Origin: Campylobacterota bacterium
GTDB lineage: Bacteria > Campylobacterota > Campylobacteria > Campylobacterales > Sulfurimonadaceae
Length of the DNA stretch: 51,028 nucleotides
Reading direction: 5' to 3'
NCBI GenBank assembly: GCA_034660715.1
Contig: JAYEJR010000151.1
Coordinates: 4,310 to 55,337, forward strand
In this document: one piece after another, positions 1 to 51,028 of the stretch
How the letters are laid out: each line of letters opens with the position of its first letter
Numbering within the stretch: the first letter of the stretch is position 1
Made by a program: the position numbers and the translations under genes
Notes under the pieces: model-generated
What the model was told of the DNA's origin: nothing
Database searches by the model: none
The model's input: the letters and a program-made list of their open reading frames with translations, nothing else

Positions 1-629
1 CGTTTTACTTTAAACCCTACTATCTTTCCAGCTTTTTTAAGTGGTCCTATCGCTATATCTTTCCATATCTGTGAAGGGTTTTTTGAGTAGCGTCTTATGT
101 CTTCTCTGGTTACCTGCTTCTCGTCGTCACTCTCTGAAGTAGTGCTATTTTTATTGACCTTTTTTACTACATCATTAAGTTTGCTTTTTCCCTCATCAAG
201 AGCTAAAACATACTCTTTACCTGCTTTAGTAAATATAACCTGGTTTAGACCTATCTCTTTAAGTTTGTAACCTTGATAGCTCTCACCAACCTCTATAATC
301 TCTGTCTTTTTAGGAGAAGCTTTTTTTGCAAGAATCGCAAAACCATGAAACTGACTTCCATAGAGTCCTTTTAAAACAAGGCTATTTATACTATAGGCTT
401 TACTCTTATCTTTTTTCACAGTAGGTGCATCAACTACTTTTGAGTGCACTAACATGTTTGAGAACTGCACTCTTTGATACTTAGCTTGGTAAGATTTCTT
501 GGCATTTAGTTCAACACCCTCACTTGGAAGGTACCACCACACTATAAGTGAGATGATTTTAGCGACTAGAAGTAGTACTAGTAATTTTCCTACAGTTGCG
601 ATGAGTTTAGTATTAGAAAGTTTTTGCAT
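1..629 (-). CDS. gspC: Type II secretion protein C-like (TM anchor, HR domain, start of PDZ domain); runs off the window start
   Basis: Not in the ORF track. Manual translation from ATG at 629 gives MQKLSNTKLIATVGKLLVLLLVAKIISLIVWWYLP...LVLKGLYGSQFHGFAILAKK...VGESYQGYKLKEIGLNQVIF...GKIVGFKVK. It is the last visible gene of the T2SS cluster. Confidence 0.75.
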   Translation of the reverse strand, partial: MQKLSNTKLIATVGKLLVLLLVAKIISLIVWWYLPSEGVELNAKKSYQAKYQRVQFSNMLVHSKVVDAPTVKKDKSKAYSINSLVLKGLYGSQFHGFAILAKKASPKKTEIIEVGESYQGYKLKEIGLNQVIFTKAGKEYVLALDEGKSKLNDVVKKVNKNSTTSESDDEKQVTREDIRRYSKNPSQIWKDIAIGPLKKAGKIVGFKVK

Positions 630-1146
630 AAACATACTCCCCATCTTCATCTTTTTTCATCATTCTTATTGTCTTTTTATACTTCGAGAGCATCACTTTT
701 GATGGTTTAACGACTGCACTTAGTTCTCTATCTAAGATGTTAAACGCCACCTCTGCATCACCAAAATCACCCTCAGCACTTGCACTCACAACCAATGGAT
801 TTAGTATACTATATGTAAGTTCTACTCTATCTATTTTTGAAGGTACATATGTCTCAACTAATGAAGAGAGGCTTAAATCATTTAGAGTTAGTGAGTTATA
901 AAAAAGGAGAAGAGTAACATCTGCTTCAGCGACGATAGCACTCTCAACCCCCTTTGTACTTAGCTCTAAGTTTTCTATATTAAGTGTTAAAAATCTATCA
1001 CCCAGTGTCTCGTTTGAGATAACAACATCAAATTTTTTAAGATTCTTCTCCACTAAAAAGTAAAAGCTTTTTTTCGGTGTAAACGCCACAAGAGCAAGAA
1101 CAAAGAAGAGAGAGAAAGCGAAAAATATTAAGAGTTTTTTTACCAT
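613..1146 (-). CDS. Type II secretion protein N-like
   Basis: N-terminal TM followed by a 'FTPK' motif and a beta-rich periplasmic part. Lies after the L/M-like genes in an overlapping operon. Confidence 0.6.
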   Translation of the reverse strand: MVKKLLIFFAFSLFFVLALVAFTPKKSFYFLVEKNLKKFDVVISNETLGDRFLTLNIENLELSTKGVESAIVAEADVTLLLFYNSLTLNDLSLSSLVETYVPSKIDRVELTYSILNPLVVSASAEGDFGDAEVAFNILDRELSAVVKPSKVMLSKYKKTIRMMKKDEDGEYVYAKTF

Positions 1147-1547
1147 TTTATCTCCATTCTTAGACTTGCTTTTGTCTCACTAAGTTTTTTTATTTTTAGT
1201 TCAGTTATATTGTATGAGCCATTAAGAACTTTTCCCATTAAAGAGTTAAGAGCTTTTGTGTCCATACCTTTTGAACTGATTCTAACAGATGACTTTTCAT
1301 GTTTTACTTCTAAAGATGCTGATTTGAGTGAGCTCTGAGAGAGGATTCTATCTATAGCTCTTTTAGTTTTTTTCTTGTTCGCATAGACTGCTTTAAGTGA
1401 GCTAAGTTCAACAGCTAGTTTTTCGCTGGTCTCATAAAGCTCACTCTCCTCTATCATATCTGTCTTCATGCCACTTAGAGTAAAAAACAAAAATGCTATC
1501 ACAACAACTAAAAGTGCTCCAATGTGAAGTGGATTTATCTGATTCAT
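1140..1547 (-). CDS. Type II secretion protein M-like
   Basis: 135 aa: TM, coiled segment, small alpha/beta domain. Directly follows the GspL-like gene. Confidence 0.6.
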   Translation of the reverse strand: MNQINPLHIGALLVVVIAFLFFTLSGMKTDMIEESELYETSEKLAVELSSLKAVYANKKKTKRAIDRILSQSSLKSASLEVKHEKSSVRISSKGMDTKALNSLMGKVLNGSYNITELKIKKLSETKASLRMEIKW

Positions 1548-2482
1548 ATCTTCATCTCCACTCTCATAGTTTCACCTTTTAAAGAACTTTTATACTTTAC
1601 ACCCTTGGCGTTTAGCTGATTGTTGATGGCGTTTAGGCTTGCTTTGTCTACTCCATCTATAGTTACACTTAAGAGATTGTTTTTGTACTCTATGAGTTTT
1701 ATTTTTTGATTTGACTTTAGCTTGAGTGTTAAAAAGTACGAGATGCGCTCTCTAAACTTTACACCTCTTTCATGAACCTTTGAGTACTTACTAAGTGAAG
1801 ACTTGTTTTGAAACATCGTAGACTGAAGCTTGTACTTAGAAAATAGTTCCTCTTTGGCTTCGATGATTGCATCTTTTTTACTACTAGTGATAAATATCTC
1901 TACTATAAGTATAAATGCTAAGAGAGTAAGTATAGCTCCTATCTTATAAAGGCTACTATTATCTACTATATGTCCAAACTGTTGCAGTTTTATCGTATGT
2001 TTTGAGAGCTTGATGTCATCTAGATTTAACTTCTCTTTCTCACTTATCCATGCAGATGGTGCTAAAACTAAAAGCTCATCTTTTATGTACATACACTGCT
2101 TCTCGTTGATACAAAAAGCTGATGAGAGCTCTTTAAACTCACTCTGAGCGAAATGCACCGATGCGATATCAGTAGAAGAGATGCCCTTTTGTGCAAGTAG
2201 TGATAGTATCTTCTTATCTTCATAAGCAAAAAGCATAAACTCTTCACCATTTTTATATGCTGTATAGGAGTAATGCCCCTCTGGTAGAGAGTCTTCAAAG
2301 ATAGATGGAAGAAGTTTTTTCACTTCTCTTACACTTTTTACAGGCAGTGACATCTTCTTCACCCAGTATAGAGAAGGGGAAAGAATGATGTTTATCTTTT
2401 TTGATTTGTTGTGAGAGAACTCTTCACTTGATGAAGGGTCTAAAAAGAGAGCAGTTGTAGCTCGTTTAAAGTTCATAAACAA
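1544..2482 (-). CDS. Type II secretion protein L-like
   Basis: Cytoplasmic N-domain, a single internal TM (IGAILTLLAFILIVEIFI) and a periplasmic C-domain. Follows gspK. Confidence 0.65.
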   Translation of the reverse strand: MFMNFKRATTALFLDPSSSEEFSHNKSKKINIILSPSLYWVKKMSLPVKSVREVKKLLPSIFEDSLPEGHYSYTAYKNGEEFMLFAYEDKKILSLLAQKGISSTDIASVHFAQSEFKELSSAFCINEKQCMYIKDELLVLAPSAWISEKEKLNLDDIKLSKHTIKLQQFGHIVDNSSLYKIGAILTLLAFILIVEIFITSSKKDAIIEAKEELFSKYKLQSTMFQNKSSLSKYSKVHERGVKFRERISYFLTLKLKSNQKIKLIEYKNNLLSVTIDGVDKASLNAINNQLNAKGVKYKSSLKGETMRVEMKI

Positions 2483-3368
2483 AATTCGATCCCTTTTTTT
2501 CTTTTATATCGTACTCAAACTGTATGGTTGAGTGACTATCATCTCTTCTCATATCTATCTCTACTAAAACTATTGGTTCAAAAAAACTAGTCTTGAATTT
2601 TTTAAGTCTCTCTAACTCACTATCATCTAAGTTTAAAGAAGCATCATCTGTATAAGCACCTGCATTAGAACTCAAGAACTCGGCTCTTTCAGGTGTCGCA
2701 CTAAGAAGAAGTTCCCAAACTTCAGTTGTTGCATAGTTCAAATCTATACTTATATTTTTATCTTGAGTAAAATAGAAAAGGTTATCGAAGTCTATCTTCT
2801 CAAGAGAGTTGTCGTTATATTCCTCAGCATAAAAATCGTTTATCTTCTTTAGATGCTTAGCTGAAGCTATATAATCTCTAAACAGGTAAGGATTCTCTTC
2901 AAAAATCGCACTATTATAGCTATTATCTTCTTTAACTCCGCTCACACTATCAAACAATATCTCAAGATATTGACTATTTACCATCTTATTGTTTAGATAA
3001 TCCACAAAGGATTGTGTAGTGTTTGCATCAAGCTGTGCAGGATTGAACTTTGCACGAGCACTTTGAAGTTTTAAAACTATCTCTAAACCAGAACTCTCAA
3101 ATGGAATAAATGAAGCTGAAGAGAGTAAAATATAGAGTTCGTCACTTGAGTTAGAATCTGCAACACGAGCCACATCTGGAGAGCTCTTTAAGATGTTTAA
3201 AACATCCTCTATAATGATGCTACTTTGATACATAAAGTTCTCACTCTTAAGTATCTTTGATGCATCATTTATCTGCTTTAGTCCAACACCTATGGCAACT
3301 GTTATGACTATAACAAACATAAGAGTTATCAGTAGTGCAATGGCGTTTCGTGAAGAGTTTTGCATCAA
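2466..3368 (-). CDS. gspK: Type II secretion minor pseudopilin K
   Basis: Atypical prepilin N-terminus lacking Glu5 (RNA-IALLITLMFVIVI), ~300 aa, 'IDLNYAT' motif typical of GspK. Confidence 0.75.
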   Translation of the reverse strand: MMQNSSRNAIALLITLMFVIVITVAIGVGLKQINDASKILKSENFMYQSSIIIEDVLNILKSSPDVARVADSNSSDELYILLSSASFIPFESSGLEIVLKLQSARAKFNPAQLDANTTQSFVDYLNNKMVNSQYLEILFDSVSGVKEDNSYNSAIFEENPYLFRDYIASAKHLKKINDFYAEEYNDNSLEKIDFDNLFYFTQDKNISIDLNYATTEVWELLLSATPERAEFLSSNAGAYTDDASLNLDDSELERLKKFKTSFFEPIVLVEIDMRRDDSHSTIQFEYDIKEKKGSNFVYEL

Positions 3369-4579
3369 CTAATACTCATCGAGAAGATAGGAAGCAACAT
3401 AGCCGCAACGATAAAACCTATACTCCCACCCACAAACAGCATAAGTGCAGGCTCAAGAAGAGTTAAAAGCAGAGATATTTTGTCTCTGTTTTCTTCAAAG
3501 TAAAGCTCTGATACATTTGTTAGAACATTCTCTAATTGAGAAGTCTCTTCCCCAAGTGCTATAGACTGTACAAAAGCATTATCTATTTTTGTACTTGACT
3601 CACTCAGTGCTTTTGAGAGAAGTTTTCCTTCTACTACTTTCTTACTTGCCCCTACAAAAAGCTCTTTTATAACTCTGTTGTTTAGGATGTTCGCACTTAA
3701 GTTAATAGTCTGAACAAAAGGAACTCCAGAGCGAGTAAGAAGTGAAGCTATGTAAGAAAAACGTGCTAGCTCGCTCTTAAGAGCTATAGCTCCAAAAAGA
3801 GGGAGAGTCAGCATAAACCTATCAACTCCATAAGCAAATGCATAAACTTTCTTCTTGAGTGTCATGAAAACAACTACACCTATAAATATAGTCGCTAACA
3901 TAAGTTGAAAATTACTAGAGAAAAACTCTCCTGCAGCGATAACAAACTGTGTCGGCATTGGTAGTTCTTGATCCATACTCTCAAATATACCTGTTATTTG
4001 AGGAACAACGAAGGTAAGCATAAACGCTATCATCACTAAAGAGATGATAATCATAAAAGAGGGATATGCAAAAGCACCCTTTATCTCTTTGTGGATTCTA
4101 TCTTGCTCTTTTAAAAAACGCGAGAGCTCAAGAAGTACTTCATCAAGTATCCCACCACTCTCACTTACCTTGATAGACTCTTTGAAAAAGGCTGGCAGTT
4201 CTACTATGGTCTGTGCTTCAAGCGCTGAGTAGAAGTTTTGTCCCTCATCAAGATGTGTGCTTACAGTAGTTAAAAAGAGTTTCATCTTTTTGTTTTTTTC
4301 ATAGTGAGTCTGAACGATTTTAAGGGCTGCGACTATAGAGATACCCGAGCGGATATACATAGAGAGTTCACGAGAGAGTGAAGCTAACTCTTTTGGTGGT
4401 ATCTTGTACTTACGGGAGATGTCAAACTTCTCATAAAAGGCAGGGGTATCTTCATCAAGGGACTGATAGATGACACCAATAGCCTTAAGTTTACTTCTGG
4501 CTTCATTGTGGTCAAGGGCTTCTACTCTATCACTAACCTTTTTTCCCTCTGCGTTTATACCTTTATACTTAAATATCAT
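3365..4579 (-). CDS. gspF: Type II secretion inner-membrane platform protein F
   Basis: GspF/PilC motifs: FKYKG start, ESGG.LDEVL, AYPSF, VVPQ, GEETSQLE, LEPALML. Confidence 0.93.
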   Translation of the reverse strand: MIFKYKGINAEGKKVSDRVEALDHNEARSKLKAIGVIYQSLDEDTPAFYEKFDISRKYKIPPKELASLSRELSMYIRSGISIVAALKIVQTHYEKNKKMKLFLTTVSTHLDEGQNFYSALEAQTIVELPAFFKESIKVSESGGILDEVLLELSRFLKEQDRIHKEIKGAFAYPSFMIIISLVMIAFMLTFVVPQITGIFESMDQELPMPTQFVIAAGEFFSSNFQLMLATIFIGVVVFMTLKKKVYAFAYGVDRFMLTLPLFGAIALKSELARFSYIASLLTRSGVPFVQTINLSANILNNRVIKELFVGASKKVVEGKLLSKALSESSTKIDNAFVQSIALGEETSQLENVLTNVSELYFEENRDKISLLLTLLEPALMLFVGGSIGFIVAAMLLPIFSMSIS

Positions 4580-5097
4580 TGCATCACTTCTTGTGCTATC
4601 TTTTCTTTCTCTTCTACTAAGTCTTCTAGAGAATCATAAACTAGTGTTTGCTCAAAGTAGGTTGTATAGTCATATACTTTTTCATTATAAGCAACTATCA
4701 TCTGTTGTGAAACTCCATTTTTCGATGTTTCAAAGGAGAAACATACACTCTCTTGAACATCTTCTTCATTAAAAAAGACTGGTTTTTTGCTCTCAACTAT
4801 GCCTTGAAGAGTATCGTAACGATACACCTCAACACTCTCATCAAAAAAGCTCTCTATTGTTGTCACCTTAGAACCATCCACATAAACTCCACATTCACTA
4901 CAATCATCCAGACATAAGAGTCTTGCACTTCTTGCATCATCTTTAGTAAAAGATATTAGGTACTCTTTTAGATTTTTAAAGCTTGGTGTGAACTTCTCTT
5001 CACCTACAGTTTTTAGTTTACTAACAGCAAGAGTATAGACAACTCCTATGATCATTATCACTATCATAAGTTCTATAAGAGAGAAGGCTTTTCGCAA
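4576..5097 (-). CDS. Prepilin-type N-terminal cleavage/methylation protein (GspH-like minor pseudopilin)
   Basis: KA|FSLIELMIVIMII prepilin motif; TTG start. Confidence 0.8.
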   Translation of the reverse strand: MRKAFSLIELMIVIMIIGVVYTLAVSKLKTVGEEKFTPSFKNLKEYLISFTKDDARSARLLCLDDCSECGVYVDGSKVTTIESFFDESVEVYRYDTLQGIVESKKPVFFNEEDVQESVCFSFETSKNGVSQQMIVAYNEKVYDYTTYFEQTLVYDSLEDLVEEKEKIAQEVMQ

Positions 5098-5102
5098 GTG
5101 AA

Positions 5103-5516
5103 CTACTTACACTCGCTCATTTTTATATCTTTAGACTCATCTTTACCGCCCTCTTTCTTGTCAGCAGCGAGTGAAATAAGCTCTATAGCTCCATCATCAT
5201 TGATATAGATAAACTCCTGACCCCATGAATCTTTTGGCATTTTTCCATCTTTAAAGTAAGAGTCATCCTCTGTTAAAAGTTTAAGTCCCTCTTCTGTTGA
5301 TGGATAGATACTATTTTTTATTTTGTACATATCAAGTGCACCGTTATAGATAGACTTCATTTGAACACATACTAAATCGCGTTTAGCCTCTTCACCCTTA
5401 CCAGTAAGACTTGGCATAACCATAGCTGCAAGCAACCCAAGTATAACGATAACTATCATAAGTTCTATAAGTGAGAACCCTTTTTTAAAACTTCTTTTTT
5501 GCATATTTTTTTGCAT
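5103..5516 (-). CDS. gspG: Type II secretion major pseudopilin G
   Basis: G|FSLIELMIVIVILGLLAA, YPSTEEGL, PKDSWG and ISLAADKKEGG...DI motifs. Confidence 0.92.
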   Translation of the reverse strand: MQKNMQKRSFKKGFSLIELMIVIVILGLLAAMVMPSLTGKGEEAKRDLVCVQMKSIYNGALDMYKIKNSIYPSTEEGLKLLTEDDSYFKDGKMPKDSWGQEFIYINDDGAIELISLAADKKEGGKDESKDIKMSECK

Positions 5517-5555
5517 TAGAATTGCCTTTGATTATTTTAATTAATTATTATAGTG

Positions 5556-5635
5556 AAAGAAAGTTACGTTTTGGAAATAGAGGGTTTAAAAAAGGGGAAT
5601 AACTGTTTGTTACCAATCTAGAGCTTGGAAGCGAG
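5556..5635. repeat. Cassette flank repeat A, copy 1, ending in a degenerate REP-like palindrome
   Basis: aaagaaagttacgttttggaaatagaggg...gttaccaatctagagcttggaagcgag matches 6067-6144. Confidence 0.9.
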
Positions 5636-5722
5636 CTATGCTTCTATATTACCAGAGTTAACTCCAATATATATAATTGTTCCTAAAAAAAAAGCTATTG
5701 TTGCCATTACTAGTAATTCCAT
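5636..5722 (-). CDS. Small single-TM peptide, 28 aa (MELLVMATIAFFLGTIIYIGVNSGNIEA)
   Basis: Below the ORF-track cutoff. ATG overlaps the upstream TGA (TGATG coupling), the peptide is hydrophobic, and a counterpart sits at the same position in cassette 2. Confidence 0.6.
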   Translation of the reverse strand: MELLVMATIAFFLGTIIYIGVNSGNIEA

Positions 5723-5949
5723 CACAAATCCTTTAAACTTTTGATTTTCTTTTTAATGTTTTTATCTATCATAATGATTGATACTGTTAACACAATTATA
5801 GCAATTATATCACCTATAATTTTCACATCAGATGCCATCTCATAATTATTTATCAACCAGCTAATTAAACCAATTGCAGTAAGTACTATTATGCCAAGCC
5901 AAACTTTTAAATAATTCAATTCTTCTTTAATCTCATCTATTTTTGCCAT
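5722..5949 (-). CDS. Small two-TM hypothetical protein, 75 aa
   Basis: Two hydrophobic segments with charged ends. Distant paralog of 6249-6479. Confidence 0.8.
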   Translation of the reverse strand: MAKIDEIKEELNYLKVWLGIIVLTAIGLISWLINNYEMASDVKIIGDIIAIIVLTVSIIMIDKNIKKKIKSLKDL

Positions 5950-6052
5950 ATCATCATTATAACATAATCATTATTTTGTTTTAAGTGAAAGGTTTGAAAA
6001 GAATTACTGTGTTTTGAATATTGAGTCACACCTCGGGAGAGATGTGACTAGA
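5942..6052. repeat. Cassette flank repeat B, copy 1 (start codon, extended -10 promoter, hairpin)
   Basis: 111 bp with 2 mismatches against 6472-6582. Contains minus-strand TGnTATAAT and the hairpin agtcacacctcgggagagatgtgact. Confidence 0.95.
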
Positions 6053-6066
6053 ATAGGGAATGAGCT

Positions 6067-6144
6067 AAAGAAAGTTACGTTTTGGAAATAGAGGGGTTAA
6101 AGAGGGGAATTCTATTTGTTCCCAAGCAGGAGCTTGTAAACGAG
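6067..6144. repeat. Cassette flank repeat A, copy 2
   Basis: Matches 5556-5635; ends in gttcccaagcaggagcttgtaaacgag. Confidence 0.9.
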
Positions 6145-6151
6145 AATAAAA

Positions 6152-6247
6152 CTATTTTTTCTCATTCATAAGTTCATAACTACTGTAAACAACTGCAAAG
6201 AGTGCTATTGAAAGTGCTATTGAAAGTGCTATTGCTTCTATACTCAT
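6152..6247 (-). CDS. Small single-TM peptide, 31 aa (MSIEAIALSIALSIALFAVVYSSYELMNEKK)
   Basis: ATG lies 1 nt after the upstream TAA. Hydrophobic, with an in-frame 12-bp tandem repeat. Confidence 0.6.
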   Translation of the reverse strand: MSIEAIALSIALSIALFAVVYSSYELMNEKK

Positions 6248-6248
6248 C

Positions 6249-6479
6249 TTACATATCCTCTAGTTCATTAATTTTTCTGTGCATTACTTTTGCCAATGTC
6301 ATAAATATTATCGCCAAGACAACAATTGTAATCACACCTAACCAAAAAGTAAAATCTAAAATATTATTTTGAAAAAGTCTAACAGTCCCACTAATATCAC
6401 CCATTAAAAGTGCAGTAATGAGTGCTAAATAAACTTTTAATGCACCAATATACTCTTTTGCTTTATCTATATTTGCCAT
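6249..6479 (-). CDS. Small two-TM hypothetical protein, 76 aa
   Basis: Paralog of 5722-5949 (shared MA.ID..KE....LKV.L..I.....G.IS and terminal KI..L.D). Confidence 0.8.
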   Translation of the reverse strand: MANIDKAKEYIGALKVYLALITALLMGDISGTVRLFQNNILDFTFWLGVITIVVLAIIFMTLAKVMHRKINELEDM

Positions 6480-6582
6480 ATCACCATTATATCATAATCA
6501 TTATTTTGTTTTAAGTGAAAGGTTTGAAAAGAATTACTGTGTTTTGAATATTGAGTCACACCTCGGGAGAGATGTGACTAGA
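6472..6582. repeat. Cassette flank repeat B, copy 2
   Basis: 109/111 identical to 5942-6052. Confidence 0.95.
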
Positions 6583-6618
6583 GAAATGCAGTTTGTTGAC
6601 GACTAATGATTAATCTCC

Positions 6619-9600
6619 TCAATATAAATAAAATGCTTGAGCGGCTTCTAGAGAAGTAAACATGTAGTTAATATCACCCATACTTTCTCCAGCACCTTCT
6701 ACTCTCTCACAATTATTGCTAGAGTTTAGTTGATAATAGTGACTTATCATAAAGTAAGGTTCCGATTCTATCATAAAGTCATATGTTTCACCCATACATT
6801 CACCTTGATAGCTTGTGGTTATTTTATTTCCATCGACGACATAGGTCACAGCAAATGTATTCCCAGCTTCTTCACCTTCAATACCTGTTATATTTACATC
6901 AGTTGCATTAATAACTTTAATCTCACTGATACTTCTAAATATATCACCATTATCATTTTTTTCGAAGTAAACTTCATATACTGTTCTACCTGTTAAGTCT
7001 CCATCTCCATAGTCAGCAGGTACATTTTGGGGATATGTAGCTACAGTACTAACTTCAAATGGTACATCAGACTCTTCGATACTTTGTAATTGAGTTGTAC
7101 GATCTCCTACTGTAGCTACTTCTGTTTTTCCTATACCTCTACAAAACACAGTGCTTTGTTCTTTGTTAGTTAACAGCTCTGCAGTTAAGACATTGTTGAT
7201 TCGTATACAGTCATTCGCAGTTCCATACGGAACTGTAATCCCTGTACTTACATCGACTAGAGTCATATTGTTCTCAAGTGATCCATCTACAGTTGTAGAG
7301 ATGTTACCATCTCTATAGAATGTCGTATTTGTTACATAGCTATACTCTTCGTTTAAAGTCATCTCTATTGGGCGTAAAACATACCCATCAGCAAATGTCC
7401 AGTTGCGTAAGACTGGTACTGTTCTATCTAATTCAGTGATTGCCCTATTTACTCCATCATAGTTTAAATCATAACTAATCACTGTTTTGCGATCAAGTTC
7501 ACCACCTATAAACTCCATTTTAGTTCTTGTAAGTTGACCTTCCACACTATAATCATTGTATTCTTCTATATAGTATGTTGGATCACTTGGATCTATAAAA
7601 ACTCTTTTGTTAAAAGCTTTTGATTTTTGGAAACTATAATCTGTAGTGTTTATTCGTGGCATAGCAACTGCTGGCGTAGATACCTGATGATCTATATCCA
7701 CAGAAAGTTCATAAAAGCTCAAACCATCCAACACACTTGCATCTACTGCTACTAAAGCATTCCACTCAGTTGTAAATGCACTAAACTCTTCACCAAAACG
7801 AATTTCATCCGTTATCGCATCTTTGTTTGCATCAAAATAGCTAATAAACTGAGTTTTTGCCGCTTCATTAAAGAAGTGTACAACTCCACCACTACCAGCT
7901 TCAAAGAAGTCACCATAGAGAATCTCTCCACCCTCTTCTACAAAAGCCATATTATATTTAGATTCATAGCCTTGGTAAGTTGGTTTTGTGACAAGAGCAC
8001 GTGTGAAATTATCTGTTGTACCGTTACCTATTATAATCTCGTATGTTCCAGCATTAGCATTAAGTACTCCTCCATTTGCATCTACAATGATAAGTTTTCC
8101 ATCGGCTCCAAATGCCAACCCACCATCTGTAAATCCATCGTTAGAATATATTTTACCACTTGAGCCATCATTAGCCGCTATCACTCCCTCAAGAGAAGTA
8201 AACTCACTACCAGTACCTGAAGACCAGTCTTTTGCAACTTCACCCCAAGTACTTACTTGGTCTGTAGTTCTTAGATATGCAAATTTATGTATCTCTGCAT
8301 CAGTAACAAAGCTTGATCCTTTTTCAGTGTTAAAATCCGCTATAGCCACTGTGCCCAAATATTTAATATTTGATACACCATTAAGAGTAATGGTAAAGTC
8401 TGCATTATACTCCGCATTATCTGGTCTACCAGAATTAGGATCAACTACATAATCTCCATTTTCATCGAGCATGTATTCTTCCCACCACCACTCTCTAACT
8501 TCATCTTCTGGAGAAAAGTTAGATATACTCATACCTCTTAACTCTAAAGATGCTACAAAGGTTTCTGTTACTGGTGGAGGGGTTGATGAACCATAAGCAT
8601 CCCCTTGAGTAAAATAAAATTTAGATGCAGAAATAGGATTCACTGTGTTCTCAACACTTACATAATTGTCTGATATCGCTAGTTCTAAAGTAAATACTCC
8701 ACCATTTGATAATGTAAATGTAACAGAATTACCTTCATATGTAACGGTTCCATTACCGTCATAATCACCATATTTATCAACTCCTGAATAAGTCATTACA
8801 GTTGCATCCGCATTAAAACTCCACTCTTCTGTTTTGTTTGGGTCATCTGGATTATTTTGTTCTGGATAAAGTTTCTTGTTACTCAAAAAGGCTTGAATTT
8901 GGTTAGCAGGTGTCAAGTCAGCTAATGCCTCCATAACATCATTAATACCTATAGCATTTAAAGATGGGTTATGAAACGGCTTAAATTCTTCACTTACTTC
9001 ATTAGCCCAACCTCTATACACAACAGGAGTTGCATCATCTGCCCCTTGATACATCGTCACAAATTGACCACTCTCATCTGCATAAGCTTCAGTAGTAATG
9101 TTAAAAAAGATTGCAAGTTGCGAAGTTCCTGGTAGCATTTTTGCTTCCCATGTTCCAGCTGTTCCTGCAGTTCCAACAAGTATCGTTTGTCCGTCAGAAG
9201 TGTTTGTAGGTTTTGACACCTGAGATAAAGAGCCACTTGAGCCTTCAACTAATGTTCCAGTAAATGGTTCTGCAATAGTAACACCACCATCTTCATCACC
9301 AACTACCCACCAGTTATCGCCTATCATGCTTCTATCGTTTTTTTCGATATATTTTTCTAATGATGCTATGACATCCATATTTCCTGCTTCGTTGTTAGCA
9401 TACTCAACACCATCAAGTTCATAACTTTCACTATTGTTTCTAAATGCAAACTGAGTTAACTTTGCACCCTCACTAAATGTCACATCACCAATCCCTTCGA
9501 TGCTTTTAGTATTTCCACTAATATCTTGAGAACTTACAATTTTAACTTCTGCATTATAAACAGGCACATTTAAAATTGTGTCATTGTCTGTCAATGTAAA

Positions 9601-12021
9601 CGAAGAAGCTGATTGAGTATCTCTAAGTATCCAAGAACCATCTTTTAAGACATATCTTACATCATCCGACTCTCTATCAACTAATCCGGAACTACCTATA
9701 TAGTAAACTTCGCGTTTATTTACAAAGTTCATATCTTCTCCAAAAAGACTACTATATAGCTTCACTCCAGGACCATTTCCATCTACATCTGAATCATACT
9801 CATACTCATACCATCCAGTAGGAAGAGTAAATTGTGTAGTTGGGTCAACTACAACTGGAATATTATCCACTTCATCTTTAATAGCTTTTGCTTCTTCAAG
9901 TAGTCCAGCAATGATAGCTGCTTGTGCAGTACCTGTTGCATAGAAACCCTCTAGTTTTATTTTTTGCGCATCTGCCGCATCTTTTGCTGCATTTGCCGCT
10001 GTTTCATTTACAGCTGTTAATGCGCTACTTGCATCTGAATAAGCTGAGTTAATTAATCCTAGTGATGTGCTTGCATCGTTATAAGCTTTAAGAGCTATCC
10101 CAGCTGAAGCATTTGCATCAGCAAATTTTGCTTGTGCATCTGAGTATAAAGGATTTCCCGCAATTGTTCCAATAGCCATCATATCTGCAGCAATCGCATC
10201 TCTAATTGTTGTCCCGCTATCATAAAGAGTTTGAGACGCATTTTTTGTGCCATTAACATCTGCTACGATAACTACAATTCTATCTATCTTCACTTGTAGT
10301 GCGACTTGAGCTGCCACTGCTAACTCTGCATCCGCTTTTACTTTATAAGCGTCTGCTAAAGCTGATGCCGCTACTGCTGCTTGTGTTGCTGCAACTTCTT
10401 TTTGCTCCAATGCAAAGCTTGAGTTACTGTCTGATAGTTCTGCCAACACCACTGCATCTTTTGCATCGCTAGCTGCATTTTCAGCTGTTGTTGCATTTCC
10501 TTCAGCTGCTGTATATATATTTGCAATCATACGTGTTTTATTTGCATCATTGTAGGCATTATTCATATGAAATCTTGCCATCTCAACATACATATTTTTC
10601 TGTGCTGTCTCAATAGCTGCTGCTGCATCTTGCTGAGCTTGTTCTACTGCTGCTTGTGCCTCTGCCAATGTTTTTTCTTGGTCAGCTGCCGCTAAGGCTG
10701 CTGCATCTGCCGCCGCTTGTCTTGCTGCCGCTGCGTCTGCTTCAGCTTGTGCTTGTGCTGCTGCAGCATTTGCATCAGCTTCTCTTTGAGCTGCCTCAGC
10801 TGCTATAGCGGCTTCTTCTTTGGCTGCTGCTACTGCTGCATTTGCTGCTGCTAAATCAGCTTCTGCTTTCTCTTTTGCCGCTTTTTCAGCCTCTGCTTGC
10901 GCTGCTAAGAATGCTTCATACTTTGCTCTATCTTCTGCATCCGCTTCTGCTGCTGCTTTTGCCGCTGCTAGATCAGCTTCAGCTTTTTCTTGAGCTTCTT
11001 TTGCTGCTACTATTTCAGCCTCTTTTTCTTGTTGTGCTTTTTGAAGAGCCTCTATAAGTGCGATCTTTTCAGATGTTAGCTTATCGGCTTCCACTTTTGC
11101 CGCTTCTGCTGCCGCTCTTAATTCAGCTTCTGCTGTTGTGTTTACTTTTGAGATAGCTGCATCAAGGTTTCCTGCTGCTTCAGCTGGTGTCCCATCTGAA
11201 ATAGCACCCTCTGCATTTTCAGCATCTCTTACTGAGTTTTCTGCAGATGTTTGTGCTACAACTTTTGCTGCGACTTTCGCTTGAGGATTCTCTTTGTATA
11301 CTTCATCTGCAGCTGCTTTTGTTGCAGCTGTTACTTTTTCTGCATCAAGTTCAACTTCACTAGTAGCTCCATCAAAATTTTCAACAATGGCATCAAAAAC
11401 ACTACTCATAGTTGAGTTTACATCAGTACCATCATCTGCACCCGCAACTGTTACTGTTGCCGAATGCACAAGAACTTGAAGTTGTGTCTGTTTTGCTAAA
11501 ACTGCTTGAGCATTTTCACTTACCTCGTTGTATGGGTCAAATGAAGTAAGGTTTACATCTACATTTGTTAAACCCATTGCTGCTTTTACATTTGCTTCTG
11601 CATCTTCTGCTGATTTCCCACCTTCAACGAGAGATTGGATTGCTGAAGTTAAAGGGGTAACTACACTTGAACCAGCTGGAGCTTTTAGTGAACCTGTAAA
11701 AGCTTGTCCTGTTGAGTTATCGACACCACCTACTAAAAGTAATGGTCCTGTAACTGTTGTTGCTGGAATCTCAAAGAGTCCTTTATCATCAGTTTTATCA
11801 AAAGGTTCGCCCTCGTCACATTTATTATTTGTTGGGTTACCATCTACACAAACTGTTGAACCAACTAAAATACCGTCAATTCCTATACCACTATATGTTT
11901 GTGCTACTGCTTTAGTGACTGGATCATCACTCCCTCCCCCTCCACTACTACATCCTGTTATCCCTAACAGTAGTGCTGTACTTAGTGATAACAGTGTAGT
12001 TCTTAAAGTAAACTTATTCAT
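6619..12021 (-). CDS. Very large surface lipoprotein (1800 aa) with an Ala/Glu-rich coiled-coil stalk and acidic beta-rich C-terminal domains
   Basis: Lipobox LLGITG|C with a Gly/Ser linker; N-domain GIDGILVGSTVCVD...CDEGEP; long Ala-rich helical run; SD aagga upstream. Confidence 0.85.
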   Translation of the reverse strand: MNKFTLRTTLLSLSTALLLGITGCSSGGGGSDDPVTKAVAQTYSGIGIDGILVGSTVCVDGNPTNNKCDEGEPFDKTDDKGLFEIPATTVTGPLLLVGGVDNSTGQAFTGSLKAPAGSSVVTPLTSAIQSLVEGGKSAEDAEANVKAAMGLTNVDVNLTSFDPYNEVSENAQAVLAKQTQLQVLVHSATVTVAGADDGTDVNSTMSSVFDAIVENFDGATSEVELDAEKVTAATKAAADEVYKENPQAKVAAKVVAQTSAENSVRDAENAEGAISDGTPAEAAGNLDAAISKVNTTAEAELRAAAEAAKVEADKLTSEKIALIEALQKAQQEKEAEIVAAKEAQEKAEADLAAAKAAAEADAEDRAKYEAFLAAQAEAEKAAKEKAEADLAAANAAVAAAKEEAAIAAEAAQREADANAAAAQAQAEADAAAARQAAADAAALAAADQEKTLAEAQAAVEQAQQDAAAAIETAQKNMYVEMARFHMNNAYNDANKTRMIANIYTAAEGNATTAENAASDAKDAVVLAELSDSNSSFALEQKEVAATQAAVAASALADAYKVKADAELAVAAQVALQVKIDRIVVIVADVNGTKNASQTLYDSGTTIRDAIAADMMAIGTIAGNPLYSDAQAKFADANASAGIALKAYNDASTSLGLINSAYSDASSALTAVNETAANAAKDAADAQKIKLEGFYATGTAQAAIIAGLLEEAKAIKDEVDNIPVVVDPTTQFTLPTGWYEYEYDSDVDGNGPGVKLYSSLFGEDMNFVNKREVYYIGSSGLVDRESDDVRYVLKDGSWILRDTQSASSFTLTDNDTILNVPVYNAEVKIVSSQDISGNTKSIEGIGDVTFSEGAKLTQFAFRNNSESYELDGVEYANNEAGNMDVIASLEKYIEKNDRSMIGDNWWVVGDEDGGVTIAEPFTGTLVEGSSGSLSQVSKPTNTSDGQTILVGTAGTAGTWEAKMLPGTSQLAIFFNITTEAYADESGQFVTMYQGADDATPVVYRGWANEVSEEFKPFHNPSLNAIGINDVMEALADLTPANQIQAFLSNKKLYPEQNNPDDPNKTEEWSFNADATVMTYSGVDKYGDYDGNGTVTYEGNSVTFTLSNGGVFTLELAISDNYVSVENTVNPISASKFYFTQGDAYGSSTPPPVTETFVASLELRGMSISNFSPEDEVREWWWEEYMLDENGDYVVDPNSGRPDNAEYNADFTITLNGVSNIKYLGTVAIADFNTEKGSSFVTDAEIHKFAYLRTTDQVSTWGEVAKDWSSGTGSEFTSLEGVIAANDGSSGKIYSNDGFTDGGLAFGADGKLIIVDANGGVLNANAGTYEIIIGNGTTDNFTRALVTKPTYQGYESKYNMAFVEEGGEILYGDFFEAGSGGVVHFFNEAAKTQFISYFDANKDAITDEIRFGEEFSAFTTEWNALVAVDASVLDGLSFYELSVDIDHQVSTPAVAMPRINTTDYSFQKSKAFNKRVFIDPSDPTYYIEEYNDYSVEGQLTRTKMEFIGGELDRKTVISYDLNYDGVNRAITELDRTVPVLRNWTFADGYVLRPIEMTLNEEYSYVTNTTFYRDGNISTTVDGSLENNMTLVDVSTGITVPYGTANDCIRINNVLTAELLTNKEQSTVFCRGIGKTEVATVGDRTTQLQSIEESDVPFEVSTVATYPQNVPADYGDGDLTGRTVYEVYFEKNDNGDIFRSISEIKVINATDVNITGIEGEEAGNTFAVTYVVDGNKITTSYQGECMGETYDFMIESEPYFMISHYYQLNSSNNCERVEGAGESMGDINYMFTSLEAAQAFYLY

Positions 12022-12067
12022 GAACTTATCCTTTAAAGTTAAGATTTATATGCTTATATGTTACTCT

Positions 12068-12091
12068 TTTGGTGTCACGTTTGGCGTCACA
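12068..12091. promoter_or_regulatory. Tandem 12-bp direct repeat, candidate response-regulator binding site
   Basis: tttggtgtcacg / tttggcgtcaca in the 109-bp divergent intergenic region. Confidence 0.5.
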
Positions 12092-12130
12092 TTTTTAGTA
12101 AATTTTAAAATTTAATGATAAAATGTCTCT

Positions 12131-13948
12131 ATGAAACAAATTGTAACACTATTATTTTTCTTATTGCTTCATTTATCTTTAGATGCAATTACACTAGATG
12201 AAAAGAGCTCTAACATAGATGTTCTAGCCAACTCATCTATACTCTATGATGGAACTAACTCCCTTTTTTTTGAAGACATAAAAAAAATGAAATTTCAAAA
12301 AAATTCTCTCTCAACTATAAATCTTGGCATAGCACCCGATACAGCTTTATGGATTCGATTCACACTTCAAAACTCTACTGATAAAGTACTATACAAGACT
12401 CTAGAGTACGCAAACCCCGAAACTGAGGACATAGATTTCTTTAGTGACAACCAACACATAAAAGATGGAATGTTTCACCATGGGAAAAACCGTAAAACCA
12501 TAAACCCAGTATTTGAAATAGAGTTGCAACCTTATGAAGAAAAGCTCATCTACATTAAAGCCCATTGTAAGATTTCAACTATGATTGCTAAACTTACATT
12601 ATGGAATAATGTAGATTTCATACATCAAAACTTTGAGCATAAACTATTTGTTTTTCTATTTTTCAGCGTTATTACTACGCTATTTCTCTATAACCTGATG
12701 CTTTATATATTTACTAAAGACATGGCATATTTTTATTATATAGCATACCTATTTTCTATGATGCTTTTTCAGTCTGTTTACTTAGGAGTTGCTCAACTTT
12801 ATTTCTTTAGTAACGAGGTCTCTATCTTTATCACTAAGGGTACCATAGGCTATATTAGTCTACTTGTTATCTCTATAATTCTCTTTACTATGGAGTTTTT
12901 AAACACCAAACAGTTTAAAAAACTACATAAATTTTTAAAATCTTATCTTTATATTCTTCCTATCATCACCATTCTGAGTTTTAATAACTTTCTTTTTGAT
13001 TTGCATATTATGCTAGTGTTTTTTCCACTGGCGTTTATGCTTATATTTACAAGTATATACGCATATATTAGTGGCGTTGAAGAAGCTAAATTCTACTTAG
13101 TAGGTTGGAGTGCTTTAATCATATCGCTTGCTCTTTCAGTCTACCAATCCATAGGTGGAACTCTAAACTATAAGTATATGAACGAGTTGGCTTTTATGTT
13201 TGAAGCATTTATGTTCTCAATAGCATTAGCACATAAAATAAAAATCATAACAAGAGCCAAACATTTAGCCGATGAAAAGCTCATTGCCTTTCAAAGAGGG
13301 GAGCAAGAACTACTTCAAAAACTAGTTGATGTAAAAACTAAAGAGTTGAGAAGTTCTTTAGAAGAAAAAGAGATTTTATACAAGGAGTTAAACCATAGAG
13401 TTAAAAACAATCTACAGATGATTCTCTCTCTTATAGAACTTCAAATCAACAAAGCTTCAGGCTCAGATACAAAAGAGGAACTTACCGTTACAAAAAATAG
13501 AATTAACTCTATAGCTAACTTATATGAAATTCTCCATCTCAAAGAAGACTCTAAAAACTTTAAAACACTTCAATACTTCACAAACATTGTTACAACTATT
13601 CAAAAAAACTTTACTCAAAACATCGAAATTACATATGATATAAAACATAACATTAACCTAGATCATTCTATCTATTGTGGCCTTATTCTTAATGAACTTG
13701 TAACAAACTCTTTTAAGTACGCCTTTAAAATAAGTGGTATAATTAATATAAATACTCATATAAAAGACGGTGTTTCTTATATGGTTGTCAAGGATAATGG
13801 TGTAGGTTTTAACACTAGCAATAGTTCTTCTCTGGGTTTAATCATTGTAGAAACACTTACTAAAAAACAGTTGCAGGGGAACCTTTTGATTGAGTCTCAA
13901 AATGGTGTTTGTGTAACTATCTCATGGAGTGAAAATGAAAAAAGCTAA
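12131..13948 (+). CDS. Sensor histidine kinase with a 7TMR-DISM extracellular domain, 7TM region and HisKA_2-type kinase
   Basis: ELNHRVKNNLQ H-box, LILNELVTNSFKYA N-box, DNGVG and SLGL G-boxes; periplasmic 'LWIRF' domain followed by multiple TMs. Confidence 0.9.
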   Translation: MKQIVTLLFFLLLHLSLDAITLDEKSSNIDVLANSSILYDGTNSLFFEDIKKMKFQKNSLSTINLGIAPDTALWIRFTLQNSTDKVLYKTLEYANPETEDIDFFSDNQHIKDGMFHHGKNRKTINPVFEIELQPYEEKLIYIKAHCKISTMIAKLTLWNNVDFIHQNFEHKLFVFLFFSVITTLFLYNLMLYIFTKDMAYFYYIAYLFSMMLFQSVYLGVAQLYFFSNEVSIFITKGTIGYISLLVISIILFTMEFLNTKQFKKLHKFLKSYLYILPIITILSFNNFLFDLHIMLVFFPLAFMLIFTSIYAYISGVEEAKFYLVGWSALIISLALSVYQSIGGTLNYKYMNELAFMFEAFMFSIALAHKIKIITRAKHLADEKLIAFQRGEQELLQKLVDVKTKELRSSLEEKEILYKELNHRVKNNLQMILSLIELQINKASGSDTKEELTVTKNRINSIANLYEILHLKEDSKNFKTLQYFTNIVTTIQKNFTQNIEITYDIKHNINLDHSIYCGLILNELVTNSFKYAFKISGIININTHIKDGVSYMVVKDNGVGFNTSNSSSLGLIIVETLTKKQLQGNLLIESQNGVCVTISWSENEKS

Positions 13949-14639
13949 CTTAAACATACTACTCGTAGAAGATGAGAGTCTCTTAGCCTTAGAGTTCTCC
14001 ACCTACATTAAAAATTGTGGATTTAATGTAGTGGACTATGTAACAAACTCTAAAGACGCTATTAAAATTGTAACTGAGAATGAAATTAACTTAATTATTA
14101 TGGATATAAACATAAATGAAAGTATTGATGGCATAGATCTTTATAAACTTCTTAACACCGATGCATTTGTTATCTACCTCACAGCTTATAAAGATGATAA
14201 AACAATTGCCAAAGCCATTGAAACTGATCCGCTTGGTTACCTTACAAAACCTCTTAGCAATGGTGAACTTAAAGCTCTCTTACAACTAGCGGATATGAAA
14301 GTCGCTAAAGAGTTAAATAGTAAAACAAAGAATTTTAAACTTTCAAAAAACTACTGTTTTGATCTAAAAGACGATGCTCTTTATTATAAAAAAAGATTTG
14401 TAAAAATTAGCACTAAGAAGATAGAGCTTTTGAAACTTCTCATAGAAGCCGATGGGCAAGCTATAAGTTTTAAAGCTATAGAAGATGAAATATGGAAAGA
14501 TTCCTCTCCAAGCGAATCAGCTCTTAGAACACTTATCTACAGACTGCGTGGCGAATTAAAAGAAGATGTAATTGAAAATGAATTGAATTTTGGGATTAAG
14601 TTAAAAAAAGACTCTTCTCCAGATACCTGCGGCACATAA
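13929..14639 (+). CDS. Response regulator (receiver plus winged-helix DNA-binding domain)
   Basis: LLVEDE, IMDI, YLTAY and YLTKP receiver motifs; ALRTLIYRLR wHTH. Confidence 0.92.
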   Translation: MKMKKANLNILLVEDESLLALEFSTYIKNCGFNVVDYVTNSKDAIKIVTENEINLIIMDININESIDGIDLYKLLNTDAFVIYLTAYKDDKTIAKAIETDPLGYLTKPLSNGELKALLQLADMKVAKELNSKTKNFKLSKNYCFDLKDDALYYKKRFVKISTKKIELLKLLIEADGQAISFKAIEDEIWKDSSPSESALRTLIYRLRGELKEDVIENELNFGIKLKKDSSPDTCGT

Positions 14640-14715
14640 TCACTAAAGGTGGGCTGCTGTATTCCTACCCTGACCCATTATCCTTAACGACCATTGCACA
14701 GGTCTAAAGAAGAGA
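14612..14715 (-). ncRNA. ffs: Signal recognition particle RNA (4.5S)
   Basis: Minus strand reads GGGUCAGGGUAGGAAUACAGCAGCCC (helix 8 with GGAA tetraloop). The ends pair (CUCUUCUUUAGA...UCUGGAGAAGAG), TATAAT lies just upstream and a U-run follows. Confidence 0.93.
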
Positions 14716-14765
14716 ACTGACATTATAGCCAGAAAGTCGAATTTTTCAAAACTTTTTAAAACTTT

Positions 14766-15104
14766 TTAAATTTTTATGGAATTTATCGCTTTTTGCATAG
14801 CTTTTACATACGAAACATAATCGAACAAACTATCTTCACTACTAGCAGCATGTTCTATCTCTTTTGCCATTAATGAGAGTTCATTAAACCTAAGATTTGC
14901 TGCACTCCCTTTTATCGAGTGTGCACTTGCTCGAATACTAGAATAATTTTTCATCCCTATCTCTTTTTCTAAACTGCTAAGTAGTTCTGGTGTTTCTTCT
15001 AAAAAGCTTCCGATTAAAATAGGTATATGCTTAACTTTTAGTCCTATCTCTTTTGCAATGGCTTCATGATCTAAGTTCGAATAATCTGGATTGGTGATTG
15101 GCAT
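14766..15104 (-). CDS. Stand-alone Hpt (histidine phosphotransfer) domain protein
   Basis: AHSIKGSAANL motif, 112 aa. Confidence 0.9.
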   Translation of the reverse strand: MPITNPDYSNLDHEAIAKEIGLKVKHIPILIGSFLEETPELLSSLEKEIGMKNYSSIRASAHSIKGSAANLRFNELSLMAKEIEHAASSEDSLFDYVSYVKAMQKAINSIKI

Positions 15105-15174
15105 CTATCAATGTCCTTAAAATATTTGTACTATAATATCAAGTATATTTTAAAATTATACTAAAAGGAAAAAA

Positions 15175-15714
15175 TTGCTTTATATCGTTACAGCTCTAAA
15201 AAGCGAAGCACAAGCTTTTGTTGATAAATACTCTCTTACAAAATCAAAGCTACAGAACTTTACTATTTTTTCTAACAAAGATATGATTTTGATAGTTAGC
15301 AATATAGGAGTAATAAACGCCAGGCAAGCGACTCAAGCACTTATCAACCAGTATGATATTACAGACGATGACACCTATCTCAATATAGGAATTTGTGGTG
15401 CATCGGTCAACTACACTATAGGTGACTTGTTAGAAGTAGGTTCTGTTGTTTACGATGGAATGGAGTATAGTTTTCATACAGATGCGACTACTGTCACCTG
15501 CGTAGATGAAGAGATCAGCGAAGCTAGCTATGAAGTAGTCGATATGGAATCGTACGGTTTTTATGATGCAGTTATACATAACCCTGCTATTAAAAACTTC
15601 TATATACTCAAGGTTGTAAGTGACCACTTTGAACCTGAAAAAGTTACGAAAGATGGAAGTAAACAGCTTGTTTTTAAGATCCTCTCCTCAAGTCCAATTT
15701 TAAAAGATCTTTAG
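15175..15714 (+). CDS. Nucleoside phosphorylase-fold protein
   Basis: IVTALKSEA, LNIGICG, VDMESYGF and KVVSD motifs. Confidence 0.75.
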   Translation: MLYIVTALKSEAQAFVDKYSLTKSKLQNFTIFSNKDMILIVSNIGVINARQATQALINQYDITDDDTYLNIGICGASVNYTIGDLLEVGSVVYDGMEYSFHTDATTVTCVDEEISEASYEVVDMESYGFYDAVIHNPAIKNFYILKVVSDHFEPEKVTKDGSKQLVFKILSSSPILKDL

Positions 15715-16827
15715 CTCATACTTAACACTACGTCCAGCTGTACCCGCTATCTGCTCTATATAGCCAAATGAGACTAGTTCTTGTATATCTCTAAATGCCG
15801 TTGGTTTTGAGACTTTTGTCATACTCATGTACTTTTTAGTACTCAACCCACCCTCAAACTCATCTTTAGAGTACTCCAAAAGTTTATTGAGAACTTTGAT
15901 TTGTCTAGTGTTTAGTTTTTCTTCATTGATTCCATTCCAGAATTTTGCTTTTTGAACAAATATCTCTACTTTTTTAAGTCCTAGTTCAACAGAAGCTTTT
16001 AAAACCTGAGTATGCCACTCTATCCATTTTGTAAAATCGTATGCCCTGTTGTAGAGAAGGTTTTGAGATTTCTCCAAAGTATCGTAGTAAGCTTTTTTAT
16101 CAAGCTCTATAGCGGATGAAATAGAGAAGTACTTATACTCCAAGTGCATCTCTCTTGAGAGTATGTAGTCTGCGATGACCCTAGCAATCCTACCGTTTCC
16201 ATCATCATAAGGATGTATACTCACAAACCATAAGTGTGCTTTAGCACTCTTAATATATAAGTTCTCAGAGCTATTGTTTATATACTCTAATAACTCTTCG
16301 ATGTTCTGTTTAATATCTTTAGCCAGTATGGCACGATAGTGTACTTTCTCCCTACCATGATGTCCTGATACAACTTCCATATCATCATACTCACGAAACT
16401 CCCCCACTTTTATATCTTCGAACAAAGAGGAGTATCCTCCTGCAAAGAGTGCACTATGCCATTTATGAAGGCGCGCTATAGTAAGCTCTTTATGATTATG
16501 GTTACTATCTATAAGTAGAGAGGTAAGTGCATCTGTTTGATGTGTAGAGCTATCTTCACCAAGGCTAAAGTTCTTGTCTAGTCTTTTTCTAACTGATGAG
16601 CGAACACTCTCATAATTTAGTAGTTCACCCTCTATGGCGTTTGTCGCAATAATCTCCTCTATGAAAGTATCTACCGCTATGATATGCTCTTTAGATGTAT
16701 CGATGATTTCAATGAGAGTTGAAAGTTTCCCTATCTTTTGAGAAGTACTATCTATCTCATTGATAAGCTCTTGTGCTTTATAAGGAAAACTAGGATACTG
16801 CTCATGTTCCCACAACCATTTTTTCAT
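15700..16827 (-). CDS. Fic family protein with a DUF4172-like N-terminus and C-terminal wHTH
   Basis: HPYDDGNGRIAR Fic motif; N-terminal WLWEHEQYPSF; C-terminal SKPTAFRDIQELV. Confidence 0.92.
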   Translation of the reverse strand: MKKWLWEHEQYPSFPYKAQELINEIDSTSQKIGKLSTLIEIIDTSKEHIIAVDTFIEEIIATNAIEGELLNYESVRSSVRKRLDKNFSLGEDSSTHQTDALTSLLIDSNHNHKELTIARLHKWHSALFAGGYSSLFEDIKVGEFREYDDMEVVSGHHGREKVHYRAILAKDIKQNIEELLEYINNSSENLYIKSAKAHLWFVSIHPYDDGNGRIARVIADYILSREMHLEYKYFSISSAIELDKKAYYDTLEKSQNLLYNRAYDFTKWIEWHTQVLKASVELGLKKVEIFVQKAKFWNGINEEKLNTRQIKVLNKLLEYSKDEFEGGLSTKKYMSMTKVSKPTAFRDIQELVSFGYIEQIAGTAGRSVKYELKIF

Positions 16828-16840
16828 ACAAACTTCCTAA

Positions 16841-16887
16841 ATGATGCGATTATTTTATATAATCGTATCATATTTTTATACGATTAT
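16841..16887. promoter_or_regulatory. Three-half-site palindromic operator upstream of the Fic gene
   Basis: atgatgcgattat-N5-ataatcgtatcat, plus a third half site atacgattat. Confidence 0.6.
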
Positions 16888-16909
16888 CAATAGCATGTAT
16901 AATATATTA

Positions 16910-17257
16910 TTACATTAGATCGCATATTTTAGATTTTAACTTTTGTAGCTCCTCAGGTGTAAGTTTGGTAAGAACACCTTTAGTAAGTTCTACTCTTTTT
17001 AGGTCAAGTGTGCATAACCAGTTAGCAACTATAAAACTCTTCTCTTTTAGCTTGTCTCTTGGTTGGATTTCTATTTTGTACTCTGTTTGAATATCTTGTG
17101 TTGAGAGAGGAACTACAAGCAGTGACTGATACTTAGTATCTTCAAGAGCCCTATTTAAAAAGTTGTTTTGCAAAACAACTGCTGGTCGTACTTTTCCAAA
17201 CTCACTATTATACTTTTTTGCAAAGTTTACAAGATAGACCTCCCCCTGCTCTATCAT
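16910..17257 (-). CDS. PemK/MazF family toxin (endoribonuclease)
   Basis: GEVYLVNF, EFGKVRPAVVLQ and LVVPLST motifs. Confidence 0.92.
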   Translation of the reverse strand: MIEQGEVYLVNFAKKYNSEFGKVRPAVVLQNNFLNRALEDTKYQSLLVVPLSTQDIQTEYKIEIQPRDKLKEKSFIVANWLCTLDLKRVELTKGVLTKLTPEELQKLKSKICDLM

Positions 17258-17508
17258 ATCTTCTCTCCTATATCTTCGATAACACTCTCAAGAGTATCGG
17301 GGTGATCACTGTTGAGTAGTCCCTCATTTCTCTTAAGCCACATCTGGTACTCTACCTCTTTAAGTGCATCGTGTAAGTAAGACTCATAACTTGCAGGAAT
17401 CACAATACTTTTGAGTTCATTCTTTCTTTTGTCATGAACATAAAGTATTTCATCTGCATCACTAATAATTTTTGGGTGTTTTGCTATTTCATTTACTGCT
17501 ACTATCAT
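17254..17508 (-). CDS. Putative antitoxin of the PemK/MazF toxin
   Basis: 84 aa from ATG 17508 (SD aaggag). ATGA overlap with the toxin; acidic C-terminus. Confidence 0.75.
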   Translation of the reverse strand: MIVAVNEIAKHPKIISDADEILYVHDKRKNELKSIVIPASYESYLHDALKEVEYQMWLKRNEGLLNSDHPDTLESVIEDIGEKI

Positions 17509-17759
17509 ACTATCTCCTTTATACATATAATAATATACTTATAATGATATACAGCTTAAATGCTGGTTTATTCATCATCATTCCTTAATAAAATCTAACT
17601 ATATACTACATAAACATTTTTTAGTTTTATCTAATATATCACTATTTAATTTATAAAAAACAAAATGTGTTAATTAGTGTAACAAAATAGAATGACTTAA
17701 ATCACTCCTTAACCCTATTCATGCTATAAAGAGCTTATAATATTATTTTAGGAATTTCA

Positions 17760-19418
17760 ATGAAGACTTTTTTACTACTTATAACTTTTGTTTTAACTCT
17801 AAACGCGACTACAATAGATGACAATGCACTCAAAAAAATGATAGGTCGTATGCTTGTCGTTGGATTTGACAGTGAGAAGATAGATGAAAACTCTCAAATC
17901 GTTCAAGATATGATAGAGTATTCGTTGGGTGGGGTTATACTCTTTGACAGAGATTATAAAGATAGAAACAGAACCAAAAACGTCTCTTCGCCCGCTCAAC
18001 TCAAAAAACTCACAAGCGACTTACAAAAGTTCACTAACAAACCTCTCTTTATAAGTGTTGACCAAGAGGGTGGCAAAGTGGCTCGGCTTAAGCCTAAGTA
18101 TGGGTTTTCTAAGATACCCTCGGCTCACAAAGTCTCAAGTATGAACCTAAAAGATGCACAAAACATCTATAAAACACAATCAAAAATGCTCCAAAATGCT
18201 GGAATAAATATGAACTTCGCCCCCGTTGTAGACCTCAACATAAATCCAAAAAACAGAGTTATAGTAGGACTTGAGCGCTCCTTTGGAAGCGATGTCTCTA
18301 AAGTAGTGGCGTTTAGCAAGACCATCATAGAAGAGCAAAGAGTCCACGGAGTTATCTCTGTTTTAAAACACTTCCCCGGTCATGGTTCATCTCTTGGTGA
18401 TTCGCACAAGGGCTTTGTAGATGTAAGCGAGACTTGGTCTAAAAAAGAGCTTGAACCATACAAAATCCTCATAGATAAAAATCAAGTAGAGATGATAATG
18501 ACTGCTCATGTTTTTAACTCTCACATAGATGACAAATACCCTGCAACACTCTCACACAAGTTCAACACAAAACTTCTTCGTCATGAGATGGGTTATGATG
18601 GTCTTATTATAAGTGATGACTTGCAGATGGGAGCTATCTCAAAACACTACTCATTAGAAGAGAGAACTGCTTTGGCTATAAACGCTGGCGTTGATATCTT
18701 ACTCTTTGGAAACCAGCTTGAAGATGTAAGTGTAAAAGAACTTGTAAACGCCATCTTCAAACAGGTGAAATCTGGAAAAATTTCACAAGAAAGAATCAAA
18801 GAGTCAAATGCTAGAATAGAAAACTTACATACTAGACACTCCATCATCCAAAAGCCCATCATCTTTACTGATAAACGCATGGACTTAACAAAAGAGTACA
18901 TTAAAGGGCATTATGGTTTGGATGTAAAAGATATAACTATTGAGCCAAAAACCATTGTCCTTCACTGGACTGCTGTCATGGACCTAGAGAAGAGTTTCCA
19001 GCGTTTAAACGCCGAACTTCTCTTTAGCGATAGAGCAGACATAGCAAAAGCTTCAGCCCTAAATGTTTCAGCACATTTTCTCGTTGACCGTGATGGAACT
19101 ATCTATCAGCTCATGCCAGACAACTGGATGGCTCGTCATGTCATAGGTCTGAACTACTCAAGTATAGGGGTTGAAAATGTCGGAGGAGAAGCAAATGCTA
19201 AGGAGGACTTAACACAGGCACAACTTGATGCTAACATCAGACTTGTTAAATACCTACAAGCAAAATACCCAAGCATAGAAAATGTTATAGGACATCATGA
19301 ATATAGAGAGTATGAAAACACTCCTCTTTGGTTGGAAAAAGATGCGGGCTATAGAACGGAAAAAGCCGACCCTGGAGATAAGTTTATGAATAATGTGAGA
19401 GATGCACTTGATAAATAG
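17760..19418 (+). CDS. nagZ: Secreted GH3 beta-N-acetylglucosaminidase (NagZ-like) fused to an Amidase_2 N-acetylmuramoyl-L-alanine amidase
   Basis: Signal peptide. GH3 motifs DQEGGKVAR, KHFPGHG, DSH, ISDDL. Zn amidase motifs IVLHWTA, SAHFLVDRDG, IGVENVG, IGHHE. Confidence 0.9.
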   Translation: MKTFLLLITFVLTLNATTIDDNALKKMIGRMLVVGFDSEKIDENSQIVQDMIEYSLGGVILFDRDYKDRNRTKNVSSPAQLKKLTSDLQKFTNKPLFISVDQEGGKVARLKPKYGFSKIPSAHKVSSMNLKDAQNIYKTQSKMLQNAGINMNFAPVVDLNINPKNRVIVGLERSFGSDVSKVVAFSKTIIEEQRVHGVISVLKHFPGHGSSLGDSHKGFVDVSETWSKKELEPYKILIDKNQVEMIMTAHVFNSHIDDKYPATLSHKFNTKLLRHEMGYDGLIISDDLQMGAISKHYSLEERTALAINAGVDILLFGNQLEDVSVKELVNAIFKQVKSGKISQERIKESNARIENLHTRHSIIQKPIIFTDKRMDLTKEYIKGHYGLDVKDITIEPKTIVLHWTAVMDLEKSFQRLNAELLFSDRADIAKASALNVSAHFLVDRDGTIYQLMPDNWMARHVIGLNYSSIGVENVGGEANAKEDLTQAQLDANIRLVKYLQAKYPSIENVIGHHEYREYENTPLWLEKDAGYRTEKADPGDKFMNNVRDALDK

Positions 19419-20892
19419 TACTTTTAGTTCTCTTGATTGGCTAGTTTTCCTAGCCTACTTTTGTGTTTTGGCGGGAAGCTCTTACTGGTTTTCTCGCTCT
19501 AAAATCACCTCTTCTCGTGAGTACTTCACCGCTTCAAACACCATGCCTACTCTGGCAGTTGCTATCTCCATTCTCGCTACTTCACAATCCGCTGCAACCT
19601 TTTTAGGAGTTCCTGAGTTCTCTTATGCTCATAACTTTACTCTTATAGGATTTTACTTCTCTTCTCTTTTAGCTGTCATATTTGTTGCTAAGTATTTTGT
19701 GCCTCGTTTTTATGAGATGAGAGCCATAACGGTTTATGAGCTTTTAGAAAAACGCTACGGTGCTTCGGCTAAACGCCAAGCAGGGGTTATGTTTCTCATA
19801 GGTCGCGTTATGGCGAGTGGAGCTAGACTCTACATCGCAGCACTTGCTATAAGCATGATACTTTTTTTAGATATCACGTTTGCACACATGATGGTTTCTA
19901 TCTTTATCTTAGTTTTTGGGGCCTTAGCATACACCTATTTTGGTGGTGTTAAGTCTGTCATACTCAGTGATGTCATTCAAGCCATCACTTATGTAAGTGC
20001 TGGTCTTGTTGTACTCTTTTACCTCTACACTTCACTAGAGGGTGTAGATATTGTAAGTGTTTTAAATGCTAACGATAAGCTAGTGTTTATGGATATGTCC
20101 TTAGATAGTAAGTTTAGTCTTATCGGGCTTCTAACAGGTTGGTTACTTCTAAACATCGCAGCATTTGGACTCGACCAAGACATGACACAGCGTGTTCTTA
20201 CTTGTAAGAACAAAGACGAGGCATCGCGTTCACTTATACTCTCTATACTTTTTACCATTCCCATCGTTTTACTCTTTTTAATCATCGGTGTTTTACTCTT
20301 TGTTCATTATGAACATACAGAAGTGCTACAGAGTTTTAACGGTGAAAAAATCACCATCTTTATGTACTACATCTTAAACGAAATGCCTGAGGGAATCCGT
20401 GGATTTGTAACTGTTGGAGCTATCGCTGCAGCACTCTCAAGCACAAACTCTGTTTTAGGAGCTATGGCTTCGGTGGCGGTTGAAGACCTCTACAAACCGT
20501 GGAAGCTCAAACAAACGCCAAACGCGGATGAGAAGCATTTCATAAAAGCTTCACGAAACGCTGTTTTACTCTTTGCTCTAGTTTTATCAGCCATGGCAAT
20601 TCTCTCTTACTTCTGGCAGAGATACTCCGATCTCTCACTCATAGGTTTTGCTCTTGGTGTCATGGCGTTTGCATACACAGGACTTCTTGGAGTTTTCTTT
20701 TCAGCCATCTTCACATCTAGAGGAAGTAGTAAAACTGTCCCTTTTGCTTTGGTTGGTGGTTTTCTCACTGTTCTCTTCTTTCAACCTTATACATTTGGTA
20801 TAACTATCGGGTTTGCTTGGCAGATAACTATAGGTACTTTGGTGGCGTTTGCTATAATGCAAACAAGTAGTCTCCACACTAAAGAGGTGTAA
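19402..20892 (+). CDS. Sodium:solute symporter (SSS family)
   Basis: Polytopic. SAATFLGVP, YELLEKRYG, GGVKSVILSDVIQ, DQDMTQR and AAALSS motifs. Confidence 0.92.
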   Translation: MHLINSTFSSLDWLVFLAYFCVLAGSSYWFSRSKITSSREYFTASNTMPTLAVAISILATSQSAATFLGVPEFSYAHNFTLIGFYFSSLLAVIFVAKYFVPRFYEMRAITVYELLEKRYGASAKRQAGVMFLIGRVMASGARLYIAALAISMILFLDITFAHMMVSIFILVFGALAYTYFGGVKSVILSDVIQAITYVSAGLVVLFYLYTSLEGVDIVSVLNANDKLVFMDMSLDSKFSLIGLLTGWLLLNIAAFGLDQDMTQRVLTCKNKDEASRSLILSILFTIPIVLLFLIIGVLLFVHYEHTEVLQSFNGEKITIFMYYILNEMPEGIRGFVTVGAIAAALSSTNSVLGAMASVAVEDLYKPWKLKQTPNADEKHFIKASRNAVLLFALVLSAMAILSYFWQRYSDLSLIGFALGVMAFAYTGLLGVFFSAIFTSRGSSKTVPFALVGGFLTVLFFQPYTFGITIGFAWQITIGTLVAFAIMQTSSLHTKEV

Positions 20893-20894
20893 GC

Positions 20895-21977
20895 ATGTCA
20901 GATCAGTTATATATAGGAGTGATGTCAGGCACAAGTATGGATGGGATAGACATAGCTCTATGTAAAATCGACTCAACTAAATGCGAACTAGTTTACTTTG
21001 AAGAGTACCCTTTTGATGCAAATCTCAAAAGAGAGATTTTAGAAATCATCCAAGGGAGTACAACTTTAACACAAGTAGGAACCATCAACAAAAAACTTGG
21101 GCTAGAGTTCGCCTATGCCCTCACAAGGTTTCTAAGAGAAAAAGAGTTAAACGCAAAAGATATAACAGCCATAGGCCTGCATGGTCAAACACTATGGCAT
21201 GAACCAGATGCAGAGTTTCCTTTCTCTATGCAGTTAGGTGATGCAAGCACTGTATATGCGAAAACAGGAATCAAAACCATTTATGATTTTAGAAGTCTTG
21301 ATGTCGCTCTTGGTGGTCAAGGTGCTCCTTTTGCTCCCGCATTTCATCAGTTTTTATTTAAAAGTCTTAAAAAGAGTGCTGTACTCAACATAGGTGGTAT
21401 GGCAAACATCACTCTTTTAGAAGAAAATCTAAGAGGCTGGGATACAGGATGTGGAAATGTCCTTCTAGATATGTGGATATCTAAATGTAAAAATGAGAAG
21501 TATGACAAAGATGGCTCATTTGCAAAAAGTGGAGAGATAAACAGAGACCTTTTAAACGCCATGCTCAATGATGAATACTTTAAAAAAACTCCTCCAAAAA
21601 GTACAGGACGAGAGTACTTTAATGAAGTTTGGCTTGCAAATCTTCTTCCTATATTTAATGTCATAAGTGATGAGGACATCCAAAGAACACTTCTCGAACT
21701 TACGGCTCAAAGCATCGCCAACGATGTTAAGAAAAGCGACATAGAACTCCTCATACTCTGTGGTGGTGGAGCGAAAAACAGCTTTTTAAGAGCGCGAATA
21801 GAAGAACTCTCTGGGACCTATGTAAAGACAAGTGATGAGATTGGTATCAAAGGTGATGCTCTTGAAGCTATGGCGTTTGCATGGCTCGCTTACAAAAGAG
21901 TCCATCAAAAAGAGGTAGATCTCAAGAGTGTCACTGGAGCTACAAAAAATGCACTACTAGGAGCGATATATGGATAG
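20895..21977 (+). CDS. anmK: Anhydro-N-acetylmuramic acid kinase
   Basis: GVMSGTSMDGID, HGQT, GGQGAP, NIGG and PPKSTGREYF motifs. Confidence 0.96.
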   Translation: MSDQLYIGVMSGTSMDGIDIALCKIDSTKCELVYFEEYPFDANLKREILEIIQGSTTLTQVGTINKKLGLEFAYALTRFLREKELNAKDITAIGLHGQTLWHEPDAEFPFSMQLGDASTVYAKTGIKTIYDFRSLDVALGGQGAPFAPAFHQFLFKSLKKSAVLNIGGMANITLLEENLRGWDTGCGNVLLDMWISKCKNEKYDKDGSFAKSGEINRDLLNAMLNDEYFKKTPPKSTGREYFNEVWLANLLPIFNVISDEDIQRTLLELTAQSIANDVKKSDIELLILCGGGAKNSFLRARIEELSGTYVKTSDEIGIKGDALEAMAFAWLAYKRVHQKEVDLKSVTGATKNALLGAIYG

Positions 21978-22911
21978 ACTCAAAACTTGGATAGCGACTA
22001 CACCCTACAGAGATTATGAGTTTAGTATCGCTTCTGCTGATGCGAGTTTTCGCTCTTACTACCGCCTAATAAAAGATGACAAAAGTTTCATCGTGATGGA
22101 CTCCTCTTTGGAGTTAGAGTCACTTTCCCCTTTTTTGAATGTAACTCACAGGCTCTTAAACGCCAAGGTAAAAGCTCCTTATATTTATGAGCAAAACACT
22201 ACTGATGGATACTTAATCATCGAAGACTTTGGAGCTAGACAACTTCTTGATGTACTAGAGAAAAGTAATTTTAAAAAGCACTACCATGGCGCCATGAATG
22301 AGATCATCAAAATGCAAAAGGCAGATGTCAAAGAGCTACCTCTTTATGACAAAGAGTTTTTACACTTTGAGATGGACTTGATGCAAGAGTGGTACTTAGA
22401 AAAAAAACTAAATACTGTACTCTCTCTGGAACAAAACAAGATGATAGAGAACACTCTAAACGCCATCTCCAATATAGTTTTAGAACAGCCTCAAGATGTC
22501 TTTGTTCATAGAGATTTTCACTCTCGAAACATCATGCTCACCCCAAAAGAAGAGATAGGAGTCATCGACTACCAAGATGCTATGAATGGGGCTATCACTT
22601 ATGACCTTGTTTCTCTACTAAAAGACTGTTATGTTGAGTTTGAGAGAGAAGATATAGAAGAACTTGCCTTGGCGTTTAGAGACAAAAAAGCTCTCTTAGT
22701 CGATGATGATCTCTTTTTAAAATGGTTTGATTTTATGGGGCTACAACGCCATATAAAAGTCCTCGGTATCTTCTCGCGTTTAGATCTTCGTGATGGCAAA
22801 GATGGCTACCTAAAAGATATTCCTTTAGTTTTAAAGTACACTATAGAAACAGCTTCAAGGTATGATGAGACAAAAGAGTTAGCTCTCTTTTTAAAAAGTG
22901 TAACATCATGA
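21970..22911 (+). CDS. amgK: Anomeric MurNAc/GlcNAc kinase (APH fold)
   Basis: DASFRSYYR, HRDFHSRN, IDYQDA, YDLVSLLKD and GLQRHIKVLGIF motifs; directly precedes murU. Confidence 0.9.
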   Translation: MDRLKTWIATTPYRDYEFSIASADASFRSYYRLIKDDKSFIVMDSSLELESLSPFLNVTHRLLNAKVKAPYIYEQNTTDGYLIIEDFGARQLLDVLEKSNFKKHYHGAMNEIIKMQKADVKELPLYDKEFLHFEMDLMQEWYLEKKLNTVLSLEQNKMIENTLNAISNIVLEQPQDVFVHRDFHSRNIMLTPKEEIGVIDYQDAMNGAITYDLVSLLKDCYVEFEREDIEELALAFRDKKALLVDDDLFLKWFDFMGLQRHIKVLGIFSRLDLRDGKDGYLKDIPLVLKYTIETASRYDETKELALFLKSVTS

Positions 22912-23564
22912 AGGCGATGATACTTTCAGCTGGTCGTGGTGAGAGAATGAGACCTCTTACTGACACCCTTCCAAAACCACTTTTAGAAGTTCATGATAAA
23001 CCACTTATAGTCTACCATATAGAGAAGTTAGCTGCTGCAGGGTTTACAGATATAGTCATCAACATCGCTCACTTAGGATACAAAATACCCGAGTCTCTTG
23101 GTGATGGTTCAGCATGGAACATCCAGATAAGCTACTCAGACGAGCAAGAAGAGGGAGCTTTAGAGTCAGCAGGTGGTATAAAAAAAGCACTACCACTTTT
23201 GGGAGATGAACCTTTTTTAGTTGTCAACGGAGATGTCTATTGTGAGTACAGTTTTGATGCTAACTTTAACTTAGAAGATAAACTTGCTCATCTTATTTTA
23301 GTCCCAAATCCAGAGCATAACCTCAAAGGTGATTTTGGTCTATCCGATGGTTTACTTCAAAACTCAGCCGATGATATGTATACATTTTCTGGTATAGGCT
23401 ACTACTCACCACTCCTTTTTAAAGATGTGGCGTTACAAAAAAGCCCACTCGCACCCCTTCTTCGTAAAGCTACTGAAGAAAACATGATAAGTGCTGAAGT
23501 GTTTAGAAATAGATGGCACGATATAGGAACTCCACAAAGATTAAAAGAGATAAATGATGATTAA
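22908..23564 (+). CDS. murU: MurNAc alpha-1-phosphate uridylyltransferase
   Basis: KAMILSAGRGERMRPLTDTLPKPLL, LVVNGDV, NPEHN.KGDF and WHDIGTPQRL motifs. Confidence 0.92.
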   Translation: MKAMILSAGRGERMRPLTDTLPKPLLEVHDKPLIVYHIEKLAAAGFTDIVINIAHLGYKIPESLGDGSAWNIQISYSDEQEEGALESAGGIKKALPLLGDEPFLVVNGDVYCEYSFDANFNLEDKLAHLILVPNPEHNLKGDFGLSDGLLQNSADDMYTFSGIGYYSPLLFKDVALQKSPLAPLLRKATEENMISAEVFRNRWHDIGTPQRLKEINDD

Positions 23565-24525
23565 ACTTATACTACTTATAGCACTAACAACTTTCGCCTC
23601 AGCAAAATATACTAACTGTACTTTTAAAAATCAGAACTACTCTGATGTCTGTAAAAGTGCTGTAAAAGGTGGTGTTTCCTACAAGTATGCAAACCAATTT
23701 CTCACCTCTTACTTCAAAACACAAAAGTTTGATGAGATAAGTTGGAAATACCTTCAGCCTAGTAAACTCGAACACCATCGCACACAAGAGAAAAAAGCAA
23801 ATAATGTACTTGTAAGTTACATCCCTAAAATGGTGCAAAATATGCAAGAGTACAAAGAGGTCTATGACTATGCTGAAAAAGAGTATGGGGTAAATCGTGA
23901 GATTATCGCAGCTATATTACTCAAAGAGACAAAACTAGGAGTCATACAACCAACTCATGATGCCTTTATAGTCTTTAACACTATGGTTGTTAGAACTAAA
24001 CCAAACTCTTCAAGAGAAAAGTGGCTCCTTAAGATGGGCAAAACAAACATGGCCTCTATCATCAAACACTGTTATAAAAAGAAAGTAAAACCTGAGCAGT
24101 GTAACCTTCCCTCTTCTTATGCTGGAGCAGTAGGTATACCCCAGTTTATGCCTAACAGTTTTATATATGCAAAAGCTTATAAGGGAGAAGTAGCAGACCT
24201 CACTAAAATGGAAGATGCAATAATCTCAGCAGCAAACTTTTTACATACAAAAGCTGGCTATGACACTCTTATAGACTGGGACTATATGGCAGATGTACCT
24301 AAGGTAGAAGCCCAGTGGTACGAATATGACTTCGCTAATGAAGATGCTTCTTTTGTTTATGAGACAAGTAAGAGTGGGAAAGTATACAACTGTTTTACAA
24401 AAGGTCGTGAAGATTTACAAGATATGAAAAAGTATACCAAAATGATTATGCGATATAACAACTCTTCAAATTATGCAGTAGGTGTTATGAGGCTAGCATA
24501 TGAGGCACACTGCAACCTCAACTAG
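23554..24525 (+). CDS. Lytic murein transglycosylase, MltB/SLT_2 family
   Basis: Signal peptide; catalytic I...ET; SYAGAVGIPQFMPNSF; YNNSSNYA. Confidence 0.88.
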   Translation: MMIKLILLIALTTFASAKYTNCTFKNQNYSDVCKSAVKGGVSYKYANQFLTSYFKTQKFDEISWKYLQPSKLEHHRTQEKKANNVLVSYIPKMVQNMQEYKEVYDYAEKEYGVNREIIAAILLKETKLGVIQPTHDAFIVFNTMVVRTKPNSSREKWLLKMGKTNMASIIKHCYKKKVKPEQCNLPSSYAGAVGIPQFMPNSFIYAKAYKGEVADLTKMEDAIISAANFLHTKAGYDTLIDWDYMADVPKVEAQWYEYDFANEDASFVYETSKSGKVYNCFTKGREDLQDMKKYTKMIMRYNNSSNYAVGVMRLAYEAHCNLN

Positions 24526-25013
24526 TTTAATCCCTCTTGCATAAGCACTAACTCTAGGCTTCCACTAACATAGTTAGCAAAGAATGTTAGTGTATCTAAG
24601 TCTGTAGTATCAAAGTCTATGCGTGACTTGTTAAGAAGTTGGAGAACACCCATCACATCTTGTTTTGAGTTAAAGATGGGAACTGTTAACATGTTTTTTG
24701 TTTCATAGCCACTTTTTTTATCTATGTTTTTAAGAAAACGGCTATCTTCATATGGATTGTTAACTATCTGTGGCTCTTTTTTTCCATATGTATCACCTAC
24801 TATTCCAGAGTCTAAACCTATAACGATGCGACCTATTCCATCACTCAGTTTTGTCCATAACATCTTATCTTCATTGTCTACTATAAAGATAGAACAACGC
24901 TCTGCATTTGCAAGTCTTTTCGCCTCTTTAGAGATAAGGTCAAGTGCATTGTCCATCTCTTTGAGTGCCATTAACTCTTTTCCGAACTCTGCTATCTGGT
25001 TAAATTTTTCCAT
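24522..25013 (-). CDS. Stand-alone GAF domain protein
   Basis: AERCSIF, GIVG, PYEDSRF...ID..SGY.T, GVLQLLNK. Confidence 0.9.
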   Translation of the reverse strand: MEKFNQIAEFGKELMALKEMDNALDLISKEAKRLANAERCSIFIVDNEDKMLWTKLSDGIGRIVIGLDSGIVGDTYGKKEPQIVNNPYEDSRFLKNIDKKSGYETKNMLTVPIFNSKQDVMGVLQLLNKSRIDFDTTDLDTLTFFANYVSGSLELVLMQEGLN

Positions 25014-25015
25014 GT

Positions 25016-25534
25016 TTAGTTATCTCTATTTTTGTTTTTTTCTTGATTGAGGTAGACATTTGTTAGTTCTAAAAATCCACTAACATAGTGTGCAAAAAAT
25101 ATCATAAACTTTGTATCATCGCTATCATAATCTTCATCTTTATTTATAAGTTCTAGTATACCTATAATCTCTCTTTTAGAGGTAAAAATAGGTGCAGTGA
25201 TGATGTTTTTTGTCACAAAGCCTGTTGCCTTATCTACATCTGACATAAAAGCTGGATGAGAGTAAGGGTCGTTTGCTACTATAGGTTTCTTCTCTTGAAG
25301 TGTTAAGCCAACAAGACCTTTATCACTTGGAACTACTATGCGCTCAACTCCATCAGCGATAGTTGTCCAGAAGTATCCCTCTGTTCTATCTAGTATAAAG
25401 ATAGAACAACGCTCAGCTCCAATCACCGTCTTTGCATACTCAGAAATCAGTGGTAAACCATCTTCTAGTGATTTCTTTTCTAAGAGTTCACGTCCAAACT
25501 TTGCTAGTGATTGATACGTAGTTGCATATTTCAT
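25016..25534 (-). CDS. Stand-alone GAF domain protein
   Basis: AERCSIF, GLVG, VDKATGFVT, GILELINK; paralog of the adjacent gene. Confidence 0.9.
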   Translation of the reverse strand: MKYATTYQSLAKFGRELLEKKSLEDGLPLISEYAKTVIGAERCSIFILDRTEGYFWTTIADGVERIVVPSDKGLVGLTLQEKKPIVANDPYSHPAFMSDVDKATGFVTKNIITAPIFTSKREIIGILELINKDEDYDSDDTKFMIFFAHYVSGFLELTNVYLNQEKNKNRDN

Positions 25535-25615
25535 AATTAAAATTCCTCATTAAATTTTTTAGTTGTTTTAATTGTGATAATTATAGTGTAAAATATTAAA
25601 AAAGAAGGAATTTTT

Positions 25616-25969
25616 ATGAATAAAACAACTATATGGCACAACCCAAGATGCTCTAAGTCTCGTGAGGCTGTTACTATCGCAGAAGAATTAAATGCAGATG
25701 CAGAGGTCGTAAAGTACTTGGACACGAAGCCAAATAAAGATGATCTCAAAGAGATTTTAAAAATGCTTGGGTTTGCTAGTGCAAGAGAGTGGATGAGAAC
25801 AACGGAAGCTGTTTACAAAGAGCTAGAACTAAAAAATGAGACAGACGAAGAGAAGCTTTTAGAAGCTATGGTAGAAAATCCGAAACTTATTCAACGCCCA
25901 GTTTTAATCAAAAATGGCAAAGCAATCATCGGTCGTCCCTCATCAATAATCGCAGATTTTATAAAGTAG
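25616..25969 (+). CDS. arsC: Arsenate reductase (glutaredoxin-type) ArsC family protein
   Basis: HNPRCSKSR, LIQRP and IGRP motifs. Confidence 0.85.
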   Translation: MNKTTIWHNPRCSKSREAVTIAEELNADAEVVKYLDTKPNKDDLKEILKMLGFASAREWMRTTEAVYKELELKNETDEEKLLEAMVENPKLIQRPVLIKNGKAIIGRPSSIIADFIK

Positions 25970-26004
25970 TTTTAAAACAAAGTTATACGACGACAAAGGT
26001 TCTG

Positions 26005-26436
26005 TTAGAGTTTTTCTATACTCACACCGTTGTCTTTGATAAACTTTGAAATCACATCTGATTGAGTGTGTTCATAAGACTTTGCATAAACTATACGCTT
26101 TATACCACTTGCTATAAGGTTCTTACTACACTCACTACATGGTTCTAATGTTACATAGATAGTTGCACCGTCGATGCTAATACCTTCACGAGCTGCCCAG
26201 ATGATGGCGTTCATCTCTGCATGAATTTCATAAGTCTTACTCCACTCATGGTGATCTTTAGTATACTCACCATTCCAGTGATCACAACAATTTGTAAAAC
26301 CTGCAGGTGTTCCGTTATAACCTGTACTAAGGATACGTCCATCTTTAACGATAACAGCTCCAACTTGTTTAGAAACACACTTTGATGCTGAAGCTATCTC
26401 AGTAGCAATATTGATAAAGTTTTTATCACTTAACAT
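26005..26436 (-). CDS. dCMP deaminase family protein
   Basis: VGAVIV, GYNG, HAE and PCSEC zinc deaminase motifs. Confidence 0.92.
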   Translation of the reverse strand: MLSDKNFINIATEIASASKCVSKQVGAVIVKDGRILSTGYNGTPAGFTNCCDHWNGEYTKDHHEWSKTYEIHAEMNAIIWAAREGISIDGATIYVTLEPCSECSKNLIASGIKRIVYAKSYEHTQSDVISKFIKDNGVSIEKL

Positions 26437-26439
26437 CTT

Positions 26440-27276
26440 CTATTCCACTTCTCTGATAACATTGATGTCTGCATTATGGCGAAGTCTTGCAAAGTAGTTT
26501 CCTAAGACTTGTTCGCGTTTCTCTTCCATGATAGAGTTAACTATCTGGTTTCTTACACTCTCTATGCCACCAGTTTCAGCAGACTCTATCTCTTTCATAT
26601 AAAAGCTCATAAATCCACCTTTTCCATTGGGAACAATATTTGTAAAACTATTAAGTGCTGTTCTCTCTAGTAGTGATGCTAACTCTGGTGATATCTGATC
26701 ATATGGAAGGAGCTGTTCATTCGTAGCAATCTCAGGAGCATAGAACATTGGATTGTCTATTTTTTCTTGAAGTTTAGTTTTATCAGCAGAGTCATAAATG
26801 ATAACTACAAATGCCGAAGGGTGCTGATAGTTATCTTTGTGCATCTCATAGTACTCTTCGACTTCCATATCACTTGGCTCACTTAAAGAGGCATAAGCGA
26901 TAGTTTGATAAAGTTTTTGACTCAGTAGCTTTTGCTTTATCTTCTCTTTTAAATCAGTTGAACTCATACCATTTGACTCACGAACTGCATCATAAAACTC
27001 ACTAATGTTCAGGTTGTTACGAGCTGCCATCTTTTTGATGTCATCGTAAACTTCACTACTATCAACAGTCAGTTTTCTCTCATCTATCTCTACCTCTTCA
27101 AGCTTTTGACGGATTAAAATATCAGAAGCTTTTTTTGCATCGACTTTAGAGTTTTTCATCTCTGTTTTTATATCTAGAAGTGTAATAGCTTTGTCTTTAA
27201 CTACGATAGCGACACCATCGTAAACTTCAGCATTTAAAAAAGTTGTTATTAAAAAAGTGAAAAGTATTTTGTACAT
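26440..27276 (-). CDS. SurA-like periplasmic chaperone / PPIase
   Basis: Signal peptide, VYDGVAIVV..AIT N-domain, C-terminal LR..ADI.VIR. Confidence 0.8.
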   Translation of the reverse strand: MYKILFTFLITTFLNAEVYDGVAIVVKDKAITLLDIKTEMKNSKVDAKKASDILIRQKLEEVEIDERKLTVDSSEVYDDIKKMAARNNLNISEFYDAVRESNGMSSTDLKEKIKQKLLSQKLYQTIAYASLSEPSDMEVEEYYEMHKDNYQHPSAFVVIIYDSADKTKLQEKIDNPMFYAPEIATNEQLLPYDQISPELASLLERTALNSFTNIVPNGKGGFMSFYMKEIESAETGGIESVRNQIVNSIMEEKREQVLGNYFARLRHNADINVIREVE

Positions 27277-27404
27277 AAATATTCCGTATTGTAAATTAAG
27301 ATTTGTATTTTACCCCTTTTTAACCAACAGTTGCCTAAAGCACTTTCAAAAACATGATAAAATCACATATATAATCATCTTATTTATTTTATATTGGAAT
27401 TACT

Positions 27405-28412
27405 ATGAAACATATTTTTATATCACTTACTCTACTTTTTTTTACAAATCTTTATGCTCAAAACATTGGTAATGATTTTTACAACGAAATCTTTGGAATT
27501 AATAATGAAAAAGTAAACACCGCTATTAAAAATCACAACTTTTATAAAATCAATGCAGAAAAAGGAAACCTAGATGCTCAATATAATCTAGGTGTATCTT
27601 ATGAACTAGGTCATGGTACTGAGAAGAATTATACGAAGGCAATATATTGGTATAGACAAAGTGCAGAAAGTGGATTTGATTCAGCAGAATACAATTTAGG
27701 TGTAATGTATGATCAAGGTAGAGGTATTTCTCAAGACTATAAACAAGCTCTATACTGGTATAAAAAAAGTGCCCTACATGGAAACCCTAAAGCACAATAC
27801 AATCTTGGTATACTTTATGATAACGGAAGAGGTGTTAAAAAAGACTATGAGGAAGCTGCTAAATGGTATAAATTAAGTGCAAACCAAGACTATGCAAATG
27901 CTCAAAACAACCTTGCTTATATGTATGAACATGGACAAGGTGTTGTCCAAGACTCTGTTAAAGCCCTAGAACTTTACACATTAAGTGCTAGCTCAGGTAA
28001 CAGTTTTGCCAACTATTCACTTGCCGTTAAATATCATTTTGGGAATGGAGTAAAACAAAACTTTTCTCAAGCCATCAAACTATACAAAATAAGTGCTAAA
28101 GCAGGTAATTCTGATGCACAAGTAAACTTAGGTAGTATGTATAAAAATGGGGAAGGTACAATTAAGGATGTTAGTAAAGCAATTAAATATTATAAACTTA
28201 GTGCTAATCAGAATAACCCCTTTGGACAATTTAATTTATGTAAAGCTTACTTTTCAGGCAATGGTGTTTTGGAGGATCAAAGAAAGGCTTTTGAACTCTG
28301 TACAAAATCGGCTCAGCAAGGTAACGATGAAGCTATCAAGTACTTAGACTTGATGAGAAAAAGAAATCCTTCATTATTCAAAAAAAAAGAGACATTGTTT
28401 AATGAATTTTAG
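27405..28412 (+). CDS. Secreted Sel1-repeat protein
   Basis: Signal peptide and about 7-8 36-aa repeats of AQYNLG..Y..G.GV..D...A..WY..SA. Confidence 0.93.
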   Translation: MKHIFISLTLLFFTNLYAQNIGNDFYNEIFGINNEKVNTAIKNHNFYKINAEKGNLDAQYNLGVSYELGHGTEKNYTKAIYWYRQSAESGFDSAEYNLGVMYDQGRGISQDYKQALYWYKKSALHGNPKAQYNLGILYDNGRGVKKDYEEAAKWYKLSANQDYANAQNNLAYMYEHGQGVVQDSVKALELYTLSASSGNSFANYSLAVKYHFGNGVKQNFSQAIKLYKISAKAGNSDAQVNLGSMYKNGEGTIKDVSKAIKYYKLSANQNNPFGQFNLCKAYFSGNGVLEDQRKAFELCTKSAQQGNDEAIKYLDLMRKRNPSLFKKKETLFNEF

Positions 28413-28446
28413 CTAAAATTCCACTATTAAAACTAAAGGCTTTTAC

Positions 28447-29832
28447 ATGGTTGTTACTCGTTTCGCTCCTTCTCCTACTGGATATCTTCACATTGGTGGT
28501 CTTCGTACTGCACTTTTTTCTTACCTTTGGGCTAAAAAAAATGGTGGTAAATTTGTACTTCGTATCGAAGATACTGATAAAGCTCGTAACTCCGAGGAAG
28601 CGACTCAAGCTATTTTACAAGCATTTGAGTGGTTAGGACTTGAAGCAGATGGTGAGATAACTTACCAGTCTCAAAGAGATGAGATTTACGCAAAATACGT
28701 CAAACAACTTCTTGATGAAGGCAAAGCTTACAAATGTTACATGAGCAAAGAAGAGTTAACAGAACTTCGTGAAACGCAGATGGCTAACAAAGAGCGTACT
28801 ATGTATGATGGTCGTTACCGTGACTTTGATGGTACTCCTCCTGAGGGTGTTGAGCCAGTTATCCGTATAAAAAGTCCTAAAACTGGTGAGATACTTGTAA
28901 AAGATGGAGTTAAGGGTGACATTAGCTTTCAAGCTGAAGATATCTTAGATGACTTTGTTATTGCTCGTGCTGATGGTGCTCCTACATATAACTTTGTTGT
29001 AGCCATTGATGATCACCTTATGGGAATCAATGAAGTTGTTCGTGGAGATGACCACTTATCTAACACTCCAAAACAGATAGTAGTATATGAAGCACTCGGG
29101 TTTGATATACCAGCCTTTTATCATGTTCCAATGATTCACAACTCTGCTGGGAAAAAACTCTCTAAACGCGATGGTGCAACTGACGTTATGGCTTATAAAG
29201 AGATGGGTTACACTCCTCAAGCACTTCTCAACTTTCTTGTGCGTTTAGGGTGGAGTCATGGGGATCAAGAGATTTTCTCATTTGAAGAGATGATTGAGCT
29301 TTTTAATCCTAAAGACATCAACAAGTCAGCATCTATCTATAATACGCAAAAGCTTGACTGGTTAAACTCTCACTACATTAAAAACACTCCAAATACAGAG
29401 CTTGCAGAACTTTTAACAGCTTATGATGTAGTGCTTACTTCACATGACAAAAAAGAGATTTTACTTGATGCTTTAAAAGAGAGAGCTAAAACTCTTAAAG
29501 AGTTATCAGAACTTGTAACTGAGATAGTAACAACTCCGATTTCTTTTGATGCAAAAGCAGTGAAGAAAGCTTTTAAAGAGGGTTCAGTTGAGATACTCAA
29601 TGCTTTTGGAGCAAAACTCTCTGCAAATGAGCCTCATCTTCCAACAGAATATCATGCTATTATGGAAGAAGTTGTAAATGAGATGGAGATAGGTTTTGGA
29701 AAAATAGGTATGCCACTTCGTGTTGCACTTCTAGGAAAAATGGGTGGACCAAACATAGATGTAATCATGGCTGTTATAGGAAAAGAGGAGACTATGCTAC
29801 GTATTGCAAATGCAATCGCTGCTAACTCTTAA
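28447..29832 (+). CDS. gltX: Glutamate--tRNA ligase
   Basis: TRFAPSPTGYLHIGG, RIEDTD, RGDDH and KLSKR motifs. Confidence 0.97.
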   Translation: MVVTRFAPSPTGYLHIGGLRTALFSYLWAKKNGGKFVLRIEDTDKARNSEEATQAILQAFEWLGLEADGEITYQSQRDEIYAKYVKQLLDEGKAYKCYMSKEELTELRETQMANKERTMYDGRYRDFDGTPPEGVEPVIRIKSPKTGEILVKDGVKGDISFQAEDILDDFVIARADGAPTYNFVVAIDDHLMGINEVVRGDDHLSNTPKQIVVYEALGFDIPAFYHVPMIHNSAGKKLSKRDGATDVMAYKEMGYTPQALLNFLVRLGWSHGDQEIFSFEEMIELFNPKDINKSASIYNTQKLDWLNSHYIKNTPNTELAELLTAYDVVLTSHDKKEILLDALKERAKTLKELSELVTEIVTTPISFDAKAVKKAFKEGSVEILNAFGAKLSANEPHLPTEYHAIMEEVVNEMEIGFGKIGMPLRVALLGKMGGPNIDVIMAVIGKEETMLRIANAIAANS

Positions 29833-29871
29833 TCTGCTCTTACTTTAAGTTATTTGTTGTTAAAATAAGGT

Positions 29872-30993
29872 ATGAAAGAAGATAAATTACTTAAAAACAT
29901 TTTCACTTCAAATATCCTTTTTGAGGATAGTGTTTCGTATAGACAACTCATCGTAATTAACGCATCACTGATTTTATCAATGTTTGCGTTCTCCGCGTTT
30001 ATGTATATCAACTTTTTTATCATTAAAAATTACCTTATTTTCTCTTTAGACATTTTTACGTTTTTTATCGCTCTATTTACCTTCTTGCAACTCAGAAAAA
30101 ATAAAAACATTCCACAAGCTGCTCTAATATCAACCTTTTTGATTATTCTGTTTATTCTTCTTTTTATAATCGAAAACCAAAATAGAGACCTTGGTATCAT
30201 CTGGACAATATTTCCAGGTTTTTTCGCCATGCTTCTCAATGGAAAAAGGATTGGTCTCGTTTTAACAATTTTCTTCTACTCCATTATGTTCTATTTGGCA
30301 TATATAAACATCGGAATATGGGATGATGGAAACTGGGGAAACGTTGATCTTTACCGTTACGTATTTGCCATCATATTAGTAACTTCCGTAAGTTATATGG
30401 CGGAATCCGCTTACGAAATGTCCGATAGAGAGCTCGCCATTGTAAGAGCTAACGAGATCAAAGTGCTAGAGGAGTTGAAGAAGAAAGCTATTACGGATGG
30501 ATTGACCGGCATGCATAATCGAAGATACTTTAACGAAATCGTTCCAAAAATTCTAAAAACGGCGCAAAGAGATCAAAAGTACGTTAGTTTTTTTATACTC
30601 GACATTGACTATTTTAAAAACTACAATGACCTCTATGGACATCAGTCTGGTGATGAAGCACTTAAAAAAGTCTCACAAGCTCTCATCTCTTTTGTGCAGA
30701 GAGAGAACGACCTTGTTTTTAGGATAGGCGGTGAAGAGTTTGCGGGTATTGTACACGTACAAAGCGTTCAAGATGCAGAGCAATGGTTATCTAAACTCAA
30801 CGACGCGATTTTAGACCTCGACATAGAGCACTTGGAGTCTCAACTCAAGATCAAAAAACTTACCGTTAGCATAGGCGTATGCTCAAAGCTAGCGACTCAA
30901 GAACTAGACATTGACTTCTACTACAAACAAGCGGACAAAGCTCTCTACAGAGCTAAAGAGTCTGGAAGAAACAGATTGGTAGCTAGCGAATAA
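29872..30993 (+). CDS. Membrane-bound diguanylate cyclase (GGDEF domain)
   Basis: Multi-TM N-terminus; DGLTGMHNRR, DIDYFK, GGEEF, ADKALY. Confidence 0.93.
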   Translation: MKEDKLLKNIFTSNILFEDSVSYRQLIVINASLILSMFAFSAFMYINFFIIKNYLIFSLDIFTFFIALFTFLQLRKNKNIPQAALISTFLIILFILLFIIENQNRDLGIIWTIFPGFFAMLLNGKRIGLVLTIFFYSIMFYLAYINIGIWDDGNWGNVDLYRYVFAIILVTSVSYMAESAYEMSDRELAIVRANEIKVLEELKKKAITDGLTGMHNRRYFNEIVPKILKTAQRDQKYVSFFILDIDYFKNYNDLYGHQSGDEALKKVSQALISFVQRENDLVFRIGGEEFAGIVHVQSVQDAEQWLSKLNDAILDLDIEHLESQLKIKKLTVSIGVCSKLATQELDIDFYYKQADKALYRAKESGRNRLVASE

Positions 30994-30994
30994 T

Positions 30995-32110
30995 ATGAAC
31001 CCCATTCTTTTTACAGTAGTTTTAGTAGGGGTATTTGCCCTGCTCATTATGTACATTCAAAAGCGTTTTGTCTCACACTTGCATCTGAGAGAAAGAATAA
31101 AAAAGACACTCACTGTTTTTCTCTATGTCAACCTCCTTGGCATATTTCTTTATGCTCTTGGGAGATACTTCATAGACTTTCCAAACTGGCTCTATTTTCT
31201 TCTCTCTTTGCCTATTGGTGTACTTTTCTTACTCTTTTGTACGACACTTATTTACGATATCTCTCGAGTTGTTTTAGTGAGAGCGCCTCTTCGTGAAGAG
31301 AGACGACGCTTTTTTAAGCGCTCGCTCGACCTCTCCTCTTTGGTAGTCGCAAGCTCCATCACCGCAAAGGCCATCTATGACGCGAGACACGTCACTCTAG
31401 AAAAAGTGAACGTCAAACTTAGTAATCTCAAAAAACCTTATAAAATTTTACAACTCAGCGACGTTCACATCGGCGGAATCATAGACAAAAACTTTATCGC
31501 CAAAATCGTCTCAAGAGTCAACGCTTGCCAGCCCGACTTGGTAGTCATCACGGGAGACTTGGTCGACACGGACATGGACAAAGCTTCAGAGGCTCTTGGT
31601 GAACTCAAAAACCTAAAGTCAAAATATGGCACCTACTTCATAGTGGGAAACCATGAGTACTTTCACAACGTTGAAAAAATCATCGCTACCGTTAAGTCGC
31701 TGGGTATAAAAGTCCTTGAGAACGACAATCTCTACATAGGGGAAAAAGGAGAGGGCTTTAACCTCGTTGGCGTTTACGACCTCTTTGGTTACAGAGTGGA
31801 GACTCACGCGCCCAACGTCACGCTAGCGCTTCAAAATAGAGACGAAGAGTCCCCTACAGTGCTTTTGGCGCATCAACCAAAGTTCATAGAGGAAGTTCCT
31901 AGCGGCGTTGACTTGATGTTAAGCGGTCACACCCACGGTGGGCAACTCTACCCCTTTAAAGCACTTGTAAAACTTCAACAAGGATACATAAGTGGACTCC
32001 ATCAACACAACGACGAACTTCAGATATACATCAACAAAGGTACGGGCTTTTGGGGTCCACCTATGCGCATAGGTGCTAGTGCTGAGATTACGGAGATACT
32101 CATTAGTTAA
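30995..32110 (+). CDS. Membrane-anchored metallophosphoesterase
   Basis: SDVH, TGDLVD, GNHE, AHQP and SGHTHGGQ motifs. Confidence 0.92.
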   Translation: MNPILFTVVLVGVFALLIMYIQKRFVSHLHLRERIKKTLTVFLYVNLLGIFLYALGRYFIDFPNWLYFLLSLPIGVLFLLFCTTLIYDISRVVLVRAPLREERRRFFKRSLDLSSLVVASSITAKAIYDARHVTLEKVNVKLSNLKKPYKILQLSDVHIGGIIDKNFIAKIVSRVNACQPDLVVITGDLVDTDMDKASEALGELKNLKSKYGTYFIVGNHEYFHNVEKIIATVKSLGIKVLENDNLYIGEKGEGFNLVGVYDLFGYRVETHAPNVTLALQNRDEESPTVLLAHQPKFIEEVPSGVDLMLSGHTHGGQLYPFKALVKLQQGYISGLHQHNDELQIYINKGTGFWGPPMRIGASAEITEILIS

Positions 32111-32141
32111 GTATTGTTCAACTAAAAGATATACTTCTTTT

Positions 32142-33905
32142 ATGAATGACACGATAACACTCAAAACAATTTTCGCCCTTATATTAAAGAAAAAGCCAGC
32201 TCTTATTTATGGGCAAATCATAACTCTAATCGCTATCTTAGTAAGTGTTCCCATACCTCTCATGCTTCCTGTGATGGTTGATGAAGTTCTTTTAGATAAA
32301 CCTGGAGTTTTTGTAGAGTCTATAAACGCCATCTTAGGTTCTACTTCTGCGTTTAACTACATACTTATCGTTACTCTTGGGGTTATATTTTTACGGTTTA
32401 TCTACTACTTTTTAACGGTTATACTCACTAAAATCTTTACTAAAATCTCAAAATATGTGACATTTGAAGTAAGAAAAAAACTCCTACACCATCTTAAAGT
32501 CACTTCTATGAATGAGTATGAAACCCTTGGAAGTGGAGCACTTACAGCAAACTTAGTGACCGATGTAAATACTCTTGATACTTTTATCATCACGGGTGTT
32601 AGTAAACTTGTTTCATCTATCTTAACACTTATCGCCATAGCTATCGTGATGATAGCCATAGACCCTATACTTGGTCTTATGATACTTATCATTCAGCCTC
32701 TTATCATGTTACTCAGTAAAAAAATGTCGACTATGGTTGGTCGCTTAAAAAAGAAAGAGAACGATGCCATCTCAAACTTTCAAGAAGACATAGGTGAAAC
32801 TCTAGAACTCTTTGGACAGATAAAAGCGAGTAATCAAGAGCAGTTTTTCTTCTCTCGTGCAGAGACAAATGCAGATAGCATTCAAAAAACTTCCAATGAA
32901 TATGGCTATAAAAATGTGGCGTTTGAGCGATTAAGCTACACAATATTTTTAGCAATGTTTGAACTACTTCGTGCAAGTGGACTTGTACTCGTTGCATACA
33001 GTGACCTCAGCATTGGGATGATGTTCGCTATGTTTGGATACATCTGGTTTATCATGACACCGGTTCAAGACCTTCTAAGTATGCAGTATAGTTATGCTTC
33101 TGCAAAAGCAGCTATCGAGCGAATAAACAAGATTCTCTTACTAAAGACTGAAAAAAGTGGAACTACACAACTCACAGAAAATGGTGTCAACATCAAGCTA
33201 AAAGATATGACTTTTTACTATGGTGAGGAACTTATTCTTAACAATATATCTCTAGATATAAACACAGGCTGTAAGATAGCCCTAATCGGTGCGAGTGGAA
33301 GTGGTAAGACTACTCTGGCACAAGTTATAGCTGGATTTTATGAGAAGAAAAGTGGTTCACTTAGCTATAACTCAACCAGTGTAGAGGAGATAAACAAACA
33401 CTCTCTTCGAGATAAAATATTTTTAGTGCTTCAGATGCCTATACTCTTTAACTCCACACTTCGTTTTAACATCACAATGGGTAACGAAAGCATAAGTGAT
33501 GAAGAGATATACAATGCCTTGAAGGTCGCTCAACTTGAAGATATGGTAAACGCCATGGATAAGAAACTTGACACTATAGTTGGTCATCATGGTATCCGTC
33601 TCTCAGGTGGTCAACGCCAGCGTTTAAGTATAGCTCGGATGATTATCGCTAATCCCGATGTAGTCATCTTCGATGAGTCCACTTCAGCACTTGATGTTCA
33701 TACTGAAACAAAACTCCAACTATGTTTAGAAGAGTTTTTAAAAGAGAAAACTGTCATCACTATCGCTCATAGACTTAGTACAGTTAAAAATGCTGACACT
33801 ATCTATGTACTAGAAGAGGGAGAGATTGTTCAGAGTGGAACTCACGAAGAGTTAGAGAGTGAAGAGGGTCACTATAGTGAATTTGTCAAAAAACAGTTGA
33901 TTTAA
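32142..33905 (+). CDS. ABC exporter, fused TMD-NBD
   Basis: GASGSGKTT, LSGGQRQR, IFDEST, IAHR. Start moved to ATG 32142 to avoid the overlap with the upstream gene. Confidence 0.92.
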   Translation: MNDTITLKTIFALILKKKPALIYGQIITLIAILVSVPIPLMLPVMVDEVLLDKPGVFVESINAILGSTSAFNYILIVTLGVIFLRFIYYFLTVILTKIFTKISKYVTFEVRKKLLHHLKVTSMNEYETLGSGALTANLVTDVNTLDTFIITGVSKLVSSILTLIAIAIVMIAIDPILGLMILIIQPLIMLLSKKMSTMVGRLKKKENDAISNFQEDIGETLELFGQIKASNQEQFFFSRAETNADSIQKTSNEYGYKNVAFERLSYTIFLAMFELLRASGLVLVAYSDLSIGMMFAMFGYIWFIMTPVQDLLSMQYSYASAKAAIERINKILLLKTEKSGTTQLTENGVNIKLKDMTFYYGEELILNNISLDINTGCKIALIGASGSGKTTLAQVIAGFYEKKSGSLSYNSTSVEEINKHSLRDKIFLVLQMPILFNSTLRFNITMGNESISDEEIYNALKVAQLEDMVNAMDKKLDTIVGHHGIRLSGGQRQRLSIARMIIANPDVVIFDESTSALDVHTETKLQLCLEEFLKEKTVITIAHRLSTVKNADTIYVLEEGEIVQSGTHEELESEEGHYSEFVKKQLI

Positions 33906-33924
33906 ACTTAGGATAAAGTAATCT

Positions 33925-34560
33925 CTACTTTATCCCCTCATCACGAAGTCTTCTAAACTTACTACAAGCTCCACTACTTCCCATCTTACATGCTTTTAGA
34001 TAGAGTCTTTTTGCTTTTGGTTTATCTTCTCTAATTACTCCACCTTTACCATATCTGTACATGTTAGCAAGGTTATAGCACCCCTCTATATGGCCTTTGT
34101 TACAGCTATCTGCATAGAGTTCACTCGCTATCTGAAAATCTCTGTAAACGCCACGACCTCTATAGTATGTGACACCTAGATTAAAACATCCATCTACATT
34201 TCCACCATTACATGACTTAGCATAGAGACGAGAAGATTTATAAAAATCTCTCTGGATTCCACCAACACCATTCTCATACAGTGCCCCTAGATTTGAACAA
34301 GCTTGTAGGTCTCCACCATCACATCCTCTAGAGTAAAGCCCTGCAGCTTTTTTCTCATCATGCAAGACACCTTTTCCTGTTGCATATACATAAGCAAGAT
34401 TATAACAACCATCAGTTTTACCTTCTGAACATGCTTTATCCCATAGAACTATCGCTGATTTATAGTTTCCATTTTGGTATGCTGACAACCCCTCACCTAC
34501 TAAGTCTGCATTGAGACTCACACTCCAGATCATCATTAACCCTAAAATAATTCCTTTCAT
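33925..34560 (-). CDS. Cys-rich Sel1-like repeat protein (Hcp-like)
   Basis: Signal peptide; repeats of KAC..G...GC.NL...Y..G.G. Confidence 0.9.
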   Translation of the reverse strand: MKGIILGLMMIWSVSLNADLVGEGLSAYQNGNYKSAIVLWDKACSEGKTDGCYNLAYVYATGKGVLHDEKKAAGLYSRGCDGGDLQACSNLGALYENGVGGIQRDFYKSSRLYAKSCNGGNVDGCFNLGVTYYRGRGVYRDFQIASELYADSCNKGHIEGCYNLANMYRYGKGGVIREDKPKAKRLYLKACKMGSSGACSKFRRLRDEGIK

Positions 34561-34659
34561 ATACTTTCCCCTTTCATTTATCTCTTACTATTATAACTCA
34601 AAACTGATGTAAATATCTTTTTGCTATAGTTATACAAATAAAACTCCAAAGGTTAGTGA

Positions 34660-35469
34660 ATGAATGAGAAAATAGAAAAGTCAATTCTAAGTAGTTTAAT
34701 ATGTGACAGGTACTCACTTGGCTCACACTGGGTCTACGATGAGGAGGAGTTAAAAAACCTTCCTATAGACTGGGAAAAGTTAAACGCTCCACAATCCCTT
34801 TGGCATAGAGGTAAAGAGTCTGGTGACATGACACACTATGGAGACCAAACTCTGTTCTTAGTTGAGTTTGTTAAAAGAACACATCTTTTTAACAAAGAAG
34901 CTTACTATGACTTTTGGAAAGAGAAAATGTCTAAGTATAAAGGCTACATAGATGGTTCATCTCGTGAAGCCTTGGAAGAGATAGGGGCAAGTTCAAATGA
35001 CTTAAGTATCTGTGGTCGTATAGCACCACTCCTACTTTGTAGTGAGACTAAGCAGGATTTCTTAGAAAATGTAGCTGCGTTTGTAAGTATCACTCACAAC
35101 TCTCCACTTGCCCTAAACGCTAGTGCATTTTTCGCAGAACTACTTTGGTTCTCACAAAAAAATGAAGACACTAAAGCACTTATATATGTTTTAAAACCTG
35201 AGTATCCAGAGCTAGCAAAATGGATAGATGATGCCATAGAGAAACAAGATGAAAATAGCTTTGATACCATCAGAGAGTTTGGTCCTGCTTGTGGCATAGA
35301 TGGTGGTTTTGCAGGAGTAATTTACTTACTTTTACAAGATAAAAGTTTTAAAGATATTATGATAGAAAACGCTCAGGCAGGTGGTGATAGCTCTGCTCGT
35401 GGGATGGTTGTAGCTATGATACTTGGACTATCGGATAAAACAGAACTTCCTGAGCACTGGCTTGCATAA
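34660..35469 (+). CDS. ADP-ribosylglycohydrolase family protein
   Basis: HWVYD, THYGDQ, ITH and NAQAGGDSSARG motifs; C-terminal LPEHW. Confidence 0.82.
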   Translation: MNEKIEKSILSSLICDRYSLGSHWVYDEEELKNLPIDWEKLNAPQSLWHRGKESGDMTHYGDQTLFLVEFVKRTHLFNKEAYYDFWKEKMSKYKGYIDGSSREALEEIGASSNDLSICGRIAPLLLCSETKQDFLENVAAFVSITHNSPLALNASAFFAELLWFSQKNEDTKALIYVLKPEYPELAKWIDDAIEKQDENSFDTIREFGPACGIDGGFAGVIYLLLQDKSFKDIMIENAQAGGDSSARGMVVAMILGLSDKTELPEHWLA

Positions 35470-35509
35470 AGTACAAGGACACCTCAATATAACAAAGCTT
35501 TTTAATGAC

Positions 35510-35908
35510 ATGTTGGGAGATAAGGTTGGTGACTACCTTCTGCCAGCACCTAGTTATGAAATGATGCAGTGTGAAGCTTTAGAGTATGACCCTCAGAAAA
35601 AGTCATTAGTCGTAAAAGTAGCGATATTAAAAGAGTTTCTCAATCCTTATGGAACTTTCCAAGGTGGACTTATCCTTGGTGCTATAGATAATGCTACTGG
35701 ACCATTAAGTATGATGATTGCACCTCCCAATGTCACAAGAAACATTGAGTCTAAACTGCTAAAACCTATTACAATGGACTTAGAACATATCTATGTAACT
35801 GCAACACTTTTTGAAGAAAAAAAGAGACGACTAATTTTTGATGCAGTTCTAAAAGATAAAGACGAAACTATTTATGCAAAGGCTAGGCTGACAAACTGGA
35901 TATTATAA
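35510..35908 (+). CDS. PaaI-like hot-dog fold thioesterase (start uncertain)
   Basis: NPYGTFQGG...AIDN motif. The frame is open from 35423; the first ATG after the upstream gene is 35510. Confidence 0.75.
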   Translation: MLGDKVGDYLLPAPSYEMMQCEALEYDPQKKSLVVKVAILKEFLNPYGTFQGGLILGAIDNATGPLSMMIAPPNVTRNIESKLLKPITMDLEHIYVTATLFEEKKRRLIFDAVLKDKDETIYAKARLTNWIL

Positions 35909-36041
35909 GCGTATCGGTATATAATAACTCAAACTAAACTTCCCATCATCTACTAAGAAGTAGTTCTTATGGTAGATAGCATAGGGTGGGTTTGTAGTTG
36001 TTTCATAGCCACTATCAACCAACCACTCAAAATATACCCAC
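35903..36041 (-). pseudogene. 3' remnant of a GyrI-like/AraC effector-domain gene
   Basis: [26 protein letters not shown]...GKFSLSYYIPI resembles a GyrI-like C-terminus. No 5' part is present. Confidence 0.65.
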
Positions 36042-36179
36042 TTTGATGAAAATGGTCTTATGATGAAAAGATTTGCTAGCATCAACGACTTAGAGATTAA
36101 AGAGAGTGATAGAAAACTCTTATGGAAAGGGAATGCTCGTCCAGACGATTATCCATCATTAAGTGAAATGGGACTTTAA
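36042..36179 (+). pseudogene. 3' remnant of a DUF1348 (NTF2-like) gene
   Basis: [45 protein letters not shown] matches my recollection of the DUF1348 C-terminus. Confidence 0.75.
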
Positions 36180-36206
36180 TTTGCTACAATTTCACAAAGG
36201 GAACAG

Positions 36207-37025
36207 ATGCAAATAGCTACAGAAGCGTTACTAGACTTAGGTGTAAATGAAGATGGGAATATAAATGAATCCCAGCTCACTCTACTTGATTTAGAATCAT
36301 CTGATGAAGAGAACTTTAGAAAGTTAGCTCTTGATAGGGAGCTTTCAGATGCTAGAGCCGAACTCTATGTCCTTCTTCGTGGTGTCAAAGCTAAAACGCA
36401 GCAGAAAAATATCATAGCCAACTACAAAGCCCTCCAAGCATTTAGAAAAAGTAACACTATTCCTCAAAAAAACCCTCCTGCCATACAAACACCAACAACT
36501 ACAACAAATGGTAGTGTAACCATCTACTGTGATGGTGGATGTACACCAAACCCTGGAAAGGCTGGCTCAGGTGTAGCTATCTACAGAAACAACCAACTCT
36601 CAGAACTCTGGTATGGACTCTATGAAGATATAGGCACAAACAACACAGCCGAACTTGGAGCACTCTATGAGTCACTCAAACTCGCTCAAAAAGAACTAGA
36701 AAATGGAAATAGTGTTGAGATAAAGTGTGACTCTATGTACTCTATAAACTGCATAAAAACATGGGCAACCTCATGGGAGAAAAAAGGGTGGACTAAAAAA
36801 GGCGGTGCAATTAAAAACCTTGAGATAATCCAGCAAGCTTATCATCTCTACAATGCCATTAAAAAAGATGTATCCCTTACTCACATAAAAGCTCATGCTG
36901 GTTTTGAAGGCAATGAATTGGCTGATAGAATGACTATGTATACTATTCAAGAGAAGAGCACAGCATTTGTAAAATACTCAGACCCTATCGACATTGCTAA
37001 AATCTTAAAGATGCGAGCTGGCTAA
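36207..37025 (+). CDS. rnhA: Ribonuclease HI with an ~100-aa N-terminal extension
   Basis: YCDGGC.PNPG, TNNTAEL, CDSMY, W..KGW and HIKAHAG..GNELAD motifs. Confidence 0.88.
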   Translation: MQIATEALLDLGVNEDGNINESQLTLLDLESSDEENFRKLALDRELSDARAELYVLLRGVKAKTQQKNIIANYKALQAFRKSNTIPQKNPPAIQTPTTTTNGSVTIYCDGGCTPNPGKAGSGVAIYRNNQLSELWYGLYEDIGTNNTAELGALYESLKLAQKELENGNSVEIKCDSMYSINCIKTWATSWEKKGWTKKGGAIKNLEIIQQAYHLYNAIKKDVSLTHIKAHAGFEGNELADRMTMYTIQEKSTAFVKYSDPIDIAKILKMRAG

Positions 37026-37026
37026 A

Positions 37027-37902
37027 TCAACTAGCTTTAATAAAACGATCTTTATAGCTGCACTTACGACAGAGCTCTTCAACTGCCTTGCCATTCCTAA
37101 ACCCTTCTATCATCGCTTGGGCTCTACTAGAGTCTAGCACCTCTTTGAGTGGCGTTTCGTTTAGGTTTCCAAGGTTTATTACACCCTCCCCATCGAGACA
37201 ACAAGGAACTATGCTTCCATCTGCTAGTATGCCGATGTGCGACTTTAGCCCATAACAAGTTCCGTCGCTATCATGAGTACTCCCCAGAGATGGCCACTCA
37301 AAGTAGTTATCGAAATTAAGTAGTACTTTTGAGGCTAAACGCAGGGATTTTGTCTTCTCTTTATAGATTGTCTCTAAGTCTATTTTTACGTCAAAAAACT
37401 CTTCTACTCTTCTGAAAAGCATAGCATTAAACTCACTCTCACTCAACACATCATCAAGATTCCAGACTCTTAAGTTTATAAATGGTTTTGGATACATCTC
37501 AAGCTTATCTGCACAGGCTTTAAAAACACCATCCATATATTCATCAAAACTAAGATTTAGAGAGTTTTTGTTGTAACTGTTTAAAGAGACATTTAACTGT
37601 CGAACAGCTTTATGAAAAAGAACCTCATGTGGCGTTTTCTCAAGATAGTATCCGCTCGTAGTTAGCTCCACTTCAAAGCCATGCTTACTTGCCAAGTCTA
37701 GATACTCTTGAAGATTTGATAAAATCAGAGGATCACCCATAACATGAAAGGCTAAAGATTTTGTATAGGGCTTTAGCTCCAATAGTACTTTTTCAAAAAA
37801 CGAGAGTGACATTGTTTTTGTAGGCTGAAGTTTTGGAGGACAGAAACTACATGCCAAACCACAGATGTTAGTAACTTCAATATGAACACGGTTAAAATAC
37901 AT
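37027..37902 (-). CDS. Radical SAM protein with a SPASM/twitch domain
   Basis: CGLACSFC; CYG...G.IVPCC...CRKC. Likely start is MYFNRVHIE at 37902. Confidence 0.9.
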   Translation of the reverse strand: MYFNRVHIEVTNICGLACSFCPPKLQPTKTMSLSFFEKVLLELKPYTKSLAFHVMGDPLILSNLQEYLDLASKHGFEVELTTSGYYLEKTPHEVLFHKAVRQLNVSLNSYNKNSLNLSFDEYMDGVFKACADKLEMYPKPFINLRVWNLDDVLSESEFNAMLFRRVEEFFDVKIDLETIYKEKTKSLRLASKVLLNFDNYFEWPSLGSTHDSDGTCYGLKSHIGILADGSIVPCCLDGEGVINLGNLNETPLKEVLDSSRAQAMIEGFRNGKAVEELCRKCSYKDRFIKAS

Positions 37903-39148
37903 TTGTAATTCTGTTTCTACCATTTTCTTTAGAGGTATACAAGGCTGTATCAACTGACTGCAGTATTGCATGGACGTTATCCATCTCTTTCATGGAAGAG
38001 TGATAAAGGCCTATACTAACTGTTTTTGAAAACCCTACCTCATCCGTCGTAAAAATATGTGCTTCAAGTAAATCTTTTATTTTTTCAGCAATGGCGATTG
38101 TATCTTTATAGCCAATACGATGAAGTAAAACAACAAACTCCTCTCCCCCTGCACGATAGACCTTGTCTCCCTCTCTTACAGAAGATAAAAGAATCTTAGA
38201 GAACTTTTTTAAGACTTCATCTCCAACAGCATGCCCATAAGTATCATTCACATCTTTAAACCAGTCGATATCTAACATCAGTACTGCATAAGGTGCCTTA
38301 TGAAGATTCTTATTTTTTATCGCCGTCTCAATATCTGTCTCGAGTGTTAGCCTATTTCTTAGTCCTGTAAGAAAATCATGAAAAGCTAAGTGTTCCAACT
38401 TCTCATTTGCTTGTTCTAACTTTATAGTTCTGAGTTCAACCGTCTCTTCTAGGTTATTTAAAAGGTCTTGTTTGGAGTCTAGCAAGCTCATTATCTTCTG
38501 TACCATCGGCTGAAATATAAATATAACTTCTAACAGAAGTATCATAAGAGTCAAGACCAATACAGCGACTTCAATACTCTGCATATTATTTAACTTCTCT
38601 TCGCCCTCTCTTTGGTATATATTTACAACCTTATTCATATCCATGAGTAAAGATTCTGAGTTCCTATCTATAAAGTTTATTATTTCAAGTAGCTCTTGGT
38701 GATTTTGAACTTCAGTCAACTTGTTAGCTTGTGCTGCATACTCCTCAACCCTATGTGCAAGGTTTATCTCACCAAAGTACATATTATAAACACTAGGAGA
38801 GAGGCTTATTGTCGTGTTATTTGGTAATTTTCCTGTTGATAAAAAAGTGTTAGCTTCTTTTAACTCTTTTGTATGCTGTTTTAAAACTTGTTCATACAGC
38901 ATTACATCTGATTTTTGAATATCTGCATTTTTTTTAAGTATATTGTTAATACGATGAGCATCTAAAGCGATATGCTGGCTAAGCATACGTTGTTTTCCAG
39001 AGATATTTACAATATAACCTGTACTATCACTATTTTTAAGTATGGTATTTAGTATTAAAAAAGCTAAAACAGCTAGAGTAGCAATCATAAACAGTGCTAT
39101 AGTGTACTTAAATGTCAAAGTTCTTTTTAATTGATTTTTATTTTCCAT
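37892..39148 (-). CDS. Diguanylate cyclase with a NarX/PilJ-like periplasmic sensor
   Basis: VNISGKQRMLSQ (P-box-like) between two TMs; GGEEF domain. Confidence 0.9.
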   Translation of the reverse strand: MENKNQLKRTLTFKYTIALFMIATLAVLAFLILNTILKNSDSTGYIVNISGKQRMLSQHIALDAHRINNILKKNADIQKSDVMLYEQVLKQHTKELKEANTFLSTGKLPNNTTISLSPSVYNMYFGEINLAHRVEEYAAQANKLTEVQNHQELLEIINFIDRNSESLLMDMNKVVNIYQREGEEKLNNMQSIEVAVLVLTLMILLLEVIFIFQPMVQKIMSLLDSKQDLLNNLEETVELRTIKLEQANEKLEHLAFHDFLTGLRNRLTLETDIETAIKNKNLHKAPYAVLMLDIDWFKDVNDTYGHAVGDEVLKKFSKILLSSVREGDKVYRAGGEEFVVLLHRIGYKDTIAIAEKIKDLLEAHIFTTDEVGFSKTVSIGLYHSSMKEMDNVHAILQSVDTALYTSKENGRNRITNVF

Positions 39149-39256
39149 ATGAACATTCTACTCTATTCTTATTAACATTCTATTGCTATTGTCTCAAACA
39201 ACCATACATATGCTAAAATGCAGCTATCAAGATAGCATCTAAAGAGGGTTGAGCCT

Positions 39257-39466
39257 ATGCAGAACTACCTAAAAGAGACAGACCTTATCAACTTCTCTCA
39301 TCCAGAAATAGAAGCACTAGACGAACAGTTGGCATTTGAACTAGAAGAACACGAGTTTGATTTGAAAGAGAATTATGAAGAGCCTCTTCCTGAAGTTATC
39401 CATGCTCTTAAAACCTTTACTTGCTATAGTGAAATGATTCACAATTTTCCAGATATAAAAGAGTGA
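39257..39466 (+). pseudogene. Internally deleted transglutaminase-like gene
   Basis: N-terminus YLKETDLINFSHPEI is joined in frame to C-terminus EQLAF...EPLPEVIHAL...NFPDI; the catalytic core is absent. Confidence 0.6.
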
Positions 39467-39478
39467 GATAAAGAAAAA

Positions 39479-40411
39479 TTGATAAATACACAAAAAAAAC
39501 TTCTAGCATGGTATGAAATGCAGGGACGCCATGAACTTCCATGGCGAAATACCGATGACATGTACCACATTTATCTGAGTGAGATAATGCTTCAACAGAC
39601 ACAGGTAAATCGTGTAAGAGATGAGTACTATCCTCAGTTTTTAGAGAAGTTTCCCACACTACAAGCACTAGCAAACGCCACTCAGGACGATGTTCTTGCT
39701 GCTTGGAGTGGTCTTGGTTACTACTCTCGCGCTAGAAACCTACAAAAGACGGCACAAAGTGTAGAGAGTGAACTACCAAGCTCGCAAGAAGAACTCATCA
39801 AACTTCCTGGAATTGGTCGTTATACAGCAAGTGCTATCTGCAGTTTTGGACATAACCAAGCCATTCCTGTGGTCGATACAAACATAGCAAGAGTCATTAA
39901 ACGCTACTTCGCACTCTTAGAACCTAAAGATACAACTATCTGGAAAAATGCCGAAAAGTTTGTAAACGCTAAAGACCCACGACACCATAATCTCGCTCTT
40001 ATGGACTTAGGTTCGCTGACATGTTTACCAAAAAATCCAAAATGTGATGAGTGCCCCTTAGAAAAAGAGTGTTTAGGAAAAACAGAACCTGAAATATACA
40101 CACAAACTAAGAAAAAAGAGTATATCCCCCTTGAACTTTTTCTTGGTGTTTACATCAAAGAGAACAAAATCGCCCTGCAAGTCTCCAAAGAGAGAATGTA
40201 TAAAGATATGCTAATACTCCCAACCGTAGACCCCTTAGAAGAGAACTTTTTAGGAAGTTTTAAACACTCTTATACAAAGTACAGACTGAGTGTAAGTCTC
40301 TATAGGGTAGATGAGTTAGATACAGAAGTAGTTTGGTTAAACTTAGATGAGTTAAAAAACGCACCTATCTCTTCACTGACTAAAAAAGCAGAGAAGTTTT
40401 TTCAATCTTAA
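39479..40411 (+). CDS. mutY: A/G-specific adenine glycosylase
   Basis: LPWR, SEIMLQQTQV, WSGLGYYSRARN, LPGIGRYTA, VDTN and the C-x6-C-x2-C-x5-C Fe-S motif. Confidence 0.95.
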   Translation: MINTQKKLLAWYEMQGRHELPWRNTDDMYHIYLSEIMLQQTQVNRVRDEYYPQFLEKFPTLQALANATQDDVLAAWSGLGYYSRARNLQKTAQSVESELPSSQEELIKLPGIGRYTASAICSFGHNQAIPVVDTNIARVIKRYFALLEPKDTTIWKNAEKFVNAKDPRHHNLALMDLGSLTCLPKNPKCDECPLEKECLGKTEPEIYTQTKKKEYIPLELFLGVYIKENKIALQVSKERMYKDMLILPTVDPLEENFLGSFKHSYTKYRLSVSLYRVDELDTEVVWLNLDELKNAPISSLTKKAEKFFQS

Positions 40412-40456
40412 GGGCACCCCCAACACCATTGACTTAAGAGAATAGAAGTTGAATGG

Positions 40457-40519
40457 ATAGTAGCGATGATACTTGGGCTCTTTTCTAAAACAGAATTTCC
40501 TCAAGAGTGGCTAGTGTAA
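40457..40519 (+). pseudogene. Remnant 3' end of an ADP-ribosylglycohydrolase gene
   Basis: IVAMILGLFSKTEFPQEWLV* versus VVAMILGLSDKTELPEHWLA* at 35407-35469 (13/20 aa identical). Confidence 0.75.
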
Positions 40520-40595
40520 AATCCTAAATGCAATGAAATTGCAATGTTTTAAGCTTATACTTAATATAGTTATCTTAAATCATAAAGGATATGTC

Positions 40596-42626
40596 ATGCA
40601 AAATCATTTAAAAAGTTTAGTTTATGTAATCTTAACTCTATTAATATTGGCTTCTTGTTCCTCTGAAGATTCACCTAATGCAACAGCTGTTTTAATTGAG
40701 GATGCTTATGTGGAAAATACTTCTGCATTTAATAGTGGGGATACTATTTCACTAAAGTATGACTTAGTTTCGAGTGGAGACAACAAAAATATTGAAATCA
40801 TTTACTCACTTATCTCAACAGCTGCCAAGGAGAGTCAAACGGGTGATGAGGACAACCTAACAACTATCATTATTCCAGATATAGAGTATCATATTGGTGG
40901 AAATCAGCTAGATGTACAAACAGGTTTCAACAGCTATAATGCTAATGTAGTCTTGCCAATGGATATGCAAGAGGGCATGTACCAATTAGCCGTAAAACTA
41001 GATGGACAAAAGAGCCAAAAACTTGTGACATACCCCAACGGAAACATATTTCACGATGATGACTCTTCTTATATGGTAAGTAACGGAAATGTTCATCCTG
41101 ATTTAGTGATGCACACTTATGCACTAGATGAAGATGTTCTTTTACTGAGTAAAGATAAAAGCAATGTATTATCTTCAACTGTAAGTATTTCCTCTAAATA
41201 TTATGATTCTACAAACATACCTATTTCTGTTTGTATTGATATTAATGGAGATTGTAAAAGCGTAAATATTCTCTCTAGTGATGGAGTAGCTGAACCTGAG
41301 CATATAGTCGATGAATTGTATGGTTATGTAACTAACATCACATTAAACCTTGAGATACCGACAACTCTAACAAATGAGATTTTAGACGCTATAGAAAATG
41401 ATATATATACTACTAAAGTTTACACTCAAGTAGATAAAAATAATGTGATTGCCGAACAAGAAGATGATTCAAACAACCAAGTATCTACACCACTGACTCT
41501 TTATAATGTCGATAATGCTCCCTTGGTAAAAAGTGATGGTGTATTGATTGAATATAGTAAAAATTTCACTCTAGATAAGATGGGCAAAACTTCAGGTTCA
41601 ATGTTAACTATTAATTCTAAAGCTGGAGTTGAGATAGAAAAAACATATGCTTATACTCATGGGGACTTAAACTTAAAAATACTCTCAAAAGAGTTTAATT
41701 TTCTTCATATAGGGGTAGATGCAACCTTTATATACAACTCATTTGCAGATACTGGTGTGACTAGAAGATTTGAGTTTCTTGGATATACACTACAGGAGTA
41801 TAAAGATCTAAGAGATGATATAAAGAGTGGTATAAATGATTTTAATGATATTAAAAATGAAGTAAAATCTCTCCCAGAAAATTGGAATACCACAATGGAA
41901 GCTATAAATAAACTCGACCTGATTCAAATAGCTTCAGATGCTACTGAAGCAACTAAAGAAAAAATAAACTCTGCAAATCAAAAAAAGATAAATGCCCTCA
42001 TAAAAAGTAAACTCACGCTAGGCGCTCTTCGTAACTTTTCAACCATACAAAAAAAAGAGTATCAAGAGGAGTTTATGCTCTCAATAGTTCCAGTAACTGT
42101 TACAGCAGGTGCAGGTGGAGAGTATGGACTTAATCAAGATATCTCCTTACTTGGAATAACAGGGTTTGAAGTTTCAGTAGCACCTTTTGCAAATATAGGT
42201 GGTTTTGCAAGTGGTGGCGTTGGCATGCCTGGGTTTAGCGCAGGGGTAGAAGCTGCCTTTACTTTCATAGCTGAAGAACTTGCGGCAAGTGCTGACTTTC
42301 AACTATCGCTTCAAGGCGATGATACTAGTCTCTTCTTGCATGGAGAGTCAACACAACTCATTGACAATACTATAACTGGACCAAAAGGTAATATAGACTT
42401 ATATGCAGAGTATACTATTCCTAAAATATGTATTAAAAAGTGGAGACATTGTGTAGAGTGGCATTGGAATTTAAGTTGTAAAAAGTACCATACGACTAAA
42501 GTGCATTACCCCTGTGGAGTTGTAACGCATAAGCCTACAAAAAATATTTTCAGTTGGAAATCTTTTGAAACAACAAAAAATATTTTGGATAAAAATGAGC
42601 AAATTTTACAAGAGCAACTTTATTAA
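40596..42626 (+). CDS. Lipoprotein with Ig/CARDB-like N-terminal domains and a large amphipathic beta-sheet C-terminal region
   Basis: Lipobox LILAS|C from ATG 40596 (SD aagga); Gly-rich alternating strands VPVTVTAGAGGEYG, GGFASGGVG, SAGVEAAF; Cys/basic loop near the C-terminus. Confidence 0.75.
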   Translation: MQNHLKSLVYVILTLLILASCSSEDSPNATAVLIEDAYVENTSAFNSGDTISLKYDLVSSGDNKNIEIIYSLISTAAKESQTGDEDNLTTIIIPDIEYHIGGNQLDVQTGFNSYNANVVLPMDMQEGMYQLAVKLDGQKSQKLVTYPNGNIFHDDDSSYMVSNGNVHPDLVMHTYALDEDVLLLSKDKSNVLSSTVSISSKYYDSTNIPISVCIDINGDCKSVNILSSDGVAEPEHIVDELYGYVTNITLNLEIPTTLTNEILDAIENDIYTTKVYTQVDKNNVIAEQEDDSNNQVSTPLTLYNVDNAPLVKSDGVLIEYSKNFTLDKMGKTSGSMLTINSKAGVEIEKTYAYTHGDLNLKILSKEFNFLHIGVDATFIYNSFADTGVTRRFEFLGYTLQEYKDLRDDIKSGINDFNDIKNEVKSLPENWNTTMEAINKLDLIQIASDATEATKEKINSANQKKINALIKSKLTLGALRNFSTIQKKEYQEEFMLSIVPVTVTAGAGGEYGLNQDISLLGITGFEVSVAPFANIGGFASGGVGMPGFSAGVEAAFTFIAEELAASADFQLSLQGDDTSLFLHGESTQLIDNTITGPKGNIDLYAEYTIPKICIKKWRHCVEWHWNLSCKKYHTTKVHYPCGVVTHKPTKNIFSWKSFETTKNILDKNEQILQEQLY

Positions 42627-44392
42627 TGAGTAAGAAAACTCTTTATACACTTTTTCTCTCTCTTGCTATCTCTTTTGGTTTAATTTATCTTCTGAATCAA
42701 GATAGCGAACAAGTGCAATTTAACTTGAAAAAAGAGTCGATTAAGGTCTATGAACTTTACTATAACTCAAATATTTCCTTCAATGAATCAATTACAAAAA
42801 AAAATAGTATTGTTAGTCTTAACGCAGACCTCCATTTGAGAGTTTTTGATGTAAAGAAAGAGTATTCAATAGTTGGTTTTGAACTTTCAAATGTAGAGAT
42901 TCATTTTGACAATGAAATTCTTGAAAGAAAATTAGAAAAACTTTATAGTGAACTTATTTTTATTAAAATTGCTCATGATGGTAAGTTTATAGAGTTTATT
43001 CTCCCACGAAGTAGTGATGACTTAAAAGGTCTCTTAGAACTCTTCAGTCATTTTCAAGTAGTTTTAAAAGAGGATGATTTTTATCAAACTACTGAGAACT
43101 CTTTTAGAGGAGAATATATTTCTGATTACAAGTTAGCAAAAAACACTCTTTATAAATCTCGTATAACATATTTATCTACTTATAATGAGACACATCGATA
43201 TATATTTAAAAACTCAAAGAGTGAGGCAATAGTAGCTAAAGATGGTATTTGGTTAGATAATATAACTGTTACTGAAAGTGTTGTAGTAGAAAAAGAAGAT
43301 ATGCAAATGGCACAGAGTAAAACGACTCTTAACCTAAGTAAAATAGATAAAGCTCGAGATCATACTTTAAAAATATACACAGAAAATAGAGATATTGATG
43401 AAGTTATAAAAGAGTATAGAGAGAAAAAAGAGAATAATAAAAATCTAAGCTTTTGGGAAGAAGAAAAGAAAAGTTCACAAATACACTTTATAAGAGAGAA
43501 CAATATAACTTATGAAACACTCTTAGGTAAAGTCAGCAAATTCAGTAAGATTCAAGACTATCATGAGCTTTCAAAGTACCTTAGCCTTTATCCTAACTAT
43601 TCAAAAGAGATACTAAAAGTAGTTCAAAATGAGACAAGCTCTTTGAGTGCTGGTCTTATTAGTGCCTTACAGGATGCTGACACAAAGGAGTCAAAAGAAG
43701 TTCTAATTACAATTCTAAAAGATGAAAATATTTCCTCTCTAAATAGACAAAGGGCTTCCATCGCCTTAGGTGGGCTTGAAAATCCAGATGATGCCTCTAT
43801 CGAAGCGCTACAAGAAATTATGGGTAATCGAGAGAGTCAAGATGATTTATCTCTATCTAATAGTGCAATTCTTTCACTTGGCAGAGTAAGCAACAATTTG
43901 GACGAGCTAAAGTATGAAGAGGTTAAAAGCCAACTTGCAAATTTAATTCTCAATGGTGATGACGATAGCATTAAGAGAATTTCCATAATAGCTGCCGGTA
44001 ACTCTAATACAGAAGATTATTTTCAAGAGATTAAAGAGAGCTTTTATAGCGACTCAAATAGTGTCAAATTTGCCGCCATTGAGGTTTTAGCAAATATGAA
44101 GACTGATGAGTCAAAAGAGTTGTTGCTTCAAGGTTATGATGACTCTAACGACGAAAATGAAAAAATGAAAATTGTAAATTCATTATCTAGTCAAAAACTA
44201 GATGAAAATACAGTCTATAAGATGCAAAATGAGCTCCTTGAGAATCTAGGGTCAGAACTTAATGATGAAGTTATTAAGTACCTTTGTAAAAGCTCAGAAG
44301 AGTTCCCAAGCTCTAAACCTTATCTTGAAAAAGAGCTACCCTTACAAAATGATTCTTCTATGATAAAGCTTATTATTAAAGCTATAAGATAA
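42626..44392 (+). CDS. Membrane-anchored protein with an N-terminal beta domain and HEAT-like solenoid, resembling the vitellogenin/MTP lipid-transport N module
   Basis: TAATG coupling to the upstream gene; N-terminal TM; beta-rich to ~aa 240, then helical repeats (ASIALGG, AILSLG, IIAAGN, AAIEVLAN). Confidence 0.7.
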   Translation: MSKKTLYTLFLSLAISFGLIYLLNQDSEQVQFNLKKESIKVYELYYNSNISFNESITKKNSIVSLNADLHLRVFDVKKEYSIVGFELSNVEIHFDNEILERKLEKLYSELIFIKIAHDGKFIEFILPRSSDDLKGLLELFSHFQVVLKEDDFYQTTENSFRGEYISDYKLAKNTLYKSRITYLSTYNETHRYIFKNSKSEAIVAKDGIWLDNITVTESVVVEKEDMQMAQSKTTLNLSKIDKARDHTLKIYTENRDIDEVIKEYREKKENNKNLSFWEEEKKSSQIHFIRENNITYETLLGKVSKFSKIQDYHELSKYLSLYPNYSKEILKVVQNETSSLSAGLISALQDADTKESKEVLITILKDENISSLNRQRASIALGGLENPDDASIEALQEIMGNRESQDDLSLSNSAILSLGRVSNNLDELKYEEVKSQLANLILNGDDDSIKRISIIAAGNSNTEDYFQEIKESFYSDSNSVKFAAIEVLANMKTDESKELLLQGYDDSNDENEKMKIVNSLSSQKLDENTVYKMQNELLENLGSELNDEVIKYLCKSSEEFPSSKPYLEKELPLQNDSSMIKLIIKAIR

Positions 44393-44512
44393 GAATACAT
44401 GACAAATTAAACTTTGCGATTAAGTTGCATTTCTTAAACTAGGTATGACACTATAAGTCTTTTTTTAATTCTTTCATCTATGTCATTAAGTCAATGGTGT
44501 TGGAGGGCACCT

Positions 44513-46222
44513 CTATAAAAGAGCCATCTTTATATCGTCATACTCCACCTTAGAGTCTAACTCCACAAAAATTGGTTTGAGACGAATCTGACCGTTTTCG
44601 CTAAAATCGTCTGGAGTGTTTCTTATCTTTATCTTTTCAACTGCCGCGTTTACGAGAGTGCATATCTCCGCGTTTGGCATAAACTTTTCTAAATCTATTT
44701 TAGGGTCTATCTCTTTTAATATCTTGAGATGATTCATAATCGTCCCCTTGCTCATGCCTCTAGCAGTTGCCAACTCTTCGATGGAGACAGAACTCTCTAG
44801 TAACTCTTTTGTTTGTATGTGAGTCGGGGTGACGCTGTTAGCCACTATCTTTTTCTCAGATTTTAAAATCGCTTCTTGCGCCGCTATTTTACTTATGTCT
44901 GTTATGCCTTCTACGCTCTGTATATATGCCTTAAATATCTCTTCAAGGTTTTGGGACGAAAGAGCAGATATCTCATCGGTAGCTTTTTGAGATGCCCCTT
45001 TGATTCTATCGTCTATATGTAAGATAAGAGGGTCAACCGCTAGAGCCAAGTCGTTAAAACCCATCAAACGCAAGCCTTCTATGTTTTTAATCCGTGAAAG
45101 CGCAACGTAGCCCTGCCCCACTTCAAAGGTCTTAGACAAATCTATCTCAGCAGAATCTAGTGTCATTCCTTGAGACTTATGGATGGTAATCGCCCATGCA
45201 AGCTTGAGTGGGATTTGCGAAACCTTAGCGACGATGTTTCCACTGTCGTTTTCCATAGTCCAATCCTCCAAAGGAGTCTTGATTAGGTGTCCATGAGAGG
45301 TTTTTACTATTGGGAACTGTGTCTCTTTGTCAAAGTCTACGACGACACCTGTAGTACCGTTGACATAGCCTAACTCATGGTTATTTTTAATAAACATCAC
45401 GACCGCGTCTTTTTTCAGCTCGATGGTCTCTAAAACCAAAGAAGACTTAAATATTTTCTCAATGTTGTTAGCCTTACCTTCGGACTTGTAAGCAAAGGAG
45501 TGAGAAGGGTTTTGAAGTTTGTTTAACTCTTGGATGTTGATTCTATCTACGTCCATGTTATGCGTGTAGAGTTTTGTTGGGGTAAAGCCCGTCTCAAGGT
45601 CTTTGTGAAGTCTAGCGTTTAAGAGTTCATACGATTGAGTAGAGATGTTTCCACTTCTAATATCATCAAGTATGGAGATGAGAACATTATCGTCTTGTCT
45701 GAACTTCTCTTGCAGATAGCAAGTCTTTAGAGAGAGCTCTTTCCACGATGCAGATTGCCAAGCAAAGCGTTTGTCCTTGGGTACTTTTGAGATGGGAGGA
45801 AGCTGAAAGAAGTCCCCAGATAGTATGGTTTGAACGCCACCAAATGGCAAGTCGTTCTCTTTAAATGCTCGTAAAATTCTGTCCATCGAGCTAAATATCT
45901 CAGGAGAGACCATTGAAATCTCATCGACTATGAGAACCTTGAGTTTTGAAAACCTTGTTTGCAGATACTTCTTCTCTAGCAGAGACTCAATGTAATAATC
46001 ATCTACCGCATCACGAATGCCCAAACTAAAAAATGAGTGTATCGTCTGCCCTTGTAGATGCGACGCGGCAATTCCTGTAGGTGCTACTACTGTAGGAATG
46101 ATTTTTCTTGATTTGAGATAAAATATATACTGATTTAAAAGATATGTTTTTCCAGTTCCCGCAGAACCAGTTATAAAAACGTTATTGCCAGTTTTGAGTA
46201 TGTTTAGAGTGCTATTTTGCAA
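44513..46222 (-). CDS. Pif1-family SF1B helicase with a C-terminal HTH
   Basis: GSAGTGKT, DEISM, GDFFQLPP, WAITIHKSQGMTL, YVALSR; ELATARGMSKGTIMNHL HTH. Confidence 0.92.
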   Translation of the reverse strand: MQNSTLNILKTGNNVFITGSAGTGKTYLLNQYIFYLKSRKIIPTVVAPTGIAASHLQGQTIHSFFSLGIRDAVDDYYIESLLEKKYLQTRFSKLKVLIVDEISMVSPEIFSSMDRILRAFKENDLPFGGVQTILSGDFFQLPPISKVPKDKRFAWQSASWKELSLKTCYLQEKFRQDDNVLISILDDIRSGNISTQSYELLNARLHKDLETGFTPTKLYTHNMDVDRINIQELNKLQNPSHSFAYKSEGKANNIEKIFKSSLVLETIELKKDAVVMFIKNNHELGYVNGTTGVVVDFDKETQFPIVKTSHGHLIKTPLEDWTMENDSGNIVAKVSQIPLKLAWAITIHKSQGMTLDSAEIDLSKTFEVGQGYVALSRIKNIEGLRLMGFNDLALAVDPLILHIDDRIKGASQKATDEISALSSQNLEEIFKAYIQSVEGITDISKIAAQEAILKSEKKIVANSVTPTHIQTKELLESSVSIEELATARGMSKGTIMNHLKILKEIDPKIDLEKFMPNAEICTLVNAAVEKIKIRNTPDDFSENGQIRLKPIFVELDSKVEYDDIKMALL

Positions 46223-46330
46223 AGGTGATAACCTTGAGTAAGTTTTGTATGATTATAGCTAAGTATTAAATCTGTGTATAATAATCAGAGCTAAAAGAAA
46301 CATATATTTCAATTACGTAAAGGAGTCTCT

Positions 46331-47032
46331 TTGTTTTCACATAAACACCCTCATCCTCCTATCTTCTATGCAGATACAAAAAAGATTATAATGGGTACTT
46401 TGCCACCTCCGCGTTTTTCAACAGATGACTTAAAAATAGATGATGTTTTTTTCCCTTATGGTTCAAGGGATAGTAACCTATGGAAAGCTCTTAGTGATAT
46501 CTTTGACTTGAACCTTATTTTTGAGAATACTCCATATGCTATAAAACAGAGAAGTGACTTTCTAAAGAAAAACCGTATTGGGATATGTGATATTGTAGAC
46601 TCTTGCCAAAGAGAAAAAATAGATGCAAGCGATATTGGGATGAGCAGTGTTGTTTTAAGGGATATACTAGCTTATTTAAAAGAGTATAAGAGCATCGATA
46701 CGATTGTTTTTACCGGAGGGGCTTCTAAAAATGGGCCTGAGTATTTCTTACGAAAAATCTTAAAAGAGCAAACAATCAAAATGACTTTACTCCAAGCCGA
46801 CATTCCAAAGGTTCATAGTTTTATGTTTGATGGTAGAGAGATAAAAACTATCTCTTTAACTTCTCCTTCAAATGCAGCAAACAGGTTTATCGGATCAAAC
46901 TCGTACTATAAAGAGCAAAAAAAGCTAAACCCTAGTTACACTACATATGACTTTAGAAAAGAGCAGTATGAGTTAGTATTTAGGGCACCTCTAAAAACCC
47001 TAGCATCACTCAGAGGGAATAAAGAGAGATGA
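46331..47032 (+). CDS. Uracil-DNA glycosylase superfamily protein; C-terminus supplied by a MITE
   Basis: IMGTLPP, YGSRDSNLW and LTSPS motifs. The last 16 codons lie inside the MITE. Confidence 0.8.
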   Translation: MFSHKHPHPPIFYADTKKIIMGTLPPPRFSTDDLKIDDVFFPYGSRDSNLWKALSDIFDLNLIFENTPYAIKQRSDFLKKNRIGICDIVDSCQREKIDASDIGMSSVVLRDILAYLKEYKSIDTIVFTGGASKNGPEYFLRKILKEQTIKMTLLQADIPKVHSFMFDGREIKTISLTSPSNAANRFIGSNSYYKEQKKLNPSYTTYDFRKEQYELVFRAPLKTLASLRGNKER

Positions 47033-47248
47033 AGTCGTGAAGAACTTTCTTTGAGTCATAGCCTTAGCTACGACGATAAGAAATTCTTTGCGAATTCGCT
47101 CTCTTTGTTCCTCCCTTTGGGCATAAGAGAAGAGCCTATACTCATCGTTACTCTTTCTTGACTTAGCTTAGGCTAGGTCTTCAAAAGAGTGCCTTGATTA
47201 TAAACTTTTCTCTTGTGCTGAGTGACACTAGGGTTTTTAGAGGTGCCC
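46983..47248. mobile_element. MITE, 266 bp, ~31-bp terminal inverted repeats, TTTA target-site duplication
   Basis: gggcacctctaaaaaccctagcatcactcag ... ctgagtgacactagggtttttagaggtgccc (2 mismatches); ttta at 46979-46982 and 47249-47252. Confidence 0.9.
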
Positions 47249-47276
47249 TTTACTAATAACTCAAGTCAGAACTCGC

Positions 47277-47800
47277 TCAATGTTTAAAGTTTACCTGCAT
47301 TAAATCAGGGTGTATAAAAGAGTAAGAAAGTGCTTCTTTTAACTTCTCGTTACTGATGACTTCAGGCACCATCTCGTCTGAATCTTTAAAGCTAGGGGTA
47401 CAATATCCACTCTGCTTACAAACATGAGTATAGAACTCCTCCTTTGTTGGATGGGTATCGGCACAGGCATTAAAAGTTTCTCCCCATACACCCTGTTCTA
47501 AGATGGCGTTTATCACACCTATACAGTCATCAAGGTGAATGAGGTTCACTCTCGCATTTTTGAGAAGCTGTTTTTTCTTTACAAAATTTGAGGGGTTCCT
47601 GCTTCCACCTATAAGTCCGCCAAACCTTAGAATAGTTGTCTCAAACACCAGAGAGCTTTTAAATACCTCTTCGATAACATAACGAGGGTTTTCCAGACTT
47701 TTGTCACGGCAGATCGAAGTGCTACTCACAAAAAGTACCTTTTTTATGGGTGAGTGTTCTATTCTTTCTATGAGAGTTCTAAAACCCTCTATATTTTTTG
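47277..47800 (-). pseudogene. 5'-truncated NAD(P)-dependent epimerase/SDR (YeeZ-like)
   Basis: The frame reads KNIEGFRTLIERIEHSPIKKVLFVSSTS...ILRFGGLIG...VNLIHLDDC...ISNEK. The Rossmann GxGxxG N-terminus and a start codon are absent. Confidence 0.7.
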
Positions 47801-48118
47801 GTTTTTCCAGTAGTCACATCTATCCTGCTCACTCTGGTTGTTCTCAGCACTACAGGCAATTTTTTTGATACCCTCAACGCTAAAAGAGCTTATCTTCTCT
47901 TTTGATCTCTCATAAAAAGCTACAGCCTTATCTCTGTTCTCTTGTGTATTTATCTCATCTATATACTCAGAACCCATCTTATAAAGCTCACTACTGTTGA
48001 CATCTTTTGCCATCTCTATAAGTGCTCCCCAAGGGATATCATCTGAACCTTGTGTCTCTTTAGCCTCATCCGAGTAAAGACTCAAAGTTAGTAAAACCGC
48101 TAACAATATTTTTTTCAT
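47789..48118 (-). CDS. Small secreted hypothetical protein
   Basis: SD aggag then MKKILLAVLLTLSLYS signal peptide; two Cys near the C-terminus. Confidence 0.75.
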   Translation of the reverse strand: MKKILLAVLLTLSLYSDEAKETQGSDDIPWGALIEMAKDVNSSELYKMGSEYIDEINTQENRDKAVAFYERSKEKISSFSVEGIKKIACSAENNQSEQDRCDYWKNQKI

Positions 48119-48135
48119 TTTTTCGCTCCTTATCA

Positions 48136-48180
48136 ATCTTTACACAATCTTGACAAACACTTCCTAAACTCCATCTTAAA
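48136..48180 (+). promoter_or_regulatory. Promoter with an 11-bp-period direct repeat, copy 1
   Basis: atctttacaca-atcttgacaaa-cacttcctaaact, closely matched at 49587. Confidence 0.6.
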
Positions 48181-48202
48181 AACAACAATAATGGAGTCAC
48201 TG

Positions 48203-49336
48203 ATGAAAAAAATATTAATTGTGGGTGCAGGAATCGCTGGGCTAATGATGCAAAATAGGCTAGAAGCTTTGGGGTGTACTTCTGTGCTATGCGAACAGTC
48301 TGATGTTTTACGTGCTGAGGGAGCTGGGCTACTCCTTGGTGCGAATGTAGTAAAAATATTTAAGGAGATTGGCTTAGAAAGTGAGCTTTTATCAAAGTCG
48401 CAAGTTATAGATACTATAAAATCTATGGATAATGACAATAACCTGCTTGGAAAACTCGATTTAAAGAAAGTTTATGAGAGTAGTGGCTATCAAACGCTAA
48501 CGATTTGTAGACAAGCTCTCTTTGACATTTTAGTGCAGAGTATCGATAAAGAGAGGGTTTGGTTGTCTCACAAAGTCATATCCATTAAAAAAGTCATAGA
48601 TGGCTATGTGGTAGTGTTTACTAATGGCAGAGTTGAAGAGTTTTCTAAAATCATTGCAGCTGATGGGCTCCACTCAAGAGTAAAAAAACTCATCTTTAAA
48701 GATGAAGAGCTTCGCTATACAAAACAGGCTTGTTGGCGGTTTGTTGTCAATAGCCAAGAGGGAGCTAACAGTTCAGTATGTAGCGAGATGTGGGGAGATG
48801 AGAAAAGAGTGGGAATCTTTCCGTTGGTAAACAACAAAACTTACTGCTTTTTAGTCTCAAGCATAAAAGGGGGAGAGGAGAAATTAAACTTCAAAGACGT
48901 CATAAGGGAGTTTGATGACTTTGGTGGAGAGTGGGCAAAAATAAGTTCGACCCTCGATACCCAAAACACTCAGTATCTCTATGTAGAGTTAGTCGACGCA
49001 AAAAACATAACGCTTCAAAAAGATGGAGTAGTCTTTATGGGCGACTCCGCACACTCAACGACTCCAAACATGGGTCAAGGAGCGGCAATGGGGATAGAGA
49101 GTGCTTATCTATTTAGCGAACTCCTCAAAAAAAGTAGATTTGATTTTGACAAGGCAAGTTCCCTGTATGAACAAGAACGCTATGAGAGGGTTAACAGCAT
49201 CAGAAAAAAATCAATGGCATTAGGAAAACTAGCTCATATAAAATCTAAAACAGCACAAAAAATACGAAACTTTATTTTAAAAGTCATACCAGACATTTTG
49301 ACTCAAAAAGAGTTTGAAAAAGCAATCTTTGCATAA
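48203..49336 (+). CDS. FAD-dependent monooxygenase (group A aromatic hydroxylase-like)
   Basis: IVGAGIAGL, AADGLHS and GDSAH...NMGQGA motifs. Confidence 0.9.
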   Translation: MKKILIVGAGIAGLMMQNRLEALGCTSVLCEQSDVLRAEGAGLLLGANVVKIFKEIGLESELLSKSQVIDTIKSMDNDNNLLGKLDLKKVYESSGYQTLTICRQALFDILVQSIDKERVWLSHKVISIKKVIDGYVVVFTNGRVEEFSKIIAADGLHSRVKKLIFKDEELRYTKQACWRFVVNSQEGANSSVCSEMWGDEKRVGIFPLVNNKTYCFLVSSIKGGEEKLNFKDVIREFDDFGGEWAKISSTLDTQNTQYLYVELVDAKNITLQKDGVVFMGDSAHSTTPNMGQGAAMGIESAYLFSELLKKSRFDFDKASSLYEQERYERVNSIRKKSMALGKLAHIKSKTAQKIRNFILKVIPDILTQKEFEKAIFA

Positions 49337-49349
49337 TATATGGAACTAT

Positions 49350-49571
49350 ATGAAATACCTAAATAGATTAATCGAACCAATAAAAGAGCTAAACTTGATT
49401 TACTACAGTGAGATGTCAGTTAAAAATAATGAACTATCTGTTTTTACTCTCTTAAATAGTAGTAGTTATGTATCTGTAAGAGAGCTGGTAGCTATTTCAG
49501 AGTTAATCAACCACAAAATATATAGTGTGGTCTATACTGAAAATATTATAACTATAAAAGAAAAAATTTAA
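49350..49571 (+). CDS. Small hypothetical protein, 73 aa
   Basis: ATG 49350 after gga; fills the gap between co-directional genes. Confidence 0.5.
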   Translation: MKYLNRLIEPIKELNLIYYSEMSVKNNELSVFTLLNSSSYVSVRELVAISELINHKIYSVVYTENIITIKEKI

Positions 49572-49586
49572 TCACTACTTTTCAAC

Positions 49587-49632
49587 ATCTTCACATAATC
49601 TTGACACAGACTTCATAAACTTCATTTTGAAA
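49587..49632 (+). promoter_or_regulatory. Promoter with an 11-bp-period direct repeat, copy 2
   Basis: atcttcacata-atcttgacaca-gacttcataaact. Confidence 0.6.
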
Positions 49633-49652
49633 ATAAAAAATGGAGAAAGAAA

Positions 49653-50792
49653 ATGAAAAAAATCTTAAATTTAGCACTTGTGTCTGCAACTGCTTTGATG
49701 GTTATAGGTTGTGGTGACACTAATGATTCTAATGAGAAAGCTTATACACCGCCACCAGTCAAAAACAAAACTCTTGGTTCTCTTAAACGCGAGGTAAGTT
49801 ACTTAACAGACATTACCAATGGAATGTCTCTTTACACTTTTGATAAAGATACACTCTTCCCTACAACTACAAACTGCGATGCAGCTTGTCAAGCCATTTG
49901 GCCTATTTTTACTGGTTCAAACACTGCGAGTACGGATATAACTGTATTTGATACAAACACTAGTCACTTAGCTTACAGACAACATCCTATGTACTTTTTT
50001 AAAAATGATGCAGTAGTTGGTGATGTAAACGGAGACAATGTAAAAGATGTATGGCACCTCATCTATGCACCTGCTGGTTCAAACGATACTCAGACTAAGT
50101 TCTCTAGCTCTGCAAACAGTATGACTCAAACATTTTTAACAGGTAAAGATGGTATGTCTCTTTATACTTTTGATAAAGATGACATTAATGAGAGTGTCTG
50201 TTATGGAACTCCCGATACGATGCCACTTGGAAGTTGTGAAGCTAGATGGCCAGTCTTTTATACTACGGACTTTACAAACTTACCAGAGGGAACAGAGGCC
50301 TCTGACTTTGGTACGATAGATAGAAACCTAACAAAAGCACTTAAAGATGACAATGGCGAACCTCTAGCGACAAAACAGACAACTTACAAAGGTTTACCTC
50401 TTTACTACTGGTTCCAAGACTCTAAGGCTGGCGATGTTACCGGTGACTGGGTAGGTGGTGTTTGGCACCTCATAGAACTCTCTGCACAGAAGACTTCATC
50501 AATCACTCCTTCACCTTATACTGCCGCAGCCGCTACTGCTGGAGAAGCTATCTTCACAGACCCCGCAAAATGTTCAAGCTGTCATGGTGCAGATGGTCAA
50601 ACGCCACCGCTTGGAGTTGACAATGTAATAGCTAAGTATGGCGACGCAGCGTTAATAGAGCAAAAACTTCGCGATATGAGAGACAACGGAAATCCTAACA
50701 ATAGACACTCTGCAATGGTGAATGTAGCAGGTGGGTTGTCAGATACAGCTATCACAAACCTTAGTGCTTTTGTCGCTACTTTAAAAAAGTAA
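49653..50792 (+). CDS. Lipoprotein with COG4315/Lipoprotein_15 repeats fused to a C-terminal c-type cytochrome
   Basis: Lipobox VIG|C; GMSLYTFDKD twice, MYFFKND, LYYWFQD; CSSCH heme motif with a distal Met. Confidence 0.85.
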   Translation: MKKILNLALVSATALMVIGCGDTNDSNEKAYTPPPVKNKTLGSLKREVSYLTDITNGMSLYTFDKDTLFPTTTNCDAACQAIWPIFTGSNTASTDITVFDTNTSHLAYRQHPMYFFKNDAVVGDVNGDNVKDVWHLIYAPAGSNDTQTKFSSSANSMTQTFLTGKDGMSLYTFDKDDINESVCYGTPDTMPLGSCEARWPVFYTTDFTNLPEGTEASDFGTIDRNLTKALKDDNGEPLATKQTTYKGLPLYYWFQDSKAGDVTGDWVGGVWHLIELSAQKTSSITPSPYTAAAATAGEAIFTDPAKCSSCHGADGQTPPLGVDNVIAKYGDAALIEQKLRDMRDNGNPNNRHSAMVNVAGGLSDTAITNLSAFVATLKK

Positions 50793-50798
50793 AACAAG

Positions 50799-51028
50799 AT
50801 GAAAAAGCTACTACTGCTGCTATCTACTATCACCCTTCTTAGTGAAGGATTGATGGCGTTTGAGATGGGACAACTGAGTCTTGACACTCCTAATGTACTC
50901 AAAAATGGGGAAGGCTCTTTTGGGATTCGTCATAGGTTTTATGGGGAGATAGATGACTTAGATAAGTTTTTTGGTACCGATGATGGCGGAAATATGTACT
51001 TTGCACTTAAGTACTCACTCTTTGACAA
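50799..51028 (+). CDS. DUF5777-like outer-membrane beta-barrel protein, partial
   Basis: Manual translation MKKLLLLLSTITLLSEGLMAF...FGIRHRFYG...FFGTDDGG; the HRF and FFG.D motifs recall DUF5777. Confidence 0.6.
   Translation, partial: MKKLLLLLSTITLLSEGLMAFEMGQLSLDTPNVLKNGEGSFGIRHRFYGEIDDLDKFFGTDDGGNMYFALKYSLFD

Follow-up and report, generated by a model that had tools for sequence, protein, structure and literature searches.

Large lipid transfer proteins (LLTPs) are described as animal proteins in the available text of PMC12214520, where their emergence is tied to multicellularity, and our literature search of titles and abstract openings found no bacterial LLTP. Two adjacent genes of a Campylobacterota bacterium, here referred to as A and B, raise the question of whether such a protein exists in bacteria divided over two chains. 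They are located in a window of 51,028 nucleotides (the whole stretch that was analyzed, from contig JAYEJR010000151.1). The two translationally coupled genes of the original observation are confirmed; the stop codon of A and the start codon of B share one base (TAATG).

40596..42626, + strand: gene A, a 676-aa predicted lipoprotein with lipid anchor, Ig-like stalk and LLTP-like C/A-sheet domain
42626..44392, + strand: gene B, 588 aa, with a Vitellogenin_N-type barrel and a helical solenoid

Gene B can be divided into three parts.

42626..42694, + strand: hydrophobic helix of B, residues 1-23, with no obvious cleavage site (hydropathy and by-eye reading)
42740..43345, + strand: half beta-barrel (N-sheet) around helices, residues 39-240 (AF2 model and MTP alignment)
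43511..44389, + strand: solenoid of B, residues 296-588, with 18 predicted helices (AF2 model)

The AF2 model of B (pLDDT 91) has a hydrophobic helix at residues 3-23, a beta domain and a solenoid running to the C-terminus with nothing beyond it, as had been proposed. Eight peptides had been quoted for their resemblance to MTP and vitellogenin, and all of them occur in B with their order kept, at residues 132, 155, 213, 230, 344, 380, 414 and 454. Vitellogenin_N (PF01347) matches B narrowly, scoring 25.2 bits where the cut-off is 24, over positions 214-541 of the 590 in the profile, and only 7 of 38 B relatives match it at E<=0.01. A PDB sequence search returned only artificial alphaRep/HEAT proteins for B and no match better than E 0.65 for A, so folds had to be compared. 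In the Foldseek comparison, each of the top 10 PDB matches of B is an MTP, apoB or vitellogenin structure (E 9.5e-17 for the best, across some 630 columns), while the first generic repeat protein comes at E 6.5e-7. Residues 29-579 of B align on residues 23-615 of MTP (512 residues, Z 18.2, rmsd 7.9); generic HEAT proteins score a higher Z (20.4), which concerns the solenoid alone. The Atlas model of B has a TM of 0.63 to an MTP cluster. The proposal that B is related to the N-terminal half of LLTPs, with a barrel plus a solenoid and not HEAT repeats alone, is thus borne out at the level of predicted models.

Residues 1-23 of B are likely an inner-membrane signal anchor, judging from hydropathy and by-eye reading. 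The same reading gives apparently cleavable signal peptides in the B relatives of Pseudoalteromonas and Vibrio. The anchors originally proposed, B in the membrane and A by lipid, are accordingly predicted for this pair and are not universal among relatives.

The C-terminal part of A supplies what B lacks in comparison with MTP, again according to models.

41541..41810, + strand: six amphipathic strands of A (8-15 aa), residues 316-405, predicted equivalent of the MTP C-sheet
42036..42617, + strand: long amphipathic Gly/Ala-rich strands of A (up to 28 aa), residues 481-674, predicted equivalent of the MTP A-sheet
42423..42518, + strand: Trp/Lys-rich hairpin of A with four Cys, residues 610-641, including the conserved Cys612 and Cys640

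A had been expected to end in about 300 aa of Gly-rich amphipathic strands. Such strands are present, but the tail is about 365 aa long (312-676) and its Gly richness lies mainly in 478-612 (12.6% vs 4.5% N-terminally). Hydrophobic and polar residues alternate strongly in sheet 1 (contrast 2.59 vs a shuffle mean of 0.98, reached by none of 5000 shuffles) and in sheet 2 (1.78 vs 0.93, reached by 2 of 5000), while in the barrel strands of B, taken as control, the alternation is not above chance (690 of 5000). In 118 sequences of about 20-25% identity, the hydrophobic face of either sheet is conserved, and in the hairpin Cys612 is kept in 85% and Cys640 in 81% of them; the hairpin is a possible membrane-touching tip. 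The tail also holds a lineage-specific helical insert at about 407-470. A “lipase secretion chaperone” match on this insert (E 0.006, 15.7 bits against a cut-off of 542) was rejected as noise.

The tail was modeled as two amphipathic sheets (pLDDT 88) with the strand pattern of the MTP lipid domain, namely a C-sheet of six strands followed by A-sheet strands about twice as long; in MTP, residue 604 opens this domain, whose strands are six short ones and six of twice the length (PMC6717300, available text). The top four Foldseek matches are MTP (three times) and lipovitellin, with E 4e-4 to 1.6e-3 against 2.6e-2 for the next match, at a TM of 0.21-0.31 and 7-9% identity. Among 48,161 chains in the structural comparison, the best two are 9kue_D (Z 8.8, 78 residues), which belongs to an entry described as a processed vitellogenin fragment in the available part of PMC12167979, and MTP 613-877 (Z 8.0, 212 residues, rmsd 4.0); the fit on 6i7s reaches Z 8.7 over 237 residues with rmsd 4.5. 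These values of 8-9 are middling, since a model lacking any clear match typically peaks at Z 7-8 according to the tool's note. No Pfam family was found for the tail, and MTP_lip_bd and Vit_open_b-sht (PF19444, PF09172) are absent among the 25 families listed, of 32, for 72 members at E<=0.5. The models support the idea that the tail represents the missing C- and A-sheets of the LLTP fold, by a likeness to MTP that is structural only and middling. This agrees with the sheets originally envisaged for A.

The remainder of A comprises the anchor and the stalk.

40596..40658, + strand: lipoprotein signal peptide of A, a lipobox ending at Cys21, with Ser next after the Cys
40659..41528, + strand: Ig-like (CARDB-type) stalk of A, residues 22-311, based on family sequence evidence without a structure model

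The lipobox Cys is invariant in 7 of 7 sequences, and 90 of 153 A-family proteins have a lipobox-like start. By the E. coli +2 rule, Ser after the lipoprotein Cys directs sorting to the outer membrane, and A is predicted from its sequence to be sorted there. The Ig-like domains that had been assigned to A stand at the family level, where CARDB is matched by 34 of 72 members at E<=0.5 (best 1.2e-8); in A itself the N-terminal part gives a weak PxKF match alone (E 0.083). The family contains at least 1273 clusters at E<=0.001 and has no Pfam entry; the 153 proteins analyzed are its best-scoring part, and the B profile has no match in them. A word-indexed protein search retrieved only 3 B and 7 A proteins and badly underestimates both families. 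In relatives, A reaches up to about 4000 aa and carries surface-type domains such as PA14, LamG, hemopexin, BACON, SLH and beta-helix. A lipase is fused to A in a few relatives. The lipase fusions are rare (3 of 153) and probably represent one event, and the Ser/Asp/His triad motifs are intact in all four aligned sequences. It is difficult to reconcile B anchored in the inner membrane with partners A of 4000 aa that are rich in surface-type domains.

We then consider whether A and B belong together. They adjoin in all 37 loci found with A, although 30 of these are from Pseudoalteromonas and are not independent. A also adjoins B in all 23 full-length B matches from three phylum-level groups (8/8, 7/7 and 8/8), whereas none of 14 HEAT-only B matches has A within 1.5 kb. 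Left out of these counts, as partial or HEAT-only matches, were G072 (two stops), G294, G078 and G684 (A N-terminal part only) and the 14 HEAT-only loci. Both halves occur in the same 6 of 401 genomes. Genomes with more than one pair exist, with two or three in G594 and G900. The trees of A and B match (r 0.89, 21 of 26 supported splits shared), as gene linkage by itself would produce. The co-occurrence that had been put forward as a check is thus observed, as co-location and co-inheritance. The pair is an accessory, patchily distributed system rather than core envelope machinery.

In the predicted models the two halves tile MTP end to end, with B covering 23-615 and A covering 613-877. On balance, we moderately favour a reading in which A is the predicted back half and B the predicted front half of a lipid-binding module like MTP, likely assembled as a stable two-chain unit of the envelope. 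A and B likely join into one lipid-holding unit, and bacteria probably have, divided over two chains, the MTP/vitellogenin/apoB design that has passed for an animal invention. In such a unit the two amphipathic sheets of A would enclose a narrow hydrophobic pocket, clamped by the barrel and solenoid of B. It may extract small numbers of lipids or other hydrophobic molecules from a membrane, which it would probably touch through the Trp/Lys-rich disulfide hairpin, and may hand this cargo to a second membrane or an enzyme attached to the unit, for example the lipase that some relatives have fused to A. Target choice would lie with the add-on domains of A, which vary (lectin-like, hemopexin, BACON, SLH, lipase).

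B could instead be a dedicated membrane-anchored chaperone or loader that binds the hydrophobic A sheets only during folding or export, after which A would work at the surface without B. Lipase foldases, which serve lipases, and MTP, which serves apoB, offer analogies. We hold this to be fairly unlikely. It would suit the often uncleaved-looking anchor of B, the size of B relatives, which seldom varies (509-675 aa), and the surface-type domains on A proteins of up to about 4000 aa (PA14, LamG, hemopexin, BACON, SLH and beta-helix), and one-to-one linkage and matching trees would fit a private chaperone equally well. However, the equivalent contact is permanent and structural in MTP and vitellogenin (PMC6717300 and PMC12214520, available text), and the cleavable-looking B of Pseudoalteromonas and Vibrio could travel with A. 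Distinctly unlikely, in our judgment, is a heterodimer that only displays adhesin or enzyme domains as a scaffold, or serves as a store for a pigment or another small hydrophobic compound, with no lipid transfer between membranes. The wide range of domains fused to A agrees with it, as does the lack of a linked transporter (no conserved third gene or transporter beside the pair among 36 neighbours scanned, of 46 picked), and one processed vitellogenin acts as a pigment carrier (PMC12167979, available text). The conserved hydrophobic face of both A sheets argues against it, and the lipase fusions indicate lipid substrates.

It is very improbable that the A tail forms a barrel in the outer membrane, or a sheet that oligomerizes into pores, with a likeness to MTP that is generic to long curved amphipathic sheets. 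The strands do alternate, barrels and MACPF proteins occur further down the ranking, where Z reaches 8.0 at most, and BtuB ties with MTP at this value, but with rmsd 15.6. Barrels superpose either with rmsd 9-20 or on a single sheet, while MTP fits both sheets with rmsd 4-4.5. The tail does not show the closed C-terminal barrel with aromatic last residue of an outer-membrane barrel; within the family, 14 of 153 proteins extend over 100 aa beyond the domain, and just 32 of 130 among the others have an aromatic (F/W/Y) end. Moreover, the partner of A is always an LLTP front half.

Returning to the two-chain LLTP-like module, we compared it with known systems. The MTP large subunit (6i7s, 8eoj) has the same predicted arrangement of barrel, solenoid, C-sheet and A-sheet and a similar total size, and both are located in an exported, oxidising compartment. 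A-B differs in its two genes, usually with the back half first, in its membrane anchors and Ig stalk, and in an identity of 7-14%. MTP proper is an obligate heterodimer with PDI and loads apoB; among the 36 scanned neighbours of the pair there is no thioredoxin-like gene, and a PDI-like neighbour is not conserved. B has a single Cys, at 554, and therefore no equivalent of the barrel disulfide of MTP (C174-C194), which is common to lipovitellin and apoB (PMC6717300, available text). LLTPs in general carry their four subdomains in one polypeptide, whereas here these are split over two genes. The N-terminal half barrel around a helix and the superhelix of about 17 helices (17 in the MTP solenoid according to the available text of PMC6717300) have their predicted counterparts in B with its 18 helices, and the six-strand C-sheet and following A-sheet with hydrophobic faces in the model of A, at a middling Z of 8.0-8.7. 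With regard to vitellogenin and lipovitellin (1lsh, 9enr, 9ens), B has a TM of 0.61 to 1lsh and A aligns to residues 776-1123 of bee vitellogenin and to the 107-residue chain of the vitellogenin-derived pigment carrier DBXN (9kue), but A-B is much smaller, with no VWD or CTCK domain seen, and a pocket of MTP size, as opposed to a funnel of yolk size, is suggested by the small A sheets. The apoB-100 beta-alpha1 region (9bd1, 9e9r) matches B at E 1e-11 to 2e-9, with a TM of only 0.33-0.36, and A-B is without the long amphipathic belt. The nearest look-alikes of B are bacterial “HEAT repeat / Vitellogenin_N” proteins in ESM Atlas clusters (520-650 aa, score 0.96-0.97), commonest in Bacteroidota, Bdellovibrionota, Myxococcota and Pseudomonadota, but these bear automatic labels alone, with no partner gene or function attached.

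The genome setting gives further information. Lipid scavenging had been offered as one possible role; as an energy source this is improbable for the host, whose 82%-complete genome yielded no acyl-CoA dehydrogenase. LolA was found. A promoter/terminator scan was uninformative (18 promoter-like sites vs 17.5 expected, 0 terminators). No RNA data set is listed as carrying the pair, which is uninformative about its expression, and the three DNA data sets that contain it in full may be the source of the window itself. Recent transfer of the pair into the genome is not supported, as its GC of 32.5% vs 35.1% for the genome is no lower than in 9% of genome segments and is not significant.

More tentatively, the A-B module may be the bacterial source of the animal LLTPs, with MTP, vitellogenin and apoB arising by fusion of B-type and A-type halves at about MTP residue 604-615, and at the same time a working bacterial lipid-transfer machine, possibly a new periplasmic shuttle in cases of an inner-membrane anchor on B and an outer-membrane anchor on A. 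The origin of MTP, apoB and vitellogenin would have to be told differently if a two-chain form is widespread in bacteria, and the Gram-negative envelope would gain, with A-B, a new class of candidate proteins for handling lipids. The models also assign a putative fold and a partner to the A family of at least 1273 clusters without a Pfam entry. The pair would give a small MTP-like model expressible in bacteria, and the culturable carriers Pseudoalteromonas rubra and P. luteoviolacea make the module directly testable. The usual bacterial order is A then B, reversed in one of 37 loci (Vibrio sp. RE86), and is opposite to the order in the fused animal proteins.

In the window, the pair is flanked by genes for a MutY-type glycosylase and a PIF1-type helicase on the opposite strand, and comprises two genes:

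40596-42626, + strand: gene A, 676 aa
42626-44392, + strand: gene B, 588 aa

They overlap by one base, the stop codon of A with the start codon of B, in agreement with the predicted translational coupling, and all eight B peptides quoted in the original prediction are present in B in the order stated.

B had been likened to the front half of large lipid transfer proteins (LLTPs). In Pfam, it matched HEAT_2 and also Vitellogenin_N (PF01347), the latter just over the cut-off (25.2 versus 24 bits). Its nearest look-alikes in the ESM Atlas are clusters from bacteria, 520-650 aa long and carrying HEAT and Vitellogenin_N labels, and its structural look-alikes include MTP clusters (TM 0.63). Automatic annotation thus already tags bacterial B-type proteins with Vitellogenin_N. 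In the AF2 model of B (alignment of 38 sequences, pLDDT 91), a hydrophobic N-terminal helix is followed by a beta domain (residues 39-240) and by 18 helices that run from 296 to the C-terminus. The top ten PDB chains found with this model by Foldseek comprise only MTP, apoB, lipovitellin and bee vitellogenin (best E 9.5e-17, alignments of about 590-730 columns), while the first generic repeat protein appeared at E 6.5e-7. With VIA-align, residues 29-579 were aligned to MTP 23-615, barrel included (512 residues, Z 18.2, rmsd 7.9). Slightly higher scores than for MTP, up to Z 20.4, came from generic HEAT proteins, but over the solenoid only. B is thus not matched by generic HEAT proteins alone, the outcome that would have counted against the original prediction. 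B is almost certainly a homologue of the LLTP front half. Read by eye, its N-terminus looks like an uncleaved anchor in the window genome and most lineages, and cleavable in Pseudoalteromonas and Vibrio.

Gene A matched no family in Pfam or NCBIfam. Its N-terminus carries a lipobox (Cys21), and the Ig-like CARDB family was found in the N-terminal part of 34 of 72 relatives. A profile of the tail gathered 1273 clusters at E<=0.001. In the AF2 model of the tail (residues 312-676, 118 sequences, pLDDT 88), six strands of 8-15 residues come first, followed by a helical insert that few family members have and finally by strands reaching 28 residues. The lipid domain of MTP begins at residue 604; its C-sheet is six-stranded, and the strands of its A-sheet are twice as long (PMC6717300). 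By Foldseek, the top four matches of the tail are MTP (three chains) and lipovitellin, at E 4e-4 to 1.6e-3 and with low TM-scores of 0.21-0.31, followed by a gap to the next match at E 2.6e-2. In a second search of 48,161 chains, independent of Foldseek, the best match was the 107-residue chain D of 9kue (Z 8.8, one sheet covered), the second was MTP 613-877 (Z 8.0, 212 residues, rmsd 4.0), and bee vitellogenin 776-1123 reached Z 6.8; a second comparison, with 6i7s, gave Z 8.7 over 237 residues (rmsd 4.5). All of these are middling Z values; the tool itself warns that unrelated models commonly reach Z 7-8. The weight of the likeness to MTP lies jointly in the rank, in an rmsd that is low across both sheets, and in A beginning where B ends on the same target. 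The modelled tail very probably corresponds to the LLTP back half.

We further analyzed the linkage of the two genes. Of 100 relatives, 7 had a match to B and 5 to A; in the host phylum, 4 of 400 genomes had a match to B. Two genomes (G072 and G294) with broken or HEAT-only matches and one repeat were removed, leaving 8 genomes, and in all 8 the A-type gene ends between 4 bases into B and 13 bases before it; in one of the genomes (G058) A is cut by the contig end and was still matched at E 1e-7. With six A relatives as seeds, a scan yielded 37 loci, 30 from Pseudoalteromonas and the others from Grimontia, Motilimonas, Alteromonadaceae (2), Vibrio and Deferribacterales (2). B adjoins A in all 37, downstream in 36. 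The B search of 401 genomes from Grimontia's phylum found 7 full-length loci in 6 genomes, including the seed genome, each with A next door (four of these within lipoproteins of about 4000 aa), and the A search returned the identical genomes and loci plus one N-terminal-only match. In 68 genomes of the Deferribacterales phylum, A lies upstream of full-length B in 8/8 loci. HEAT-only matches had A within 1.5-kb flanks in 0/14 cases. Trees of A and B built from 37 selected pairs match, with a patristic r of 0.89 (at most 0.28 in shuffles) and 21 of the 26 supported splits in common. Genome G594 has two pairs, which separate into two distant clades, the same ones in either tree. Linkage and tree agreement together show that the pair is inherited as a unit, from which contact between A and B does not follow.

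The single locus with B upstream, L055:5286-8878 (Vibrio sp. RE86), has the order required for fusion into an animal-type chain; a fused A-B protein was found in 0/153 A-family proteins. Genomes with several separate pairs, G900 with three (L070, L083, L085) and G594 with two (L059, L066), are a natural test of cognate pairing. Most named Pseudoalteromonas carriers (L021-L050) are rubra, luteoviolacea, phenolica and piscicida, species that are pigmented and bioactive; the query favoured this clade, and carriers only were counted. No conserved third gene was found among the neighbours scanned. Single, non-conserved hydrolase neighbours are:

L012:9667-11988: clostripain C11
L013:9440-10744: M6 peptidase
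L010:12414-13526: DUF900
L050:4158-6350: tannase-like

A and B would probably bind each other, and we lean slightly towards a stable complex that may bind lipid and pass it on; the pair likely works like MTP. Both sheets of A have one conserved hydrophobic face beyond shuffles; the barrel of B showed none in the same test. In the structural comparison of the A tail, BtuB tied with MTP on Z (8.0) but at rmsd 15.6. In 9kue, a processed vitellogenin, the sheets enclose a cavity with phosphatidylcholine, bilin and lutein (PMC12167979). Of the rival readings, a transient chaperone or loader role for B is unlikely, a scaffold or small-molecule store is rather doubtful, and a pore or barrel formed by the A tail is very improbable. 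The most direct hint at a lipid substrate is the fusion of a lipase-like hydrolase to A. This alpha/beta hydrolase (PGAP1/DUF676 in Pfam) directly follows the A sheets in two genomes (G007, G251) and in three representatives, P0031, P0033 and P0011 (the last nearly the G007 protein):

L013:4020-7847 and L019:5385-9197, and proteins P0011, P0031 and P0033: lipase-like hydrolase fused to A-type lipoprotein

Its best PDB matches are mostly bacterial lipases, though weak (E 0.007-0.06). All 4 aligned sequences have intact Ser, Asp and His motifs. The fusion is rare (3/153 A-family proteins) and probably has a single origin. A further domain of about 130 aa, which may be beta-gamma-crystallin-like, follows the hydrolase, and directly follows the sheets in P0035 and P0045.

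In other A members there are PA14, LamG, hemopexin, BACON, SLH, beta-helix or LRR domains (any match at E<=1e-4 in 17 of 40 selected proteins), which suggest activity at or beyond the cell surface. At L086-L089 (G641, G657, G513, G569) and G594:C10, the A domain lies within lipoproteins of about 2900-4100 aa with B directly downstream; the one scanned, L087, has LamG, PD40, PA14, Ig and TSP3 domains. A Trp/Lys-rich, disulfide-closed hairpin juts from the long A sheet (one Cys kept in 85% and another in 81% of 118 sequences) and may contact membranes. By gene content, the host seems to be a Sulfurimonas-type campylobacterotan. Its genome (82% complete) encodes LolA and has two FadL-family and two MlaD genes, and no acyl-CoA dehydrogenase was found in it. 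Of the predicted lipid scavenging, use as fuel is therefore unlikely in this host; reuse in membranes is possible.

LLTPs are one chain, whereas A-B is two genes, and B is without the barrel disulfide common to MTP, lipovitellin and apoB (PMC6717300), which places the pair outside every described LLTP family. No report of a bacterial LLTP was found in the literature listings searched, in which subscription journals are thinly covered, and a 2025 paper (PMC12214520) still presents LLTPs as proteins of animals, linked to multicellularity.

Other features of the window are:

1-5516, - strand: gene run, presumably a type II secretion cluster (pseudopilins, GspF/K/L/M)
6619-12021, - strand: lipoprotein, 1800 aa, Ala/Glu-rich coiled stretch, no Pfam match at E<=1e-8
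17760-24525, + strand: peptidoglycan-recycling cluster by domain scan (GH3-Amidase_2 fusion, sodium:solute symporter, AnmK, APH-type kinase, nucleotidyl transferase, SLT transglycosylase)
49653-50792, + strand: Lipoprotein_15 repeat lipoprotein with a CxxCH cytochrome-c-like motif at the end
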